Shown: positions 1-64,000 of the stretch, piece by piece
Numbering within the stretch: position 1 is the first letter of the stretch
Layout: each line of letters opens with the position of its first letter
NCBI GenBank assembly: GCA_965215555.1
Contig: OZ244071.1
Location: 2,517,647 to 2,581,646, forward strand
Length of the DNA stretch: 64,000 bases
Direction of reading: 5' to 3'
Source: Dehalococcoidia bacterium
Lineage (GTDB): Bacteria > Chloroflexota > Dehalococcoidia > Bin125
The notes under the pieces: model-generated
The model's database searches: none
What the model saw: only the letters and a program-made list of their open reading frames with translations
Told to the model about the DNA's origin: nothing
Translations under genes and position numbers: made by a program

Positions 1-326
1 TGCGCCAGGGCTGAGTCGCCGCGTCCAATCCCCAGATACGCGCGACCGCCGCTCTCGGCCTGGATCGCCGCAATCGCCGAGGCGGTCACGGCAGGATGAC
101 GCGTGTAGGAGTTGGTCACCCCCGTGCCCAGCTTGAGCCTCGTCGTTGCATGCGCAGCGACGGTCAACGCGACGTAGCAGTCGCTCGCTCGGTTCTGGCT
201 GTCGACGAACGTGATGCCGTCGTAACCCAGCTCCTCAGCGCGTTGTGCTTGGCGGGCCGAGGTGAATACGGAGGGATCTCCACTCGAGGCGCGCCCTCGG
301 CCTGCTGTCCAGAATTCCACTGCCAT
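1..326 (-). CDS. LLM-class (luciferase-like) flavin-dependent oxidoreductase, N-terminal part; the gene runs off the window start
   Basis: Minus-strand frame starts with ATG at 326-324 (MAVEFW...). DNA of 1-320 is clearly paralogous to 1080-1399, the N-terminus of the next gene. Confidence 0.65.
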   Translation of the reverse strand, partial: MAVEFWTAGRGRASSGDPSVFTSARQAQRAEELGYDGITFVDSQNRASDCYVALTVAAHATTRLKLGTGVTNSYTRHPAVTASAIAAIQAESGGRAYLGIGRGDSALA

Positions 327-328
327 GA

Positions 329-1399
329 CTACGAGCCCTTCAACTGCGGGATCACGTCCTGCGTGAAGCGGACGCTTGATTCGGTGTCGGGATCGTTCGG
401 ATCGAGCGGGGATCCGCGGAAGATGAAGCGGTCGATGCCGATATCAATCAACTCACCGAGACGCTGGACGCAATAGTCGGGCGAGCCAAAGACGCCAAAG
501 GAGCGCTCGAACTCGGTCGGGATCACCTCGGCCTGCGCGCTACCGGGACGGCCATGTCCGTGCATGTCGTAGGCGTCGTGGATGTCGGTCAGGACCCTGG
601 TCTGCTGCTCCGTCGCTGGGCCGACGACTTCGCCGTACATGTTGGAGAACCGAGCAAACAGCGACACCTGACCAGCGCCAATCCGCATCGCCTGTTCAGG
701 ATCGTCGTGAACGGCCAGCGGGATGTATGCAGCGAATGGGATCTCCGGGTCGAGTCCTGCTTCGTCGCGGGCTGTACGCGCTACGTCCATGCCCCAGCGG
801 GTGCGCTCCACGTCGGCGCCGACGTTGAAGCTGACCCGATCGGCGTGCCGAGCGGCAGCCTGGATCACGCGCGGTCCGGTCGCCGCGACGTCAACTGGCA
901 CTTTGGGACCCATGCGATTCATGTAGCGGATGTTGCTGGCCTGCGGCGTGTCGGCCAGGCCAAGCGCGCCGACATCGCTCTCGTCGAAGCCAACGCTCTC
1001 GCCGCGCAGGTATGCCTGGAGTTCCTCCAAGTAGCGCTCGAACGGGCCGACGCCATGGGGCGCCAGTCCGAGATGGGCCAACGCCGAGTCTCCCCGACCA
1101 ATACCCATGTGCGCCCGACCGCGACTCTCGGCCTGCACTGTGGCAATGCACGACGCTGTGATCGCAGCGTGTCGCGTATATGAATTGGTCACGCCGGTGC
1201 CCAGTTGGATGCGTGATGTCGCGTGGGCGGCCAGCGCCATTGAAATGTAACAATCGGGAGCGAGGTTCTGGCTATCGACCCAGACGATGCCGTCGTAGCC
1301 CATCTGCTCGGCCTGTACGGCCATCTGCACGCCATCGAATACGGCCGGATCATCGTTGGTCGGCACACCGGCACCCATGGTCCAGAATTCCACTGGCAT
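329..1399 (-). CDS. LLM-class flavin-dependent oxidoreductase (F420/FMN luciferase-like monooxygenase family)
   Basis: ORF 329..1486 with MPVEFWTMGAGVP... and typical LLM TIM-barrel motifs. Start chosen at ATG 1399, preceded by GAGGAG. Tandem paralog of the previous gene with a 2-nt gap. Confidence 0.8.
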   Translation of the reverse strand: MPVEFWTMGAGVPTNDDPAVFDGVQMAVQAEQMGYDGIVWVDSQNLAPDCYISMALAAHATSRIQLGTGVTNSYTRHAAITASCIATVQAESRGRAHMGIGRGDSALAHLGLAPHGVGPFERYLEELQAYLRGESVGFDESDVGALGLADTPQASNIRYMNRMGPKVPVDVAATGPRVIQAAARHADRVSFNVGADVERTRWGMDVARTARDEAGLDPEIPFAAYIPLAVHDDPEQAMRIGAGQVSLFARFSNMYGEVVGPATEQQTRVLTDIHDAYDMHGHGRPGSAQAEVIPTEFERSFGVFGSPDYCVQRLGELIDIGIDRFIFRGSPLDPNDPDTESSVRFTQDVIPQLKGS

Positions 1400-1591
1400 C
1401 TGAGATCTCCTCAACTTGACCGCTGTTGGTGATTGGCTGGAGGGTAGCTCCTCTCCATGGCAGGTCGCCATTGCAGGACGACGCATCTACGGCCGAGTGG
1501 AAGGACAGACGCAATGAAACCGCCTACCGACCATCGCTGAGAGCGTCGGCCCGAGCCGGCGTCGGCGCGGCCAGCTGCGGTTGCTCGGCGG

Positions 1592-1687
1592 ATGGGCGTG
1601 GATGACAGCGTCGCCTTCCACTACGGACGAGGCAAGCTCACGGTCCGCGAGCGGATTAGCCGGCGGGAAGATCGAGAAGCCTCCTGA
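1592..1687 (+). pseudogene. Short duplicated fragment of the acyl-CoA carboxyltransferase N-terminus (gene remnant)
   Basis: MGVDDSVAFHYGRGKLTVRERI... matches residues around ADSVAFHHGRGKLTVRERIELL of the gene at 4133..5695. About 60 nt of near-identity (1604-1665 vs 4205-4265), then a stop. Confidence 0.5.
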
Positions 1688-1708
1688 CTCGCTGCTAGTC
1701 TGTCGCCA

Positions 1709-4060
1709 ATGAATTGGATCGGCGGGATTCCTCGATGTGCCCCACACACTGAGACGACTTCGCGACATCACCTGTTGACCGTGTTCCTGGTGATCTTTGC
1801 GATCGCCGTCGCGATGAGCATCGCGACATCCGTCGCTCAAGCCGCCGATTCGGACACTGAGACGATCGAACTTGAACCAGGTGACAATTTCATCGGCTGG
1901 GTGGCGGAGCCGATCGCGGTCGCAGACATCTTCAAAGCGATCCCGCAGGCGGCTCTGATTTATCGCTGGGACGCCGACTCGCGGAAGTATCAACATGCGA
2001 TCCGCGAGATCGGCGGCAGTCTGGAAACGCTCCAGCCCGGCATGGCCGCGAATATACGTATCGAGGGCCAAGAGAGTGTCAAGTGGGAACGGCCGCTGAC
2101 GCCTGCCAAGGGCATGGTGCCGCTGTACTCGGGCGTGAACTGGGTCGCCTGGAACGGCCGCGATGACTGGCCGCTCGACCAGGTCGCGAGAGGTATCGGC
2201 AAGTCATTAGTCAGCATCGAAGTACGAGGTAATATCTACGAGCCTGATACTGAGTCCAACATCCCATCAATCCGTCGCGGCGACGCGCTCCGAGTCACCG
2301 TCAACCGAGACCTGCGCTGGCTGCAGCCAACGGGCATGATGCCCAAGGTGGTATTGGTCGGGGACATCCCGGAGTCACTTAACGATGAGATCATGGCTGA
2401 TATTAGAAGCGTTATGGAGTTCCTGTCCGAAACGTTCGCAATCGAGACGGATTTCTCAGGGACGACCATATTGCTGTATAGCGATATCGATGCAGCAGTC
2501 GACCACGCAGAGTCCAGCGCAGAACCGCATCTTGGCTATTCTCCAGACAGGCTTCGCGGAACCTTGGCATCCGGTCGGATTGCACAAGCACATCCATGGG
2601 GGTTTTTCATGTCTGCTTGTGGCTGGCTGACGCCGAGTCCGCCGCCATGCTACGGCCGGACGACAGAGACAATCGCTCATGAGTGGTTCCATGTGTTGCA
2701 AAGTCAGCTGTCTGCGAAGCAACGTGTGCGTAAGTCACCGGTGTGGATGGATGAGGGAGGTGCTACATGGGCAGAATGGCAATTGCCGAGCGAATTGCGT
2801 AAAGCGTCGAGTGAAGGCTCCAGACAGTGGAGACTCGATCGTGTCGCAGGAACAACTGAACCGCTAGAGAGCGCGGAAGCCGCCTACCACGGTTGGGAAT
2901 ACGATCTGGGCTCGTTGGCAGCCGATCGGTTGGTCAACCTGAGTGGCGCAGATTCACTGCTTGAGTTCTACCGCCAGCTGCATCCACAAATCATTGGCGA
3001 TGAGCGTCTCTGGGTGCGTGACCCATCTTGGCGCGAAGCGTTTGACGATGTATTCGGGCTGACCGCCGACCAGTTCTATGCGGATTATGCAGCCTGGCGG
3101 CAAACGCTGCCGAGACCTGCTCAACGGGTCAACTACGATCCAAACGACGTGAAACTCTCCGGGACAATCGAGCAAAGCGACGGCTCCCCTGCCACGGGGT
3201 TCATCTTCGTCGCCGAAGCGTATGATGGCGAGATTTCCGTCGGCATTCAGAATGCCGCGATCGTTGATGAAGCTGGGAACTTCTCTGTTTGGCTCGAGCC
3301 AGACACGATACACCGGGTCTGGGTGACACATGACAGCTGCACACTCTGGCCTACCGACAGCGGGCTGACAACTGTGCTCCCACAGCCGGGACAATACCGC
3401 GATCTCGACACTCGCAACCTACCGAGTCTGAATTTGAAGTTGCCTGAAGGCGCATGCGAGAACATACTGCGCGCTACCATCACTAGCTTGCGTGATGATC
3501 CACGCTACCTCGATGTGCTACTCATCGATGACGAGACACACAAATGGACACATGTACGGCGTCAAATCGGCGGCGCACATGTTGGTCATGCGCCACAGCC
3601 CGGGAAGTATCTGTTGCGCGTCAGGATCGGTGACTGCGGAGTGTACTACGCCAATGATGGTATGGTCGCCTTTAGACATGATGCCGATGTCCTGGAGATT
3701 GGCAAAGCCCCCGTTTCGATTGACTTCCGTGTACCGAAAAACATGTGCGTGCGACAGATTAGCGGCCGGCTTCTCAACGAAGATGGGGTGGCGGTCGGAG
3801 GAGTGTGGCTGAGCGCTTGGTACAATGGAGCCGAAAGTGGTGGCCAAACATCTGCGTCCGGAGACTTCAGCATCACCGTTCCCGAATCAGGACACTACAA
3901 GCTCCATATCTGGACCAGAGTTGCAGGATGTTACGTCAACTATGCAAATGCAGGCGCTACCACCGACTCGCGCCGAGCAACTCAAATCACTGTCGCCGAT
4001 GAGGATGTGACCGGTATCGAGTTCGTCGTGCCCAACGACCCTGCGAGCCTCTGCGAGTGA
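1709..4060 (+). CDS. Secreted HExxH zinc-metallopeptidase-like protein with C-terminal beta-sandwich (carboxypeptidase-regulatory-like) domains
   Basis: N-terminal signal/TM LLTVFLVIFAIAVAMSIATSVAQA. HEWFH (HExxH) followed about 20 aa later by MDEGG (gluzincin-like E). C-terminal SGRLLNEDGVAVGGVWL... repeats. GC about 52-58%, far below the flanks. Confidence 0.5.
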   Translation: MNWIGGIPRCAPHTETTSRHHLLTVFLVIFAIAVAMSIATSVAQAADSDTETIELEPGDNFIGWVAEPIAVADIFKAIPQAALIYRWDADSRKYQHAIREIGGSLETLQPGMAANIRIEGQESVKWERPLTPAKGMVPLYSGVNWVAWNGRDDWPLDQVARGIGKSLVSIEVRGNIYEPDTESNIPSIRRGDALRVTVNRDLRWLQPTGMMPKVVLVGDIPESLNDEIMADIRSVMEFLSETFAIETDFSGTTILLYSDIDAAVDHAESSAEPHLGYSPDRLRGTLASGRIAQAHPWGFFMSACGWLTPSPPPCYGRTTETIAHEWFHVLQSQLSAKQRVRKSPVWMDEGGATWAEWQLPSELRKASSEGSRQWRLDRVAGTTEPLESAEAAYHGWEYDLGSLAADRLVNLSGADSLLEFYRQLHPQIIGDERLWVRDPSWREAFDDVFGLTADQFYADYAAWRQTLPRPAQRVNYDPNDVKLSGTIEQSDGSPATGFIFVAEAYDGEISVGIQNAAIVDEAGNFSVWLEPDTIHRVWVTHDSCTLWPTDSGLTTVLPQPGQYRDLDTRNLPSLNLKLPEGACENILRATITSLRDDPRYLDVLLIDDETHKWTHVRRQIGGAHVGHAPQPGKYLLRVRIGDCGVYYANDGMVAFRHDADVLEIGKAPVSIDFRVPKNMCVRQISGRLLNEDGVAVGGVWLSAWYNGAESGGQTSASGDFSITVPESGHYKLHIWTRVAGCYVNYANAGATTDSRRATQITVADEDVTGIEFVVPNDPASLCE

Positions 4061-4132
4061 GACGGATGCAGCCCGACCGGTCGCTTCGTATCATCGTCCG
4101 TGACGCTTTCCGTCACTACGAGGGAGCAGCCA

Positions 4133-5695
4133 ATGAGCTGGCAGCCTGAGTTGGATGAGATGGAACGGCGGGCTGCGCTGGCTCGGCAGATGGGTGGGGC
4201 GGACAGCGTCGCCTTCCACCATGGACGAGGCAAACTCACGGTCCGTGAGCGGATTGAGCTGCTGATCGATCCTGGCGAGTTCCAGGAGACCGGCGTGCTG
4301 GCCGGCAACCCTCAATGGGATGGCAACGAACTTTCCGGCCTGACGCCTGCCAATGCCGTGGTGGGTGTGGCCAAGATCAACGGACGCAAAGTCGCAGTCC
4401 AGGGCGACGACTTCACCATTCGCGGCGGTTCGGCCGACGGCATGATCGGGACCAAGAACGGCTGGGCGATGCGCCACGCCTACATGAACCGGATCCCGTA
4501 CGTGCGTCTGCTCGACGCCACCGGCGGCAGCGTCAAGCACTTCGAGCAGCTCGGCCGCACCTACGTCGTCGGACCGGAGGTCGGCGGCGGTACCGGAGTC
4601 GACGACTTCCTCTGGTACATGCCGCTTGTCAATGTCGTGCTTGGCTCAGTCGCCGGCGCGCCGGCGGTGATCGCCTGCGACGGACATTTCAACGTGATGG
4701 TCAAAGGGACAAGCCAGCTATTCGTCGGTGGACCGCCGGTGGTCAAGGCGAGCCGCGGACTGGACATCTCCAAGGAAGAACTGGGTGGTGAGGATGTTCA
4801 TGTCTACGGCAACGGAGTCGTGCAGAACCTCGCCGAGACTGAGGAAGATGCGATGCACCAGGTCCGCCGCTTCCTGAGCTACCTACCGCAAAACGTCTGG
4901 GAAATGCCGCCACGGCTGGAACCGACCGATGACCCAGAGCGTCGCGAAGAGCGACTGCTCTCAGTCATCCCTCGCAACATGCGCAGGATCTACAACGTTC
5001 GCAAGATCTTGGATTGGGTGCTCGACAAAGACTCCTTCTTCGAGATCCAACCACATTGGGGCAAGTCGAGGATCACGGGACTCGCACGCGTTGACGGCTA
5101 CCCGGTTGGCGTGATGATCAACAACCCGCGCGAGAATGGCGGCTCGCCGAACAAGGACACGTCTGAGAAGATCATGCGCATGATCTCGCTCTGCGACACC
5201 TTCCACCTGCCGCTGGTCTATTTCTGCGACGAGCCCGGATTCTCGGTCGGTCCGGCCGACGAACAGTCCGGTCTCGTTCGCACAGGCGCGCGATTGATGT
5301 TGACCAGCCGGCTCTCGCAGATGCCCTACCTCGTCTTCATCACACGACAGGCGTACGGCGTCGCCGGAGGACTGCAGTACCGGCGAGGCAACGCGCTCTA
5401 CCGTCGCTACGCCTGGCCGTCGGCGCACTGGGGATCGATGCACATCGAGGGTGGTGTGACCGCCGCCTACCGTCGTGAAATCCGCGAGTCGGACGATCCG
5501 GAGGCCAAGCGCCTGGAGATCGAGGGGAGGCTCAACGAGATCCGCTCACCCATGAGAACCGCGCACGCATTCGGCATCGAGGACATGATCGATCCCAGAG
5601 AAACACGCCCGCTGCTAGTCGATTTCGTCCGCGACGCACAGTCCTACATCGCGCAACACCTCGGTCCAACGACTCGTATTCCTTACATGCCGTAG
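4133..5695 (+). CDS. Acyl-CoA carboxylase carboxyltransferase subunit (propionyl-CoA carboxylase beta / methylmalonyl-CoA carboxyltransferase family)
   Basis: ORF 4100..5695. Conserved GGADSVAFHHGRGKLTVRERIELLIDPGEF and the two crotonase-like CT halves. Start placed at ATG 4133, after GAGGGAG. Confidence 0.85.
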   Translation: MSWQPELDEMERRAALARQMGGADSVAFHHGRGKLTVRERIELLIDPGEFQETGVLAGNPQWDGNELSGLTPANAVVGVAKINGRKVAVQGDDFTIRGGSADGMIGTKNGWAMRHAYMNRIPYVRLLDATGGSVKHFEQLGRTYVVGPEVGGGTGVDDFLWYMPLVNVVLGSVAGAPAVIACDGHFNVMVKGTSQLFVGGPPVVKASRGLDISKEELGGEDVHVYGNGVVQNLAETEEDAMHQVRRFLSYLPQNVWEMPPRLEPTDDPERREERLLSVIPRNMRRIYNVRKILDWVLDKDSFFEIQPHWGKSRITGLARVDGYPVGVMINNPRENGGSPNKDTSEKIMRMISLCDTFHLPLVYFCDEPGFSVGPADEQSGLVRTGARLMLTSRLSQMPYLVFITRQAYGVAGGLQYRRGNALYRRYAWPSAHWGSMHIEGGVTAAYRREIRESDDPEAKRLEIEGRLNEIRSPMRTAHAFGIEDMIDPRETRPLLVDFVRDAQSYIAQHLGPTTRIPYMP

Positions 5696-6012
5696 TGGGG
5701 AAGTGCAGGCCCCGCGATAGACTGACAGCAAGCAATGGACGGTGGAGCAGGACCATGCGCGGACGAAGCGTCTTGAGGCCGCGAGTCAATCGCTACATTG
5801 AGATTTCGCGACCTCGGCGTTCATTTTGGACAGGCGCGGCGCGCCTCTGGGACTTTTCGGGCGCGTTGACTCCTCGGGTCAAGGTCAGGCGGTCGTTGTC
5901 AACCAAGACTGCGGCGGAAGCTCTAGCGGGGGACTGGGCCGTTGTCGGAAGAGATCTCCGAGAGGCCATGTCTTCGCAAGGCGAGTCAAGTGACCGGAAC
6001 GTCGTCTGAGCG

Positions 6013-6513
6013 ATGGCACGCTCGGAGCAGGACTACGAGGCATCGGCTGTCGAACCGCTGGAGTCGAATCGTTCGTTAGGCGCCGTCGTTCGCACCGAAT
6101 CCTCAGCCCTGCATGCAGGACCGTTGCCGCATCCTGACCAGTTTCGCCAATACGAGGAGACACTTCCAGGTGCAGCCGACCGTATTCTGACAATGGCCGA
6201 ACAGGAGTCGCAGCATCGACAGCTCATGGAGCGGAGCGTTCTGGACCTGGAAGAAGCGAGCATTGAGCTTCAGCGAGAGGTCACCCGAGAAGAGATTGCG
6301 CAATCGCGTTTAGGTCTCGTCATCGGGGCGTTTATCTCCGTCATTCTGGTTGTCACTGCGTTGGTCGTTGCCGTGATCGGCCACCCTTGGCCAGCCGTTG
6401 TGATAGGTACAGCGGACATCGTCGCTTTGGCCAGCATCTTCGTTTACGGCGCACGCACACGTAGCATCGACCAAGACTCCCCAGAAATTGTCGGCGAAGG
6501 CAATGAGGAGTGA
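6013..6513 (+). CDS. Membrane protein, DUF2335-like
   Basis: N-terminal PLPHPDQFRQYEETLPGAADRIL motif followed by two TM helices. Family assignment is from memory of the motif. Confidence 0.45.
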   Translation: MARSEQDYEASAVEPLESNRSLGAVVRTESSALHAGPLPHPDQFRQYEETLPGAADRILTMAEQESQHRQLMERSVLDLEEASIELQREVTREEIAQSRLGLVIGAFISVILVVTALVVAVIGHPWPAVVIGTADIVALASIFVYGARTRSIDQDSPEIVGEGNEE

Positions 6514-6580
6514 GATTGCCGCCGGCATCTAATGTGCCGATGGCCATTGATGGTATTCCTAAGTCGGTGAAGCGGCACGC

Positions 6581-7816
6581 CTAGAACGGTGGAGCCTTGT
6601 GCGACTCGACTTCCCCGATCGAGTCCGCGTCATAACCAAGTTCCCTCATCACTTCTGACGTGTGTTGGCCCAGGTCGGAGAACGAGTTCTTTGGCTCTCC
6701 CGGAGTACGGCTCATCCGGATCGGGATGCCGGCGACTCGACGCCGACCGACGTGGGGGATGTCCTTCTCCACGATGTAGCCGTTGACTAGCGCTTGCTCG
6801 TCGTTGAGCACCTCTTCGTAGTTCTGCACCCGTTGGGCAGTGATGCCGTCGGGGTGAATCTCAAAGAACGCTTGCCATGCTTCACTGGTTCGGCTCTTGA
6901 TCATTTCGGCGACGAATGGGCGTACGTCTTTGGCGGAGTCCATTGCCTGCTGGTCTCGGTAGGGATCACGCCCCTCGCGATGGTTCCATCGCGGATCGTC
7001 GGCGAGTTGAGGATTGCCGCCAAACTCGCAGAACTCGCGCCAGGTCTCGTCGTCACGGATGCCCATGCAGAATGCGACGCCGTCGGAGGCCTCGTAGATC
7101 CCGGTCATCGCCGAGACGACGGGATGAAAGCCGCCGTCCCTGGTTGGCAAGCGCCCGGTCGCTGAGGTGTGGTTGATCTCCCAGGCCTGCATCCAGATCA
7201 TCGCTCCGTATGACGAAGTCTGCACTTTCTGGCCGAGCCCGTCGCGTTGACGTGCGACCAGCGCCGTCAGCACACCCATGGCGAGCGCCATCGCGCCGCC
7301 GGTGTCGGCGATGATCGTGCCCGGAATGAGCTGCGGATCATCGGGTGTGCCTGTGACGCCGGATATGCCGCTGCGCGCTTGGGCGAACTGGTCGCTCATT
7401 CGGTTCTCACGCGCTGGGCCGTCCGGACCGAAGCCGTTAGCGACGGCGTAGACCAGTCCGGGATTGCGCGCCGACAGTCGCTCGTAGCCCATCCCCATCC
7501 GCTCCAGCGCCGGTTCTCGATAGTTGCTCAGAAACACGTCGGCCGTGTCGACCAGCTTGTCGACCAACTCCAGCCCGATTTCGGTGTGGATGTCGACGCA
7601 GACCGAGCGCTTGCCGTGCGATGCGCCGATGAACTGCGTGCCCACCGACTCATACGGCAGGTCGTTGTTTGCGCCGCGGTACCAACGATTGGCGTCGCCG
7701 ACGGGAGGTTCGACCTTGATCACATCGGCGCCCATATCGGACAGGAATCCGCCTGCGGCCGGACCCTGTACGGCAATCGTCAGCTCCACAACCCGAATGC
7801 CCTCAAGCGCTTCCAT
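6581..7816 (-). CDS. CoA-transferase family III (CaiB/BaiF-like)
   Basis: GIRVVELTIAVQGPAAGGFLSDMGADVIKVEPP hallmark. Length is 411 aa. Confidence 0.85.
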   Translation of the reverse strand: MEALEGIRVVELTIAVQGPAAGGFLSDMGADVIKVEPPVGDANRWYRGANNDLPYESVGTQFIGASHGKRSVCVDIHTEIGLELVDKLVDTADVFLSNYREPALERMGMGYERLSARNPGLVYAVANGFGPDGPARENRMSDQFAQARSGISGVTGTPDDPQLIPGTIIADTGGAMALAMGVLTALVARQRDGLGQKVQTSSYGAMIWMQAWEINHTSATGRLPTRDGGFHPVVSAMTGIYEASDGVAFCMGIRDDETWREFCEFGGNPQLADDPRWNHREGRDPYRDQQAMDSAKDVRPFVAEMIKSRTSEAWQAFFEIHPDGITAQRVQNYEEVLNDEQALVNGYIVEKDIPHVGRRRVAGIPIRMSRTPGEPKNSFSDLGQHTSEVMRELGYDADSIGEVESHKAPPF

Positions 7817-7963
7817 CCTGCTCCTCCTTCATCGCTGGCTGCCATCGCCGGCTGCCGCTCATCCTGCGGCCAATCGCTAGTATGGCGGAGGCCGCAACCT
7901 CTCGCGTTGGATGGCATGCGGCGGACGAGTAAAGGGCCGTGTGTTGGGAGTCGGGATCCAGCC

Positions 7964-10360
7964 ATGACGCTTCCGCTACATGATGTCCGAGTCCTCGACC
8001 TCTCCGACCATCGAGCGGCGCTGGGCTCGCGAATGCTGGCCGACCTCGGCGCCGAGGTCACGATGGTCGAGCCGCCGGGCGGCAACTCCATCCGCCATCA
8101 GGCACCCTATGTGGACGATCAGCCTTCGCCCGAACGCAGCTACCAGCATCTCTATTTCAACGTCAACAAGCGGTCGCTGGTGCTCGACTGGCGCAGCACC
8201 GAGGGACTTGACCGGCTGCTCGAACTGGCAACGTCGGCCGACATCTTGATCGAGTCGAACCAGCCCGGCGATTTCCCGGTTGACAGTCTGCGCGAAGCAA
8301 ATCCGCACCTGATCGTGGTCTCGGCGACGCCATACGGACAGCGCGGCCCCAGGTCGGACTGGCGAGCCACGGACCTGACGACCACTGCCGCAGGCGGACT
8401 GCTGCAAGTCAGCGGTGAACGAGCGGATCCGCCTGCGCATGGCGCGGCATTTCCGGGACACACGATGACCGGGCTGACCATCGCCTCGTCGGCAATGACC
8501 GCCCTGCATGGACGCGACCGCACGCCGGGCCGACCGGGTTGCCAGATCGATATCTCGATGCAAGAAGCGACCTCATTTCAGGTCGTCCAGACCTCGAATC
8601 CAAACACCTGGCGCTGGCGAGGAGAAGCGCCCTACCGGCCGGCGCTCTCGCAGGTGATCCGCTGCGCCGATGATCGCTGGATGGGCTGCAACATCTCGCC
8701 CAACAAACTGCCCGAGTTCATCGCGATGCTGGACGAGGCGGGCGTCGAGCATGATCTCGACGCGGACAACTGGGAAGTGATCCATCGCGGTGACCGAGCC
8801 GCCTGGCAATACCTCGAGAATCCGCTACAGGATCTGGCCAAAGATCTGGCCGCCTGCTGGCCTCGGCAGAAACTGCTCGAGCGTCTCTGGGCCGCTGGCA
8901 TGCCAGCCATGCCGACCTTGCGGTTCAGCGAGTTTGCGGAGAGCGGTCACTATCCGAGCTCAGGCCAGTTCATCTCAGTCGAGACGCCAGCGGTCGGCAA
9001 GGCCTTGAGCTATTCGCGCAGCCCGCTCGATCCCGTGCAGTCGCCGCTGCCGATGCAAACTGCGCCAAGCTTGGGCGAGCACACGGACTCCTCATTCACA
9101 TCGCCTGCTGCCGGAGATAACGAAGGCCGCAGAGAGTCCGCTCCATTCCCGGACATGCCCCTCTCGGGAATTCGTGTGCTTGATCTGACCTGGGTGGCCG
9201 CGGGTCCGCTGACGACGCGTTTGATGGCCAACTTCGGCGCCGAAGTGATCAAGGTCGAGTCCAGCGGCGACCGGATGGATCCCGTGCGGGTGCAACCGGT
9301 CAAGGGCGAGTTTCAGTTCGATCTCGCCGACCTCTTCAATGAGGTCAACACGGGCAAGCAATCGCTCACTGTTAATCTCGCCGATGAACAGGGCAAGGAT
9401 CTGCTTCGCGAGCTGATTGGCCATTGCGATGTGTTGGTCAACAACTATTCTGGCGGCTCACTGGCTCGGATGGGTTTCCCCTGGGAAGACCTGCGCAAGA
9501 TCAATCCGCGATTGATCAGCGTCCACTTGCCCGGCGTCGGCGGAGATAGCCCTTGGCGACCGCTGCGCACGCTTGGCAATCTACTCAAGGCGGCAGCCGG
9601 TATGAACTTCCAGATGGGATACCCGCATCAGCCGCCGCGAGGCATGGGCGTCGCCTATCCCGATTTCACCTCACCGCATGTTGGCGTCACAGCGATCCTC
9701 GCGGCGCTGCGCGCACGCGAAGAGACAGGTGAGGGACGCGAAATCGAACTGAGCCAGCTCAGCGCGACAGTGGCGCTGCTTGGTGCGCAGTGGATGCAGT
9801 TCGACCAGCTCGGCGAAGACCTGCCGCGTCTCGGCAACTCCGATCCCAACATGTGTCCTCACGGGGTGTTTCCATCGGCGGGAGACGATCAGTGGGTCGC
9901 CATCGCGCTGGAATCGGACGATCAATGGCCGGCGTTTGCAGAGACCATCGGGCGACCGGAGTGGATCCGGGATGCATCGCTGCAGTCCGTGGCGGGTCGC
10001 AAATTGCGCAACGACGAGATCGAGGCGGCGATCAGCGAGTGGACATCGCAGCGCTCAAAGTGGGAAGCAGCCGAGGCATTGCAGACAGCCGGGATCGCAG
10101 CCAACGCCGTCGAGGATCTGCGCGACATGATGGACATCGATGAGCACTTCCGCGATCACTACCAGCGCGTTGAGCAGCCCTCGCATCCTGGATTTGGCAT
10201 CTGGATCGACGGCGCGCCGTGGGAGTTTGCGCACTTGGAAAAGCGCATGCTCGAACGTGCGCCAATGCTCGGCGAGCACAACGAGATAATTCTCAGCGGA
10301 CTGCTGGGCAAGAGCGAAGCTGCAATCGCCGAGTTGATCGCCGCTGGCGTCGTAGGCTGA
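7964..10360 (+). CDS. Tandem-domain CoA-transferase family III protein (two CaiB/BaiF modules fused)
   Basis: ATG at 7964 is in frame with ORF 7247..10360. Module 1: VRVLDLSDHRAALGSRMLADLGAEVTMVEPPGG. Module 2: GIRVLDLTWVAAGPLTTRLMANFGAEVIKVESSGD. The upstream ORF extension overlaps the divergent caiB-like gene and is rejected. Confidence 0.8.
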   Translation: MTLPLHDVRVLDLSDHRAALGSRMLADLGAEVTMVEPPGGNSIRHQAPYVDDQPSPERSYQHLYFNVNKRSLVLDWRSTEGLDRLLELATSADILIESNQPGDFPVDSLREANPHLIVVSATPYGQRGPRSDWRATDLTTTAAGGLLQVSGERADPPAHGAAFPGHTMTGLTIASSAMTALHGRDRTPGRPGCQIDISMQEATSFQVVQTSNPNTWRWRGEAPYRPALSQVIRCADDRWMGCNISPNKLPEFIAMLDEAGVEHDLDADNWEVIHRGDRAAWQYLENPLQDLAKDLAACWPRQKLLERLWAAGMPAMPTLRFSEFAESGHYPSSGQFISVETPAVGKALSYSRSPLDPVQSPLPMQTAPSLGEHTDSSFTSPAAGDNEGRRESAPFPDMPLSGIRVLDLTWVAAGPLTTRLMANFGAEVIKVESSGDRMDPVRVQPVKGEFQFDLADLFNEVNTGKQSLTVNLADEQGKDLLRELIGHCDVLVNNYSGGSLARMGFPWEDLRKINPRLISVHLPGVGGDSPWRPLRTLGNLLKAAAGMNFQMGYPHQPPRGMGVAYPDFTSPHVGVTAILAALRAREETGEGREIELSQLSATVALLGAQWMQFDQLGEDLPRLGNSDPNMCPHGVFPSAGDDQWVAIALESDDQWPAFAETIGRPEWIRDASLQSVAGRKLRNDEIEAAISEWTSQRSKWEAAEALQTAGIAANAVEDLRDMMDIDEHFRDHYQRVEQPSHPGFGIWIDGAPWEFAHLEKRMLERAPMLGEHNEIILSGLLGKSEAAIAELIAAGVVG

Positions 10361-10431
10361 GCGCGCAAGCTGAGCCGTGAAGCTCAGCCGACATGCTGAG
10401 CCTGAAGTTGGTCCGATCCTGAGGAGGAACC

Positions 10432-11394
10432 ATGCCCAAGTATGTGATGCTGCCGCCGATCGACGATGACATGCGCTTCTGGGCGCAGCAGATGCGTGAT
10501 GAGATTCCGGGGCTTGATGTCGTGGTGGTTGAGGACGAAGCAGATGGTCCGCAGGAACTGGCCGATGCCGACGGCGCATACGGCTGGGTTGCTCCGGATG
10601 TCCTGCCCAACACCGAGCGCCTGCGTTTGCTGCAAAATCCCTTCGCCGGGCCGCCGGTCGGTTGGTACTACCCCGAGTTGGCCGAGCATTCGGTCACGGT
10701 CAGCAATCCGCGAGGCATCTACTCCGATCACATCGCGCATCACATCATGATGTACATGCTGGCGCTCTCACGAGGACTGCCGTACTACAGCGCTGCCCAG
10801 GCAGAGGGTCGCTGGAACAAGAGTGCGCGCAAACGTGGCTACATCGATCTGACCACATCGACCGTGCTGATCAACGGGGTCGGTGGCATTGGATCTGAGG
10901 CGGCTCGGTTGTGCTCGGCATTTGGATGCCGAGTGATCGGTGTCGATCCGAGCCCGTACGGTGAGTTCGACGGTGAAATTGTCGCGCCTACGGAGTTAGA
11001 CGACCGCCTGCCCGAAGCCGACTTCGTTGTCACGACCGTGCCTCACACTCCCGAGACGGAGTTCATGTGGAACGCTGATCGCTTCACGGCGATGAAAAAC
11101 TCCGCCTACTTCATCAACATCGGCCGCGGGATGACCTGCAGGCTTGACGACCTGGTCACAGCACTCGACAACGGGGACATTGCTGGAGCCGGACTCGATG
11201 TGTTTGAGATCGAGCCGCTCCCCGAAGGACATCCGCTCTGGCAGATCGAGAACGTGATCATCACGCCGCACATCGCCGTCGCCGATGCGGAGAACATCCC
11301 CGAGCGACGCTTCGAGTTGATCCTCGAGAATGCACGACGACTGGTTGAGGGCCGTGATTTCGTTAACGTCGTCGACAAGGAGAAGTGGTACTGA
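10432..11394 (+). CDS. D-isomer-specific 2-hydroxyacid dehydrogenase family, NAD-binding
   Basis: GVGGIGSEAARL Rossmann motif, catalytic-domain motifs and GGAGGA RBS at 10420-10426. Confidence 0.85.
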   Translation: MPKYVMLPPIDDDMRFWAQQMRDEIPGLDVVVVEDEADGPQELADADGAYGWVAPDVLPNTERLRLLQNPFAGPPVGWYYPELAEHSVTVSNPRGIYSDHIAHHIMMYMLALSRGLPYYSAAQAEGRWNKSARKRGYIDLTTSTVLINGVGGIGSEAARLCSAFGCRVIGVDPSPYGEFDGEIVAPTELDDRLPEADFVVTTVPHTPETEFMWNADRFTAMKNSAYFINIGRGMTCRLDDLVTALDNGDIAGAGLDVFEIEPLPEGHPLWQIENVIITPHIAVADAENIPERRFELILENARRLVEGRDFVNVVDKEKWY

Positions 11395-11537
11395 CGCTTC
11401 TCGCGTCGTCCTCATCGACTGAAGGTCGGATCCGAAGCAGCTCAACACCAACCTCGCCAAATCCGCGCTTGTCGCGGATATCTCGCGGCATCCTCAACAC
11501 TGGCCGTGACCGCGCAGATGGCGCAGAGCGACACGAA

Positions 11538-14090
11538 CTATCGAATCACTTCCGAGATCATCAGATCCGTCATTTCGTCCTCGCTCAGCCCCAGCACCTG
11601 TCGGTAGACCTCTTCGTTGTGCTCTCCGAAGAATGGCGCGCGACGAATCGGCAGACGCTCGCCATTCCAGAGGAAGGGCTGATTCTGCGCCATGAACTTG
11701 ATCCCGATCGGATGATCGAACTCGTGGAAGAATCCGTCTAGCGACGGGTCTGATTCGACCAAGTCCTGGATGTCCTCATTAGGACCGGCCGGGATGCCCG
11801 CGGCTACCAATAGCTCCGTCGCTTCCCAGAGATCGAGACCGGAGGTCCAGGCAGTGACGGCCGATTCGATCTCCTCCTCGGCAGCCTGACGGCCGCTCAA
11901 TGTTCGTAGATCATCGCGGGCCGCAAGATCGTCTCGTCCTATGACGCGGCACAACTCCAGCCAATCGACAGTGTTGCGCACGTCGAGCGCCAGCCACTTG
12001 TCGTCGCCCGCGCACTGGAAGTTGCCGTGGGGCGACGACTCGGGTGATCGATTGCCACGTCGCGGCGGCGTCTCGCCGTTGGCCAGTTGCTCGATGAGTT
12101 CGGTGTCGAGCAGTTGGATGCCTGCCTCATACTGGGGAATCTCAACTTCCTGGCCGATGCCGGTGCGCTCGCGCTGGATCAGTGCCGAGACGATGGCCGT
12201 CACCGCTAACGGCGCGAGTGTGAAGTCGGTGTGCAGCAGCACGCCTGTTGGCTTCCGATCTGCTGGCCCAGTGTGCGCGGCTAGTCCGCAGAGTGCAACG
12301 ACGCTGTTGCCGATGCCCTTCCATGACGCTTTCGGACCCCAGGTGCCCATCACCGGGAAGCTGGCACACACAATCCGAGGGTTGATCTGCTTCAGATCGT
12401 CATAGCCCAGGCCGAGGCGCTTCATCACACCGCCGGTGAAGTTGTCGGTGACCACATCCGCATCGCGGATCAGGTCATAGGCGATGCGCAGGCCGTCAGG
12501 AGCGCTGAGATTGACATTGACGCTGCGCTTGTCGGTGTTGCAGTCCTGGAAGAACGCCCCGGTCTCAATTGAGGGTGGATCGTGAGCATTGAGCGCGACG
12601 CGCAGCGTGTCAATCCGCGCGTCCGACTCAATCTTGATCACATCCGCGCCCAGATTCGCCATCAGTTCGGTCGTGAGAGGACCCGCCGCCTGCCAGCAGA
12701 AGTCAATCACGCGAATGCCCTTGAGCGGCAGGTCATCGCGGTCGATTGCTCGGCCCGATTGCTTACCATTTTGCGCCTGATCTGTCGGGGCGCGACTGCT
12801 CCGCGCGATCCGCTCTTCCCCTCCCGAGCGAGGGGAGATGCCGAAAGCCTGCCCTGCACTTGATGCGGGGGCTGCAGGCGGTCCGACAACCAGTCCGCTT
12901 GCTGACATTCGCTCGTACTCGGCTTCGTCCACACCAAGCAACTCCACCAACACATCAGCCGAGGCCGCCCCCAGCGTCGGGGCCGGACGCCCGACCGGCT
13001 CGTATCCGGTCGAATGGACTGGCAATCGCGGCAGATCGATCGTCCGATCAAACTGCGGATGTTCGACCGGCAAGAATGCGCCACGTTCGTGGAGATGTGG
13101 ATCCTCGACAATGTCCTTGACCGAGTTCACAGGCACGACGAGGAAGCCTCGTGACTGTCCCTCGAAACACAGCTCGTCGCGTGGCAACGTGGCGCAGGCT
13201 CGTTGGAATGCCTGGTGCGTTTCGGTACCCCAATCAGGCATCCAGATGTCACCGGGACGCTCAGTCCCAATCAGCCCGTCGTAGCCGACTCGTTCGTTCA
13301 ACCACTCGGCGAACGCGGCGTAGCGCTGGTCGGTGGTCGGCACGAGCCCGAACGTCACCCAGTCGCCGTCCTGTGCCTGCACGAGGAAGGAAATGTGGCC
13401 ACCCGGCCGATAGGCCTTCTCGCCCATGTGAACCCACATGTTCTCGTTGGCGAAGTGGATCGTGGTCGAGAGCATCGCCTCCTGCAGCGAGATGTACGCG
13501 TGGTTGGCTTGGTCGCCGTTGCGACGGTCGTAGAGCATCGCCGTCGCCGTCGCCGCGGCGACCTGACTGGCCTGCTTGTAGGCCAGCCGCCCCGCCGGAT
13601 AGTCGGGCGCGACCTCAGGGAAGCCCAGACCCAGCATCAGTCCGCCACTGGCGACGCCGACAATGTCGGAGGCTGGCAGCGCTTCGCCACCGCGCCGCAT
13701 GACGGCGTCAACCACGCCCAGGTGGGGATGCAATCGCTGCAGCCGATCACGATCAAAGAAGCGGCGAGAGGAGGCAGACTTGTCCAGTGGGGCCAGCACG
13801 ACGTCGGCAGACGCCAACAGCCGATCAATCAGATCCCATGCGCCCGGCGCATCGAAGTTCAACGCCAGGCTGCGCTTGCCAGCGTTGTACAACAGGTGGC
13901 GCAGTCCGCTTTCCGGGTCGTTGCGACCCTCAAGATGCGGACCGGCAATGCGCAGAGCGTCGCCGGCTGCGGACTCAACGCGAATCACGTCGGCGCCAAA
14001 GTCGGACAGCCAGCGAGCGCCGAGCGCCAGGCACTCGTCGCTCAGATCAATGACAACTGAGCCGGCGAGCGGGAGGTCGGATACAGCCAT
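11538..14090 (-). CDS. Tandem-domain CoA-transferase family III protein (second paralog)
   Basis: Module 1: SVVIDLSDECLALGARWLSDFGADVIRVESAAGD. Module 2: GIRVIDFCWQAAGPLTTELMANLGADVIKIESD. Length is 850 aa. Confidence 0.8.
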   Translation of the reverse strand: MAVSDLPLAGSVVIDLSDECLALGARWLSDFGADVIRVESAAGDALRIAGPHLEGRNDPESGLRHLLYNAGKRSLALNFDAPGAWDLIDRLLASADVVLAPLDKSASSRRFFDRDRLQRLHPHLGVVDAVMRRGGEALPASDIVGVASGGLMLGLGFPEVAPDYPAGRLAYKQASQVAAATATAMLYDRRNGDQANHAYISLQEAMLSTTIHFANENMWVHMGEKAYRPGGHISFLVQAQDGDWVTFGLVPTTDQRYAAFAEWLNERVGYDGLIGTERPGDIWMPDWGTETHQAFQRACATLPRDELCFEGQSRGFLVVPVNSVKDIVEDPHLHERGAFLPVEHPQFDRTIDLPRLPVHSTGYEPVGRPAPTLGAASADVLVELLGVDEAEYERMSASGLVVGPPAAPASSAGQAFGISPRSGGEERIARSSRAPTDQAQNGKQSGRAIDRDDLPLKGIRVIDFCWQAAGPLTTELMANLGADVIKIESDARIDTLRVALNAHDPPSIETGAFFQDCNTDKRSVNVNLSAPDGLRIAYDLIRDADVVTDNFTGGVMKRLGLGYDDLKQINPRIVCASFPVMGTWGPKASWKGIGNSVVALCGLAAHTGPADRKPTGVLLHTDFTLAPLAVTAIVSALIQRERTGIGQEVEIPQYEAGIQLLDTELIEQLANGETPPRRGNRSPESSPHGNFQCAGDDKWLALDVRNTVDWLELCRVIGRDDLAARDDLRTLSGRQAAEEEIESAVTAWTSGLDLWEATELLVAAGIPAGPNEDIQDLVESDPSLDGFFHEFDHPIGIKFMAQNQPFLWNGERLPIRRAPFFGEHNEEVYRQVLGLSEDEMTDLMISEVIR

Positions 14091-14274
14091 GTGTGCACGT
14101 TAGGTTTATGCGGGTGTTGGCGGTAGAGGTCAGGGTAGGCTGGGTTGGGGCCAGCTCGTCGGGGCGTTGGCCTTGAGACTAGGGCGCGTGGACGGGGAAA
14201 CTTGGGACTGAACCTCGGGCTTCGGGACCATGGGCGTCACCACTCACAGGCTGTCGACCGTCTAAAGTGGATGT

Positions 14275-14484
14275 ATGACGACACCGCACACCCAGCCCGA
14301 GATCGAGGGGCGCCAGCAACGGACGCTAGAGGCGATCAGCAACCTGGCGGAGCAGATGATGATTCGGTTCGATGCGCTTGAGCAGAACATCGAGATACTG
14401 AGCGACGGTCAGCAGCGTCTCGAGAACCGCGTCGAGGACATCGCCCGGCATCTCGGAGTGCCGCCGCGCAACGGAACGACCTGA
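14275..14484 (+). CDS. Small hypothetical coiled-coil protein (69 aa)
   Basis: High third-position GC across the whole ORF. Overlaps a minus-strand ORF that loses coding signature here. Confidence 0.35.
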   Translation: MTTPHTQPEIEGRQQRTLEAISNLAEQMMIRFDALEQNIEILSDGQQRLENRVEDIARHLGVPPRNGTT

Positions 14485-14544
14485 GTACCATCCCGGATGG
14501 CAACTGCTGCGGAACGACTCACGATCTATAGGTAACCACGCTGC

Positions 14545-14652
14545 GCGGTGCTGAGCATTGAGGGCTTTGACGCGGATGTAGCCGGGGTTGTGTTCGGCGT
14601 AGCGTTGCCAGAGTCGGTCGATGGTGGTTCGGAGGTGGAAGCGGTTGGGCAT
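14545..14652 (-). pseudogene. N-terminal gene fragment (MPNRFHLRTTIDRLWQRYAEHNPGYIRVKALNAQHRAA), possibly a mobile-element remnant
   Basis: Good RBS (AAAGGGG) and strong codon bias for about 36 codons, then the coding signature collapses. Lies just outside the left direct repeat of the low-GC island. Confidence 0.25.
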
Positions 14653-14736
14653 GGCGGGCCCCTTTGGTCTTAGGAAGTATGTATGTTCTTAACACATCGG
14701 AGTCGGGTCTGACCAGGTTGTCTGAGGGGAGATCGC

Positions 14737-14830
14737 GTGGCGTCGGCTGAGGGACGGCTGGCGAGTGTCGCCGTTGATGGGCTTAGATGTTTCGTGATTC
14801 CTGCCTGCGCAGGAATGACGGAGGGAGGCA
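14737..14830. repeat. Left copy of an about 70-90 bp direct repeat flanking the low-GC island; contains hairpin TTCCTGC-CTGC-GCAGGAA and the AATGACGG motif
   Basis: gtgtcgccgttg..ttcgtgattcctgcctgcgcaggaatgacggaggga is shared with 16990-17075. Confidence 0.6.
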
Positions 14831-14873
14831 GGGAGCGGCAGTGGCGGAGCAGGAGGTCGGAACTCCAGGCCGC

Positions 14874-15743
14874 TCAGTCAGGCGAGCGCGTAACCCGAAC
14901 CCAAAGATTCTGCGGTGCCGTCTCGTGCGACAGGACGGACTCGTACACCATCGCAATCACCCAGCCAATGGCGCCGGCTGACCACTCTGGCATCGACACT
15001 TCGATTCCGGCAACTGCGCTCGTCCACTCGACCCAATGCAGATCTGGTCTCGTCGGGCGCTCGTTCGGTGGAATGATGGACGGGCCGAAACCGAACGGCT
15101 TAGCGTGTTCAGGAGGAAGCTTCTCGAAGGATTCCGGAGTAATGAGGTCACCTACCTGACCTGTCCCCAAAGTGACGACCGCTTGAATGCGCTCAGGTTC
15201 ACCACGGCTGAACCAGTCAGAAGCGCTATGCAGAGTCCACCAGTGAGGTCTCTGATTCGGGACAAGGCCGTATGCGAGGACCTCATATGCCGATATCTGA
15301 ACCTTGCCGAACAAGCGCAGAGAGTCGTCCACACATTGAACCAACGGCGGGATCGCCAGCGCCGCGTCAGCAGGCGGCCCCTGGTCGTCAGGGGTCGGAA
15401 ACGCTGAAGGCACCCATTCACCCTGGGACAGCTCCACGTCTGACCGGAGTTCATCAATGATCGGGTCATCTTCGATCGTGTATGTACCCGGGAAGTAATC
15501 GAGGCCCACCTGAACGAACCCGATCTCAGGTCCGTCATCGTTGGAGAACTCAGCCTCGTTCATGTTCCAGAGCAACGTCACCGCAGGCTCCTTCGACGAA
15601 CCCATTCTGGTCCAGCCCATGAGTTCAGACCGCGAGAGGAAGACGAAGTACAGGTCTGCCTCGCCGACCTCGCTGGACCGATGCCGATCGAATGTCATAT
15701 CGCCAAACGCCGTGACTATCAGAGTGCCTCCGGACACGGTCAC
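14874..15743 (-). CDS. Hypothetical protein (289 aa) in the low-GC island
   Basis: Normal protein-like composition. GTG start at 15743 overlaps the stop of an upstream small ORF (GTGA). Local GC about 55%. Confidence 0.5.
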   Translation of the reverse strand: MTVSGGTLIVTAFGDMTFDRHRSSEVGEADLYFVFLSRSELMGWTRMGSSKEPAVTLLWNMNEAEFSNDDGPEIGFVQVGLDYFPGTYTIEDDPIIDELRSDVELSQGEWVPSAFPTPDDQGPPADAALAIPPLVQCVDDSLRLFGKVQISAYEVLAYGLVPNQRPHWWTLHSASDWFSRGEPERIQAVVTLGTGQVGDLITPESFEKLPPEHAKPFGFGPSIIPPNERPTRPDLHWVEWTSAVAGIEVSMPEWSAGAIGWVIAMVYESVLSHETAPQNLWVRVTRSPD

Positions 15744-15879
15744 CTTCCTGAGAAACCCGCCAGGGTCTGAAAATCATCCGCAGCCCTGAATCCGACCTGC
15801 GCATCAGGGACGGGAGCCACGCGATCAGGAATCAGGATGAGGCGCCCGAATGCGTCAACATACAGTGTTGGATCCATGT
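15742..15879 (-). CDS. Small ORF (45 aa, MDPTLYVDAFGRLILIPDRVAPVPDAQVGFRAADDFQTLAGFSGR), translationally coupled to the downstream gene
   Basis: AAGGAAAGG RBS 9 nt upstream of ATG and an in-frame stop 6 codons upstream. TGA overlaps the GTG of the 289-aa gene. Confidence 0.3.
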
Positions 15880-16152
15880 CGGGCGCCTTTCCTTAGTCAG
15901 AACAAACAGACCGCATCAAGGATTGCACAATAGGTTACGCGGAGGGCTGTACCTCTGGTAAGGGGGATCGGAATGCCCGACTAGATCGACATCTACTTTC
16001 GACCGCCATCCAACCACAGCGGTAGCAGGTTTGCAGACGGTCCTGGCATTGACCTTTCTGCCTCCTTGATCCCAGGCTCGAACACGTTGCTTGTTGTAGG
16101 ACTCGGTCTGCCAGTAGCAATGTCCATCACGCGGCACTCTGCACCAATGCGA

Positions 16153-16743
16153 CTATAGCCACACCTTGACATCGGCATACTCTGGGCACGCTGAGGATGA
16201 ATCATCTTCCCACCAGCCGTGGGTTGACACGTCTCGACGATTGCGAGAGACATGCGCATAATCCACCCAAGAACTGAACACGCATCGACTCTGGCCGTAG
16301 GCGCCAGGCTGTTCAGATTCGACATACGTTGTACCATCTGACGGTTGCACATCAGACCCTTGATAGGCAGTCCAACTGCCTCCGGACCGATGGCCATCGC
16401 CAAAGTCAAGGTTGGCCGCAATAGCGACGGTGTCGCAGTCTCCAGACTCGGTGGAAGCCAAGTCGATGGCGTTGTCCGGCCTGATCGGGGTGACGGTAAC
16501 CGAGCAGCTCTTGGTGATGTCGGCGAGATTGTCTTCACTCGACACATCTCGCAGAGTCAATGACATCTCGCACTCGCGATTCGTAGAGTAGGAGTACTTG
16601 GTTAGCTCGCCCATTCTCTTCAGCGTCATGGTGTTGACGGACATCGTCAATGAGTAGAGGCCGTCGCAGACGATCTGCGCTGGCTGTTCCGTTTCCGGCT
16701 CCAGCTCCGACTCAGCCCGAACCTGACCAGGGGTGAACGCCAT
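16153..16743 (-). CDS. Hypothetical Cys-containing protein (196 aa), probably secreted or membrane-anchored
   Basis: Hydrophobic helix FKVGIGILGAVVPAVVLAIVAF is encoded in frame immediately upstream of the annotated Met, with no ATG before a stop. Ten Cys residues. Low-GC region. Confidence 0.45.
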   Translation of the reverse strand: MAFTPGQVRAESELEPETEQPAQIVCDGLYSLTMSVNTMTLKRMGELTKYSYSTNRECEMSLTLRDVSSEDNLADITKSCSVTVTPIRPDNAIDLASTESGDCDTVAIAANLDFGDGHRSGGSWTAYQGSDVQPSDGTTYVESEQPGAYGQSRCVFSSWVDYAHVSRNRRDVSTHGWWEDDSSSACPEYADVKVWL

Positions 16744-16989
16744 GAACGCGACGATCGCCAGGACGACCGCGGGAACAACCGCTCCCAGGATCCCAATCCC
16801 AACCTTGAACCGACCGCGATGAAGATGTAACGCAGCATCCTTTCATCGCCCGGCGAGACCTTCTCGTCGGGCGGTGCATAGTGTCACAGATTTGCCATCA
16901 GGTCACGCTCCGTCCTGCGGCACTGCCGACCGTTGGGCAATCGCCTGGACAATGGCTGCCACCGCGGATCGGGAGTGGCGACTGGGGTT

Positions 16990-17075
16990 GGGTGGGACGG
17001 ATGTTGGGTGTCGCCGTTGGAAGGCTTGGGTGGTTCGTGATTCCTGCCTGCGCAGGAATGACGGAGGGATGTCAG
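16990..17075. repeat. Right copy of the direct repeat flanking the low-GC island
   Basis: Shares about 70 bp with 14737-14830 and ends in a duplicated caggaatgacgg. Confidence 0.6.
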
Positions 17076-17207
17076 GAATGACGGGGTATTGGGTCGGGTG
17101 ATGACGGTGTGGGGGCTATGCGACCACTTGGCGAATTGTGTAGCTTGTGACACGCAGCGCCATGCGTCGAGTATGGCGTCGTTTCGGTACGGAATCAGAG
17201 GAACGAC

Positions 17208-18629
17208 ATGTCGGCCATTCAGTCGGAGAAGCAAGAGATCGCGCAGATGGCGCACCTGATGCGTCGGGCTGGGTTTGGCGCGTCGCGCGACGACCTGGAA
17301 CGGCTCGTGGAGCAGGGCTACGAGGAGACTGTCGAGCAACTGGTCGACCCACCTGCGCACGTTCCTCGAGCCGACCTCTACGAGCTCTTCCGCTACATGC
17401 CGTCGCTCGAGACCGGTGGTCCAGTCACCATTCCTGGCGCGGCCAACTGGCTCTACCACCTGATCAATTCGCAGCGGCCCTTGGAAGAGAAGATGGCGCT
17501 CTTCTGGCACGGCGTCTTTGCGGTCGGTAACTCCAAGGTCGACAACGACAATCACCTGATCGCGCAGATCGACATGTTCCGCGACCACGGAACGGGCAGC
17601 TACCGCGACTTGTTGATCATGCTGGCCCAGAACCCGGCCATGATTTACTGGCTCGACAACCATGAGAACCACAAGCGTTCGCCCAATGAGAACTGGGGCC
17701 GCGAGCTGCTCGAGCTGTTCTCGATGGGCGTCGGCAACTACACCGAGAAAGACGTCTTCGAGTGCGCCCGCGCCTTCACCGGCTGGACGTTGGGCCCGAA
17801 GATCCCGCGCGTGCCCAATCACCGCTTCTTCTTCCAGTTCGAGTTCCGTCCCGAGGAGCACGACTTTGGCGAGAAGGAGTTCCTTGGGCGCAAAGGCAAC
17901 TTCGACGGCCTCGACATCATCGACATCATCCTCGAGGAAGAAGCCTGCCCGCGCTTCATCGCCCGACACCTGTACAACTTCTTCGTCGCCGACGAGGCCC
18001 AGGTTCCCGCCTGGAACATCGAGCCGCCGAATGACCCCGAAGCGATCGATTACCTCGCAGGGGTGTTCAAGGACTCCAACTTCGAAATCAAGCCGGTCCT
18101 ACGGGCGCTGTTCAACTCCGACTTCTTCAAAGATGCGACCTTCCAGAAGGTCAAGAGTCCGGTCGAGACCGTCGTCGGCACGCTGCGCCTGACCGAGCAC
18201 ATGGCGGGTCCACAGCTCGACCTGATCAGCCTCGGCCAGGAGTCGGCCCACATGGGTCAGAGTCTGCACAACCCGCCTTCGGTCGAAGGCTGGCAAACCG
18301 GGCGCGACTGGATCAACTCTGGTGCCGTGGTCGGACGAATCAACTTCGTCGCCGACCGCGTCAGTAACACCGAGCTGCCGGGCGTTCAGAAGATCGTTAA
18401 GCGAGTCGCCGCTGCGAATGGCACCACGATGGAGCCGGCGGAGATGGTCGACCATTGCCTCGACCTGATCGGCCCGCTCAATGTGGCGGATGTCACCAGG
18501 CTCGAGTTGATCGAACACGCAACGGAGCAGGGCGACCTCTCCTGGAGCGACGACTACGACGGTTCCTCCGAGCGCGTCGGCGAGATGCTCGCCCTGATCG
18601 CGGCAACGACGGAGTACCAGTTTGGGTAG
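17208..18629 (+). CDS. DUF1800 family protein
   Basis: Characteristic MRRAGFGASRDDLERL..., WLDNHENHK..., ELFSMGVGNYTEKDV... architecture. Paired with DUF1501 downstream. Confidence 0.8.
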   Translation: MSAIQSEKQEIAQMAHLMRRAGFGASRDDLERLVEQGYEETVEQLVDPPAHVPRADLYELFRYMPSLETGGPVTIPGAANWLYHLINSQRPLEEKMALFWHGVFAVGNSKVDNDNHLIAQIDMFRDHGTGSYRDLLIMLAQNPAMIYWLDNHENHKRSPNENWGRELLELFSMGVGNYTEKDVFECARAFTGWTLGPKIPRVPNHRFFFQFEFRPEEHDFGEKEFLGRKGNFDGLDIIDIILEEEACPRFIARHLYNFFVADEAQVPAWNIEPPNDPEAIDYLAGVFKDSNFEIKPVLRALFNSDFFKDATFQKVKSPVETVVGTLRLTEHMAGPQLDLISLGQESAHMGQSLHNPPSVEGWQTGRDWINSGAVVGRINFVADRVSNTELPGVQKIVKRVAAANGTTMEPAEMVDHCLDLIGPLNVADVTRLELIEHATEQGDLSWSDDYDGSSERVGEMLALIAATTEYQFG

Positions 18630-18727
18630 GGCCGGTTTTTGGGGACCCTCACCCTAACCCTCTCCCAGAGGGAGAGGGGATCAGAGAATGTTGGTCTCCC
18701 TTCAATGGAAGAGGGGATCAGAAAGGT

Positions 18728-19885
18728 ATGGACATGACAACTGCCAGCAAGGATCCGGTTGTCGTCATCATTCAGTTGACCGGCGGCAACGATTACATGA
18801 ACAGCGTGGTGCCCTATGCCGATGGACACTACAACGACGCCCGCAACGGCGATCTCTGCATTGGCGAGGACGAGGTCCTCAAGATCAACGACCACTTCGG
18901 CCTGCACCCGACGATGGCTCCTCTCAAGGAGATCTACGACCAGGGTGAGATGGCGCTGATCCACGGCGTCGGGTATCCCAACTCGCCGCGATCGCACTTC
19001 CGCTCGATGGACATCTGGCACACCTGTGAGCCCAACAAGGTTGGTACCGAGGGCTGGGTCGGCCGTGCCATCCGCGACCTTGATCCGTCCGGCGAGAACC
19101 CGGTCACCGGGGTCCACATCGGACAGGGCCTGCCCCGCGCGCTGGTCTTACCAGGTGTGACTGTCGCATCTGTCGCCGACCTCTCGACGTACGGTCTCTT
19201 GACCGGCATCGAGCAGCAGCGCCAGCGCGAGAAGATGCTCGAGCGCTTCGTCAACATGTATGGCCGTGCGATCGGCACCGGAAACGTCAAGGAGTACCTC
19301 GGCCGCACCGGACTCGACGCACTCAAAGGCGCCGACATCCTCAAGGAAGGCCTCGGTCGCTACGAGACCTCCGTCGAATGGGGACCTGAGCAGATCTCGC
19401 GCAGTCTCAAGGACATCGCCACGATCCACTGCGCCGACCTCGGTACGCGCGTCTTCTACACGCAGCTCATCGGCTTTGACACCCACGCGAATCAGAAGCC
19501 GGTCTTCGAGAAGCTCTGGACCGACCTCTCGCGAGCCATCTCAGACTTCTGGGACGACGTCAAAGCGCACGACCGCGATGACAACGTGATCATGATGCTG
19601 TTCACCGAGTTCGGCCGCCGCGTGCGAGACAACGGCTCCGGTTCCGACCACGGCGCCGGCGGCGGAGTCTTCGTACTCGGCCCGCAGGTCAAGGGCGGCA
19701 TGCACGGCGAGTTCCCCAGCATCAATCCCAAACACCTCGAACAGGGCGACCTCGTCCCCAACCACGATTTCCGCGGTGTCTACTCGACGCTGCTTGAGGA
19801 CTGGATGGGTCTCGATGCCAAGCCGATCGTCGATGGTGAGTTCGAGAAACTGAGTTTCATCGAGCCGCTGATGGCGACTGCATGA
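18728..19885 (+). CDS. DUF1501 family protein (sulfatase/alkaline-phosphatase-like superfamily)
   Basis: VVIIQLTGGNDYMN..., HGVGYPNSPRSHFRSMDIWHT..., FTEFGRRVRDNGSGSDHG... ATG 18728 after GAAAGG. No obvious Tat signal. Confidence 0.8.
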   Translation: MDMTTASKDPVVVIIQLTGGNDYMNSVVPYADGHYNDARNGDLCIGEDEVLKINDHFGLHPTMAPLKEIYDQGEMALIHGVGYPNSPRSHFRSMDIWHTCEPNKVGTEGWVGRAIRDLDPSGENPVTGVHIGQGLPRALVLPGVTVASVADLSTYGLLTGIEQQRQREKMLERFVNMYGRAIGTGNVKEYLGRTGLDALKGADILKEGLGRYETSVEWGPEQISRSLKDIATIHCADLGTRVFYTQLIGFDTHANQKPVFEKLWTDLSRAISDFWDDVKAHDRDDNVIMMLFTEFGRRVRDNGSGSDHGAGGGVFVLGPQVKGGMHGEFPSINPKHLEQGDLVPNHDFRGVYSTLLEDWMGLDAKPIVDGEFEKLSFIEPLMATA

Positions 19886-19894
19886 GTAGACAAA

Positions 19895-19917
19895 CGGCCT
19901 CCCCTTGAGGGGGAGGC
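19895..19917 (+). terminator. GC-rich hairpin GGCCTCCCC-TTGA-GGGGAGGCC after the DUF1501 stop
   Basis: Perfect 9-bp stem 10 nt after the stop. Not followed by a clear U-tract. Confidence 0.35.
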
Positions 19918-19934
19918 CTTAAGGAGCTCCAGCC

Positions 19935-20960
19935 ATGTTGACTACAACCGTCGCCGGGCGGACCTGGCACTTTAGTCACTCCATTGGCCACTTCGTTGGG
20001 CCTCAGGGGTTCAACTATCCCAGCGCGATTGCGATGGCGCCGAATGGCACGATGCACGTTGCCGACCCGGGCTTGTCCGAGTACGGGGGCGCGAGCGGTG
20101 CGCTCAGTGCCAAAATCATCAAGCACCGGATCGAGGACGAGTTCCTCGGCGACATGGGCGCGGGCGACCTGACTTGGCCAGAGGGCCTCGCGCTCGCCCG
20201 CGACGGCACCGTCTGGTGCGCCGACGCGTATCACCATCGGATCTTCGGCTACGACGCCGAAGGCTCACCGGTCGGCGACTGGGGCGAGTTCGGCGACGGC
20301 GATGGTCAGTTCAATCGGCCCTCGGGAATGGCCTTCGACGCTGACGACAATCTGCATGTTGTCGACAGCCTGAACCATCGGGTACAGACGTTCACCAGAG
20401 ACGGCGAGTTTCTCGGTACATGGGGCAAGCACGGCTGCGCCGAGGGAGAGCTCAATCAACCCTGGGGCATGACCATCGACAACGAGGGCGCACTCTTCAT
20501 CGCCGACTGGGGCAACGACCGCGTGCAGAAGTTCACGCCCGAGGGAGAGTTCCTGGGCAACTTCGGCTCCCGATTTGAAGACATCGGCATCGACGATGGC
20601 GGCAGTCTCAAGCGTCCTGCGGATGTTGCGGTGGACAGCGACGGCGACGTGTACGTCTGCGACTGGGGCAACCGCCGAGTCCAGATCTACTACCCCGACG
20701 GCGACATCATCTGCAGTCTGCAGGGTGACGCGCACGAGTTCTCCAAGGCGGCGGCCAGCGTCATGGAGGTCAATCCCGAGTACCAACAAGCCTTCAGGCG
20801 CGTGACACCAGTCGAGCTGATCAAATTCGGCATCTTCGACCGTCCCCGTGGCATCGCGATTGATGCACAAGATCGAATCGCCATCGGCGACGGCGGCCGA
20901 GGGCGGGTACAGGTCTACCACAAGGATCACGACTACCTGGTCCCGCAGTTCAACGCCTAG
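19935..20960 (+). CDS. NHL-repeat beta-propeller protein
   Basis: Six repeats of the NRPSGMAFDADDNLHVVDSLNHRVQ / NQPWGMTIDNEGALFIADWGNDRVQ type. Confidence 0.8.
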   Translation: MLTTTVAGRTWHFSHSIGHFVGPQGFNYPSAIAMAPNGTMHVADPGLSEYGGASGALSAKIIKHRIEDEFLGDMGAGDLTWPEGLALARDGTVWCADAYHHRIFGYDAEGSPVGDWGEFGDGDGQFNRPSGMAFDADDNLHVVDSLNHRVQTFTRDGEFLGTWGKHGCAEGELNQPWGMTIDNEGALFIADWGNDRVQKFTPEGEFLGNFGSRFEDIGIDDGGSLKRPADVAVDSDGDVYVCDWGNRRVQIYYPDGDIICSLQGDAHEFSKAAASVMEVNPEYQQAFRRVTPVELIKFGIFDRPRGIAIDAQDRIAIGDGGRGRVQVYHKDHDYLVPQFNA

Positions 20961-21002
20961 GCGATTCGGCGAAGGGCGTATCGCAGCCGACGAGGACTCC
21001 AG

Positions 21003-21992
21003 ATGACTCTCCGCTTCGGCATCCTCGGAGCTTCCGCGATCACCCCGCGCGCGCTGCTCAAACCCGTCGCTGAGTTCCCTGATGTCGAAATCGTCAGCAT
21101 GGCCGCACGTGACCGCGACCGTGCCGAGACCTTCGCCGCCAGAGCCGGAATTCCTACGGTCCACGACACCTACGACGAAGTCGTCACCGACCCTGACGTG
21201 GACGCGATCTACAATCCGCTGGCGATCAGCGGGCACAAGGAATGGACGATCAAGGCGCTCAACGCAGGCAAACATGTGCTCTGTGAGAAGCCGTTCGCCA
21301 TGAACGAGGCCGAAGCGCGAGAGATGGCAGACTGCGCTCGCGAGTCCGGACTCATCTGCGCCGAGGCGTTTCACTACTACTATCACCCGTTCTCGATGCG
21401 GATGCGCGAGATCGTCCAGAGCGGCATCCTGGGCACGATCCGCTACGCCGACGCTCACTTCCAGAACACGGTCGCCGACGTGCCCAGCCAGATTCGGTAC
21501 CAGATCGAGCTCGGTGGCGGGGCGACGATGGACCTCGGCTGCTACCCCCTGCACTTTCTCCGCCACGCGTTTGAGGCAGAGCCGGAGGTCGTCTCGGCGA
21601 AGGCGGCAACGGTCCATGAACACATCGACATCGAGTTGAAGGCCGAGCTGCTCTTTGCCGGCAGGATCCCGGCCACGATCTGGTCACGGATGAATGCAGC
21701 CGGAGGCTTTTCCGCCGAGGTCAACGTCTATGGCGATCGGGGCAGGCTCAAAGTCGTGAATCCATTGGTGCCACACCGCGAGGTGCACCGAATCGAACTC
21801 GTGACGTCGTGGGGCACGCGCCGGGAAACGCTGAGCAGGAATCCGACGTTCAACTACCAACTGCGCGCATTCATGGACGCGATCGCCGGTGTTCGTCCAA
21901 TGCCGACCGACGCCGAAGACGGCGTGATCAGTATGCGCGTGATCGATAACGTCTACCGAGCCGCGGGAATGAAACCGCGCGGAGAGACATAG
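21003..21992 (+). CDS. Gfo/Idh/MocA family oxidoreductase
   Basis: N-terminal Rossmann LRFGILGASAITPRAL, EKP motif (HVLCEKPFA). Confidence 0.85.
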   Translation: MTLRFGILGASAITPRALLKPVAEFPDVEIVSMAARDRDRAETFAARAGIPTVHDTYDEVVTDPDVDAIYNPLAISGHKEWTIKALNAGKHVLCEKPFAMNEAEAREMADCARESGLICAEAFHYYYHPFSMRMREIVQSGILGTIRYADAHFQNTVADVPSQIRYQIELGGGATMDLGCYPLHFLRHAFEAEPEVVSAKAATVHEHIDIELKAELLFAGRIPATIWSRMNAAGGFSAEVNVYGDRGRLKVVNPLVPHREVHRIELVTSWGTRRETLSRNPTFNYQLRAFMDAIAGVRPMPTDAEDGVISMRVIDNVYRAAGMKPRGET

Positions 21993-22004
21993 ACTTCGTA
22001 CACT

Positions 22005-22820
22005 ATGACCGACCGCATTCGCGCTATCGATTCATTGATCAACTCCTCGTTCCTCGATCCCTCAGGCGACACTGCGTTGAGTTATCTGTTCAAGGACATT
22101 GAAGGACGCGGCGCGATCGAGACTGCCGAACAACTTCTGCAAGTGCTTGACCAGTCCGATATCGGCGCCGGTGTCGTTTCGATCATGCAGCCCGATCACG
22201 CCGAGTGGGTTGGCGATGCGCACAAGCAGTTTCCCGACAAGATCCTGCCCGCGATGATTGTCAATCCGCTCAACGGGTACGACGAAATCCGCAAGGTGGT
22301 CGATTACTACGAACGCTACGGAGTCCGCTGCCTGCGCATCCCGCCGTTCCGATACGAAATGCCGCCAACCGACCGCGTCTACTGGCCCTTCTACGTCAAG
22401 GCAATGGAACTTGACATCGCGGTCTCGATGAACGCTGGTATGCCTGGACCGCGTCGACCGGGATGGGTCCAGAACCCAATGCATTACGACGAGGTCGCCT
22501 ATCACTTCCCCGAGCTTCGCCTGATCATGACTCACTGCGGCCAACCGTGGATCGAGGAGACCATCTCAACCATCGCCCATTGGGATCATGTCTACATGTC
22601 CTGCACGTCGGTGGCGCCAAAGTACTGGCCACTCAACTTCGTCCAATTCATCAACACCCGGGGACGTCAGAAGATGATGTTCGGCACGGAGTACCCAACA
22701 ATCCCGTGGCCCAGGGCAAGAGACGAAATTGAGGCACTCCAACTTCGAGAAACAGTTGTAGACGACTTCTTCGTCGAGAACGCACGCCGAGCCTATCGCT
22801 GGAACGCTGACCCAAGCTAA
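22005..22820 (+). CDS. Amidohydrolase-2 (PF04909-like) family metal-dependent hydrolase
   Basis: TIM-barrel hydrolase motifs MTHCGQPW... and MFGTEYP. The N-terminal HxH is not obvious, so the family call is moderate. Confidence 0.55.
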   Translation: MTDRIRAIDSLINSSFLDPSGDTALSYLFKDIEGRGAIETAEQLLQVLDQSDIGAGVVSIMQPDHAEWVGDAHKQFPDKILPAMIVNPLNGYDEIRKVVDYYERYGVRCLRIPPFRYEMPPTDRVYWPFYVKAMELDIAVSMNAGMPGPRRPGWVQNPMHYDEVAYHFPELRLIMTHCGQPWIEETISTIAHWDHVYMSCTSVAPKYWPLNFVQFINTRGRQKMMFGTEYPTIPWPRARDEIEALQLRETVVDDFFVENARRAYRWNADPS

Positions 22821-22854
22821 ATCAACTTGAGTCCACAGACGCTGCGCAATCTGT

Positions 22855-23012
22855 GACTCCCCCTCGCATGGTGAGCCGCCGAACCATTTTCTTTGCTCCC
22901 CCTCGCAGGGGGAGCTGCCGAAGGCTGAGGGGGTCCCAGCAGCGTCGATCAGGAAGTGAGATGCCACCGCATCAAGTGCGGGGCAGGCTGCGACAAGCGC
23001 GGCAATGACGAG
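22855..23012. repeat. Composite REP/MITE-like intergenic repeat (ctccccc..gggggag hairpins plus gcgacaagcgcggcaatgacg module)
   Basis: ctccccctcgcagggggagctg and gagggggtccc are shared with 29619-29738 and 30765-30895. The terminal module is shared with 38608-38667 and 60217-60250. Confidence 0.55.
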
Positions 23013-23041
23013 GTAGATGAAGTCGTTTGCCGGGCGCCAAG

Positions 23042-23713
23042 CTACTCCGGCCAATGCGCATTCATCAATTGCACCCACGTGTGTCGAGTCAGCGAGTGCC
23101 GCTCACGCACGCTCTCCTGGAACAGCTTGAGTAGCTCCTCCGAGACTCCGGAACCTGGATCCTGCGGCGTCCGCGTCGCGTGCCAGTTGCCGACGCTGTG
23201 ATAGCCGGCCAGGTTGGTCACTTCCATGTCGTCGCTCAGCACGGCGTCATGGAAGTTGCCCAGCACCCGATGTCCCATCGCGTCCATCGCCGGCCAGACG
23301 CCGAACTCGGTCAGGTAGGAGAACCGCTCCCACGTAGCCGGATCGATCGTCCAGCGACGCAGACCATAAACGGCGCGACGGTCGGAGTCGGGAGTCTCCG
23401 CCAGTGGGCGGCCGCCGTAGGGAATCTTCGGCCGCGCCGTCTCATTCACAATCAACGCTCGACGAGCGTTGCGATAGGCGTCATCGCCCAGTCCGACTAG
23501 GATTTCCTGTCCATGTCGCCACTCGTCCCATGACGGCACGCCGATAAACGTGTGGACCTCCTCAGGCGTGCCGCCAATCAACGCATTGAGCAGACACAAA
23601 GGCCGGAATCCGGCCTCCACCAGACGAGGCCAGGTCTCCTCAAGGAAGAGTGAGCGGTACTCGGGAAAGCGCTTCGGCTCGATCATCGTGACGCGGTGCT
23701 CGTAGAGATCCAT
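23042..23713 (-). CDS. NIPSNAP-like tandem dimeric alpha+beta-barrel protein (tentative)
   Basis: Two internal repeats around W/F-rich cores. Start taken at MDLYEHRV (ATG 23713, after AGGACG). Confidence 0.4.
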   Translation of the reverse strand: MDLYEHRVTMIEPKRFPEYRSLFLEETWPRLVEAGFRPLCLLNALIGGTPEEVHTFIGVPSWDEWRHGQEILVGLGDDAYRNARRALIVNETARPKIPYGGRPLAETPDSDRRAVYGLRRWTIDPATWERFSYLTEFGVWPAMDAMGHRVLGNFHDAVLSDDMEVTNLAGYHSVGNWHATRTPQDPGSGVSEELLKLFQESVRERHSLTRHTWVQLMNAHWPE

Positions 23714-23887
23714 GGTTCGTCCTTGACAATCTGCGGTATCTATTGGCCCGCAGGCTAACTGTGTCTCAAGCGAACTCTTCATGAAGGGTAATTCGGTTAG
23801 GATGGGCTAACTACCTGAGTGCGATGCGGGGCATGGTCGTGCGCCCGGTCGCAGCAATTCATCGCAGAGAGAGCGAGATAGCACAGC

Positions 23888-25750
23888 ATGGCAAGAGACT
23901 ATTGGTCACGGATGAAGCGGCAACATCTGAGCCGCCGATCGCTGCTGCGGGCAAGCGCCCGAGCAGGTGTCGGCGCGGCCGGACTGGCATTGGTCGGTTG
24001 TGGTGGCGACGATGACGACGACGATGGTCAGCAGGCCATGCAGCAGGATCAGCAACAAGCGATGCAAGATCAGCAGCAACAGGCTGATCAGCAGGCCATG
24101 CAGCAGGATCAGCAGGAACAGACGACGGCTGACGCACAGTCAGAGCAGCAGGATCAGCAGCAGGCCGCCGCACAGCGGCAGGCGCAACAGCAGGACCAGC
24201 AGCAGATGGTCTCCGCGTCTGGTGGCGTCTGGAAGCGCGGCAACACGTCAACGCCAAACTTCATTCGCATCCCGCTCAACACCGCCGGCAACAACACCGC
24301 GATTAACCAGAATGGCGGACTGTTCAACCGACTCACCCGCTGGAGCGGTCCCGTCGGCCTGCAGGATGACATCGGCAACATGCAGCGAATGGTCGATCCG
24401 GACTTCTCGCCTTCTCCTGACTTGGCGACGTCGTGGGAGCAGCCGGACAACGTCACCTACATCTTCAACATCCGCGAAGGGGTCACTTACCACAGCGGTC
24501 GTGCCTTCTCGGCCGAGGACATCGCCTTCACCTATGAAGAGCTGAAAAATCCTGAGGTCGGTGGCGGAGGCTCGCCGCTGCATCTGATGTCGGCCAATCT
24601 GGAGTCGGCGACGGCGCCCGACGCCACGACCGCCACGCTCAAATTCAGCCAACCTACTGGCTACGTCTACACCCTCACCTCGTCGACCAACATCGCAGAC
24701 CGCGAGACACTCGACCAGGTGACCGACGGCGTCCTGGTCGGCACCGGCGCGTACTCCTTCGAGAACTACGACCCCAACCGTGGCTACGACTTGGTTGCGT
24801 TCGAGGACCATTGGAATGGCCGACCCATCATCGACAAGATCGAGTTCTCGATCTTCGCCGACAACCTGGCCATGGCTGCGGCCCTCGAAACCGGCGACAT
24901 CCACTCTCACTACGGCGTCCCGATCGGGAACCCCGAGGCGGAGGCTCGCCTGATCGATAGCTCCGACCATTACGGTCGCATTCACATCGGTGCCGGTGGC
25001 CGAGTCCTGCGATTCCGCGCAGATTCACCGCCATTCCACGACAAGCGTGCCCGCCAAGGCGTCTTCCTGCTGGTCGACGGCGAGCGGATCACCGAAGAGT
25101 TCGCTGGGACGTTCGACGTTGCTGGTCGCCTGCCCTGGCAGCCGGGATCGCCAGCCTTCGATGCCGAGTTGGACAAGCCGATCTACGATCCGGCCACCGC
25201 TCGACAGCTGCTTGACGCCGCCGGCCTGGTCGACTCCGATCAGACCTTGCGCGCCGACGTCCTGCCCGAGCGCGTCGACGCACCGGCCGTGGCCCAGTTG
25301 CTTCAGCAGGAGTTGCTCCAGCTTGGCATCAACATGGAAGTGACCAACCGTGAGTACACGGAGATGATCACGCTCCAGACCACGGGCACCTTCGATCACA
25401 TGATCATCGGGTTCGGCAACTGGGTGAAGCCTGGCGACCCCTCGGTTACGGTCCTCTTCGCCGATGCCTACGACGGCCGCATGAACGCCCCCGTTGGCGA
25501 CGGCGAGACGCCGCTGCGGGATCGCGAAGGTCTGCGTGAAGAGCTTGAGTGGCTCGACATGATCGAGGCCGCCAAGAACGGCACGTTCATCGACGAATAC
25601 GGCGACTGGCGCGTCTTCAACGAGAAGTACCTCGATGTCGCCTGGTCCAACGTCCTCTTCCGTCAGTACGCCGGAAGCTGGAACACCAACAATGTCGAAG
25701 TCGATTTCGACAGCGAAGGTTGGGTCTACGTCGAGTCGGCGCGCGTCTAG
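23888..25750 (+). CDS. ABC transporter substrate-binding lipoprotein, family 5 (DppA/OppA-like), with Tat-type signal and Q-rich linker
   Basis: SRRSLLRASARAGVGAAGLALVGCGG lipobox. 75-aa D/Q-rich low-complexity segment. SBP_bac_5-like body. Confidence 0.8.
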   Translation: MARDYWSRMKRQHLSRRSLLRASARAGVGAAGLALVGCGGDDDDDDGQQAMQQDQQQAMQDQQQQADQQAMQQDQQEQTTADAQSEQQDQQQAAAQRQAQQQDQQQMVSASGGVWKRGNTSTPNFIRIPLNTAGNNTAINQNGGLFNRLTRWSGPVGLQDDIGNMQRMVDPDFSPSPDLATSWEQPDNVTYIFNIREGVTYHSGRAFSAEDIAFTYEELKNPEVGGGGSPLHLMSANLESATAPDATTATLKFSQPTGYVYTLTSSTNIADRETLDQVTDGVLVGTGAYSFENYDPNRGYDLVAFEDHWNGRPIIDKIEFSIFADNLAMAAALETGDIHSHYGVPIGNPEAEARLIDSSDHYGRIHIGAGGRVLRFRADSPPFHDKRARQGVFLLVDGERITEEFAGTFDVAGRLPWQPGSPAFDAELDKPIYDPATARQLLDAAGLVDSDQTLRADVLPERVDAPAVAQLLQQELLQLGINMEVTNREYTEMITLQTTGTFDHMIIGFGNWVKPGDPSVTVLFADAYDGRMNAPVGDGETPLRDREGLREELEWLDMIEAAKNGTFIDEYGDWRVFNEKYLDVAWSNVLFRQYAGSWNTNNVEVDFDSEGWVYVESARV

Positions 25751-25849
25751 GACTCGCGCCTCCTGCCTCGCATTGCGACACTCACCGTGTGCCGCTCGGG
25801 CTAGCCCGAGCGGCACACGTGGGTGGACTCAGAATGTTGGCGCCCGTCG

Positions 25850-26809
25850 ATGCAGTACATCTTCACACGCCTGCTTACCCAGCTGATCCCGACGCTGCTC
25901 GTCGCCTCGTTGCTGATTTTCGGTGCGGTTCGGCTGATACCCGGCGACCCAGCCGTTGCTGCTTGCGGGGAGAATTCGGTCGGGACCGCGTGTCAGGACG
26001 ATCTGCGCGCGCGCTGGGGGCTCGACCAACCGTTCTTCGACCAATACATCAATTGGGTCGGCGGAATCTTTCAGGGCGACTTCGGCATTTCGAACAAGGG
26101 CATTGAGGTCTGGGAGGTCGTGGCGACGGCATTCCCGGCGTCGATGGAGCTCACCGTCTTCGCCACGATTATCGGCTTCGGGCTCGGGCTGCTGTTCGGC
26201 ATCCTCGCTGCGATCAATCGTGGCGGATTTTGGGACTACTTCGGTTCCGCCTGGGCAGGCTGGAACATCGGCGTCCCCTCGTTCATTGCGGGCTTCTTCT
26301 ATCTGATCATCTTTGCCGTCGCGCTCGACCTGCTGCCGTCATTTGGTCGAGTTCCGATCACCGAAGACTTTGGTCAAGCCCTACTTCACCTGATCATGCC
26401 TGGTCTGGCGCTTGGTGGGATTGTCGCGGCGCAGATTCTGCGATTCACCCGACAGTCGATGCTAGACACCCTGACTGAGGACTACATCCGCACTGCTCGC
26501 GCCAAGGGACTGCGACACTCGTTGGTGATTCTGCGTCACGCGCTGAAGCCGTCGTTGATCCCCGTGGTCACGATCATGGCGTTCAACTTTGCAGAAATTC
26601 TCGGCGGCACGCTGATCATTGAGTCGGTCTTTACCTGGCCGGGCATGGGCCGCGCACTCGCGACGGCTGTCCGCGATCGCGACTACGCCATCATCCAGAT
26701 CATCACCATGTTGATCGTGGCGATCTTCATGCTGGTCTACCTCCTGATCGACGTCGCCTATGTCTCGCTGGATCCTCGCATCCGCATCGGCGGACGGACG
26801 GAGGGCTGA
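25850..26809 (+). CDS. ABC transporter permease (DppB/OppB-like)
   Basis: MQYIFTRLLTQLIPTLLVASLLIFGAVRLIPGDPA and EAA-like loop. Confidence 0.85.
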   Translation: MQYIFTRLLTQLIPTLLVASLLIFGAVRLIPGDPAVAACGENSVGTACQDDLRARWGLDQPFFDQYINWVGGIFQGDFGISNKGIEVWEVVATAFPASMELTVFATIIGFGLGLLFGILAAINRGGFWDYFGSAWAGWNIGVPSFIAGFFYLIIFAVALDLLPSFGRVPITEDFGQALLHLIMPGLALGGIVAAQILRFTRQSMLDTLTEDYIRTARAKGLRHSLVILRHALKPSLIPVVTIMAFNFAEILGGTLIIESVFTWPGMGRALATAVRDRDYAIIQIITMLIVAIFMLVYLLIDVAYVSLDPRIRIGGRTEG

Positions 26810-26811
26810 GC

Positions 26812-27714
26812 ATGACGGCTCAATCTGCTCCGATCGAATTTGCCGAAGAGCGGACGGTGACCCGTGTTACCTCGGGGGTGTGGCGCGAACTGAAGGGGAT
26901 CGCTACGGAGCCTCGAGGAGCAATCGCGATCACGCTGCTCGGTGCGATCTTCTTCTTCGCCTTCATCTTTCCTCTGATCGATCCCACCGATCCAAACTGG
27001 TCCGAGCGAGGCGAAAAGTTGCTCGGGCCTTCGTGGGGACATCCCTTCGGTACTGACCAACTCTCGCGCGATCTGCTCGCTCGCGTCTCCGTCTCGGCAC
27101 GACGAACCATCCTCACCGGCTTCAGCGCCGTGATCGTTGGAATGTCAATTGGAATCACCATCGGGTACGTCGCCGGTTGGATGGGCCAATGGATCGACAC
27201 ACTCGTCATGCGCGCCCTCGACGTGCTGATGTCCTTCCCAGGACTCGTGCTCGCCATTGTGGTCTCAACGATTTTGGGCACGGGTCTGTTTTCGCTCGCT
27301 GTTGCGATCACGGTCTTCAACATCCCCGTGACCGCACGTCTCGCTCGGGCCGGTGTACTGCGAGAGCGCGAACGCGACTACGCCCTGGCAGCCCGCACGC
27401 TTGGAGCCTCGGGCCGACGCGTCCTCTTCCGCCACGTCGCGGTGAACACCTTCGGCGCCTTCGCAGTCCAGCTCCCGATCGCATTTGTCGCTTCGGTCCT
27501 CGCGATGGCAGCACTGAACTTCCTTGGCGTCGGGATTCAACTACCGAACGCAACGCTGGGGACGATGCTCCGCGAAGCGCAACAGTACATGCAGCCCGCT
27601 CCGCACTTCGTGATTTTCACTGCGCTCGTCTTGGCCGTGCTGATGATTGGTCTGAACTTCCTCTCCGACGTCCTCTCCGAGCGACTCGACCCCGTCCGGC
27701 GACGGCGTGTGTAG
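26812..27714 (+). CDS. ABC transporter permease (DppC/OppC-like)
   Basis: Typical N-terminal TM plus BPD_transp_1 motifs. Immediately follows the first permease. Confidence 0.85.
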   Translation: MTAQSAPIEFAEERTVTRVTSGVWRELKGIATEPRGAIAITLLGAIFFFAFIFPLIDPTDPNWSERGEKLLGPSWGHPFGTDQLSRDLLARVSVSARRTILTGFSAVIVGMSIGITIGYVAGWMGQWIDTLVMRALDVLMSFPGLVLAIVVSTILGTGLFSLAVAITVFNIPVTARLARAGVLRERERDYALAARTLGASGRRVLFRHVAVNTFGAFAVQLPIAFVASVLAMAALNFLGVGIQLPNATLGTMLREAQQYMQPAPHFVIFTALVLAVLMIGLNFLSDVLSERLDPVRRRRV

Positions 27715-27772
27715 CCCGCGTCTAACCTAGCCTCCGTATCAACTGCCGGATCCCAACCAAGGAGACCTACCT

Positions 27773-28579
27773 ATGGCTGTGCTTGCCAACACCTTTCGCG
27801 AGAAGCTCGACGCCGGTGAACCGACGATCGGCACCCATTTCCTCTTCAACGACCCTGACATCGCCGAGCTGATTGGCGACACCGGGCAGTTCGACTACGG
27901 CGAGTATGTGGCCGAGTACTCGACCTTCGACATGAAGACGCTGTACCACCTGGCGCGCGCGGCTCAGTGCGGCAATCTGCCCCTGATGATCAAGCTCGAC
28001 CAGGCCAACCAGACCTTCTGGGCTCAGGCCGCGCTTGGCGCGGGTTTCAAGTCGGTGCTCTACACCGACATCCGCACGCCCGACGATGTCGACGCAGCGC
28101 TACAGTCCATCCGCCCCGACAAGCCCGGCACGCTGGGCAATTTGGGCGGACACATGGGCGTCAAAACGCGACGACCGGCGCTCGCCGGCTACGCCGCCGG
28201 TAACTACGGCGCCGACCTCGACGGCATCGTCACGGTGATCATGATCGAGAAGCGCGTCGCCCTCGACGACATCGACGCCATCCTCGAGCGCGCCGCCGAA
28301 CTCGGCGTCGACATGACTCAGTGGGGTCCGAGCGATTACGGCTTCTCCTTCGACGAGCGACCCAGTCCGGACGAGATTCGCGCCGCGGAAGAGAAGACGA
28401 TCGCCAAGTCGATCGAGTATGGCGTCGCCCCACGTATCGAGATCGGCGCGGTTGAGCAAGCCCAGCGCTACCTCGACCTGGGCGTCAAGCACTTCTGCAT
28501 CGGCTGGGACCGCTTCCTGCTCAACCAGGGTTACACCGAGCTGGGCAAAGGCCTCCGGGCCCTGATCGACGACGCATAG
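27773..28579 (+). CDS. HpcH/HpaI aldolase / citrate-lyase family (2-keto-3-deoxy-acid aldolase)
   Basis: Family-typical pattern in the VIMIEKRVALDDIDAILE region. GGAGACC RBS. Confidence 0.75.
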   Translation: MAVLANTFREKLDAGEPTIGTHFLFNDPDIAELIGDTGQFDYGEYVAEYSTFDMKTLYHLARAAQCGNLPLMIKLDQANQTFWAQAALGAGFKSVLYTDIRTPDDVDAALQSIRPDKPGTLGNLGGHMGVKTRRPALAGYAAGNYGADLDGIVTVIMIEKRVALDDIDAILERAAELGVDMTQWGPSDYGFSFDERPSPDEIRAAEEKTIAKSIEYGVAPRIEIGAVEQAQRYLDLGVKHFCIGWDRFLLNQGYTELGKGLRALIDDA

Positions 28580-28588
28580 GAGTTCACC

Positions 28589-29602
28589 ATGGTCACCAAC
28601 AACTTCGACTGGCTCGCAACCAACCAGGAGCCTGCATTCGACCCCGACCAGAAAATCATCGACCCGCATCATCACCTCTGGGATGGTCGCGAGGACGGGC
28701 GCCTGCTGCGCTACTTCCTCGACCAACTGCTCGAGGACACGGCCGACCTCAATGTCCGCCAGACCGTCTTCATCGAGTGTGGAGCGATGTACAACGCTGA
28801 CGCGCCGAAGCCGATGGCGCCGGTCGGAGAGACCGAGTACGTCGCTGGCGTCTCGGCTCAGAGCGCCAGCGGCATCTATGGCGAGATGCGCGCCTGCACC
28901 GGTATCGTTTCGCATGCCGACTTGCTGCTCGGCGCGGCCGTCGGCGAGGTGCTCGACGCGCATATGGAGATGAGTTCCCGCTTCCGAGGCATCCGCCATC
29001 ACGCCAGCTGGGATCCGTCGCCCGACGTGCCCAACTCGCGGATCGTGGATCAGCCGCACATCTACCTCAATGACGCCTACCGCGAAGGCTTCGCCGAGCT
29101 GGGCAAGCGCAACCTCAGCTTCGAAGGCTGGCTCTACCATCCACAAATCCCTGAACTGACCGACCTCGCCCGCGCCTTCCCCGACACCACGATCATCCTC
29201 AACCACCTGGGCGGACCGCTTGGCATCGGTCCGTACGCGGGTCGCCACGACGAAGTCTTCGCCGAATGGCGAGAGACCATCAGCGAACTTGCCACCTGCG
29301 AGAACGTGGTCGCCAAGGTCGGTGGCATCCAGATGGTGATCAACGGTTTCGGCTGGCACGAACGGGAACGAGCGCCATCCTCGGACGAGCTGCTGCAAGC
29401 CAATCGCCGCTGGTACGAGCACACCATCCAGGTCTTCGGTCCGAACCGTTGCATGTTCGAGAGCAATTTCCCCGTCGACAAGGCCTCATGCAGCTACACG
29501 AACATGTACAACCAGTTCTTCAAGCTGGTCGTCGACTATCCCCAGGACGAAAAGGATCAGATGTTCCACGACACCGCACAGCGGGTGTATCGGCTCGACT
29601 AG
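28589..29602 (+). CDS. Amidohydrolase-2 family hydrolase (LigI/LigJ/ACMSD-like TIM barrel)
   Basis: IIDPHHHLWDG N-terminal metal motif and a C-terminal FESNFPVD-type motif. Confidence 0.75.
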   Translation: MVTNNFDWLATNQEPAFDPDQKIIDPHHHLWDGREDGRLLRYFLDQLLEDTADLNVRQTVFIECGAMYNADAPKPMAPVGETEYVAGVSAQSASGIYGEMRACTGIVSHADLLLGAAVGEVLDAHMEMSSRFRGIRHHASWDPSPDVPNSRIVDQPHIYLNDAYREGFAELGKRNLSFEGWLYHPQIPELTDLARAFPDTTIILNHLGGPLGIGPYAGRHDEVFAEWRETISELATCENVVAKVGGIQMVINGFGWHERERAPSSDELLQANRRWYEHTIQVFGPNRCMFESNFPVDKASCSYTNMYNQFFKLVVDYPQDEKDQMFHDTAQRVYRLD

Positions 29603-29618
29603 GTCCAACCGAATGAAA

Positions 29619-29738
29619 AAGAGCTCCCCCGTTGGGGGAGCTGGCCCGTAGGGTCTGAGGGGGCTCCCGGCAACCAGCACTGCTCGCCGAGCTGGCCCCC
29701 TCACCTGCTGCGCGGGAGCTCCCCCAACGGGGGAGCTC
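29619..29738. repeat. MITE-like element with terminal inverted repeats gagctcccccgttgggggagctggcc / ggagctcccccaacgggggagctc
   Basis: Inverted 24-26-bp ends, each itself a hairpin, flank about 65 bp containing gagggggctccc. Confidence 0.55.
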
Positions 29739-29792
29739 ATGGGATCTGTCCTACCATTCAGCCAGCCACTTCAACCAACGAAAGATCCAACC

Positions 29793-30752
29793 ATGCCGAC
29801 CATCGTCCAGGCCGTACCGATTGAAGACGAACTCCACGATATGCTCGCCGCCGCCGGCGATGTCCGCGTTGTCGATGGACGCGACCGGGGAGCGTTCATT
29901 GAAGCCGTCAAGGATGCTGATGGCGTGCTGCTCAATCCGCTCGTCAAGATTGATCAGCAGGTCGTTGACCTGGCGCCCAATCTCAAGGTCGTCGCCACCA
30001 CCTCGGTCGGCTTCGACGCCTTCGACGTGCCCTTTCTGACCAGTAACGGCATCGCCCTCTGCAACACGCCAGGCGTGCTCAGCGCCGCCGTCGCCGACTT
30101 GACCATGGCCTTCCTGCTGATGCTCTCGCGACAACTGATGGAGTTCGAGGCCTACAACCGCTCCGGCGGTTGGGGACGGCGCGAGCCCTATCCCGCGCTG
30201 GCCAACGATCCCCTGGGCAAGACGATTGGGATCGTCGGCTTCGGACGCATCGGTCAGGAAGTCGCCCGACGCGCAAACTTCGCCGGGATGAAGGTGATCT
30301 GGTACGACATCTACGACAACCCGCCCGCCGACGCTCCTGCGTCTGAGAAGCGGTCGCTCGACGAGCTGCTGGCCGAATCTGACTTCGTCAGCGTCCACAC
30401 CGACCTCAACCAGTCCTCACGACATATGATCGGTGCCCGCGAGATCGCGCTGATGAAGCCGACCGCTTACCTGATCAACACATCACGAGGCCCCGCGGTT
30501 GACCAGAAGGCGCTGCACGACGCTCTCGTCGCCAATCAGATTGCCGGCGCCGGTCTCGACGTGCTCGAAGATGAGCCTCCCGACCCTGACGAGCCCATCG
30601 TCAAGCTGCCCAACGTGATCAGCTTCCCTCACATCGGCACGGCCACCGAAGAAACCCGCTACGCCATGCGTGCCTTGGCGACCAGGAACGTCGTCAACGT
30701 CCTCAGCGGCAATCGGCCGGAGGCGATCGTCAATCCTGAGGTGCTTGGCTAG
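29793..30752 (+). CDS. D-isomer-specific 2-hydroxyacid dehydrogenase (second paralog)
   Basis: GIVGFGRIGQEVARRA Rossmann motif. ATG 29793 chosen, because the upstream ATG lies inside the repeat. Confidence 0.85.
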   Translation: MPTIVQAVPIEDELHDMLAAAGDVRVVDGRDRGAFIEAVKDADGVLLNPLVKIDQQVVDLAPNLKVVATTSVGFDAFDVPFLTSNGIALCNTPGVLSAAVADLTMAFLLMLSRQLMEFEAYNRSGGWGRREPYPALANDPLGKTIGIVGFGRIGQEVARRANFAGMKVIWYDIYDNPPADAPASEKRSLDELLAESDFVSVHTDLNQSSRHMIGAREIALMKPTAYLINTSRGPAVDQKALHDALVANQIAGAGLDVLEDEPPDPDEPIVKLPNVISFPHIGTATEETRYAMRALATRNVVNVLSGNRPEAIVNPEVLG

Positions 30753-30764
30753 CACAATGGTTGA

Positions 30765-30895
30765 GACCTCCCCCTCTGGGGGAGGTGCCCCGAAGGGGCG
30801 GAGGGGGCCTCTCCTCGGCTAGGGTCCTACTCATCAGCCTCGTCGATGACCGGCCCCCTCAGCCGCTCCGCGACAGCTCCCCCGAAGGGGGAGCC
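30765..30895. repeat. REP/MITE-like element with hairpins cctccccctctgggggagg and agctcccccgaagggggagc
   Basis: Same family as 22855-22960 and 29619-29738. Confidence 0.5.
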
Positions 30896-31000
30896 TTGAT
30901 CATCGAATTGGACGCGGCTGTCACTCCTTGATCTGCCGCCCAGCGAACACCGTTATCCTCAATCCCGTACGACCCCACACCCGATAGATCGGACCCAACC

Positions 31001-32251
31001 ATGTCCTGGCGACCCAAGCGCATGAAGTTTGGACTCTTCCTCGCCCCATTCCACAGCGTCGGCGAGCATCCTACCCTCGCGCTCCAGCGCGACGTTGAGC
31101 TGATCGAGCACCTCGACGACCTCGGCTACGACGAAGCCTGGATTGGCGAGCACCACTCGTTTGCTCGCGAGATCATCTCCAATCCGATGATCTTCATCGC
31201 CGCGCTGGCCGAGCGGACCAAGCACATCAAGCTGGGCACCGGTGTCGTCTCGCTGCCCTACCACAATCCCTTGATGATCGCCGACGACCTGCTCCAGCTT
31301 GACCACATGACGCGCGGTCGCGTGATGCTCGGCGTTGGTCCCGGCGCACTCACCTCGGACGCGGTACAGATGGGCATCGAGCCGACCAGCCAGCGCAAGC
31401 GCATGGCCGAGGCCTTCGACGCCATCGTCCAGCTCGCCCGCGACGAAGAGCCGGTCTCGATGGAGACGGACTGGTTCTCGCTGACGGAGGCTCGCCTGCA
31501 GATGGCCTGGTACTCCGACCCGCATCCTGAGCTGGCCGTCGCCGTGATCCTGACGCCGTCCGGACCACAGCTCGCCGGTAAGCACGGTGCGAGTCTGCTC
31601 TCCGTCGCCGGCGCTGACTCCGAAGGCATGAAGCAAGTCTGGGACTGGTACGAAGAGGCCGCGACCGAGAACGGCCACGAAGTTTCGCGCAAGAACTGGC
31701 GCGTCGTGACGGCGATCCACATCGCGGAATCCCGAGCCCAGGCAATCGAAGACGTGCGCGCCGGATTCCTCAAGCGTGCTTACGTCGGCGATGTCCGAGA
31801 TCCCGGACGCCGAGGCGGCATCGCGTTGCAGATGGCCGACACCATTGAAGAAGCGATCGACAAGAATATGGTCATCGTCGGTTCCCCCGAGGACGCCGTC
31901 GACCAGATCGAGGCAATGCACGACCGCTCGGGCGGCATCGGCGGGCTGCTTGGGATGCACCATGAGTGGGCCTCGACCGACGCCACCAAGCGCAGCTTCG
32001 AACTGCTGATGCGCTACGTCGCGCCCAAGTACCAGGGTCAGCTCGACCGCCTCGTCGCCTCGCGGGACTTCGTCGAAGACCGTCAGCTCGACATCTTTGG
32101 CGCAGGTCAGAAGGCCATGGCCAAGGCCTTCTCCGATGCCGGCAAGGAACTGCCCGACGCCTTCAAGCAAGCCGCAGCCGACCGAGCCGCTCTCTCCAGC
32201 AACGGCACCGAAGCCCCCGCCGAAGCCGAGGCAGAGCCAGTCGCCGACTAA
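31001..32251 (+). CDS. LLM-class flavin-dependent oxidoreductase (third paralog)
   Basis: MKFGLFLAPFH...LGYDEAWIGEHH...GTGVVSLPYHNP. Ends in an Ala/Glu/Pro-rich tail. Confidence 0.8.
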   Translation: MSWRPKRMKFGLFLAPFHSVGEHPTLALQRDVELIEHLDDLGYDEAWIGEHHSFAREIISNPMIFIAALAERTKHIKLGTGVVSLPYHNPLMIADDLLQLDHMTRGRVMLGVGPGALTSDAVQMGIEPTSQRKRMAEAFDAIVQLARDEEPVSMETDWFSLTEARLQMAWYSDPHPELAVAVILTPSGPQLAGKHGASLLSVAGADSEGMKQVWDWYEEAATENGHEVSRKNWRVVTAIHIAESRAQAIEDVRAGFLKRAYVGDVRDPGRRGGIALQMADTIEEAIDKNMVIVGSPEDAVDQIEAMHDRSGGIGGLLGMHHEWASTDATKRSFELLMRYVAPKYQGQLDRLVASRDFVEDRQLDIFGAGQKAMAKAFSDAGKELPDAFKQAAADRAALSSNGTEAPAEAEAEPVAD

Positions 32252-32344
32252 GCGCTCGATTGGGCGCTCCCCTGCTCTCTAAACCTCCCCCTCCGATCCC
32301 CTCTCCCTCTGGGAGAGGGTTAGGGTGAGGGCTCTGGACCAACC

Positions 32345-33010
32345 ATGCAAGCCGTCGTCGCGCTCGCGGGCGAAATCCACGATTCCCCCCTGGTCCGCAG
32401 CGCCCTGAACGGAGCAGGACTGATAGTCGCCGCCGATAGCGGGGCGCAACGGCTGGGACAGCTGGGCGTGTTGCCGCATGTGGTGATTGGCGACTTGGAC
32501 TCGTTGCCGGGCGACGAACTCTTCCGGCTCAAGTCCGTGGGCGTTGAGTTTGAACCGCATCCGCAGCCGGAGCAGCGCACCGATGGCGACGTCGCCATCG
32601 AGTACGCGCTCAAGCGAGGCGCAACAAGCATCATCATCGTCGGCCTGTTCGGAGGTCCACGCTACGACCACGCCGTCGCCAACCTCTACCTGCTCACGCA
32701 CCCAAGTCTCAAGCAAACTCCCACCTGGACCGTCGACGGCTGGACCGCCCTGACCGTCCTCAACGGAGACGGTGTATCGCAGGCCCACTTCCAGGGCCAA
32801 ATCGGCGACTACGTCACCATCACAGCCGTCAGCGAGACAGTTGAGGGGATCACCACCGTCGGTCTCAAATGGCCCCTCTCAAACGCCACCTTCACGCGAG
32901 GACTAAACGAAGGAACCTCAAACGAATTGATCAACAATCAAGCCATGATCCAGATCACCGGAGGCACCGCCTTCGCCGCGCATCACTTTCGCACCCAACG
33001 TCTACCGTAA
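32345..33010 (+). CDS. Thiamine pyrophosphokinase
   Basis: VVIGDLDSL motif and a C-terminal TPK B1-binding domain pattern. Confidence 0.7.
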   Translation: MQAVVALAGEIHDSPLVRSALNGAGLIVAADSGAQRLGQLGVLPHVVIGDLDSLPGDELFRLKSVGVEFEPHPQPEQRTDGDVAIEYALKRGATSIIIVGLFGGPRYDHAVANLYLLTHPSLKQTPTWTVDGWTALTVLNGDGVSQAHFQGQIGDYVTITAVSETVEGITTVGLKWPLSNATFTRGLNEGTSNELINNQAMIQITGGTAFAAHHFRTQRLP

Positions 33011-33017
33011 GTGCAAC

Positions 33018-34337
33018 ATGTTTCGTTTGACCGCCGCTATCGCGATCTCTCTGGCTCTTGGCATTGCCATCGGGTTTGGCATTGCATCATTGATTGATGA
33101 CACGATGTCAGAGCATGGCACCGCTCCGGCACAAGAGTCAGTACAAGTTCTGGAGGTGGACGAGCAGACGCACACTCCAGCAGATCCATTTTATGGATCG
33201 CATGTCCACGCTTGGCGGCTGACGATTCTCTCACTGCAATATGAGCAGGCGGTACGCACCGTGCGGCAGGAGGCCAACTGCTTGGGTATCGAGCGAAGCG
33301 AACCGTCGTCATCGAATTCGCGACTGATCGCAGAGGTCGCATTAGCCAAGGTTGACGCGATACTCGACCTCATGGCCGTGCAGGCCGAGCAGTTCGCGCC
33401 GGTTTGGGAGACACGAGCGAGCGAGCTGCGCACTGGCTACGACAAGCTCATGTCCGAGCCAGCGAGCCTTCCAGCATCCATCTGCGAGTCCGATTTCGCT
33501 CAGCAAGCTGACGCCTTGTTCGAGGAGCTGGCTCGCCGCACCAATTCAGAACCAACACACGTGTGGAGCACACCGGGCGCCTCACGGCCATACTATGACT
33601 TTGATGCAGTCAAGCATCTCTACGCCTTGAATCATGTACTCCTCTGGATGGAGACCTCGCTCTGGGCCAATTGCTATTACGATGCAGGCCCGATCGGTGA
33701 GGCTAAGCTGTTCGACTTTGCAAGCAGTCTGCAGAACGGAAGTGTAATCTCCGATTGGTTTTCGGAAGAGCTGTCGACACGGGTTCACGACCTCAGGCGA
33801 ATCGTGTCCAATTGGGTCCGGCGGGGTCGGGTCGGTCTACTGTCCGAGGTACCACACAACCCGTGTATTGAGTGGAGGCAAAGGCGCGTCCTAGGCGAGG
33901 ACTACCTGGTAGCAACTCTTTACAGCCAACCTGGTGCTAGTGATGTTAGCGCGTTAACAGTCATGCTCGAATACACGCCAGCCGCTGTGGGAGTTCGCAC
34001 AGTTGCCCTGCTCTCGGGCTGCGAAGCTACCTCCGGACTGCAACATGTTGATGAGCTCTCCGCTGACCAACTCCTCGCGGTCAGGCACACCCTATTTCAC
34101 ATCCGCGACATCCTCAATGGCTTCCGCCATTCAGTGGACCAGAAACCGGAGCAATTGGCGCGTTTGGCCGGAAAAACTCGAAGGGTGATAGATCAGTGGG
34201 TTGGTAGCGAACTCACGAAGCTGCAGAATCCAGAAGGGGGGCATGAATTGTTGCTGTGTTCCGATGAGGTCAGCACGGCGGTCAACTTGCTACTCACGGA
34301 GGCCGGCAAGTACCTGGTACCCGTCTATATCAGCTGA
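33018..34337 (+). CDS. Hypothetical membrane-anchored protein (439 aa), low-GC insertion
   Basis: N-terminal TM AAIAISLALGIAIGFGIASLI. GC about 52-55% vs 68% flanks. No recognisable domain. Confidence 0.5.
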   Translation: MFRLTAAIAISLALGIAIGFGIASLIDDTMSEHGTAPAQESVQVLEVDEQTHTPADPFYGSHVHAWRLTILSLQYEQAVRTVRQEANCLGIERSEPSSSNSRLIAEVALAKVDAILDLMAVQAEQFAPVWETRASELRTGYDKLMSEPASLPASICESDFAQQADALFEELARRTNSEPTHVWSTPGASRPYYDFDAVKHLYALNHVLLWMETSLWANCYYDAGPIGEAKLFDFASSLQNGSVISDWFSEELSTRVHDLRRIVSNWVRRGRVGLLSEVPHNPCIEWRQRRVLGEDYLVATLYSQPGASDVSALTVMLEYTPAAVGVRTVALLSGCEATSGLQHVDELSADQLLAVRHTLFHIRDILNGFRHSVDQKPEQLARLAGKTRRVIDQWVGSELTKLQNPEGGHELLLCSDEVSTAVNLLLTEAGKYLVPVYIS

Positions 34338-34398
34338 GGAACGTACGCGGCAGCCAATGGAGTTGCCTTTTCTCGTCATGCACTTCGGCATTTTGCCA

Positions 34399-35706
34399 CT
34401 ACGGATTAAACACGTCCCGCTTGCCACTTCGACTGCTGGACGCCGCGAACGCGAAGATACCCCGCGCCATTGATGAATCTTGTTCCGCCGCCCGTGCGTC
34501 GTAGATCTCCGACCTCAGCTCGTGCACATCGGGACTGTTCGGCGCGGCGAGGGCAGCACCCTCGATCAGGTGACAGGCCATCTGCAGGTTGCCGTTCTGC
34601 ATATGTGCGCGAGCACGCTCCAAGACCGGCTCCAGACCTCCGGCCAGCGTTACCCACTCAGCCGCTTCAGCCGACCTGGGCGCGGGCAACAGCCGATCCG
34701 GCTCCCCCTCGTACCAGCCGCCGAAGTAGCGCCAAATGCTGTGCACGATGAATTCCGGATGGTCGTAGGCCGAGCGCAGCCAGGGCTTGTCCAACAGATG
34801 CTGTGGCATCTCAATCGAGTGCAGCACCCGGTCCAGCGTGTAGCCCTCATTCATCAGCGCCAGTGTCTGACTCTCGATGTCATCCAGCAGGTCGGCAGTA
34901 TCGTTCAACGCCTCCGCGACGCGGTCGGCGCCGAAAATCGGGAATCCGTGTCCGGGACTCATGAGCTCTGCGCCCTTGGCGGCCATCTGTCGCAGCCCGG
35001 TCGCCCATTCGCCGACCCAGCGCTGTACCTTCTGCGGATTCCCAGCGTTCGGCACGGCCCAAATGAACAGGTCGCCAGGAAACAGCCATTTCTTTTCTGG
35101 GATCCAGGTCCAGGCTGCGTCCTCCGTCTCGCCGCGAGTGTGCGTGACCTCAAACGTCAAGTCACCAACCGAGAACCGTACCGCGTCGTCGAACGTCACA
35201 TCGGGATAGCGGAATGCGGACGGCCAGGGCAGGCGCACCGTCGACGCGTCCATCCCCGGTCGGATGAACTGCCGAGAATTGATCGCCGTGTTGTAGCCAA
35301 CAGTCCGCTTGTACCGATCAAAGTGAGCCGGAATGTGCCGCTGCCCATACACCGTCGGACGCGCCTGACCCTTACTGGCCGCTTCCTCGTCGAACTTGTT
35401 CACGCCAAAGATGTGATCGACGTGATGGTGCGAGAACACCGCCGCTCGCAACGGAGTATCAGGGCGCCAATCGCGCACCGCTGAGAACAGCCCCTCGGCG
35501 TCCCGGGCCGTTCCCGTATCCAGCATCACCAGACCGTCGCCGGTGTCAATCGTGTTCATCGACGCCGCGGACTTGATGTAGAGGAAGTCGTCGCCAATCT
35601 CCTCCGGCTCACGGTTGTTCCACGGCGACGTCACCGGGTGCGCCTCGGTGATCGTGTCGATCTCACCACGCCACAGTCGATCACAGTAGTCACGGATGTC
35701 GGGCAT
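34399..35706 (-). CDS. MBL-fold metallo-hydrolase (alkyl-sulfatase-like N-terminal domain type)
   Basis: AVFSHHHVDHIFG motif (HxHxDH). Confidence 0.6.
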   Translation of the reverse strand: MPDIRDYCDRLWRGEIDTITEAHPVTSPWNNREPEEIGDDFLYIKSAASMNTIDTGDGLVMLDTGTARDAEGLFSAVRDWRPDTPLRAAVFSHHHVDHIFGVNKFDEEAASKGQARPTVYGQRHIPAHFDRYKRTVGYNTAINSRQFIRPGMDASTVRLPWPSAFRYPDVTFDDAVRFSVGDLTFEVTHTRGETEDAAWTWIPEKKWLFPGDLFIWAVPNAGNPQKVQRWVGEWATGLRQMAAKGAELMSPGHGFPIFGADRVAEALNDTADLLDDIESQTLALMNEGYTLDRVLHSIEMPQHLLDKPWLRSAYDHPEFIVHSIWRYFGGWYEGEPDRLLPAPRSAEAAEWVTLAGGLEPVLERARAHMQNGNLQMACHLIEGAALAAPNSPDVHELRSEIYDARAAEQDSSMARGIFAFAASSSRSGKRDVFNP

Positions 35707-35813
35707 TTGGCTGCTCCCTGTTCACTACACCGCGTCGGTGCCGCGGGTCACGGTCGTAAGATATGACCCAACGACCGATCACTGCTCAACATCCTCTAGG
35801 GAGGAAACCCGTT

Positions 35814-36122
35814 ATGCCGATGTACGAGTACAAGTGCCCCAGCTGCACCAACGTCTTTGATGTCCTGGCCAAGATGGGGCAGGCCCCAGAGTCACCCGAC
35901 TGCCCAGCCTGCGACGACGGAGTCGGCGACCGCGTCTTCGGCGCCGGCGTTGCGATCCACACCGGTTCCGGCGGATCCTCGTTTGACGACTTCGACATGG
36001 GAGCCATGGGAGACATGGGCATGCCCGACATGGGCGGCATGGGCATGGGAGGCCACGGTCACGACCACGGCCATAGCCACGACGACTTCGGCATGGGCGA
36101 CTTCGGCATGGACGATTTCTAG
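35814..36122 (+). CDS. FmdB-family zinc-ribbon protein with G/M/H/D-rich C-terminal tail
   Basis: MPMYEYKCPSC...CPAC zinc ribbon. GGGAGG RBS at 35798-35803. Tail GMGMGGHGHDHGHSHDDFGMGDFGMDDF. Confidence 0.7.
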   Translation: MPMYEYKCPSCTNVFDVLAKMGQAPESPDCPACDDGVGDRVFGAGVAIHTGSGGSSFDDFDMGAMGDMGMPDMGGMGMGGHGHDHGHSHDDFGMGDFGMDDF

Positions 36123-36216
36123 CCCAATCACTATCGCACAACAAACGTCCGTCATTCCCACGCTTGCCGTTGAGCCTGCCCAGGCCTGACAGGATGTCTC
36201 AGAAGTCAACTTTCCA

Positions 36217-36313
36217 GTCCCCGCTTTACGCGGGGACCTGCTCCCTTCCTGTAGGGGACTTCACCGCCAGCTATACCGTGCTGCCAGAGCGGGTCCCCGC
36301 GTAAAGCGGGGAC
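36217..36313. repeat. Structured about 97-bp element with 30-nt inverted arms (GTCCCCGC-TTTAC-GCGGGGAC / GTCCCCGC-GTAAA-GCGGGGAC), copy 1
   Basis: Near-identical arms recur at 54795-54891 with a divergent centre. Confidence 0.6.
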
Positions 36314-36405
36314 TGGGATTCAACTAACCAATGGGACGTCTGAGACACCCTCTGACGCGGGGGCAGAGAGGGTCCCGCTCGCTCCCAGCGATTGGGACGC
36401 CATAG

Positions 36406-36705
36406 ATGATCTACTTCCTCCGAGTCCAGGGCGATTCCATGTCTCCCACCCTGCAGGACGGTGATCGCCTCCTCGCACTCTCGACCAAGATGCTCTCCGT
36501 GAGACCGGGCCGCATTGTCGCCTTCCGCCGCAAGACCGACCTGTTCATCAAGCGCACCCTCAGCCGCGAGGGCGATGGCTGGTACGTCGTCGGCGACAAC
36601 CCAAGCCGCAGCACCGACAGCCGACGCTTCGGTGTTGTGCCCAACAGCCAACTGCGAGCGGTCGCGCTGCTCAAGCTCCTGCCCATGCCCCGGCTGCTTC
36701 TCTGA
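36406..36705 (+). CDS. Mini S26/S24-type serine peptidase (signal-peptidase-like; SodX-like size)
   Basis: VQGDSMSPTL...GDN...STDSR...FG motifs of the Ser/Lys-dyad peptidase fold. 99 aa. Confidence 0.5.
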   Translation: MIYFLRVQGDSMSPTLQDGDRLLALSTKMLSVRPGRIVAFRRKTDLFIKRTLSREGDGWYVVGDNPSRSTDSRRFGVVPNSQLRAVALLKLLPMPRLLL

Positions 36706-36838
36706 CAGGCTCTCTGGGCGCCTCCGCAATCGTGTCGTTGTAGCCGATTTAACAGCGCCCATGCGCAGCCGACAGAGCACGAAACGATAACGCCCGCACC
36801 ACTTGCACTGGCGCAACAAATTCGACACAATACACGCG

Positions 36839-36865
36839 TTGGCACTCTCGCTATGCGAGTGCTAG
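36839..36865 (+). promoter_or_regulatory. CIRCE (HrcA operator) upstream of groEL
   Basis: TTGGCACTC-N9-GAGTGCTAG vs consensus TTAGCACTC-N9-GAGTGCTAA. Lies 50 nt upstream of the groEL start. Confidence 0.6.
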
Positions 36866-36896
36866 GAATACAAACTCCAGCCGCAAGACTCCATGA

Positions 36897-38525
<1,629 letters not shown>

Positions 38526-38607
38526 GTCCAACCAACGGCAACCAACAAACGGGCCGCTCCCCAGGGAGCGGCCCGTTTTGTGTGCCCTGGACCTCTCCCC
38601 CTTTGTG

Positions 38608-38667
38608 GTGAGATTGCCCCCGCATCAGGTGCGGGGCAGGCTGGGCCCGGACGCGGCAATGACGGAG
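38608..38667. repeat. REP-like element (cccccgc-atcaggt-gcggggc hairpin plus gacgcggcaatgacgg module)
   Basis: Shared modules with 22959-23012 and 60217-60250. Confidence 0.45.
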
Positions 38668-38717
38668 TTAACCGTTCCGCTATCGGCATAAGCTGAACAG
38701 AAGCCAAACTGATCGAT

Positions 38718-40292
38718 GTGCAGATGACTTCCAGACGCCGTGCCAAGATTGTCGCCACCCTCGGTCCGGCCTCGAGCGATCCGGCGACAGTCCTTGAACT
38801 CGTCCACGCCGGCCTCGATGTCGCCAGGATCAACTTCTCACACGGGGATGAATCCTCTTGGACCCGCGCCGTCCAGACCGTCCGCCGTGCCCAGGCCGAG
38901 ACGGGCAAGCCGGTGGCCGTTCTCGGCGATCTGCAGGGACCGAAGATTCGAATCGGCTCCGTGCCCGACGGCACCGAAATCGCGCGTGGAGAGCGAGTCG
39001 ACATTCTCGCTGGAAGCGACGCTGAAGCCGAGTATGACGGCAACTGCCTGGTCCTCAGTTGCAACTACGCGGCCCTCGTTGACGAGGTCGAGACCGGCGG
39101 GCGCGTGTACCTGCGCGACGGCGAACTCGATCTATTGGTCGAGGAGATCGTCGGCAGTCGGATCCGCACCACAGTCCGCGGCGGCGGCCTGCTGACCGCT
39201 CGGGCCGGACTACATGCGCCCGGGGCCGGCAAACAGTTGCCCGCGGTGACGGCGCGCGATCGCGAGCACATCGGCTTTGCCGTCCGTCACGGCTTCGACT
39301 TCCTCGCGCTCTCCTTCGTGCGCAGCGGCCTCGATCTGGCTGAGGCCAGCGCTGCAGTCCACGAAGCAGGCGGTGAACTCCCCTTGATCGCCAAAATCGA
39401 AACCCTCTCCGCCATTCAGGACCTGCAGGAGATCATCGCCGTCTCCGACGGCGTCATGGTCGCGCGCGGTGACCTCGGGGTGGAAGTCGGACCAGCCGAA
39501 GTGCCAGTTCTGCAGCGACAGATCATCGAAGCCGCCGGACGCGCCCTGTTGCCGGTGATCATCGCCACCCAGATGCTTGAATCGATGGTCCAGCGCCAGC
39601 GACCGACACGTGCCGAAGCCTCCGATGTCGCCAACGCTGTCTGGGACGGCGCCGACGCCCTCATGCTCTCCGCCGAGACCGCTGTCGGCCGCCACCCAGT
39701 CGAGGTCGTCGACATGATGGACGACATCATCCGCCGCGCGGAGTCCAGCGACGCTGGACGTACCGCCGTCGCCCGGCCAATCGAGCTCAAAGCCGACACC
39801 GCTCGAACCGTTGCCGTCGCCGTTGCCGCTGCCGTCGAGCAGCACCCGCAGGTTCGTGCGGTGATCGTCTTCACCATCAGCGGACGCTCAGGACGCCTGA
39901 TCTCCCACGTTCGTCTGCCGGTGCCCGTGCTCGTGCTCGCTCCTGGAGACGCAACCCTCCAGCGACTCGCGCTCATGTGGGGCGTCGAACCGCGCCATTG
40001 CCAACCGCCCGACGACATTGAGCAGATGCTCAGAGAGGTCGAACAAGCCGCAGTTGAAGCCCTCGAACTCAATCCAGGCGACCAGGTCGTACTCACCGGC
40101 GGATTCCCCCTGAGTCAGGGAGAGCCAACCAACTTCCTCAAACTCCACCAGATCCCCCCAACCCCTTCAACTTCTGGTGAAGGTGATCCTCCAGCCCCCT
40201 CTCACTCTGGTGAAGTTGATCCTCCAGTCCCCTCTCCCTCTGGTGAAGTTGACCCTCCAATCCCCTCTCCCTCTGGGAGAGGGTTAGGGTGA
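38718..40292 (+). CDS. pyk: Pyruvate kinase; the last about 40 codons run through a tandemly amplified REP-derived repeat
   Basis: KIVATLGPAS..., IAKIETLSAIQ..., MVARGDLGVE. Reading frame continues through 3 x 33-bp repeats (SGEGDPPAPSH / SGEVDPPVPSP / SGEVDPPIPSP) to the TGA inside gggTGAggg. Confidence 0.85.
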   Translation: MQMTSRRRAKIVATLGPASSDPATVLELVHAGLDVARINFSHGDESSWTRAVQTVRRAQAETGKPVAVLGDLQGPKIRIGSVPDGTEIARGERVDILAGSDAEAEYDGNCLVLSCNYAALVDEVETGGRVYLRDGELDLLVEEIVGSRIRTTVRGGGLLTARAGLHAPGAGKQLPAVTARDREHIGFAVRHGFDFLALSFVRSGLDLAEASAAVHEAGGELPLIAKIETLSAIQDLQEIIAVSDGVMVARGDLGVEVGPAEVPVLQRQIIEAAGRALLPVIIATQMLESMVQRQRPTRAEASDVANAVWDGADALMLSAETAVGRHPVEVVDMMDDIIRRAESSDAGRTAVARPIELKADTARTVAVAVAAAVEQHPQVRAVIVFTISGRSGRLISHVRLPVPVLVLAPGDATLQRLALMWGVEPRHCQPPDDIEQMLREVEQAAVEALELNPGDQVVLTGGFPLSQGEPTNFLKLHQIPPTPSTSGEGDPPAPSHSGEVDPPVPSPSGEVDPPIPSPSGRGLG

Positions 40293-40297
40293 GGGCG
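40174..40297. repeat. Three tandem 33-bp units derived from the ccctctccc-tctg-ggagaggg REP family, ending in a complete copy (tctgggagagggttagggtgagggc)
   Basis: Units at 40174-40206, 40207-40239 and 40240-40272. The canonical copy is at 40273-40297. Confidence 0.7.
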
Positions 40298-40325
40298 TGG
40301 GTCCCAGCACAAGAAGGAACATGAC

Positions 40326-40733
40326 ATGACAGACAATGCAGTCAACGCACCAGAGCTCAACGTTCAGATCGGCGATGCATGCGAGATTGACCCCGCAGCA
40401 GGCCCCATTGAGGCCCGTGAGGCCGATCCCAACGCCGATCGCGACGTCCTGCTCTACATCACCGTCTGGTGCGGCGACTGCCGCCGAGCGGTGCGCTTTC
40501 TCGACGAATTCGAGATCCCATACCGAACCATCGACATCGAAGAAGACACAGAAGCCGCTCGAGCGGTCGAGATGCACAATGGTGGCAGCCGCTCAGTGCC
40601 TACCATCCTGATCGATGGAGAGCACGTCGCCACCGAGCCCAGCCGAGCAGAACTCGTCAACATCTTCGGCGTTGTAGAAGAGGAAGCGACCCGCGGCGGC
40701 CGGAGTCCGTTCAGTCTGCTTCGTCGTCGCTGA
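40326..40733 (+). CDS. Glutaredoxin-like protein (NrdH/mycoredoxin-type, CxxC = WCGDC) with N-terminal extension
   Basis: VLLYITVWCGDCRRAVRFL...RSVPTILIDGEHV thioredoxin-fold pattern. Confidence 0.6.
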   Translation: MTDNAVNAPELNVQIGDACEIDPAAGPIEAREADPNADRDVLLYITVWCGDCRRAVRFLDEFEIPYRTIDIEEDTEAARAVEMHNGGSRSVPTILIDGEHVATEPSRAELVNIFGVVEEEATRGGRSPFSLLRRR

Positions 40734-41814
40734 TCACATGCACGTCCGCCGGCGCAAACCTCGCGACGGCCGCGTCTCCAACCGACAGTCCCAGCTCATC
40801 CCACATCGTCACCGGAGTATCAACGGTCAGTTGTAGCCGGCCACTCGTCAGGTTGGCCCGAACCACCGGCCCTCGAGGCCTGACCGTTTGCACAAATGTA
40901 CGAAGCTGATTCTCTGTCCCTGCTTCGGAGGGAACGCTTCCGCCCCCGTCCTGTGTCAGCACAATCCGCTCCGGCCGGACGCAGAGCAGCGCCGGCGATC
41001 CTGGAGCAATCGACTTCGCTGTCGACGCCAGACGAATGCCTCCCGCCTCGTAGACGCCCGACTCCGAGCGTCGCCCATGCCACAGGTTTTCCATCCCCAC
41101 AAACTCAGCGACCGCGCGGTCGGCGGGCCGTTCAAAGACCTCCGAGGGACGACCAGTCTGCCGCAGTTGTCCATCAATCAACAGAGCCGCCTCGTCTCCA
41201 AGGCGCAATGCTTCATCGCGGTCGTGTGTGACCAGCACCGTGGTCGGACGTGTCTCGGAGAGATTCTCGGCGAAGTCCTCAATCAACCCCTCCCGAGTCG
41301 GCGCGTCGACTCCCGCAAACGGCTCGTCCAGCAACATCACTTCCGGCTGCGAGGCAAAGGCTCGCGCCAAACTGACCCGCTGAGCTTCCCCGCCCGACAA
41401 CTGTCGCGCATGGCGTTGGGCCAACGAGGCAATCCCAAATCGCTCCAGCCAATGCTCTGCTAGCTCGCGCCGCCTTCGTTTACCGACCCCGCGCAGCCTG
41501 AGCGGCAGTTCAACATTCGCCTGAACCGACATGCTCAGCAACAGGGGTTCCTGGAACGCCGCCGACATCCGCCGCCGCGTGGCGACCGGATCGGCATTCA
41601 TCGGTTCGCCATCAAGCATCAGTGTTCCCTGAGATGGATGAAGCACAAGCTGCAGCGCGCCCAGGAGCGTCGACTTACCCGATCCATTGGGACCAAGTAC
41701 CACGGTCACCAATCCGCGAGGGATGTCCAGTTTGTCGATTTCCAGCACCGTCACGCGGCCGCGCTGAACGGCAATGTCCCGGATCTCCAGATGAGCGTCA
41801 GGGCGCGTTGTCAT
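40711..41814 (-). CDS. ABC transporter ATP-binding protein with C-terminal TOBE domain (TupC/ModC-like)
   Basis: Walker A GPNGSGKST, signature LSGGEAQRVSLARA, Walker B LLDEP. C-terminal TOBE-like beta domain. Confidence 0.8.
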   Translation of the reverse strand: MTTRPDAHLEIRDIAVQRGRVTVLEIDKLDIPRGLVTVVLGPNGSGKSTLLGALQLVLHPSQGTLMLDGEPMNADPVATRRRMSAAFQEPLLLSMSVQANVELPLRLRGVGKRRRRELAEHWLERFGIASLAQRHARQLSGGEAQRVSLARAFASQPEVMLLDEPFAGVDAPTREGLIEDFAENLSETRPTTVLVTHDRDEALRLGDEAALLIDGQLRQTGRPSEVFERPADRAVAEFVGMENLWHGRRSESGVYEAGGIRLASTAKSIAPGSPALLCVRPERIVLTQDGGGSVPSEAGTENQLRTFVQTVRPRGPVVRANLTSGRLQLTVDTPVTMWDELGLSVGDAAVARFAPADVHVISDDEAD

Positions 41815-42509
41815 GTGATCGGCCGACGCTGCTGCACGGTCGTCAGCACCAGGTTGACGATGAACGCCAGCAGGACCAACACCAGCGACAGTGCAATCGC
41901 GACCTCAAAGTTGCCGCGGCCCGTCTCCAGCACCGTCGCGGTCGTCAGCACGCGAGTCTCGCCGGCGAGATTGCCGCCAACCTGCATCGATGCGCCCACC
42001 TCGGAAATCGCTGCCCCAAACCCGGCCATGACCGCCGCCAACAGGCCAAGCCGAGTCTCGCGCACGAGCAGCCACAGCACTTGCAACCGGTTCGCGCCCA
42101 TCGCCCACATCTGCCCAATCAATCGAGGATTTACCGACTGAATCGAAGCAAGCGAAAAGCCCACCACCATCGGCAGACTCAGCAACAACTGAGCCACCAC
42201 CATCGCCGTAGGCGTATAGATCAGGTTCAAGTCACCCAGGGGCCCGGTTCGCCAGAGGATCAGCGCGACCAACAAGCCAATCGCCACCGGAGGCATGCCC
42301 ATGCCCGTGTTGACTGCCGCAACGATCAATCCTCGTCCCCAGAAGCGCCGCAGAGCCAACACCGCGCCGAGCGGAATCCCAACGATCAATGCCAACGCCG
42401 TCGCCGAGGCGGAAATCGCCAGAGTCCGCAAGGTGATCTCAATGATCTCCCCATCGCCCGACCACCACAGCCGAGCCGCCTCACGAATCCCATCCCAGAT
42501 CAACTCCAT
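41811..42509 (-). CDS. ABC transporter permease, TupB-like (tungstate/molybdate-type)
   Basis: Five TM segments plus a GNFEVAIALSLVL-type C-terminus. Stop overlaps the ATPase start. Confidence 0.7.
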   Translation of the reverse strand: MELIWDGIREAARLWWSGDGEIIEITLRTLAISASATALALIVGIPLGAVLALRRFWGRGLIVAAVNTGMGMPPVAIGLLVALILWRTGPLGDLNLIYTPTAMVVAQLLLSLPMVVGFSLASIQSVNPRLIGQMWAMGANRLQVLWLLVRETRLGLLAAVMAGFGAAISEVGASMQVGGNLAGETRVLTTATVLETGRGNFEVAIALSLVLVLLAFIVNLVLTTVQQRRPIT

Positions 42510-42564
42510 GTCGCGATCCTACTTGCGGGCCCGTGCTACACCGTGCCAACGAGATTCATATCGT

Positions 42565-42668
42565 TCCGAGCTCGTGTAGGGGCGACCCTTGTGGTCGACC
42601 GCGTTGGGAGCCCTATCTGGTCTGTGTTGCCTTCGCCGACACGGGCGACCACAAGGGTCGCCCCTACG
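42565..42668. repeat. Perfect 22-bp inverted repeats (gtaggggcgacccttgtggtcg ... cgaccacaagggtcgcccctac) separated by about 45 nt, in the tupA-tupB intergenic region
   Basis: Direct reading of the sequence. Could form a long stem in the polycistronic mRNA. Confidence 0.55.
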
Positions 42669-42702
42669 GGGTGGTTGACACTGTGTCGCCAGGCACCAGC
42701 TC

Positions 42703-43596
42703 TCAGCCCGACGCCCCACTTCGAGCCGCTATCGACGCCTCAGTCTCGCCCGCAGCCGGGATGAACAACGGCCGACCGTACTCCTCGCGCAGATACTCGC
42801 CGATCATCGCCTGGATGTCCTCGCGCAGCAGGAACTCCTTGAATGCTGCTGCCCCGACCGTATTGATCCGCCCCTTCGCCCCATCGACCTCCATCACGCT
42901 GTAGAAGTTCAGCAATAGCGGATCTCCTTCGACCAGAGGAGTCAGCCCACCGATATCTTCGGACAGCGACAGGTACGTTCCACGGTCAGTCAAGGTGTAC
43001 GCGCCTCGTTGGTTGGCGACGGTCAGCGTCGCCGACATGCCCTGTCCCACTTCCAGGTACCACTCGTCGTTATCGACCGACGGCGACAACCCTGCCTCCT
43101 CCCACAGCGACCGCTCCTTCTTGTGAGTGCCGCTGTCATCTCCGCGCGACGCAAAGACTGCTTCCGCTCTCGCAATCTGGATCAACGCCTCGGACACATC
43201 GTCCATCCCCGCGACACCTGCCGGATCATCCAGCGGCCCGACAATCACAAAATCGTTGTACGCCACCAGGACCCGGCTCGTCACATCGCCCGCGTCGACC
43301 AGCATCTGCTCCGAGACGGGCGCGTGCGTCAACAGCACATCCGCATTGCCTTCGGCTCCCATCCGCAACGCAGCACCAGTGCCGACAGAGATGATCTTGA
43401 CCGTGATCCCCGCTTCGTCCTCGAAAATGGGCACCAGCTCGTCGAGCAGTCTCGAGTCGTTCAGCGATGTCGTTGTGGCGAGGATCAGCTCGTCCTCGTT
43501 GTAGCCAGTCTCACCGTCGCAGGCGGACGTCAGACCGACCGCCAGAGCGGCGAACAGCAACCACACGCCCAGTACGGGTACTCGGCTCATTCCCAC
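42703..43596 (-). CDS. Tungstate-type ABC transporter substrate-binding lipoprotein (TupA/WtpA-like)
   Basis: Signal plus lipobox LTSAC. TTTSLNDSRLLDELVPIFE...VGTGAALRMGAEGNADVLLTHAP closely resembles the TupA signature TTTSTxDSGLL...VGTGxAL..G..G.ADVLL.HA. Confidence 0.7.
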   Translation of the reverse strand: MGMSRVPVLGVWLLFAALAVGLTSACDGETGYNEDELILATTTSLNDSRLLDELVPIFEDEAGITVKIISVGTGAALRMGAEGNADVLLTHAPVSEQMLVDAGDVTSRVLVAYNDFVIVGPLDDPAGVAGMDDVSEALIQIARAEAVFASRGDDSGTHKKERSLWEEAGLSPSVDNDEWYLEVGQGMSATLTVANQRGAYTLTDRGTYLSLSEDIGGLTPLVEGDPLLLNFYSVMEVDGAKGRINTVGAAAFKEFLLREDIQAMIGEYLREEYGRPLFIPAAGETEASIAARSGASG

Positions 43597-43608
43597 TCCC
43601 CCGATGGA

Positions 43609-44922
43609 CTAGTCCCCGGAGGTGATCATCCCTGCGCCGACGGTGGCTGATGTCGCTTCATCGATCAGGATGAACGCCCCTGTTTCCCGCGACTCAGCGT
43701 ATGGGTCAACAGACAATGGAGCCATGAGCCGAAGCCGGACCCGACCGATCTCATTCAACGACAGTTGAGACGCGGTGAGGTCGTAATCGAGCGTGTTGAC
43801 ATCCAGGCGAGCGCCAACCTCTTCCACCATCGCACGAGTCGTCTGCGTCGTCTGCTTGACCACCAGCCGATCCCGCGTACGCAGAGGCACTCGATCACTC
43901 ATCCAGCAAATGTGAGCGTCAATCGAGGAAGCGGCGACCGGCGGATGCTCGGCCGACACGATCATCGACCCGCGCCGTACATCCAACTGATCGGCCAGTT
44001 GAACCGTGATCGCCATCGGAGGCGTGGCCTCCGCCAACTGCTGATCGAACGCATCTATGGCGGCAACCGTCGTCTCTGCGCCCGAAGGCATCACCTTCAC
44101 GCGGTCTCCAACTCTGAGCACGCCCGAGGCCATCGTCCCCGCATATCCGCGATAGTCGTGAAACTCGTCGCGCAACGGACGAATCACATACTGCACCGGA
44201 AACCGCGACGCATGATGTTGTGGCGGCTCCGACGCCTCCAGCGTCTCCAACAGTTCCAACAGCGGCGGACCGTCGTACCACGGCATTCGCTCCGACGGCT
44301 CCACGACCCAGTCGCCAAACTTCGCCGAGATCGGGATGGCGCGTACGTCAGTCACGCCCATGCGCGAGGCGAACCGAGTCAACTCCTCCGTAATCTCTGC
44401 AAACACCGCCTGATCCCAGCCGACCAGGTCCATCTTGTTCACGCAGACCACGAAGTGCCTGATGCCCAGCAGATTGGACAGATAGGCATGACGTCGGGTC
44501 TGTTCCAGCACCCCGCGCCGCGCATCAACCAGCAACAGCGCGGCGTCCGCCGTCGATGCGCCGGTGACCATGTTGCGCGTGTACTGCACGTGACCCGGCG
44601 TGTCGGCCAGAATGAATTTGCGACGGGGCGTGGAAAAGTATCGATACGCCACGTCGATCGTGATGCCCTGTTCGCGCTCCGAGCGAAGACCATCGGTCAG
44701 ATAGGCCAGGTTGACATCTTCCTCACCGCGAGTCCGCGATGTCCGCTCAATCGCCTCCATCTGGTCAATAAACGTCTGCTTGGAATCAAACAGCAGGCGA
44801 CCAATCAGCGTCGACTTGCCGTCGTCCACCGATCCCGCCGTCGCCAGACGCAGCAGCGTTCGCTGATCTGGTCCCAGGGGATCGGCAAGCGTGCCATTCA
44901 GGCTTGAGTGCTCAGTCGTCAC
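43609..44922 (-). CDS. cysN: Sulfate adenylyltransferase subunit 1 (CysN GTPase)
   Basis: GSVDDGKSTLIGRLL, DTPGH, NKMD GTPase motifs. CysN-specific C-terminal beta-barrels. Confidence 0.9.
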   Translation of the reverse strand: MTTEHSSLNGTLADPLGPDQRTLLRLATAGSVDDGKSTLIGRLLFDSKQTFIDQMEAIERTSRTRGEEDVNLAYLTDGLRSEREQGITIDVAYRYFSTPRRKFILADTPGHVQYTRNMVTGASTADAALLLVDARRGVLEQTRRHAYLSNLLGIRHFVVCVNKMDLVGWDQAVFAEITEELTRFASRMGVTDVRAIPISAKFGDWVVEPSERMPWYDGPPLLELLETLEASEPPQHHASRFPVQYVIRPLRDEFHDYRGYAGTMASGVLRVGDRVKVMPSGAETTVAAIDAFDQQLAEATPPMAITVQLADQLDVRRGSMIVSAEHPPVAASSIDAHICWMSDRVPLRTRDRLVVKQTTQTTRAMVEEVGARLDVNTLDYDLTASQLSLNEIGRVRLRLMAPLSVDPYAESRETGAFILIDEATSATVGAGMITSGD

Positions 44923-45845
44923 TAGAAATACCCCTCGCGCTTGCGATCTTCCATCGCCGCCTCCGAGAATCGGTCATCGGCCCGCGTCTCGCCGCGCTCG
45001 GTGATGCGCGTTGCCGCAATCTCTGCCACCACCGCGTCGAGCGTTTCAGCTTGGGACCGCACTCCGGCTGTACAGGTCATGTCGCCGACCGTACGAAACC
45101 GCACGCGCGCATCAAACGGATCTTCGTTGGGCAGGCGCGGCACAAAGTCGGAGACGGGAAAGATCATCCCGTCGCGTTCGAACATCGACCGGTTGTGCGC
45201 GTAGTAGATCGAAGGAATCTCCAGCCTCTCGCGCTTGATGTACTGCCAGACATCGAGCTCGGTCCAGTTGGACAGGGGAAACGCTCGGATGTGCTCGCCG
45301 CGAGTCAGGCGGCCGTTATACAGATTCCAGAGCTCGGGGCGTTGATTAGACGGGTCCCACTGCCCAAACGCATCGCGGAACGAGAAAATCCGTTCCTTCG
45401 CCCGCGCCTTCTCCTCGTCCCGCCGAGCGCCGCCAAAGAGCGCATCAAAGTTGTGCTCCAGCACAGCGTCCAGCAATGTGACGGTTTGCAAGCGGTTACG
45501 AGAAGCTCGCGGTCCTACCTCTTCGACCACCCGACCCTGGTCAATCGATTCCTGCACCGAGGCGACAATCAGCTCCAGTTCCAGCTCCGCCGCCCGCCGA
45601 TCGCGAAATTCAATCGCCTCGGGAAAGTTGTGGCCAGTGTCGACGTGCATCACGGGAAACGGAATCCGTGCCGGCCAGAACGCCTTCTCGGCCAGTCGCA
45701 GCATGACAATCGAGTCTTTGCCGCCCGAGAACAGCAGACACGGTCGCTCCAGTTCCGCCGCAACCTCGCGGATGATGTGGATTCCTTCTGCCTCCAGCCA
45801 GGACAGCGTGTCCAGGGAGGCAGGTCGGCTCGCAGTCGTGGTCAT
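44922..45845 (-). CDS. cysD: Sulfate adenylyltransferase subunit 2 (CysD)
   Basis: SGGKDS PP-loop and the HVDTGHNFPE motif. Start at ATG 45845 (MTTTASRP...). Confidence 0.9.
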   Translation of the reverse strand: MTTTASRPASLDTLSWLEAEGIHIIREVAAELERPCLLFSGGKDSIVMLRLAEKAFWPARIPFPVMHVDTGHNFPEAIEFRDRRAAELELELIVASVQESIDQGRVVEEVGPRASRNRLQTVTLLDAVLEHNFDALFGGARRDEEKARAKERIFSFRDAFGQWDPSNQRPELWNLYNGRLTRGEHIRAFPLSNWTELDVWQYIKRERLEIPSIYYAHNRSMFERDGMIFPVSDFVPRLPNEDPFDARVRFRTVGDMTCTAGVRSQAETLDAVVAEIAATRITERGETRADDRFSEAAMEDRKREGYF

Positions 45846-46015
45846 CTCGTCTTCACCGCATTCCCCGGTTCTCACCGCATTGCCAAGTCAATCTTGACAA
45901 ACATTACTAGATCACTCATATATGAATCCAGCGACTACCCTACTTGCCAGTGCAACGAATTACAGATCGGTAGCGAATCGACACCGATCGCGAAAAGACT
46001 CGACAAGAGGTGGGC

Positions 46016-46880
46016 AATGTCTGTAGGAACCGTGAGTCAGCTCTGGCGTTACCCGGTCAAGTCAATGGGCGGCGAACTGATCGAGTCAGCCCAGGTCGAC
46101 GGAAATGGCCTCGCCGGCGACCGCGGCTGGGCCATCCGCGAATCCGGAGAGACCCGGACTGCGCGCCAGATTCCGCAACTGCTGCAGTGCGCCGCGAGCT
46201 ACGACGAAGCGCCGACCGGCGACCGGCGCTCGCCGCGAATCACATTCAGGCTGCCCAACAACGAGTCGCTGCTCAGCGACGCCGCCGATATCAACCAGCG
46301 CCTCTCCGATGCTCTGGGCAAAGAGGTGGTGCTCACGGCGCTGCGCCCCGCTGAGGACCTTGAACACTATCGACGTCCGCCCGCAGACCCCAACGCCGAT
46401 CAGGTCGCCAACATCCGCGAAGTCTTCGGACTCGAAGCGGACGACCCGTTCCCCGACTTCGGCGACCTGCCCCTGGATGTCCTCGCGCAGTTCTCCACGC
46501 CCCCTGGCACCTATTTCGACGCTTTCCCCATTCACATCATGACCACCTCATCGCTCAACACCCTGGCGGACGCCGGTGGCGGCGATGAAGTCGACGTCCG
46601 CCGCTTCCGGCCCAACATCCTGATCGACACCGGCAACGCCGAGGGTCTGCTCGAAGTCGACTGGACCGGCAAGAAACTGCGCCTGGGAGAAGTCGTGATC
46701 GAAATGCGGACCACCACCGTGCGCTGCTCCATCCCCGCCCACGCCCAGAGAGACTTCGGCTCAAGCCGAGCCGTCGGCCGAGCCCTCATCGAGAAGACCA
46801 AGCAGCATCTGGGCAGCTACTGCAACGTCGTCGAAGGCGGTCAGGTCAACGTCGGCGACGAAGTCGAACTACTCGACTAG
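46016..46880 (+). CDS. MOSC domain protein (MOSC_N beta-barrel plus MOSC)
   Basis: LWRYPVKSMGGE N-terminal motif and a C-terminal conserved Cys in TTVRCSIP. Confidence 0.75.
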
Positions 46881-46906
46881 TTCCAGTTCCCGTTCGCCCA
46901 CATCAG

Positions 46907-47140
46907 CGATGCCGGACGCCCCGTGCTCGGCACGGGGCCCAGACCTCGTCGGCTGAGCGTCGATGAAACGTCACCATCAACTCACCTGCCGCGCGGGACA
47001 TCGAACATGATTCGACAGTGAACTGTCTCCCGATGCCCCGTGCTTGACACGGGGCCCAGACCTCGTCGGTTGTGCGTCGATGAAACCTCACCAACAACTC
47101 ATCTGCCGCGCGGGGCATCGAGCTTGACTCGAGTGCGCGT
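46907..47140. repeat. Two tandem copies of an about 115-bp structured repeat (each with hairpin gccccgtgc-NNN-gcacggggc and outer inverted ends gatgcc...ggcatc)
   Basis: Unit 1 at 46907-47030 and unit 2 at 47031-47140 are about 88% identical. Lies between convergent gene ends. Confidence 0.65.
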
Positions 47141-47145
47141 TGATC

Positions 47146-48684
47146 TCAACTGCCTTCGACAGACGCCAACGAGACCACCTCGGTGTCAGGATGGAACGCC
47201 TGCCAGGCGAACCAGAAATGGTCCGAGTGAATCACCCGAGTGAGCTGCGAACCTTCGAGCTCGCCCCGAATCCCACGTCCAAAGATGTCCCAGATCGTGC
47301 CGGTCTCGGCATCGACAAACGTCTGACCTGCTTCATCATCGGGATTGGGAGCAAAGGTCAACGACCGACCATCCAGCGACGATTCAAACACCGCCGTCGT
47401 TCCAACCTCTCGCCCATCGCGCAAGATTCCCGAATCGAGAATCGAGGTCGCGCCCGGCGTCCAGAACACGACCAGGTCGATGCCGTCGAACGAATCGTGA
47501 AGCACGCCCTGAGCCGACACCGCCGACCACGCATACGCGATCGCCGCCCCCGACCGTCCTTCGATGCTCACGACACGTTCCGCCGGAGGCAGCCGCTCAT
47601 CAATGCTGTCGCGGTCGAAGAAGAATGTGTAGGGACCGCCATTCTCGGGATCGTCATAGCCGCGGTACGGATTCTGACCGTACGACCGGGCCCAACCGGT
47701 ATCGCGAGACATCACCAACGCGTCGGGATAGGCGAATCGCAACTGACCCAGGGTGACCACCGTCGCCGGCACATAGCTGAGCCGCGCCCCAACCATCCGG
47801 CCGACAATCGCCCGACCCGATGACTGTTGCCACAGAGACTCGGTATTGCGGTCGTACATGACCAGGTCGGAATTGCGCAGCAGACCCGAGACGCCAAATT
47901 TGTAGACCTCTTCGCCAATCTGCGACTCAAACGCAATCGCCGTGTTGCACAGCGGACAGAAGGTCACCGTCACGGGCATGCCGCCAATGACATCGTTGAC
48001 GATCTCGTGCCAGGTCAGAATCTCCAGCGGGAACGCCCGCACATCGCCGTTGACGTTCACCTGCACCATCGGCACGTTGTCGGTGTAGTAGTCCGACGCC
48101 TCCAGGATCGACACATACAGCGGGCCGGAGATCGCTGGGATCGCGTCGCGACCAGCGCCCTGCGAAATCTCGGCGAAATCAACGATCCTGATCCCCCACG
48201 CCGTCCCCCAGTCGAGACCGAAGTACTGCGGCCGTTCGGAGTCGCGAATGATCGGGATGCCCTCTGGCGTCTCTGTCGCGTCCAGCGGCAAGTATGTGTC
48301 TGCCACCATCGCCTGATCAGCCGTCTGCTGCTGAGCGTCCTGTGGCTGGGCCTGACGCTGCTGATGCTGCTGCGCCTGCTGGCTCTGTTGATCTTGTGCG
48401 GACTGTTGTTGCGTGAGCTGCGAGCCTGCCTGCTCGGATTCCTCTACCGCCTGTGCAGCGGACGCTTGACGGCCCTGCTCATCCTGCTCACCTTGCGCAT
48501 CCTGCTCGACATCTTGCGCGACCTGGTTCTGTCGCTCTTCGGTGCCGCCCGCGGACTGTTGCTGAGCCATCTCCTCGATGTCGTCGCTGCACCCCACCAG
48601 CGTCAGTCCGACGACCGCGATGGCTATCCCCGCTGTACCGACCGTTCGCGCAAAGTTTCGTATGATTTCCATAGCCCTGAGCAT
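47146..48684 (-). CDS. DUF3179-domain lipoprotein with Q-rich linker
   Basis: Lipobox LTLVGCSD, then about 100 aa Q/E/A-rich. TVTFCPLCNTA (the PLCN hallmark of DUF3179). Confidence 0.7.
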   Translation of the reverse strand: MLRAMEIIRNFARTVGTAGIAIAVVGLTLVGCSDDIEEMAQQQSAGGTEERQNQVAQDVEQDAQGEQDEQGRQASAAQAVEESEQAGSQLTQQQSAQDQQSQQAQQHQQRQAQPQDAQQQTADQAMVADTYLPLDATETPEGIPIIRDSERPQYFGLDWGTAWGIRIVDFAEISQGAGRDAIPAISGPLYVSILEASDYYTDNVPMVQVNVNGDVRAFPLEILTWHEIVNDVIGGMPVTVTFCPLCNTAIAFESQIGEEVYKFGVSGLLRNSDLVMYDRNTESLWQQSSGRAIVGRMVGARLSYVPATVVTLGQLRFAYPDALVMSRDTGWARSYGQNPYRGYDDPENGGPYTFFFDRDSIDERLPPAERVVSIEGRSGAAIAYAWSAVSAQGVLHDSFDGIDLVVFWTPGATSILDSGILRDGREVGTTAVFESSLDGRSLTFAPNPDDEAGQTFVDAETGTIWDIFGRGIRGELEGSQLTRVIHSDHFWFAWQAFHPDTEVVSLASVEGS

Positions 48685-48763
48685 ACGCGCCGACCTAATG
48701 ATCAGCGACTCGCTCGGGGTTGGATTTGCAAGCTCACATCTCGCTCGAACTCGGAGCGCCCCT

Positions 48764-49198
48764 ATGTCTGCCGACGAATCGAGTCAAGACTCCTCCAACG
48801 ATCGCGGCGCCGTGCTCGAAGCCAATCGTGCGTTCTATGAGGCATTCAACGCTCGTGACATCGAAGCCATGGCCGACCTCTGGCAACGCGGCGACGACGT
48901 GACCTGCATTCACCCGCACCGCAACGTGACCAGGGGACATGCCGACATCCAACGCACCTGGCGCGCCATCCTGACGAACCCGGACCAGCCCAAGATTGTC
49001 TTCGCCGCTGAGGAAGCACGAGTCGTCGGCGATATTGGCATCGTCGCCGGACGCGAGGTCGTGGCCGGCGTGCCGATCGTCGCCACCAACATCTACCAAC
49101 GCTCGCAGAGCGCCGACCTGACCGACAACGCTGACACACCGGACAACACCTGGCTGCTAATCCATCATCACGGCAGCCCGGTCCTGCATACCGACTAA
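48764..49198 (+). CDS. NTF2-like / SnoaL-like small protein (DUF4440-type)
   Basis: LEANRAFYEAFNARDIEAMADLW typical of SnoaL-like folds. ATG 48764 is in frame within ORF 48578..49198. Confidence 0.55.
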   Translation: MSADESSQDSSNDRGAVLEANRAFYEAFNARDIEAMADLWQRGDDVTCIHPHRNVTRGHADIQRTWRAILTNPDQPKIVFAAEEARVVGDIGIVAGREVVAGVPIVATNIYQRSQSADLTDNADTPDNTWLLIHHHGSPVLHTD

Positions 49199-49247
49199 CC
49201 CCACCGCCCATCGCCAAAGAGCACGAACAAGCACGAAAGAGCACGCC

Positions 49248-49721
49248 ATGCCCGTCACTCTCGCCAAAGGCGACCAGGCGCCCGACTTCCAACTCCCCGA
49301 CCAGGACGGCAAGACGCACAAGCTTGCCGATTATGCCGGTCAGACCGTGGTCCTCTACTTCTATCCCCGCGACGACACCCCAGGTTGCACCAAGCAGGCC
49401 TGCTCCTTGCGCGACGACATGTCCGAGATCCAGGCCGAGGGAGCGGTCGTACTCGGCGTCTCAGCCGACGACGCCGACTCACACCAACAGTTCCGCGCCA
49501 AGTACGATCTCAACTTCCCGCTGCTGGTTGATTCCGATACAGAAGTCTCGACCAGTTACGGCGCCTGGGGGGAAAAGACGCTCTACGGGCGCAAGAGCAT
49601 AGGCATGACCCGTGCTACCTTCATCATCGGACCGGATGGCGTGCTGACGAAAGTCTGGAAACGCGCCAAGGCCGCCGATCATGGCCAAGCGGTCCTCAAG
49701 GCCTTGCGGGCAGGCCGTTAA
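49248..49721 (+). CDS. bcp: Peroxiredoxin Bcp (thioredoxin-dependent thiol peroxidase)
   Basis: GDQAPDFQLPDQDGKTHKLADYAGQTVVLYFYPRDDTPGCT. Confidence 0.85.
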   Translation: MPVTLAKGDQAPDFQLPDQDGKTHKLADYAGQTVVLYFYPRDDTPGCTKQACSLRDDMSEIQAEGAVVLGVSADDADSHQQFRAKYDLNFPLLVDSDTEVSTSYGAWGEKTLYGRKSIGMTRATFIIGPDGVLTKVWKRAKAADHGQAVLKALRAGR

Positions 49722-49754
49722 GTAACCACTCGTCCGCCTAGATCGAGTCCCCTC

Positions 49755-52175
49755 ATGACACGGTTCTTCAAACAGGCGCTCGGCGCCGGTCTTGCGTTGC
49801 TCGTGGCCGCGGCCATACTGATCGGCTGCTCGGACGATGATCAGGCTCAGCAGCAACAACAGCAACAGGAGCAGCAGTCGAGTACGGCTGCGTCGACTCC
49901 ATCGAGCTCGTCCCAGGATCAGGACCAGCAACAGCAGCAACAAGAACAACCGCAGCAGCAACAGCAGCAGCGGATGGTGTCAGGCGAGCCGCTCAAGATC
50001 GTCGTCTCGACCCAAGTGATCGCCGATTGGGTGCGCCAGGTCGGTGGCGAGAACGTCGAGGTCATTGCCCTCGTTCCCGCCGGCGCCGACGCACACACGA
50101 TCGAGCTGAGCGTCGCTGACATCCGTGCCGTCGCAGACGCCGACCTCGTGATCATCAACGGAGCCGGCCTCGAGGCCTCATACGAGGACGCCGTCCTCGA
50201 GAATGCCGACCACGTTCTCAACCTCGCCGAAGCGATCGAAGAGGCCGGCTTTGAGCTCGCACCGTTCGGTGCCACGGAGATGGCTCACGACGACCATGAT
50301 GACCACGACGACCACGACGACCACGGCGACGAAGAAATGCACGACGACGATCACGGTTCGGCCGAGGCCATCGGCAGACTGTTGATCGCTGACGCGATTG
50401 AGGCGCATCTCTCCGTCATCGACCTCTCACACGAGGAAGTCGACAGCGGACTGTTCTCGATTGCCGCCCCAGGCGCCCGAGTCTTGCCAAGTCCGACTCA
50501 CCGTTACGGCTTCGTCCTCGCGCGTGGACCTGAAGACAACGACGACCGCGTCCACATCTTCGACGGTGGCCTGTTCCTGGTTGAGCACGGAGACCACTTC
50601 GACCTGGTCCGGGAACCGGTCAGCCGCCACTCGCTCGAGATCGTCGAAGAGAACCCGATTCACTACGTCAACAGCCACGGCTGGACGGCGATCTTCGCCG
50701 ACACCAGCGGTCACGTGATCCTGATCAACGAAGCCGATCTGACCAGCGCCACGGGCGACTACGAGCCGATCGTGCTCGAGGCTGGACCGCACCACGGCGC
50801 AGCGCTGGTCATGACCGACGAACACGTTGTGGTCACGACCAAGAACACCGACGATCTGGAAGACGCACTGCCGTTCGGCGTCGAGGTTCGCACCTTCGAC
50901 GACGAGGTCGTCTACGACGCCAGCAACCGCTCTTGCCCAGGCATGCACGGCGAGTCGCACAACGAGCATGGAGCGGCCTTCGGCTGCATCGGCGGCGTGC
51001 TCTTCCTGCACGCTCACGATGGTGAGTACGAGCATGAGTTCATCGCCAATCCGCCCGAGATGCGCGAAGAGTCACGAATCGGCTCGGTCTACGGACACCA
51101 CCACGTCGAGCACTTCTTCGGCAAGGCCTCTTACTTCGATGGCCAGGGCTTCGCTGACGACGGCATCTGGCTGATAGACGTCGCCCACGGCGAAATGAGC
51201 CAGGTGTTCAGCGAACCGAGCGTTTCGGCGAAGTTCTCCAGCGATGGCGAAATGCTGTACGTGCTCGGCACTGACGGCATCCTCCATGCGCTCGACGCGC
51301 ATGACGGCGAGCTGCTCGACACCATGGAGCTGGTCGCGCCGGGCGAAGCTGGAAATCCCGCCATGATCATCGTTGGCGAGATGATGTACGTCGCCGACCC
51401 GAACAGCGGTCATGTCCTTGCCGTGCACCTCCACGACATGGAGATCGAAGAGGAATGGGAAGTCGGTGGCGCACCGTCGAGCTTGGCTTTCGTTGGCGTA
51501 GTTGATTCGCACGACTCGCCCGACGCCGGCCACGACGACCACGACGAAGAAGAGCACGAACAGGACGATCACGGCCACGACGACGAGGAAGATCACGAGC
51601 AGGATGATCACGGCCACGACGACGAGGACGATCACGAGCAGGATGATCACGGGCACGCCCACGATCATGGCGACGAGGATCCGCACTTCTGGTTCGACGC
51701 CGACCTGGCCGCTGTCGCCATTGAGGCAATCGCCGTAGAACTCAGCCACCTGAACCCGGGTGCCGCTGACACCTTCAGCGACCGTCTCGACCTCTACCTC
51801 GCCCAAATCGAGGAAGCCGACGCTGAAGTGCGTGCGCTGCTCGAAGGTGTGACCGACACCCAGCGTCTACTGGTCACGTTCCATGATGCATTCGGCTACT
51901 TCGCCCGCCGCTACGGCCTCGAGATCGCCGGCTTCGTTGTCGAGGGACCAGAGCAGGGGATTAGCGCAGGGGCGTTAACTGAGCTGATCGAACTCATCGA
52001 ACACGAAGGCGTGGAAACGGTCTTCCATGAGCCACAGTTCGACTCAGCGATCCTCGACACCGTCGCCGACGAAACTGGAGCTGGTCGCGGAATCATCTGG
52101 TCGCAGCCGACCGAAGACAACCCGACTTACATCGGCATCCTCGTTGGCAACGCGAAGGCCATCGCCGAGCAGTAA
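49755..52175 (+). CDS. ZnuA/TroA-like metal-binding lipoprotein (SBP family 9) carrying a roughly 400-aa insertion flanked by two His/Asp-rich tracts
   Basis: Lipobox LIGCSDDD plus a Q-rich linker. N-lobe KIVVSTQVIADWVRQVGGENVEVIALVP..DAHTIE. C-lobe DPHFWFD...FHDAFGYFARRYGLE...HEPQF. Between them, from the first His/Asp tract (50285-50345) to DPHFW, lie about 440 aa including a repeat-containing domain and the His-rich coding repeats at 51527-51690. Confidence 0.7.
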   Translation: MTRFFKQALGAGLALLVAAAILIGCSDDDQAQQQQQQQEQQSSTAASTPSSSSQDQDQQQQQQEQPQQQQQQRMVSGEPLKIVVSTQVIADWVRQVGGENVEVIALVPAGADAHTIELSVADIRAVADADLVIINGAGLEASYEDAVLENADHVLNLAEAIEEAGFELAPFGATEMAHDDHDDHDDHDDHGDEEMHDDDHGSAEAIGRLLIADAIEAHLSVIDLSHEEVDSGLFSIAAPGARVLPSPTHRYGFVLARGPEDNDDRVHIFDGGLFLVEHGDHFDLVREPVSRHSLEIVEENPIHYVNSHGWTAIFADTSGHVILINEADLTSATGDYEPIVLEAGPHHGAALVMTDEHVVVTTKNTDDLEDALPFGVEVRTFDDEVVYDASNRSCPGMHGESHNEHGAAFGCIGGVLFLHAHDGEYEHEFIANPPEMREESRIGSVYGHHHVEHFFGKASYFDGQGFADDGIWLIDVAHGEMSQVFSEPSVSAKFSSDGEMLYVLGTDGILHALDAHDGELLDTMELVAPGEAGNPAMIIVGEMMYVADPNSGHVLAVHLHDMEIEEEWEVGGAPSSLAFVGVVDSHDSPDAGHDDHDEEEHEQDDHGHDDEEDHEQDDHGHDDEDDHEQDDHGHAHDHGDEDPHFWFDADLAAVAIEAIAVELSHLNPGAADTFSDRLDLYLAQIEEADAEVRALLEGVTDTQRLLVTFHDAFGYFARRYGLEIAGFVVEGPEQGISAGALTELIELIEHEGVETVFHEPQFDSAILDTVADETGAGRGIIWSQPTEDNPTYIGILVGNAKAIAEQ

Positions 52176-52205
52176 GTCGACCATTGGCAGCTAGGCTGAA
52201 CAGCG

Positions 52206-52784
52206 ATGTCAGATCGACTCGCAACACCTCAGCCGAAGCAGTCCAAGCACAACATGGTCTGGATCGACCTCGAAATGACGGGGCTCGATCCAGGCCGTGA
52301 CGTGATCATCGAAGCCGCCGTCCTGATCACCGACGCCGAACTCAACATCATCGCTGACGGCCCAGACTTCGCGATTCAACGCAGCAAAGAAGAACTCAGC
52401 GTGATGAACGCCTGGAATCGGCGCACCCATTACGGCTCTGGGTTAATCAAGCGAGTCAACGCCTCCGATGTGACCATCGAGCAGGCTGAAGAGGAAATCC
52501 TCGAATTCGTCCGGCAGTGGACGACCGAAGGCGACGCGCCCCTCTGCGGTAACTCCGTCCATCAAGACAAGCGGTTCCTGTATCTGGAGATGCCGCGTCT
52601 GGTTGAGTGGCTCAACTACCGAATCGTCGATGTCTCGACCGTCAAAGAACTGGCCAAGCGTTGGTATCCGGACCTGGAGAAGTTCGTCAAGCAGGAACAA
52701 CACCGAGCCATGGATGACATCCGCGAGTCCATCGACGAATTGCGCTGGTATCGGCAGCAGATCTTCAAGAACGCTGAACAGTAA
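52206..52784 (+). CDS. orn: Oligoribonuclease
   Basis: MVWIDLEMTGLDP..., CGNSVHQDKRFL..., DEDI exonuclease motifs. Confidence 0.9.
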   Translation: MSDRLATPQPKQSKHNMVWIDLEMTGLDPGRDVIIEAAVLITDAELNIIADGPDFAIQRSKEELSVMNAWNRRTHYGSGLIKRVNASDVTIEQAEEEILEFVRQWTTEGDAPLCGNSVHQDKRFLYLEMPRLVEWLNYRIVDVSTVKELAKRWYPDLEKFVKQEQHRAMDDIRESIDELRWYRQQIFKNAEQ

Positions 52785-52801
52785 GCGCCGGCGTCTGCCG
52801 C

Positions 52802-53791
52802 CTACTCTCGCCAGGGTGCCAATCGGGAACCGACACGGCAACACGCACCCCAGCACACTCCCCCGAGTAGGCAGCACATCCCCCAACACACGCGAGGAGT
52901 GCGTTGCCATCCGGGAAAGTCTCCACCCTGGCCGACAGCCGCGCTCAGGCCGAAGTTGGGCAGCGCCTCGCGTAAGCCTCGTGGGCTGAGCACAAAGATG
53001 ATCCCCAGCAGCAAGACCGCAGTGAGCACGATCGAGGGTCCGGCCGCAAAGTCGAGGTGGAACGACGCATACAGGCCAAGCACCGTCGACACGATGCCGA
53101 TCAATGCCGCAAACAGCATCATTGTGGTCAACTGGCGGGAGATCAGCACCGATGCCGCGGCCGGAGTCACTAGCATCGCCACCGCCAGAATCACGCCGAC
53201 CAGCCGAAACGCGACCACGGTCGCCAGTGCGATCAGGACCAGTAGTCCGATCTGCATCAGTGTCACCGGCACGCCCGAGACCTCGGCCACCTCTGGGTCA
53301 TAGGCGGTAAACCGCAGCTCGGGCAGGAACGCCAACACCGCGATCAGCACCACGCCCGTCAGGATCGCCATCACGATCAGATCAGTCCACGACGCGCCCA
53401 GGATGTGCCCAACCAGCAACGAGCCCAGATCAACCGCGAACGTTCGCTGCCGAGAGATCAGCAGCACGCCCAGGGCGAAGAACCCGGCGAACATGATCCC
53501 AATCGCTGTGTCTTCTCGCAGCCGACCGCGAAGCGTCAGCAGCGCGACGCCCAGCGCTGTCAACACCGCCGCGATGCCCGCGCCGAGCGTAATCAGGACC
53601 GTGCCACCGCCCAGCACCAACGCCACCGCCGCACCGGCGAGTTGCGTATGAGCCACCGCGTCGCCCAGAAATGCCAGGCCGCGCAGGACGACAAACACGC
53701 CAACCATGCCCGCAGCCACCGACACCACGATGCCAGCCAACAGGGCGCGCTGCATGAATTCAAACGACCACGGGTCAGTCAGCCAGTCCAC
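52802..53791 (-). CDS. Metal ABC transporter permease, ABC-3 family (ZnuB/TroC-like), with unusual Cys-rich C-terminal tail
   Basis: Typical ABC-3 TM pattern (LAFLGDAVAHTQLAG...). Last about 45 aa (CWGMCCLLGGVCWGACC) lie beyond the usual family length. Confidence 0.75.
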   Translation of the reverse strand: MDWLTDPWSFEFMQRALLAGIVVSVAAGMVGVFVVLRGLAFLGDAVAHTQLAGAAVALVLGGGTVLITLGAGIAAVLTALGVALLTLRGRLREDTAIGIMFAGFFALGVLLISRQRTFAVDLGSLLVGHILGASWTDLIVMAILTGVVLIAVLAFLPELRFTAYDPEVAEVSGVPVTLMQIGLLVLIALATVVAFRLVGVILAVAMLVTPAAASVLISRQLTTMMLFAALIGIVSTVLGLYASFHLDFAAGPSIVLTAVLLLGIIFVLSPRGLREALPNFGLSAAVGQGGDFPGWQRTPRVCWGMCCLLGGVCWGACCRVGSRLAPWRE

Positions 53792-53872
53792 GCTAGCTCT
53801 TGCTAGGCCCCGGTCTGCATCTCGCCACTACCATCAGCGAAGGCAGGCAACATCTACGGCGGAGGCCTCTAC

Positions 53873-54769
53873 ATGGTACTTGAACAACAGGTCACACTGA
53901 TCACTGGCGCATCCCGCGGCTTCGGCCTCGCCGCTGCGGAAGAACTGATCGATCGCGGTCACCTGGTCATTGCCACCATGCGCAATCCCGATCGTGATCG
54001 CAACAACCTCTCCAACCTCGATCCAGCGGCCTACGAGATCGCCCAATGCGATGTCACCGATCCTGCCTCGATCGACGCCGCCGTCAGCGCGGGACTCAAA
54101 CGCTTCGGCCGCGTCGACGCGCTCTTCAACAACGCCGGCTACGGACTCTACGGCCCGGTCGAGGACATGTCCGACGACGAAGTCATGCGCCAGATGGACA
54201 CTAACTTCATCGGCCAGATTCGTATGGCCCGAGCTGTCTTGCCCGCGATGCGAGACCAACACCACGGCAAGATCATCAATGTCTCCTCGCTCGCCGGACG
54301 TATCGTCGCGCCGATGATGGGTCTCTACGCGGCCTCAAAGTGGGCCGTCGAAGCCATGTCCGAAGCGCTGCGCTACGAAGTCTCGCGCTGGAACGTCGAT
54401 GTCACGATCCTCGAACCAGGCATGTACGCCTCCGACTGGCAGACGACCAACCTCGATGTCGCCGAGGCCGTACGCGAGGGGCGCTCGCCGTACCAGGAAT
54501 CCGCCGAGCACGCGCTCAACACATTCCGCACCAGAGCGGCAACCCGCCCCGGCTCCCGCTCCGTCGCCACGGCCGTCGCCGACATCGTCGAACTCGAACA
54601 GCAACTCCCCATGCGCTGGCCCGTCGGAGAAGACACCATCCAAACCATCCGCCTCCGAGAAGCCATGACCGACCAGGAATGGGAAGCCCGAGTCCGAGGA
54701 GACACCAAGATCTACCGAGGAGCCTTCTTCCACGGAGTCGAGAATCCCATGGAAGACAAACCCCGCTGA
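53873..54769 (+). CDS. SDR family oxidoreductase
   Basis: TGASRGFGLAAA Rossmann motif, NNAG, YAASK catalytic motif. Confidence 0.85.
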   Translation: MVLEQQVTLITGASRGFGLAAAEELIDRGHLVIATMRNPDRDRNNLSNLDPAAYEIAQCDVTDPASIDAAVSAGLKRFGRVDALFNNAGYGLYGPVEDMSDDEVMRQMDTNFIGQIRMARAVLPAMRDQHHGKIINVSSLAGRIVAPMMGLYAASKWAVEAMSEALRYEVSRWNVDVTILEPGMYASDWQTTNLDVAEAVREGRSPYQESAEHALNTFRTRAATRPGSRSVATAVADIVELEQQLPMRWPVGEDTIQTIRLREAMTDQEWEARVRGDTKIYRGAFFHGVENPMEDKPR

Positions 54770-54794
54770 GGGTGTCTCACACGTCAGCACTCCC

Positions 54795-54891
54795 AGTCCC
54801 CGCTTCACGCGGGGACCTGCTCCTTCCCCGGTAAGATACCCACCACCAGATAGCCCGTACCGCCCGAGCGGGTCCCCGCGTGAAGCGGGGA
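54795..54891. repeat. Structured about 97-bp inverted-arm element, copy 2 (same family as 36217-36313)
   Basis: Arms agtccccgcttcacgcggggacctgctcc / gggtccccgcgtgaagcggggact. Single mirrored substitution relative to copy 1. Confidence 0.6.
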
Positions 54892-54996
54892 CTGTGTCTC
54901 ATCCAACTGGGTTAACTTGTGAGGCACCCTCCGCTGGGTCATCCTCCCCTACTTCCGTTCCTCTCGCCCCAAGGGAGAAGTACCCGACTCTCACTT

Positions 54997-55121
54997 CCAG
55001 TCCCCTCTCCCCGAGGGAGAGGGTTAGGGTGAGGGCCAGCCCAGGCCAAAGGGTGAATCCCACCAGGCAGACAGACAGAACGGGGAACCCTCACCCCAGC
55101 CCTCTCCCAGAGGGAGAGGGG
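54997..55121. repeat. Two inverted copies of the ccctctccc-NNNN-gggagaggg-ttagggtgaggg REP element
   Basis: Copy a at 54997-55035 (forward) and copy b at 55084-55121 (reverse complement). Other family members at 18644-18682 and 32297-32332, plus the tandem copies at 40174-40297. Confidence 0.6.
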
Positions 55122-55146
55122 GTTGTCAATTGGTCGCCCTCCGAAC

Positions 55147-55737
55147 CTACCCGTGCTTACCGACGCTCCAGCCCGCCTGCGCCAGGTGCGCATCCGAGAA
55201 CTCCACGGCGTCCGGCTCCAGCTCGTTCGCCAACGTGTCGTTGAACCGATTGAGGAATCCGAACATCGAGACCACGCTGACGATCTCAACGATCTCCGAC
55301 TCGCTCCAGTGCTTGGCCAATTCCTCGAACTGCTCATCGGTCGCTGCATTCGGGACGACGCCGGAGTCACGCGCCACGCGCAAGGCCGCGCGTTCGGCGT
55401 CGCTGAACAGATCTGACGTCTCAAACGACCAGACCGCCTCGACGCGGTCGTAGGTTTCGCCTGCCAGCGTGTGGGCGAAGTGACCGGTGTGCGCCTGGCA
55501 GTACAGACATCCCGCCGATCGCGAGACCACATGCGCGATGAGTTGCTTCAGTCCCGCCGGCACGTCGCCCTCACGCATGATCGAACCGAAGAACGGCTGA
55601 AACGCCTCAAGAATCTTCGGGCGTCGGCCGAGTACGTGGAACGAAGTTGGGATCGTGATCCCGGCCTCCTGCATCGGCGCCAGAAACGGCGCGGCCTCCA
55701 TCAGTTCGGCGCTAGTCAGTGGGGTCACGCGGTTCAT
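55147..55737 (-). CDS. Carboxymuconolactone-decarboxylase / AhpD-like peroxidase-related protein
   Basis: CLYCQAH (Cxx[CH]) core motif. 196 aa. Start overlaps the stop of the upstream methyltransferase (ATGA). Confidence 0.75.
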   Translation of the reverse strand: MNRVTPLTSAELMEAAPFLAPMQEAGITIPTSFHVLGRRPKILEAFQPFFGSIMREGDVPAGLKQLIAHVVSRSAGCLYCQAHTGHFAHTLAGETYDRVEAVWSFETSDLFSDAERAALRVARDSGVVPNAATDEQFEELAKHWSESEIVEIVSVVSMFGFLNRFNDTLANELEPDAVEFSDAHLAQAGWSVGKHG

Positions 55738-56597
55738 CGGGTCCTCCAGCGAATCAGTTGCTGTGTCGGTCGATCAGGAAGTGCCCAGCGACCATCTTCT
55801 TCGACCAGTATCGCGTCTATCGCCTCGCGCAGAAGAGGCAGCTTGGCCGAGTCCTCCGCCAACCACAAGCGCCGACGCCCCCACTGCAGCGCCTCATCGA
55901 ACGAGTCGAACGACCAGCGAACCCGCGTCGATCCAGCGATCGGCGACACATCGACCGTCGCACCGCGTGCCCGCAACAGCGCCACGAGGTCCTCCCCGCC
56001 TGGCAATTGGACATGTTCCTCGTCGTGCACCATCGGCCACGCCTGCCAAAACAGCGACCCCGGCGCGCGGTCAAACGTCAACGCCATACACTCACGCCGC
56101 GCCGACCGATCCAGCGTGTCCAGAAACTCGGCGATCTGCTCGATGTCATAACCGACGTGGGAAATCAGCGCCACATCGGCAATCTCGTCCAACGCAGGAT
56201 CGTCAGTCGGCCATCGCTCGTCACGGATATCGACCTTGAAGATGCCGTGCTCGGTCTGGAGCTGCGCCAGTTCGGCCCGCATCGCAGGTGATGGCTCGAC
56301 CGCGATCACGCGGGCGACATGCAGCGCCAACGGCAGCGCGAACCGTCCCGCGCCAGCACCGACGTCGAGCCAGACATCGGTCGGCTCAGACAGCGCGCGC
56401 AGCGCGTCGAGGGCAGGGTCATCGCTGCGACGCGGGTCAGCTCGAAACGCGCTCGCGAGCGGGCGATAATGATCGCCGCCGTCCGATTCTTCACGTAGAC
56501 GCTCAGCCTGCTCCCGATTCCCCGCGACACGCTCAGCCCACGTTTGCGTCAACCGTTGCGCCGTTTGACCGTTGGCGCTGGAGTAAACTTCGCTCAT
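55734..56597 (-). CDS. Class I SAM-dependent methyltransferase
   Basis: LDVGAGAGRFALPLA motif I. Start taken at ATG 56597 (MSEVYSS). The longer ORF would overlap PAC2 by 47 nt. Confidence 0.65.
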   Translation of the reverse strand: MSEVYSSANGQTAQRLTQTWAERVAGNREQAERLREESDGGDHYRPLASAFRADPRRSDDPALDALRALSEPTDVWLDVGAGAGRFALPLALHVARVIAVEPSPAMRAELAQLQTEHGIFKVDIRDERWPTDDPALDEIADVALISHVGYDIEQIAEFLDTLDRSARRECMALTFDRAPGSLFWQAWPMVHDEEHVQLPGGEDLVALLRARGATVDVSPIAGSTRVRWSFDSFDEALQWGRRRLWLAEDSAKLPLLREAIDAILVEEDGRWALPDRPTQQLIRWRTR

Positions 56598-57480
56598 GAC
56601 CACATCACCTGACCTCAATATCGAGGAACTGCCCAATCTCACCGACCCAGTCCTGATTCTGGCCTGGGAAGGCTGGAACGATGCCGGCGAGTCGGCCTCG
56701 ACCGCCGCCCAGTATCTGATTCAACAACTGGGCGCGAAGCCGTTTGCCACCATCGACCCAGAAGAATTCTACGACTTCACCGACGCGCGGCCCATGGCTC
56801 GTTACCAAAACGGTGAACGTTACATCGAATGGCCCGACACGCAGTTTGTTCACTTGCGCCCCTCATCGAGTGGACGCGACATCGTCGTCGGTATCGGCAT
56901 CGAGCCGCAGTATCGCTGGAAGCGTTACATGCTGGCCATGTCCGAACTCGTCGACGAGATAGGCGCCAAGCTGATTCTCTCGCTCGGCTCAGTCGCCGCC
57001 GGCACGGCGCACACACAGCCGGTTCATGTGCGAGGGTCGGCAAACAACTCCGAGCTCGCCCAGCGCTACAACATGCACCCATCGCGCTTCGAGGGACCCT
57101 CAGGCATGGTCGGCGTCTTCCACGACCACTGCCGACGCCGAGGCATCGCCGGAGTGTCGCTCTGGGCTTCAGTGCCGCACTACTTGCCGGGCATCACAAA
57201 CCCCGTTGGCGCGCAGGCGTTGTTGCGGGTCGTCAGTGACATGACCGGGCTGTCCTTCGACCTCGATCCACTCGAGCGCGGCATTCAACAGTTCCATTCA
57301 CAACTGGAAGAGGCGCTGCGAGACAACAATGAGCTGCGCGACTACGTCGCCCGACTTGAGGCGGCCAGCCCAGCGCCCCAGCAGCAACAACAACCGGAGG
57401 GCGAGCTACCCAGCGCTGATGCGCTCATCGCCGATCTGGAAGACTTCTTCCGACAAGGCGGCGACAGCGACAACAACTAG
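56596..57480 (+). CDS. PAC2 (proteasome assembly chaperone 2-like) family protein
   Basis: PVLILAWEGWNDAGESASTAAQYL N-terminal signature of bacterial PAC2 proteins. Confidence 0.7.
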   Translation: MTTSPDLNIEELPNLTDPVLILAWEGWNDAGESASTAAQYLIQQLGAKPFATIDPEEFYDFTDARPMARYQNGERYIEWPDTQFVHLRPSSSGRDIVVGIGIEPQYRWKRYMLAMSELVDEIGAKLILSLGSVAAGTAHTQPVHVRGSANNSELAQRYNMHPSRFEGPSGMVGVFHDHCRRRGIAGVSLWASVPHYLPGITNPVGAQALLRVVSDMTGLSFDLDPLERGIQQFHSQLEEALRDNNELRDYVARLEAASPAPQQQQQPEGELPSADALIADLEDFFRQGGDSDNN

Positions 57481-57578
57481 CTGCCAACGTGTCGCAGCGC
57501 CTCGCAGCGCCTCGCAGCGCCAGGTCGTAGAGTGAAGTTGCCGACCCAGGAGATATTCGGTTAGATGGGTGGAGCGCG

Positions 57579-58040
57579 ATGACAGATGTTGAACGAGTCA
57601 GTGACGACGATCTGCAACAGGCGTCCGAGAAGAATCTGAACAAGATGCGCAAGTTCGCGACCAACTTCGCGAACAAGAGCGGCTCCTACCTGCATCCACA
57701 GGAAGACATCACCGAGTTTTTGGTCATCGGACTGGCCAAGCACATCGACGACTACGGCCGTCCGCTCTGTCCCTGCAACTTCTACGAGGACAAGGCTGAA
57801 GAGGTCAAGGAATCCACCTGGATCTGTCCCTGCGAGGAAATGCAGCGTTGGAAGTACTGCCATTGACTGCTCTTCTGCGATGAGGAAGGTCTTCCCATCA
57901 CCGAGCACCTACCCAAAGATCACGAAGGCGTCCAGATCTACGGAATCCGCCCCGACCCCCATCCGGACAAGGGCCGAGCCCTCGGCCGCCTGGAAGAACA
58001 AAGCGGTCGCAAGATCGACAAACGCAAACGCCGCGACTAA
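57579..58040 (+). CDS. Ferredoxin:thioredoxin reductase catalytic-subunit-like protein with in-frame UGA at the third Cys of the CHC motif (candidate selenoprotein; alternatively a nonsense pseudogene)
   Basis: MRKFATNFANKSG...GRPLCPCNFYEDKAEEVKESTWICPCEEMQRWKYCH-TGA-LLFCDEEGLPITEH... aligns to FTRc CPC..CPC..CHC-LLF. 57 further in-frame codons (GC3 about 70%) run to TAA 58038-58040. Confidence 0.55.
57879..57899 (+). ncRNA. SECIS-like hairpin (GAUG-A-GGAA-GGUC-UUCC-CAUC) 12 nt downstream of the in-frame UGA
   Basis: 8-bp stem with one bulged A and a GGUC tetraloop. The GGUC loop and 5' bulge resemble E. coli fdhF bSECIS, offset by one codon. Confidence 0.3.
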
Positions 58041-58047
58041 CCCTACG

Positions 58048-58162
58048 CCCCGTCATTGCCGCGCTCCGACGCGGCAATCTCGCCGGAATCAGCGCTAACG
58101 CTTGCGGCTACGTGAGTTCTGGCTTCGGCGAGATACCCGCGGCATGCGCAGGTATGACGTTA
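58048..58162. repeat. REP-like element (attgccgcg-ctccga-cgcggcaat hairpin plus an inverted copy of the gtcatacc..gcgggtatctc module)
   Basis: 58128-58157 is the reverse complement (with about 2 mismatches) of 60155-60185. Confidence 0.5.
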
Positions 58163-58274
58163 TCTTGGCGCTGCTTCGCTACTCATGTGTGTGTGAAATC
58201 ATGGACTAGCCCGACCACTCCGATTGCCACTACGCTCACAACAGCAATTCAAGTGACCAACCACTGGACGACGC

Positions 58275-58577
58275 ATGGCCCGAACTTCGAATATCCATCG
58301 CGACCTCAAGCGCCGCGAAATGCACGCCAAGTACAAGGGCCGCCGCGAGGCGCTCAAGCAGCAGCTCAAAGAATCAAACAATCCGCGCGAGAAGCAGAAC
58401 ATCCAGTTCCAGCTCCAGGCATTACCGCGCAATAGCTCGCCCACGCGGATCAAGAATCGCTGCGCCGTGACCGGTCGCCCCCGCGCCTACATGCGCAAGT
58501 TCGGCCTCAGCCGCATTACCTTCCGCGAGATGGCCTCGCTCGGACTCCTGCCCGGCGTCCGCAAGAGCTCTTGGTAG
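58275..58577 (+). CDS. rpsN: 30S ribosomal protein S14, long non-zinc (C-) form, stand-alone copy
   Basis: [28 protein letters not shown]...[39 protein letters not shown]. Only one Cys, so not the Zn-ribbon type. Confidence 0.9.
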
Positions 58578-58600
58578 GCATCTGACGAGGCGTTGATCCC

Positions 58601-58650
58601 ATTTATTCAAAAACTTGCAATAAATGTAACATTGGTAAATAATCTTTCTG
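58601..58650 (+). promoter_or_regulatory. AT-rich island with TTGCAA -35-like box and 11-bp palindrome AATGTAACATT; candidate promoter/operator for the iron-type ABC transporter
   Basis: 50-nt stretch of about 25% GC in a 68% GC genome, 55 nt upstream of the fbpA-like start. The palindrome lies in the spacer region. Confidence 0.35.
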
Positions 58651-58705
58651 GCGGCGAAGTAAGGCGCGGATCGTCTGCGCTCGTCGGGTTGGAAGTCTCA
58701 CACCA

Positions 58706-60016
58706 ATGTCTGGACACCTCCTCTCCCTGAATCGCTTGCAAGTCTTACGGGGCCTCGTTGTTCCCCTAGCGCTTGTCCTCGCCGCTGTAATCGCGCTAAG
58801 CGCCTGCGCCACCGACGACACCGAAACAACCGAAGCCGCCGATCGAGCGGCACAGGCCGCCGAGCGAGCCGCCGACGCCGCGCAACGAGCGGCCGCCGCT
58901 GCCGAAGACTCGGGGCAGAGCGGTTCGCAGGCCGCCGATCGCGCTGCTGATGCAGCCACGGACGCTGCCCAGGCCGCCGGCGATGCCGCCGATGCTGCTT
59001 CCCAGGCCGCAGACCGAGCCGCTCAGGCCGCGCAGTCCGCATCGGCAGCCGCCAGCAGCACGGCACAGGACGAGCCGATGGAGGACGAGGATCCAGGCGA
59101 ACTCACCATCTACTCCGGTCGTGGCGAATCGCTCGTCGGCCCGATCATCGAGCGCTTCGAGGATCTGACCGGCATCAACGTCCGCGTTCGCTACGCCGGC
59201 ACCGCAGAACTGGCTGTGGCGATTCTCGAAGAGGGCGACCGGTCCCCAGCCGACATCTACTACGCACAAGACGCCGGTGCGCTCGCGGCACTCGCCGAGA
59301 ACGGCGCGCTGACCCAGCTCCCCGACGACATCGTCAGCAGCGTGGCAGCAGAGTTCGCCGACGCTTCCGGTCGCTGGGTCGCCACCTCAGGCCGAGCGCG
59401 AGTCCTGATCATCTCCCCCGACCGTGTACCGAACCCGCCGACGTCCGTCTTCGATCTTGTCGACCCTGAATGGCGTGGACGAGTCGGTTGGGCGCCGACC
59501 AATGGCAGCTTCCAGGCGTTCGTCACCGCTATGCGTCAGATTCACGGCGATGAAGCGACCGAAGAGTGGCTGCGCGGCATGATCGACAACGATGTCAGGG
59601 TCTATCCCAAGAACTCGCCCCAGGTCCAGGCGGTCCACGATGGCGAACTCGACATCGGACTGGTCAACCACTACTACCTGATTCGCCAGACGTCCGTCAA
59701 TTCCGACTGGCACGGCGTCAACCACTTCACCGATCCGGGCGAGGCGGGCGCGCTGATCAACATCGCCGGTGTCGCATTGCTCAACGCGTCCGACAACGAC
59801 GACAACGCGCTGCGCTTCGTTCGCTTCCTGCTCAGCGAGGAAGGTCAGACCTACTTCCGCGAGGAGACATTCGAATACCCGGTCGCGGCTGGCGTCGAGG
59901 CCTGGCCAACCCTGGTTCCACTGGATGAGCTCAACCCGCCGTCGCTGGCATTGACATCGCTCTCCGACCTCGAGGGCACGATCGCGCTGCTGGAAGAAGT
60001 CGGCGCGCTGCCCTAA
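58706..60016 (+). CDS. Iron(III)-type ABC transporter substrate-binding lipoprotein (FbpA/AfuA-like) with long Ala/Asp/Gln-rich linker
   Basis: Lipobox ALSACATDD. Roughly 90 aa of AADRAAQAAER... low complexity. LTIYSGRGESLVGPIIERFEDLTGINV...YYAQDAG SBP_bac_1 body. Confidence 0.75.
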   Translation: MSGHLLSLNRLQVLRGLVVPLALVLAAVIALSACATDDTETTEAADRAAQAAERAADAAQRAAAAAEDSGQSGSQAADRAADAATDAAQAAGDAADAASQAADRAAQAAQSASAAASSTAQDEPMEDEDPGELTIYSGRGESLVGPIIERFEDLTGINVRVRYAGTAELAVAILEEGDRSPADIYYAQDAGALAALAENGALTQLPDDIVSSVAAEFADASGRWVATSGRARVLIISPDRVPNPPTSVFDLVDPEWRGRVGWAPTNGSFQAFVTAMRQIHGDEATEEWLRGMIDNDVRVYPKNSPQVQAVHDGELDIGLVNHYYLIRQTSVNSDWHGVNHFTDPGEAGALINIAGVALLNASDNDDNALRFVRFLLSEEGQTYFREETFEYPVAAGVEAWPTLVPLDELNPPSLALTSLSDLEGTIALLEEVGALP

Positions 60017-60051
60017 GGCGTGTTCACATGGGGCCGCTCAGCCCAGGAGGT

Positions 60052-60250
60052 CCCGTCATACGCACTGAGATATCCGTCATACCCGCGCCAACAAGAGATT
60101 GTCATACACGCCCCAGCAAGCGATCGTCATACCCGCGCCAACAAGAGATCGTCATACCCGCGCTTGCCGCGGGTATCTCGCTGTATTCAGCACAACTGTC
60201 TGTGCAAGACTCGACGAGATTGCCGCGACAAGCGCGGCAATGACGGAATT
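60052..60250. repeat. Tandem array of about 25-bp units (gtcatacccgcgccaacaagagatc x4) ending in hairpins cccgcg-cttgc-cgcggg and attgccgcg-acaag-cgcggcaat, then the aatgacgg terminus
   Basis: Direct reading. Related modules occur at 58048-58162, 38608-38667 and 22959-23012. Confidence 0.6.
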
Positions 60251-60414
60251 CTGGTTAAGCGGATGGCTAGTGTGAACACGCACTAGCCGACTGCCGAAAG
60301 CTAGCCCCCACCCCACCCATCCAGAGCGTTCTGGAAGAGCACTGCCTCTCAGTAACACCAGAGCATGAAGGGACAGCACTCTTTCCCAGTGAAACACTCC
60401 GATAACCTCGCTCC

Positions 60415-62022
60415 ATGACCATCTTTGGCGGTACCGCCGAGCTCCCGGCTCGACTCCGCGTCAACATCCCCATCATTTGGATGCTCGCGTTGGCCGCAGC
60501 CGGCGCCGCCTGCATTCCCCTGGTCTATCTCATCATCCGCGCCGCCGAAGCCGACGCAGACGCATGGTCCAAGGTCGTCGCCGACAGCACATTACGACTG
60601 CTGCTGAACACCGCCGGGTTGGCGGCAGCCGTCACCGCCGCCTCCGCCGCGCTGGCGCTTCCAATGGCCTACCTCACCGAGCGCACCGACCTCCCCTTCG
60701 CCCGCGTCTGGCGAACCATCACCATCATGCCCCTGGCCATCCCCTCGTATGTGGGAGCATTCGCATTCATCATTGCCCTTGGCCCGTACGGTTCGCTGCA
60801 GGACCTGCTCGCACCGCTGGGCGTCGAGAATATTCCCAGCATCTACGGATTCGTCGGCGCCTGGCTGACCCTGACCCTGTTCACCTTCCCCTACCTGTTG
60901 TTGGTCGTCCGGGCCGGACTCCGCGACCTCGACCCGGCCATCGAGGAAGCGGCTCGCTCCCTCGGACAATCAGCCTGGGGTACATTCTGGCGCGTGACGG
61001 TACCGCAGCTCAGGGTTCCCATCGCCGGAGGATCTCTGCTGGTCGCGCTCTACGTCATATCCGACTTCGGCGCCGTCTCGATGATGCAGTTCGACACGTT
61101 CACCCGTGCAATCTACGTCCGCTTCGGATCGTCGTTCGACCGTTCCAGCGTGGCCGTCCTATCCCTCGTCCTGGTCGCGTTGGTCGCCCTGGTCCTGGCC
61201 ATCGACTGGTCCCAACGACGGAGCGCCAAATATCATCGATTGGGTACTGGCGCAGCGAGAACGCCAAGATTGGTCCCGTTGAGACGACTCCGTTGGCCGG
61301 CGTTGATCGGGCTATGCGCCGTCTCAGCCATCGCGCTGCTCGTCCCGATCGGCGTGCTGTTTCACTGGCTCTCGGTGGGCCTGCAAAACGGAGAGACATT
61401 CCCCGGTGTCTGGAGCGCAGCGCTCAACTCTGTCTACGCATCAGCACTGGCCGGCGCAGTGACGGTCGCGGTCTCGATTCCGATTGCCCTCGTCGTCGTC
61501 CGTCGACCTGGATTCCTCTCCCGGATCGTCGATCGAGCCGCCTACGTCGGCTACGCATTGCCAGGTGTGATCGTCGCATTCGCATTGATTTTCTTCACCT
61601 TGCGGGTCACACCGGGCCTCTACCAGACCATCGCCACGCTCGTTTTCGCCTATGCGGTGCTCTTTCTGCCGCAGGCGATTTCCGGTGTGCGCGCTTCAAT
61701 GGTCCGCGTGCAGCCAGGACTCGAGGAAGCGGCTCGTTCACTCAATCGCACTCCCTGGCAAACCTTCTACAGCATCACTCTGCCGCTCATCGCACCAGGC
61801 GTGCTGGCAGCGTTCGCCCTCGTCTTCCTGACGACCATGAAGGAGCTGCCCGCGACCCTGCTCCTCGCGCCGATCGAGTTCGACACCTTGGCGACTACCC
61901 TTTGGGGACACCAGGAAGACGTGTTCTTCGCCCGCGCCTCAGCCGCAGCATTGCTCCTGCTCGCCTGCGCCGCACTACCAATGATGATCCTGTTCGGACG
62001 CGACCGTGAACTCCGAGCCTAG
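60415..62022 (+). CDS. Iron(III) ABC transporter permease, fused two-domain (FbpB-like)
   Basis: 535 aa, two BPD_transp_1 halves each with an EAA loop (EEAARSLGQSAW / EEAARSLNRTPW). Confidence 0.85.
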   Translation: MTIFGGTAELPARLRVNIPIIWMLALAAAGAACIPLVYLIIRAAEADADAWSKVVADSTLRLLLNTAGLAAAVTAASAALALPMAYLTERTDLPFARVWRTITIMPLAIPSYVGAFAFIIALGPYGSLQDLLAPLGVENIPSIYGFVGAWLTLTLFTFPYLLLVVRAGLRDLDPAIEEAARSLGQSAWGTFWRVTVPQLRVPIAGGSLLVALYVISDFGAVSMMQFDTFTRAIYVRFGSSFDRSSVAVLSLVLVALVALVLAIDWSQRRSAKYHRLGTGAARTPRLVPLRRLRWPALIGLCAVSAIALLVPIGVLFHWLSVGLQNGETFPGVWSAALNSVYASALAGAVTVAVSIPIALVVVRRPGFLSRIVDRAAYVGYALPGVIVAFALIFFTLRVTPGLYQTIATLVFAYAVLFLPQAISGVRASMVRVQPGLEEAARSLNRTPWQTFYSITLPLIAPGVLAAFALVFLTTMKELPATLLLAPIEFDTLATTLWGHQEDVFFARASAAALLLLACAALPMMILFGRDRELRA

Positions 62023-63112
62023 CCAACCGGACACCACTCCCGCGCTAGTCGTGAGCGAGATCTCCAAGTCGTTCGACGGGACCGACGCCGTGAACGACGT
62101 CTCATTCGAGGTCGAACAGGGAGAGATTCTCGCCCTGCTTGGTCCCAGCGGCTGCGGCAAATCAACCACCCTGCGCGTCCTGGCCGGCTTCGAGCGTCCA
62201 AATCAGGGATTAGTCCAAATCAACGGCGAGACCGCAGTCGGTCCCGCTCTGTGGCGCTCACCCGAGCAGCGTCGGATCGGGATGGTCGCACAGGACTTCG
62301 CCCTGTTCCCTCACCTCAGCGTCGGCGAGAACATCGCCTTCGGCCTGCCCGATGGTCATCACGCCTGGTGGACCAGGCAGCTACGTCGACTTTCGCGGGC
62401 GGAAACACCGATTCGAGTCCGCCACATGCTTGAGCTGGTCGGACTCGACGGCTTCGCCGATCGCTATCCACACGAACTCTCCGGCGGCGAGGCGCAGCGA
62501 GTCGCGCTGGCCCGAGCGCTCGCCCCACAACCGGCCGCCGTCCTGCTCGACGAACCGTTCAGCAACCTCGACCAAAATCTCCGCGCCAATCTCCGACTCG
62601 CCATGCGCAACATCCTCAAACACGCCAATACCGCCGCAGTATTCGTCACCCACGACCGCGAGGAAGCCCTTTCCCTCGCCGACCGCGTCGCCGTCATGCG
62701 TAACGGCCGGATCGAGCAGATCGGCGCGCCCGATGACATCTACTACCGACCCGAAACCCGGTTCATCGGCACATTCGTCGGCGACGCCAACATCCTGCCC
62801 GGAGAACGGGTCCGCGGAGGCGCTGAGACTGAGCTAGGATTCGTCGTCGTGAACCCGGCGGAGGAGACGACGGGCAAGAGTATCGATGTGCTGCTGCGTC
62901 CCGAGCAAATCGCCCTCAGGCCATGCCGCTCCCCTGGGCCCGAATGTGCCAACGTCATCAGCAGCGAATATTACGGCCACGATCAAGTCGTTCGAGTGAG
63001 ATTGCAATCAGGCCAGGAAGTCGAAGCCAGACTCCGAACCGAAGTGGTCTGGCATCCCGACGATCCAGTCGACGTCATCGTCCTCGACGACGCCATCGCC
63101 TTCCCTCGCTAG
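62006..63112 (+). CDS. ABC transporter ATP-binding protein (FbpC/PotA-like) with C-terminal TOBE domain
   Basis: GPSGCGKST, LSGGEAQRVALARAL, LLDEP. Overlaps the permease by 17 nt. Confidence 0.85.
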   Translation: MNSEPSQPDTTPALVVSEISKSFDGTDAVNDVSFEVEQGEILALLGPSGCGKSTTLRVLAGFERPNQGLVQINGETAVGPALWRSPEQRRIGMVAQDFALFPHLSVGENIAFGLPDGHHAWWTRQLRRLSRAETPIRVRHMLELVGLDGFADRYPHELSGGEAQRVALARALAPQPAAVLLDEPFSNLDQNLRANLRLAMRNILKHANTAAVFVTHDREEALSLADRVAVMRNGRIEQIGAPDDIYYRPETRFIGTFVGDANILPGERVRGGAETELGFVVVNPAEETTGKSIDVLLRPEQIALRPCRSPGPECANVISSEYYGHDQVVRVRLQSGQEVEARLRTEVVWHPDDPVDVIVLDDAIAFPR

Positions 63113-63177
63113 CGCCGACTCCCCCTTACCATGCCAACACCGGCGCATCGCCGATGCGCGTGGCAGGAGTAGCACCA

Positions 63178-64000
63178 ATGCGCGTCGCCCTGATGGTCGA
63201 AGGACAGAACAATCTCACTTGGGAGCGATGGCGACACATTCTGCAACTCGCCGACCGGCTCGACTTCCCTTCCCTCTTCCGCAGCGACCACTACTTCACC
63301 GGACCGATCGAGACGAGCCAGCAGGACAGCCTCGAGTGCTTCCTCAGCTTCGTCATGGCCGCCGAGGAGACCTCCAACCTGCGCTTTGGACCAATGGTCA
63401 CACCGGTCACCTTTCGCCGCCCAGTCGACGTCGGGCGGATGGCAGCCCAGATTGACCACTTGTCGGGCGGCCGATTCGTCATGGGACTCGGAGCAGGCTG
63501 GAACAAACCCGAGCACGATGCCTACGGCCTCGATTTCCCTTCAACCCGCGAACGCTTCGACCGCCTCGAAGACGCAATCCTCATGATGCAGGCCCTCTGG
63601 AGCCCCGGACCGTCCAGCTACCACGGCGAGTACTACAAGCTCAACAATGCTGACTGCCTACCGATTCCCGACACAGGCCGCCCGCCAATCCTGATCGGCG
63701 GAGGTGGCGAGAAGCGCACGATTCCAATGGCCGCCAAGTACGCCAGCGAGTGGAATTGCGTCTCGCTCACTCCCGACGCTTACGGGCACAAGCGCGATGT
63801 CATGGCTCGCGCCTGCGACGCCATAGGTCGCGATCCCGACGAGATTGAACACTCAATGATGATGTTCCACGCTGTCGGCCCACCCGAGTTGGTCGAGGCC
63901 GGAGGCAGGTTCGCCCAAGGCATGTTCGGCCGACCCGGACAGCCGTTGGACGAATTTCTGACCGAGTTCAACGCAATGGGCAGACTCGTCGGCGGAGCCG
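63178..64000 (+). CDS. LLM-class F420-dependent oxidoreductase (fourth paralog), C-terminally truncated by the window end
   Basis: MRVALMVEGQNNLTWERWRHILQLADRLDFPSLFRSDHYF...GGRFVMGLGAGWNKPEHDAYG. AGGAG RBS. No stop before position 64000. Confidence 0.75.
   Translation, partial: MRVALMVEGQNNLTWERWRHILQLADRLDFPSLFRSDHYFTGPIETSQQDSLECFLSFVMAAEETSNLRFGPMVTPVTFRRPVDVGRMAAQIDHLSGGRFVMGLGAGWNKPEHDAYGLDFPSTRERFDRLEDAILMMQALWSPGPSSYHGEYYKLNNADCLPIPDTGRPPILIGGGGEKRTIPMAAKYASEWNCVSLTPDAYGHKRDVMARACDAIGRDPDEIEHSMMMFHAVGPPELVEAGGRFAQGMFGRPGQPLDEFLTEFNAMGRLVGGA

Follow-up and report, generated by a model that had tools for sequence, protein, structure and literature searches.

A conserved in-frame UGA, predicted to encode selenocysteine, in a ferredoxin:thioredoxin reductase-like gene of a Dehalococcoidia bacterium

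The FTR-like gene and its in-frame UGA

The window (the whole stretch of Dehalococcoidia DNA analysed here, 64 kb) holds at 57579-58040 on the + strand a 153-codon homolog of the catalytic subunit of ferredoxin:thioredoxin reductase (FTRc), whose sole in-frame TGA lies at codon 96 (Table 1). Past this TGA, the frame reads LLFCDEEGLPITEH... and continues for 57 codons to a TAA, with a third-position GC of 0.70, versus 0.71 on the 5' side. Cys100, in the second part, makes a U-x-x-x-C arrangement with the TGA codon. The corresponding GenBank entry, MCY4618455.1, is a shortened 95-residue product labelled "ferredoxin--nitrite reductase", the cluster P0082 contains 75 member sequences of 95 residues each, and one public gene call (P0001) renders the UGA codon as W. 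In the clade of the window, the gene order is PAC2, FTR, rpsN, and selC and trx neighbours are absent. Consensus terminator and promoter scans gave no calls. The G+C-rich hairpin 3' of the stop, which was not called by the terminator scan either, is a possible transcript-end structure; at this position, relatives have the same hairpin or another one.

Table 1. Features of the gene and of its predicted product (window positions).
Feature	Position	Strand	Remarks
Shine-Dalgarno-like GGAG	57571-57574	+	4 nt 5' of the start codon; read from the sequence, putative function
ATG start	57579	+	Read from the sequence
CDS part 1, codons 1-95	57579-57863	+	Equals the 95-residue product of gene callers and GenBank MCY4618455.1
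UGA codon 96, candidate Sec	57864-57866	+	Aligned with Cys87 of FTRc, the cluster-interacting half of the active-site disulfide
CDS part 2, codons 97-153	57867-58037	+	Cys100 and a clade-specific C-terminal extension of ~50 residues
True stop, TAA	58038-58040	+	Homologous stop at codon 154 in 11/11 close relatives (TAA, TAG or TGA)
Predicted SECIS element	57868-57907	+	MFE fold -13.4 kcal/mol; covariation, codon use, loop match
SECIS lower stem	57868-57872 with 57903-57907	+	
SECIS upper stem-loop	57879-57899	+	Bulged A at 57883
SECIS apical loop, GGUC	57888-57891	+	nt 25-28 from the U of UGA; 21 nt after UGA
G+C-rich hairpin 3' of the stop	58055-58078	+	ATTGCCGCG, 6-nt loop, CGCGGCAAT; no T-run; read from the sequence
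C64, C83, C85, C94			Predicted cluster ligands; C55, C74, C76 and C85 of Synechocystis FTRc
C66			Redox partner; C57 of Synechocystis FTRc
H95			Conserved His; H86 of Synechocystis FTRc

The conceptual product matches Pfam PF02943 (FeThRed_B) with 89.6 bits (cutoff 22, E 1.7e-25) over residues 20-103, across the UGA, and is 43% identical to classical FTRc (1DJ7). When aligned to the Synechocystis (1DJ7) and Arabidopsis (7BZK) proteins, which requires no gap, the TGA falls exactly on Cys87. The product reads C64-P-C66, x16, C83-P-C85, x8, C94-H95 and then TGA: this is the FTRc motif CPC-x16-CPC-x8-CHC with identical spacing and with UGA replacing Cys87 at the sixth position. Where Cys homologs read CHC-LLF, the gene forms CH-TGA-LLF. 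The initial annotation had claimed an FTRc homolog, a TGA at the Cys87 position and a 57-codon continuation with a third-position GC of about 70%, and all three claims are confirmed by these analyses.

The fold was tested on a Cys homolog (P0003, 70% identical to the window protein), taken as a stand-in. Its AlphaFold model (pLDDT 90.7) superimposed on 7BZK_A and 1DJ7_A with 0.9 Å rmsd over 88-89 columns, and the block-averaged pLDDT exceeded 90 for approximately residues 81-140, which cover most of the C-terminal extension. A Pfam scan detected FeThRed_A, the variable subunit (FTRv), in 0 of the 59 window ORFs, the neighbours of the gene being PAC2 and ribosomal protein S14. According to PMC9025218, FTRv occurs only in oxygenic phototrophs, and the FTRv heterodimer thus marks the plant/cyanobacterial holoenzyme, not the bacterial FTRc family. 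Fold and motif identity place the gene product in the FTR catalytic-chain type, and it is probably a single-subunit enzyme.

Conservation of the UGA, the downstream frame and the hairpin

The same TGA, followed by an intact downstream frame, is present in at least ~240 independent loci, far more than chance would allow, the pattern YCH-TGA-LLF...G.P being found in at least 119 GTDB species genomes and, among metagenome contigs, in at least 120. Among the matches listed, the TGA-bearing loci are nearly all from Dehalococcoidia or other Chloroflexota, and all except two matches are FTR-like genes, with a downstream frame of 52-90 codons. Proteins of the TGA-bearing loci diverge to about 60-70% identity, and these loci contain 190 distinct 66-nt segments, so the public loci are not copies of one contaminant. 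In all 11 close relatives, codon 96 is TGA and codon 154 a stop; 3' of the TGA they show 449 synonymous vs 113 nonsynonymous codon differences (4:1), and similarity is lost immediately 3' of the true stop. The conserved downstream residues are encoded by up to six synonymous codons each, and the downstream peptide follows the C-terminal part of the Cys homologs residue for residue. In the tree, Sec and Cys forms are intermixed, with at least 11 switches. These patterns point to a downstream frame that is under purifying selection and presumably translated. The ortholog comparison that the initial annotation had proposed as a check thus came out in its favour for close relatives, which keep the TGA without downstream disruption; among homologs, Cys is common at the codon-96 column.

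A hairpin with a GGUC apical loop is located 16 nt 3' of the UGA. In the window sequence alone, it could not be distinguished from shuffles (z = -1.2, not significant), and Rfam matched neither a SECIS nor any other RNA family of note, whether for the whole window (gathering thresholds) or for 57500-58200 (E up to 10). The evidence for the hairpin rests on fixed-structure pair counts, per-sequence folds and codon statistics. Among 79 hairpin variants examined, we observed compensatory changes (GAUG/CAUC to GACG/CGUC; GGAA/UUCC to GGCA/UGCC or GGAC/GUCC; also UCGGAA/UUCCGA), and columns 25 and 26 were G in 79/79. Even amino-acid swaps carried compensatory base changes, for example I to V with GAU to GAC. 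When pairs were counted on the fixed structure, 76.7% of the cells were paired, vs 26-48% with the partner columns slid, and covariation was above that of 500/500 shuffles. RNAalifold, run on the ungapped fixed-register alignment of the 79 sequences, recovered two G-C pairs only, because loop size and stem register vary among subfamilies.

Codon usage bears the same mark, since rare codons (GAT, GAA, GGT and CTT) are forced in the stem and loop. GGT encodes Gly+8 in 188/205 sequences (92%, vs 9-12% for Gly elsewhere in the same gene), CTT encodes Leu+9 in 145/189 (77%, vs 1-8% for the remaining Leu codons) and GAT encodes Asp+5 in 81/93 (87%, vs 21-27% for the remaining Asp codons). In subfamilies whose peptide differs (e.g. 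NPEG), another hairpin is rebuilt, with a GGA loop. As a control, five distinct DNA sequences of Cys forms were folded: a hairpin was found in three (-8.5 to -13.8 kcal/mol) and none in two, and GGT occupied the loop Gly codon in 0/5; the fetched related loci contained no Cys paralogs. Hairpin potential in three of the five Cys forms means that part of the pairing may be a by-product of E-E-G-L-P coding, or a relic. Judged from these pairing and codon patterns across homologs, the hairpin is conserved at the RNA level. Of the tests suggested by the initial annotation, the covariance-model scan gave no Rfam match; covariation and codon statistics support the hairpin. The SECIS-like hairpin itself, which that annotation had noticed, is upheld by the compensatory changes, the forced rare codons and an fdhF-like GGUC loop.

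Decoding of the UGA and proposed function

No selA, selB, selD or tRNA-Sec was found in the 64-kb window (no tRNAs, and no SelA, SelB or SelD domains in the 59 ORFs). An EF-Tu-like GTPase at 43612-44973 was considered as SelB and rejected: its neighbours, PAPS_reduct and a sulfate-type ABC transporter, mark it as CysN. In 38 related loci, a tRNA-Sec gene lies 0.5-4.8 kb upstream of the gene; these tRNA-Sec(UCA) genes are canonical (Rfam RF01852, 66-74 bits), and no sel genes were present near selC in the related loci examined (L217, L191, L061, L016). Dehalococcoidia MAGs with 46-49 selenoprotein genes have been reported (PMC13326102). A WCGPC thioredoxin gene sits tail-to-tail beside the gene in 61/189 related loci and a TrxR-like flavoprotein gene adjoins it in 18; the window has neither of these adjacent genes. 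TGA is the terminator of at least 10 Pfam-supported window genes. Moreover, in the orthologs L256 and L258 the gene has TGA at codon 96 and is itself terminated by TGA, showing that UGA is not reassigned. A scan of the window for in-frame TGA with coding-like flanks revealed no other selenoprotein genes: TGA-joined ORF pairs at 4058-4060 and 40290-40292 are merely consecutive genes, and the remaining candidates were shadows of opposite-strand genes.

Taken by itself, one such sequence would be compatible with a sequencing error, a pseudogene or a nonsense mutation so young that the downstream frame still persists, and gene callers and GenBank do end the product at the TGA. However, a TGA at the same codon in at least ~240 independent loci, down to about 60-70% identity, an intact downstream frame with a fourfold synonymous excess, and the mixture of Sec and Cys forms on the tree (at least 11 switches) leave this explanation virtually no probability; it is already refuted by the comparative data, and the preference of the initial annotation for Sec over a recent mutation was borne out. 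The public 95-residue proteins named 'ferredoxin--nitrite reductase', and the 75 members of P0082, would also fit a TGA that is the true terminator, with a functional product of 95 residues ending in Cys-His and a downstream segment that is conserved for another reason and untranslated. This is extremely improbable given that variation downstream is codon-periodic (amino acids are kept and third positions are free), that the segment matches the C-terminal part of Cys homologs residue for residue, that similarity collapses only after a homologous stop, and that the 95-residue product would be left without the second active-site residue.

The UGA could instead be translated as another residue: code reassignment could give Trp or Gly, a tRNA-Sec-like suppressor could give Cys, and near-cognate read-through could also supply a residue. 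The W of the P0001 gene call and the lack of Sec machinery within the 64-kb window would agree with this, but we consider it quite improbable: TGA ends at least 10 Pfam-supported window genes and, in L256 and L258, this very gene, which speaks against reassignment, and recoding invariably falls on the redox-active Cys position, with a selected hairpin bearing a SelB-type GGUC loop downstream and, in 38 loci, a canonical tRNA-Sec(UCA) nearby. Finally, the hairpin could arise merely from coding for the conserved peptide D/N-E-E-G-L-P-I and have no RNA function, read-through then depending on some other signal, as the single-sequence fold (z only -1.2), the folding of three of five Cys forms (-8.5 to -13.8 kcal/mol) and the absence of an Rfam SECIS match might suggest. 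It is very unlikely that this accounts for stem and loop codons fixed to ones that the same genes otherwise seldom use (GGT, CTT, GAT), for the absence of GGT at the loop Gly codon in all five Cys forms, for base compensation alongside amino-acid changes, or for the different, GGA-looped hairpin rebuilt in NPEG-type subfamilies.

Altogether, 57579-58040 very probably constitutes one gene for a 153-residue FTRc-type enzyme, in which the UGA at codon 96 is decoded as Sec via a SECIS element. Comparative sequence evidence strongly supports the predicted Sec at the UGA, and we infer that selenium, rather than another residue, occupies codon 96. Decoding would follow the standard bacterial mechanism, with the SECIS hairpin bringing in SelB loaded with Sec-tRNA(Sec). 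FTRc-type enzymes use a [4Fe-4S] cluster to reduce disulfides; the predicted enzyme would bind such a cluster and presumably pass electrons from ferredoxin to thioredoxin. The cluster would be ligated by Cys64, Cys83, Cys85 and Cys94, next to the conserved His95, and Sec96 would stand in place of Cys87, bridged to the equivalent of Cys57 (here Cys66); the residue-87 equivalent would bind cluster iron in the one-electron-reduced intermediate. In a possible cycle, one electron from ferredoxin would open the Se-S bridge, the Se would then bind to the cluster and the thiolate of Cys66 would attack the disulfide of thioredoxin, and a second electron would free the selenolate, which would resolve the mixed disulfide so that thioredoxin leaves in reduced form.

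Relation to known selenoproteins and FTR-type enzymes

The initial annotation had also proposed a new selenoprotein, a claim that falls: Sec-containing homologs of the FTR catalytic subunit, with Sec at redox-active Cys positions, were reported from Global Ocean Sampling (GOS) data (Zhang and Gladyshev, 2008; PMC2398784), and the window gene is thus not a new selenoprotein family. An FTR selenoprotein family is listed in 2022 and 2026 selenoproteome reviews and has an NCBIfam model (NF041072, FtrB family double-selenoprotein). From that overall reading, the Sec codon and the SECIS-like hairpin remain and the novelty of the family does not. The FTR selenoprotein family is absent from Peng 2016, and Mukai 2017 holds no relevant UGA recoding. 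In the literature searched, no paper described an FTR with one Sec from Chloroflexota or SAR202, and the single-Sec clade of the window (CPC...CPC...CHU, Chloroflexota) appears undescribed there. It is conceivable, if somewhat short of probable, that these genes form an independently evolved, undescribed single-Sec clade of near-classical FTRc across much of Chloroflexota, in which Se is used only for the cluster-binding thiol (the Cys87 equivalent) and an Fe-Se intermediate would form, a co-evolved Cys is often found at U+4 (ULLFC), and many genomes link selC and a thioredoxin gene.

If true, abundant Dehalococcoidia of marine, sponge-associated and subsurface settings would have a ferredoxin-driven selenoenzyme as a core thioredoxin reductase, and this enzyme would provide a natural selenium probe for the FTR mechanism. 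With Se only at the cluster-bonding catalytic position, the clade would offer a natural case in which to study why this step favours Sec. The repeated tRNA-Sec and thioredoxin neighbours suggest that the enzyme is a central selenium user in these abundant uncultured bacteria. Our reading also corrects a systematic misannotation, a 95-residue fragment called "ferredoxin--nitrite reductase", in well over a hundred Chloroflexota species, and would extend FTR selenoproteins from a few marine double-Sec reads to a large single-Sec clade nearer the textbook enzyme.

The FtrB double-selenoproteins resemble the window protein in that they are FTRc homologs with a UGA-encoded Sec at the last position of C-x-C (C-x-U) and a predicted bacterial SECIS downstream, with G in the apical loop. 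They nevertheless contain two Sec (CPU ... CIU), both redox Cys being replaced, whereas the window protein has one candidate Sec (CHU): its first redox site is a TGC-encoded Cys (C64-P-C66) and TGA occurs only at codon 96. The double-Sec protein also lacks the long C-terminal extension (104-residue read) that the window protein has. Identity to the published GOS double-Sec sequence is 26%, and the window protein scored 43.2 bits against the NF041072 equivalog HMM, below its cutoff of 160.

The E. coli fdhF SECIS, like the window hairpin, directly follows the UGA within the coding sequence and has a GGUC loop (verified on the fdhF sequence). Its 10-mer GCAGGUCUGC is identical in subfamily LLFVNEAG, whereas the other stem sequence is unrelated to that of the window, and its loop starts at nt 22 after the U of UGA, compared with nt 25 in the window. 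SelB contacts the loop G and U of the SECIS and a bulged base; a bulge of one base is present in the window hairpin too.

Among enzymes with the FTR fold, the Methanosarcina acetivorans FDR (4TPU) and the Desulfotalea glutaredoxin-FDR (7PWE) are likewise single-chain, FTRv-less and from non-phototrophs, but they are far more distant (22-25% identity, TM-score ~0.4), are rubredoxin or glutaredoxin fusions and have Cys only in their active sites. The classical FTRc (1DJ7, 2PVO series; 7BZK) shares with the window protein a gap-free common core at 43% identity, with CPC-x16-CPC-x8-CH[C/U]-[LM]LF and the His. It differs in having Cys87 where Sec is predicted here, and in pairing with a variable subunit, for which no FeThRed_A was found among the 59 window ORFs. 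Compared with it, the FTRc homolog of the window belongs to a non-photosynthetic Chloroflexota bacterium, and its clade carries a conserved C-terminal extension of ~50 residues, confidently modelled in P0003.

A frame for the FTR catalytic subunit that continues past TGA

The gene starts with ATG at 57579 on the + strand, with GGAG 4 nt before it, and runs for 95 residues ending C64-P-C66-x16-C83-P-C85-x8-C94-H95 up to a TGA at 57864-57866, past which the same frame reads LLFCDEEGLPITEH... for 57 codons until TAA at 58038-58040. With Cys put in for TGA, the 153-residue product gave a Pfam FeThRed_B match that spans the TGA (89.6 bits, cutoff 22), and it aligned without gaps with the ferredoxin:thioredoxin reductase catalytic subunits (FTRc) of Synechocystis (1DJ7; 43% identity) and Arabidopsis (7BZK). 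C64, C66, C83, C85, C94 and H95 thereby correspond to FTRc C55, C57, C74, C76, C85 and H86, with Cys87 exactly opposite the TGA, as the initial annotation had proposed; its description of the downstream frame as coding-like, with a third-position GC of about 70%, also holds (0.71 before and 0.70 after the TGA). The core of the protein is a bona fide FTRc. For a Cys homolog at 70% identity (P0003), the AlphaFold model (pLDDT 90.7) fits onto FTRc with an rmsd of 0.9 A, and a clade-specific C-terminal extension of ~50 residues, modeled with high confidence, has no counterpart in FTRc chains. Four residues past Sec (U-L-L-F-C), Cys100 (57876-57878) is Cys in 142/205 distinct Sec forms, and the same column is Cys in only 4 of ~116 Cys forms, which carry Val instead; this putative resolving or protecting cysteine may have co-evolved with Sec.

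Conservation of the TGA and of its hairpin

A TGA at this position could also be a recent TGC-to-TGA nonsense mutation, or the terminator of a genuine 95-residue product. Protein searches returned mostly Cys-containing Dehalococcoidia homologs (CHC-LLFV), together with 95-residue 'proteins' ending YCH (P0065, and P0082 with its 75 member sequences) and a 152-residue call with Trp at the Sec position (P0001); the DNA behind the latter two types has TGA at that codon and the full downstream frame. A degenerate DNA pattern (Y-C-H-TGA-L-L-F-x4-G-x-P) matched at least 119 stretches in GTDB species genomes and at least 120 metagenome contigs; the matches listed were all FTR-like with a conserved 52-90 codon continuation, except two chance ones (L115, L145), and the genome matches listed came nearly all from Dehalococcoidia or other Chloroflexota, plus a few from Entotheonella. 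In 11 close relatives whose first 95 residues are identical to those encoded in the window and whose gene order is likewise PAC2, FTR, rpsN (S14), SBP, TGA at codon 96 and the stop at codon 154 were kept in 11/11, and pairwise codon differences past the TGA were 449 synonymous versus 113 nonsynonymous. Right past the true stop the alignment among them collapses, and the hairpins there differ. In 205 distinct sequences, as many as six synonymous codons occur at conserved residues past the TGA. Because the TGA is old and widespread and the downstream frame is under selection, both alternatives are ruled out for practical purposes and the preference for Sec stands; orthologs with Cys and with TGA at this column were both found.

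The ENA gene call P0001 (locus L003, 675-1133) has Trp for UGA, which looks like the outcome of a code-4 prediction. At least 10 Pfam-supported ORFs in the window end in TGA, and two orthologs (L256, L258) carry TGA at codon 96 and again as terminator at codon 154; UGA is therefore not reassigned, and its decoding is context-dependent.

On the window sequence alone, the SECIS-like hairpin described in the initial annotation folds at -13.4 kcal/mol with a z of -1.2, which is not significant by itself, and a covariance-model scan of the region against Rfam gave no SECIS match; what sustains it is comparison. Among 79 distinct hairpin variants, the stems show compensatory substitutions (GAUG/CAUC to GACG/CGUC; UCGGAA/UUCCGA; GGAA/UUCC to GGCA/UGCC, GGAC/GUCC or GGGGA/UCCCC), the loop GG is kept in 79/79, and at least 90% of them have U as the third loop base; the NPEG subfamily has a shifted hairpin, GUAAACCC-GGA-GGGUUUAC. 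When the window structure was imposed on these variants, 76.7% of cells paired, versus 26-48% with partners slid, and 63 cells had both sides changed, versus 42.8 +/- 4.4 in shuffles (0/500 as high). Codon choice is evidence for the hairpin independent of the peptide: counting from the TGA codon, Gly+8 is GGT in 188/205 (92%; 9-12% at other Gly codons of the gene), Leu+9 is CTT in 145/189 (1-8% at other Leu codons), Asp+5 is GAT in 81/93 (21-27% at other Asp codons) and Glu+7 is GAA in 143/158. GGT is found at Gly+8 in 0/5 Cys-form DNAs, 3/5 of which keep some hairpin potential. The E. coli fdhF SECIS, whose sequence has perfect matches in 5,413 genomes of that species, shares the GGUC loop (nt 22-25, versus 25-28 here), and one Sec-FTR subfamily has a 10-mer identical to its apical element GCAGGUCUGC. 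The comparative data are clear that the TGA context is a predicted SECIS hairpin, and we conclude that this is a genuine selenoprotein gene, predicted to use standard bacterial decoding.

A further hairpin variant, AGGCG-GUU-CGCCU, occurs in Sec-FTR genes of Candidatus Entotheonella MAGs (Entotheonellaceae; L026, L053, metagenome loci L185, L228), whose place outside Chloroflexota hints that the gene has either spread horizontally or is more widely distributed. Past the true stop, the window has another hairpin, ATTGCCGCG-CTCCGA-CGCGGCAAT, whose loop is reverse-complemented (TCGGAG) in L258; in L256, L262 and L263 this position is occupied by a hairpin of unrelated sequence, CCTCCCCC...GGGGGAGG.

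Selenocysteine machinery and redox partners

Neither tRNA genes nor domains of SelA, SelB or SelD were found in the 64-kb window; its EF-Tu-like GTPase was rejected as SelB, being CysN-like and within a sulfate-assimilation cluster. Among the matches listed, 38 of ~237 related loci have a tRNA-Sec(UCA) gene 0.47-4.8 kb upstream of Sec-FTR; in ~22 of the 38 it is divergent, with no more than 100-200 nt separating it from the start codon of FTR. ARAGORN confirmed these tRNA-Sec genes, as did Rfam RF01852 (66-74 bits). The window's own clade is without this linkage, and no selA, selB or selD adjoined tRNA-Sec in the related loci examined. Dehalococcoidia MAGs are listed among the most selenoprotein-rich bacteria, with 46-49 genes (PMC13326102).

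A canonical WCGPC thioredoxin gene stands directly past the Sec-FTR gene, tail-to-tail, in 61/189 loci with enough flank (among the matches listed), and a TrxR-like flavoprotein gene (317-residue Pyr_redox_2; e.g. L016 2855-3805) adjoins it in 18 loci. These neighbors, which the window's clade is without, support thioredoxin as the predicted substrate. In the established FTR mechanism (attributed to Dai et al., 2000 and 2007), Cys87 forms the active-site disulfide with Cys57 and, in the one-electron intermediate, binds a cluster iron while Cys57 attacks thioredoxin. By analogy, Sec96 would take the Cys87 role in an FTR-type cycle, forming an Se-S bridge with Cys66, giving an Fe-Se intermediate in the one-electron state and acting as resolving selenolate. 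No variable subunit (FTRv) was found among the window ORFs; this was to be expected, since oxygenic phototrophs alone have one (PMC9025218).

The window also holds Cys members of families with Sec forms elsewhere (FmdB-type zinc ribbon, CPSC...CPAC; AhpC/TSA peroxiredoxin; CMD/AhpD-like protein, CxxC) and a glutaredoxin-like protein (CGDC). Several CoA-transferase family III genes (two long ORFs with two such domains each), luciferase-like monooxygenases and Amidohydro_2 genes are present as well, a content typical of SAR202-type Chloroflexota.

Features of the window and of related loci (L handles)
Feature	Position	Strand	Remark
Hairpin, lower stem	57868-57872 with 57903-57907	+	window fold
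Hairpin, upper stem GAUG-A-GGAA / UUCC-CAUC	57879-57899	+	window fold
Hairpin, apical loop GGUC	57888-57891	+	window fold; nt 25-28 from U of UGA
Post-stop hairpin	58055-58078
Pyruvate kinase	38697-40292		ends in TGA
Short-chain dehydrogenase	53807-54769		ends in TGA
Sulfate-assimilation cluster	40714-45887	-	ABC ATPase, permease, PBP_like_2 binding protein, GTPase, PAPS_reduct protein
EF-Tu-like GTPase	43612-44973	-	CysN-like
PAPS_reduct protein	44925-45887	-	CysD-like
CoA-transferase III / luciferase-like / Amidohydro_2 regions	6584-14099, 332-1486, 30932-32248, 21993-22817, 28580-29599
Zinc ribbon / peroxiredoxin / CMD/AhpD-like / glutaredoxin-like	35760-36122, 49161-49721, 55150-55773, 40293-40733	+, +, -, +	listed together
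tRNA-Sec examples	L010 741-837; L239 58-154; L217 7680-7776; L016 4792-4888; L061 5184-5280
Thioredoxin gene examples	L099, L217, L191, L067	opposite	~350-550 nt past TGA

Relation to known Sec-containing FTR homologs

GenBank MCY4618455.1 (window 57579-57866) is the truncated 95-aa product under the name 'ferredoxin--nitrite reductase'; complete chromosomes as well as many MAGs carry the Sec-FTR gene mis-annotated. On a rough NJ tree of core sequences (182 Sec, 112 Cys), Fitch parsimony called for at least 11 Sec/Cys switches, and the MAG Dehalococcoidia bacterium SJ354 has Sec forms (L067, L084; JADLFF010000031, 057) and a Cys-form paralog (L247; JADLFF010000061); repeated switches and both forms in one MAG are typical Sec/Cys dynamics. 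A literature search found no text on a single-Sec Chloroflexota FTR clade, and BSepDB may already hold such entries.

The family is not new, contrary to what had been suggested: from GOS data, Zhang and Gladyshev (2008) already described homologs of the FTR catalytic subunit as a new family of selenoproteins, with Sec at both redox-active positions (CPU...CIU, Dataset S2; PMC2398784), and reviews from 2022 and 2026 list it with the motif CxU, two Sec and NCBIfam NF041072 ('FtrB family double-selenoprotein'). The window protein, with one Sec rather than two, scores 43.2 bits against the NF041072 cutoff of 160 and lies outside this equivalog; it is 26% identical to the published form and much closer to classical FTRc (43%). 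What results is a well-founded correction of the annotation, together with a natural variant useful to work on the FTR mechanism, and no new category: the gene is of a known kind, Sec-containing FTR homologs, but belongs to a distinct, large and mis-annotated clade.

Follow-up and report, generated by a model that had tools for sequence, protein, structure and literature searches.

In E. coli K-12, the UGA of fdhF is codon 140. The minimal SelB-binding hairpin of its bacterial selenocysteine insertion sequence (bSECIS) comprises nucleotides 15–31 after the U of this UGA, with a bulged U17 and the loop residues G23 and U24 (PMC8659212). An earlier sequence-only reading of the locus described here had relied on the bulged U and on G23 and U24 of fdhF, and the review agrees with it on both. 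Beyond fdhF, the consensus constraints of bSECISearch (as summarised in PMC13188914) describe a generic element: a stem-loop within the open reading frame, directly 3' of an in-frame UGA, with (i) an apical loop of 3–9 nt; (ii) an upper stem of 4–16 bp; (iii) a UGA-to-loop spacing of 16–37 nt; (iv) a minimum free energy (MFE) of -7.5 kcal/mol or lower; and (v) at least one G among the first two loop positions (the G[G|U] pattern).

Ferredoxin-thioredoxin reductase (FTR) carries an active-site disulfide, of which one sulfur attacks thioredoxin while the other becomes the fifth ligand of a cluster iron (PMC3838966). The nucleophile is the Cys of the first motif (bioRxiv 10.1101/2022.10.17.512470). 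Selenoprotein forms of FTR were described in 2008 from the GOS metagenome, as two sequences of which one has two selenocysteine (Sec) residues (Zhang & Gladyshev; PMC2398784), and COG4802/FtrB is listed as a 'CxU' selenoprotein in reviews of 2022 and 2026. The sole NCBI selenoprotein model for the FtrB family is NCBIfam NF041072 (FtrB family double-selenoprotein). BSepDB, which searched for selenoprotein genes solely in species scored Sec-pathway-positive, has two Dehalococcoidia MAGs in its top ten, with 46 and 49 selenoprotein genes (PMC13326102).

The present locus brings these two systems together. In the window, that is, the whole 64-kb stretch of DNA that was analysed, a hairpin at 57879–57899 follows an in-frame UGA in an ftrB-like gene, and very probably it is a functional bSECIS that causes this UGA to be read as selenocysteine.

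An ftrB-like gene with an in-frame UGA

The gene lies on the forward strand at 57579–58041 and has 153 codons including the Sec-UGA; translation of this interval gives 95 codons, a TGA and 57 further codons, followed by a TAA. The read-through protein matches Pfam PF02943 (FeThRed_B) with an E-value of 1.7e-25 (89.6 bits, against a cutoff of 22), as well as the solved FTR catalytic chains in the PDB (7BZK, 1DJ7, 2PUK, and others; E-values 8e-26 to 5e-20). The product is thus predicted, by homology, to be an FtrB-like [4Fe-4S] disulfide reductase related to the catalytic subunit of FTR. It aligns to 1DJ7_A without gaps, query residue q corresponding to chain residue q-9, and this alignment places C64/C66, C83/C85 and C94/U96 of the query at Cys55/57, Cys74/76 and Cys85/87 of the chain. 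The CPC-X16-CPC-X8-CH[C/U] spacing is likewise free of gaps relative to 1DJ7, implying that the [4Fe-4S] ligands and the redox pair are probably those of canonical FTR. The UGA (57864–57866, residue 96) stands for the last Cys of the CPC..CPC..CHC series, where it replaces the second Cys of CHC, the catalytic Cys87 in Synechocystis FTR numbering. Past the region alignable to solved FTR chains, the protein continues as a basic C-terminal extension of approximately 50 residues. The neighbouring genes encode PAC2 and ribosomal protein S14, and no variable-subunit gene is adjacent.

The same codon recurs as UGA across a large set of relatives. A scan of one genome per species gave a best 80 loci, all from Dehalococcoidia/Chloroflexota MAGs, in which the codon is TGA in 78 and TGC in 2. 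A metagenome scan seeded with Cys forms found 79 loci with the motif, made up of 38 Sec forms (TGA) and 41 Cys forms. With the window counted, UGA is retained in 117 orthologous sequences, so that it is seen again in 116 independent assemblies and contigs, while 43 Cys-form loci have TGC or TGT. Locus L001, on OZ219805.1, is 99% identical. Selection on the protein is equal on the two sides of the codon: among 79 Sec forms (the window and the genome loci), the 60 codons that precede the UGA have a dN/dS of 0.149 and codons +10 to +45 one of 0.151, at a dS of about 1, and therefore the frame is translated through the UGA. A genome-wide reassignment of TGA was considered and ruled out, because TGA is the terminator of 15 of the 44 putative genes in the window.

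Public databases annotate the gene wrongly. Existing annotation truncates the open reading frame at 95 amino acids (protein clusters P0065 and P0082, the latter alone with 75 member sequences), and in another cluster (P0001) the UGA is translated as Trp. NF041072 scores the window protein at 43.2 bits, below its equivalog cutoff of 160, and because of this difference the window FtrB is regarded as belonging to a separate clade. It has a single UGA and its first redox Cys stays Cys, whereas NF041072 expects two Sec residues.

A second residue co-varies with Sec in the family. The TGC codon at 57876–57878 (forward strand) encodes a Cys four residues after the Sec (U-L-L-F-C), and a Cys is found at this Sec+4 position in 112 of 117 Sec forms vs. 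2 of 43 Cys forms. When the Cys(+4) codon was exchanged in silico for Val or Leu codons, GUG, GUA and GUU folded at least as well; RNA folding, as modelled, offers no clear reason for a UGY codon at Sec+4.

With regard to the selenocysteine machinery, a tRNA-Sec search detected no tRNA genes in the 64-kb window or in 60 of the loci, and Pfam searches found no selA, selB or selD among 20 window ORFs, a set that covered every ORF whose length is compatible with SelB, SelA or SelD. A GC3-based scan of the window for further genes with an in-frame UGA gave nothing convincing. A strict descriptor (TGA followed by a GGUN tetraloop), run on the window and the collected loci, returned only ftrB in addition to 24 matches in nonsense frames.

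Layout and conservation of the hairpin

According to the sequence-only reading, the UGA is followed after 12 nt by GAUG-A-GGAA-GGUC-UUCC-CAUC, and the DNA agrees in every part (all on the forward strand): the spacer occupies 57867–57878, GAUG 57879–57882, the single bulged A of the 5' strand 57883, GGAA 57884–57887, the GGUC loop 57888–57891, UUCC 57892–57895 and CAUC 57896–57899. The ViennaRNA fold of 57864–57910 contains this very hairpin, together with a 5-bp outer helix (57868–57872 with 57903–57907) and a G57877–C57901 pair between the two, and has an MFE of -13.4 kcal/mol for the 47 nt; the minimal hairpin alone has -8.1 kcal/mol. The proposed displacement of one codon relative to fdhF is also correct, as GGUC occupies nucleotides 25–28 counted from the U of UGA here and 22–25 in E. 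coli K-12 fdhF. The apical element GGAAGGUCUUCC (57884–57895), consisting of the 4-bp upper stem and the GGUC loop, is the presumed contact of SelB.

Thermodynamic stability and generic descriptors do little to distinguish this hairpin. Its stability is unremarkable in comparison with dinucleotide shuffles (z = -1.20), of which 28 of 200 fold equally well, and thus folding energy alone would not be expected to single it out. Measured against the generic bSECIS model, the stem-loop lies in the open reading frame directly 3' of the in-frame UGA, its loop of 4 nt begins with GG and then U, its upper stem has 4 bp (8 across the bulge), and 21 nt (57867–57887) separate the UGA from the apical loop, inside the range of 16–37 nt; however, agreement with this model means little, because 37% of the TGA triplets sampled in the window (222 of 600) are followed by sequence that also agrees with it. 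More specific descriptors are far rarer. Of the 2,024 TGA triplets in the window, 1.0% have a GGUN tetraloop with a stem of 4 bp or more downstream, and the full fdhF-like geometry is found after a single one, the UGA of ftrB. Rfam searches at gathering scores returned no relevant match in the whole window, and a permissive search of 57820–57960 gave only chance matches (E > 3) and no SECIS family.

The sequence-only reading had made its proposal depend on the hairpin being kept in orthologs that retain the UGA, and it is: the apical 12 nt are identical in 115 of 117 such sequences, and the other two have a different hairpin. Among Sec forms, 115 of 117 carry the 12-nt core GGAAGGTCTTCC, as against 1 of the 43 Cys forms (Fisher p = 5.6e-35; this value, like the counts, overstates the independence of sequences that are phylogenetically related). 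The loop GGU is invariant in the same proportion of Sec forms (115/117), the remaining two having a GGA loop, and the apical helix has a mean probability of 0.86 among Sec forms vs. 0.06 among Cys forms.

Since the hairpin sits in a conserved peptide, DEEGLPIT, its conservation must be judged at synonymous sites. Codons +6 to +9 (GAG GAA GGT CTT) have zero synonymous entropy across 79 distinct sequences, and at codon +5 GAT has one exception in 54. Elsewhere in these sequences, Gly and Leu codons show entropies (H) of 1.1–1.8 bits, with GGC, CTC and CTG preferred. Over codons +1 to +9, dS is 0.20, five-fold under that of the rest of the gene. The codons of the hairpin are rare in the genome: the genes of the window use GGT for 19% of their Gly residues, CTT for 6% of Leu, GAA for 37% of Glu and GAT for 30% of Asp, and the probability of writing D-E-E-G-L as GAT GAG GAA GGT CTT with this codon usage is 8e-4. 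Cys forms, on the other hand, write E-G-L/V with GAG/GAC, GGC/GGG and CTG/GTG, among others.

Pairing evidence and rival readings

Covariation was examined in an alignment of 79 sequences, the tested structure being the core hairpin and the outer helix. In this structure 91.9% of alignment cells are paired, vs. 25–52% when the partners are slid by 1–3 columns, and none of 500 shuffled controls reached the observed pairing or covariation score. In the core helix (57879–57899), 94% of cells are paired. Compensatory changes are found in the lower stem at pair 19-33 (GC 36, UG 12, CG 7), as well as at pairs 16-36 (GC 37, AU 5) and 18-34 (UA 53, CG 1), while the four apical pairs are uninformative in this respect because the apical stem never varies. 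The bulge is less constant. In orthologs the bulged base is A or C, or a G or U in a shifted position, and in some the bulge is absent (e.g., L042, with CCGGAA-GGUC-UUCCGG), and since both its register and its base shift between lineages, the bulged nucleotide is not a conserved recognition element.

The outer helix of the 47-nt fold (57868–57907, including G57877–C57901) is weaker. It is paired in 88% of cells, two of its pairs are broken in 15–16 of 60 distinct sequences, and no double-sided changes were found in it in the 79-sequence alignment. A ribosome that has paused at the UGA would presumably cover the 5' strand of this helix. In view of the frequent breaks and the lack of covariation, the helix formed by 57868–57872 and 57903–57907 is listed as a possible feature.

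A different pairing of the same RNA is the first rival to be weighed. The RNAalifold consensus pairs 57884–57894, the invariant block in alignment columns 21–31, as a 5' arm with 57903–57913, which buries GGUC in a helix. This hairpin is preferred for the window sequence in contexts of 47 and 70 nt by a slight margin (P = 0.60–0.88), and every change observed in its 3' arm retains pairing. These 'compatible' changes, however, arise by transition at two-fold sites that face G or U, where pairing is retained automatically, and the 3' arm (codons +13 to +16) has near-maximal synonymous variation (H = 0.82–1.83 bits). No double-sided compensatory change was seen in the alternative, and its loop, CCAUCACC, departs from the bSECIS model in lacking G. 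When only the RNA outside a paused ribosome was folded, the GGUC-loop hairpin (mean -9.5 kcal/mol) was the better structure in 49 of 70 distinct sequences of Sec forms, and the alternative (mean -8.4 kcal/mol) in the other 21. Because its 3' arm is free at synonymous sites, it shows no compensation and its loop lacks G, the alternative is rejected as the selected structure, and we consider it improbable that it is the functional one, though it may compete kinetically with the GGUC-loop hairpin.

The GGUC-loop hairpin could also have been selected for another RNA role, such as ribosome pausing, mRNA stability or SelB-independent read-through of the stop codon. SelB binding at this locus is putative, and no Sec machinery was found among the DNA searched, which leaves some room for such a role. 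Nonetheless, the hairpin is tied to a UGA at the position of the catalytic Cys and decays after reversion to Cys (in L109, see below), and its loop and spacing match those of the SelB-binding hairpin of fdhF. Sec/Cys pairs at redox-active residues are, moreover, a hallmark of selenoproteins, and the FtrB family is already catalogued as one; a role of this other kind is very unlikely. Less credible still is the idea that conservation of the peptide D-E-E-G-L-P-I, together with shared ancestry, produced the hairpin incidentally, and that the UGA is a genuine stop, a sequencing error or the lesion of a pseudogene. In its favour, E-G-L-P-I-T is conserved in Cys forms too, the folding z-score is only -1.2 and gene callers end the protein at 95 amino acids (P0065, P0082). 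Cys forms, however, encode the same peptide with many codons and lack the hairpin (P = 0.06); the UGA recurs in 116 independent assemblies and contigs with purifying selection downstream; and, at a dS of about 1 in the remainder of this gene set, shared ancestry cannot explain zero synonymous change.

Under the preferred reading of 57879–57899 as a bSECIS, a ribosome at the UGA (57864–57866) would hold the hairpin just outside its mRNA entry channel, and the GGUC loop on its 4-bp upper stem would be presented to the C-terminal domain of SelB. SelB would then deliver Sec-tRNA(Sec), and the UGA would be read as selenocysteine rather than as a stop. The predicted product is a 153-residue FtrB-like [4Fe-4S] disulfide reductase with Sec96 as the cluster-facing partner of the redox-active pair, and its active site would contain a Cys66-Sec96 selenenylsulfide beside the cluster. 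This placement of Sec is suggested by canonical FTR, because there the first-motif Cys is the nucleophile and the other sulfur ligates the cluster iron.

Proposed gain and loss of Sec, and likeness to known systems

A neighbour-joining tree of 157 core sequences, calculated without support values, groups 113 Sec forms into one clade with two Cys forms, L100 and L109, as its sole Cys members. The nearest neighbours of these two are all Sec forms, at 0.81–0.84 identity vs. at most 0.78 to Cys forms (hairpin residues masked). L100 retains the intact core and the Cys at +4, and it therefore carries a fossil SECIS. L109 has GGC CTC instead of GGT CTT, so its hairpin is decaying. Conversely, L135 and L138, which bear TGA, come from two different metagenome contigs and have core proteins identical outside the masked hairpin residues; they sit among Cys forms (0.88–0.90 identity vs. 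at most 0.74 to the Sec clade). Their hairpin differs as well, being GUAAACCC-GGA-GGGUUUGC with 8 bp, -9.5 kcal/mol and a distance of 17 nt from the UGA, and the two sequences suggest that Sec was gained independently. Because the tree lacks support values, the number of gains and losses is provisional. Basal in the main Sec clade are Sec forms with Val at Sec+4 in place of Cys.

A fuller history can be sketched tentatively, and taken as a whole it is less likely than not. Cys87 of FtrB may have changed to Sec at least twice independently in Chloroflexota, with the SECIS arising mostly via synonymous changes in pre-adapted E-G-L-P codons; at least two reversions may have left fossil hairpins; Cys(+4) may have arisen later, in the main Sec clade; and the resulting Cys-Sec-Cys active site, a new arrangement beside the cluster, could involve Se-Fe ligation in the one-electron intermediate. 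Reading the UGA as Sec would put selenium at the residue that ligates a [4Fe-4S] iron during FTR catalysis, a point that may interest enzymologists. The data set is also a clean natural example of RNA-level selection at synonymous sites, and of how a SECIS is gained, fossilises and decays.

Among described elements, the hairpin resembles that of E. coli fdhF in its site in the coding region after the UGA, its GGUC tetraloop, its 4-bp upper stem, its single 5' bulge and its lower helix, and the folding energies are similar (-14.9 kcal/mol for fdhF vs. -13.4 kcal/mol here, for 48 nt). It differs from fdhF in lying 3 nt further downstream, in having a lower helix of 4 bp rather than 2 bp (by reading of the sequence), and in its bulge, which is an A in the window and varies in orthologs, whereas SelB binding to fdhF requires U17. 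The stem sequences are unrelated. By this comparison the element is a close mimic of the apical hairpin of fdhF, yet not of the fdhF sequence type. It agrees with all constraints of the generic bSECIS model, and its 12-nt core is far more constrained than that model.

The protein belongs to the same family (PF02943) as the known FTR selenoproteins. Unlike the double-Sec form, the window clade has a single Sec and the nucleophile of its CPC motif is still Cys; it is common among Dehalococcoidia/Chloroflexota, where it accounts for 78 of the 80 genomes that matched best, and usually has a Cys at Sec+4. Relative to the Cys-type FTRs of Synechocystis (1DJ7) and Arabidopsis (7BZK), the window protein has Sec in place of Cys87, and in contrast to canonical FTR its host is non-photosynthetic and the variable-subunit gene is not adjacent. 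The case is an ordinary one, though well supported, because both the type of signal and the selenoprotein family were already known, and the known picture of Sec decoding is unchanged by the ftrB SECIS. What is new is a large single-Sec Dehalococcoidia clade missed by the NCBI model, a precisely delimited SECIS, and a pattern of gain, loss and fossil hairpins; recognition of the SECIS restores a full-length redox enzyme to a widespread Dehalococcoidia group (78 UGA-bearing loci among the best 80 matches).

Residues flanking the Sec codon

The fourth codon after the Sec-encoding UGA of ftrB, the FtrB-like gene (window 57579-58041, forward strand), is TGC (57876-57878), which gives the sequence U-L-L-F-C. 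Among the ftrB loci collected from genome and metagenome scans (L001-L160), Cys occupies this position in 112 of 117 Sec forms, in contrast to only 2 of 43 Cys forms, namely the reverted loci L100 and L109. The five remaining Sec forms have Val, encoded in every case by GTA, a codon that makes up 3.8% of Val codons in the genome of the window; where Cys forms have Val at this position, the codon is GTC or GTG. Of the five Val-containing Sec forms, three branch basally within the Sec clade: L080, L101, and L105. The second cluster-ligand motif (window 57825-57833) is CPC in the subclade of the window. Across loci L046-L080 and L083-L123, set against the window, numerous other forms of both the Sec and the Cys type carry CAC instead, so the proline of this motif is non-essential in the FtrB family.

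Probable exchanges between Sec and Cys forms

L100 (Ga0187849_1001958) and L109 (Ga0209777_10089378) are metagenome contigs with Cys-form FtrB genes nested within the Sec clade. Over the Cys codon and the following 50 nt, L100 retains an intact GGAAGGTCTTCC hairpin, which is a fossil SECIS; in the same interval of L109, the counterpart of the hairpin has drifted to GGAAGGCCTCCC, in the direction of preferred codons. The reverse arrangement is found in L135 (Ga0137829_11874301) and L138 (Ga0114945_10167720), Sec-form genes whose closest relatives are Cys forms. Their hairpin is different (GUAAACCC-GGA-GGGUUUGC, 17 nt downstream of the UGA), and the pair looks like an independent switch from Cys to Sec with a SECIS of its own.

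Competing hairpin and database annotation

In the window, the invariant apical block of the SECIS hairpin can also pair with positions 57903-57913, forming a competing hairpin (57884-57913) that is approximately equal thermodynamically to the SECIS hairpin (-8.3 vs. -8.1 kcal/mol). This structure could modulate SECIS formation; no sign of selection on it was seen. The ftrB product is mis-handled in public protein sets: P0065 and P0082, the latter representing 75 member sequences, are 95-aa truncations with the C-terminal end "...KYCH," and P0001 reads "CHW," with the TGA rendered as Trp.

Genomic neighborhood of ftrB

Upstream of ftrB, window 49755-53791 encodes an 806-aa protein with two ZnuA-like stretches and an adjoining ABC-3 (ZnuB-like) permease. 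Directly downstream lies a ribosomal protein S14 gene (58275-58577; 100 aa), and an ABC set (solute-binding/permease/ATPase; 58706-63112) comes after it. These genes may constitute a metal-homeostasis neighborhood, and no link to selenium was seen. A perfect tandem duplication, CCTCGCAGCG x2 (57500-57519), lies in the 98 nt that separate ftrB from the PAC2 gene. Elsewhere in the window (17208-19885), about 175 nt are shared by two overlapping ORFs, one of the DUF1800 type and the other of the DUF1501 type. The DUF1501 match (residues 326-439 of the 476-aa ORF) spans only profile positions 239-353 of 390, so the true start or frame of this ORF is uncertain.

In the relatives L064 and L104, another frame on the minus strand (near positions 2393 and 893, respectively) contains the conserved sequence D-A-A-F-F-G-G-E-V-V-A-V-V-G-G-G. 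This suggests a putative TrxR-like gene near ftrB in some relatives, as the sequence presumably resembles the FAD/NAD(P) motif of the thioredoxin-reductase type.
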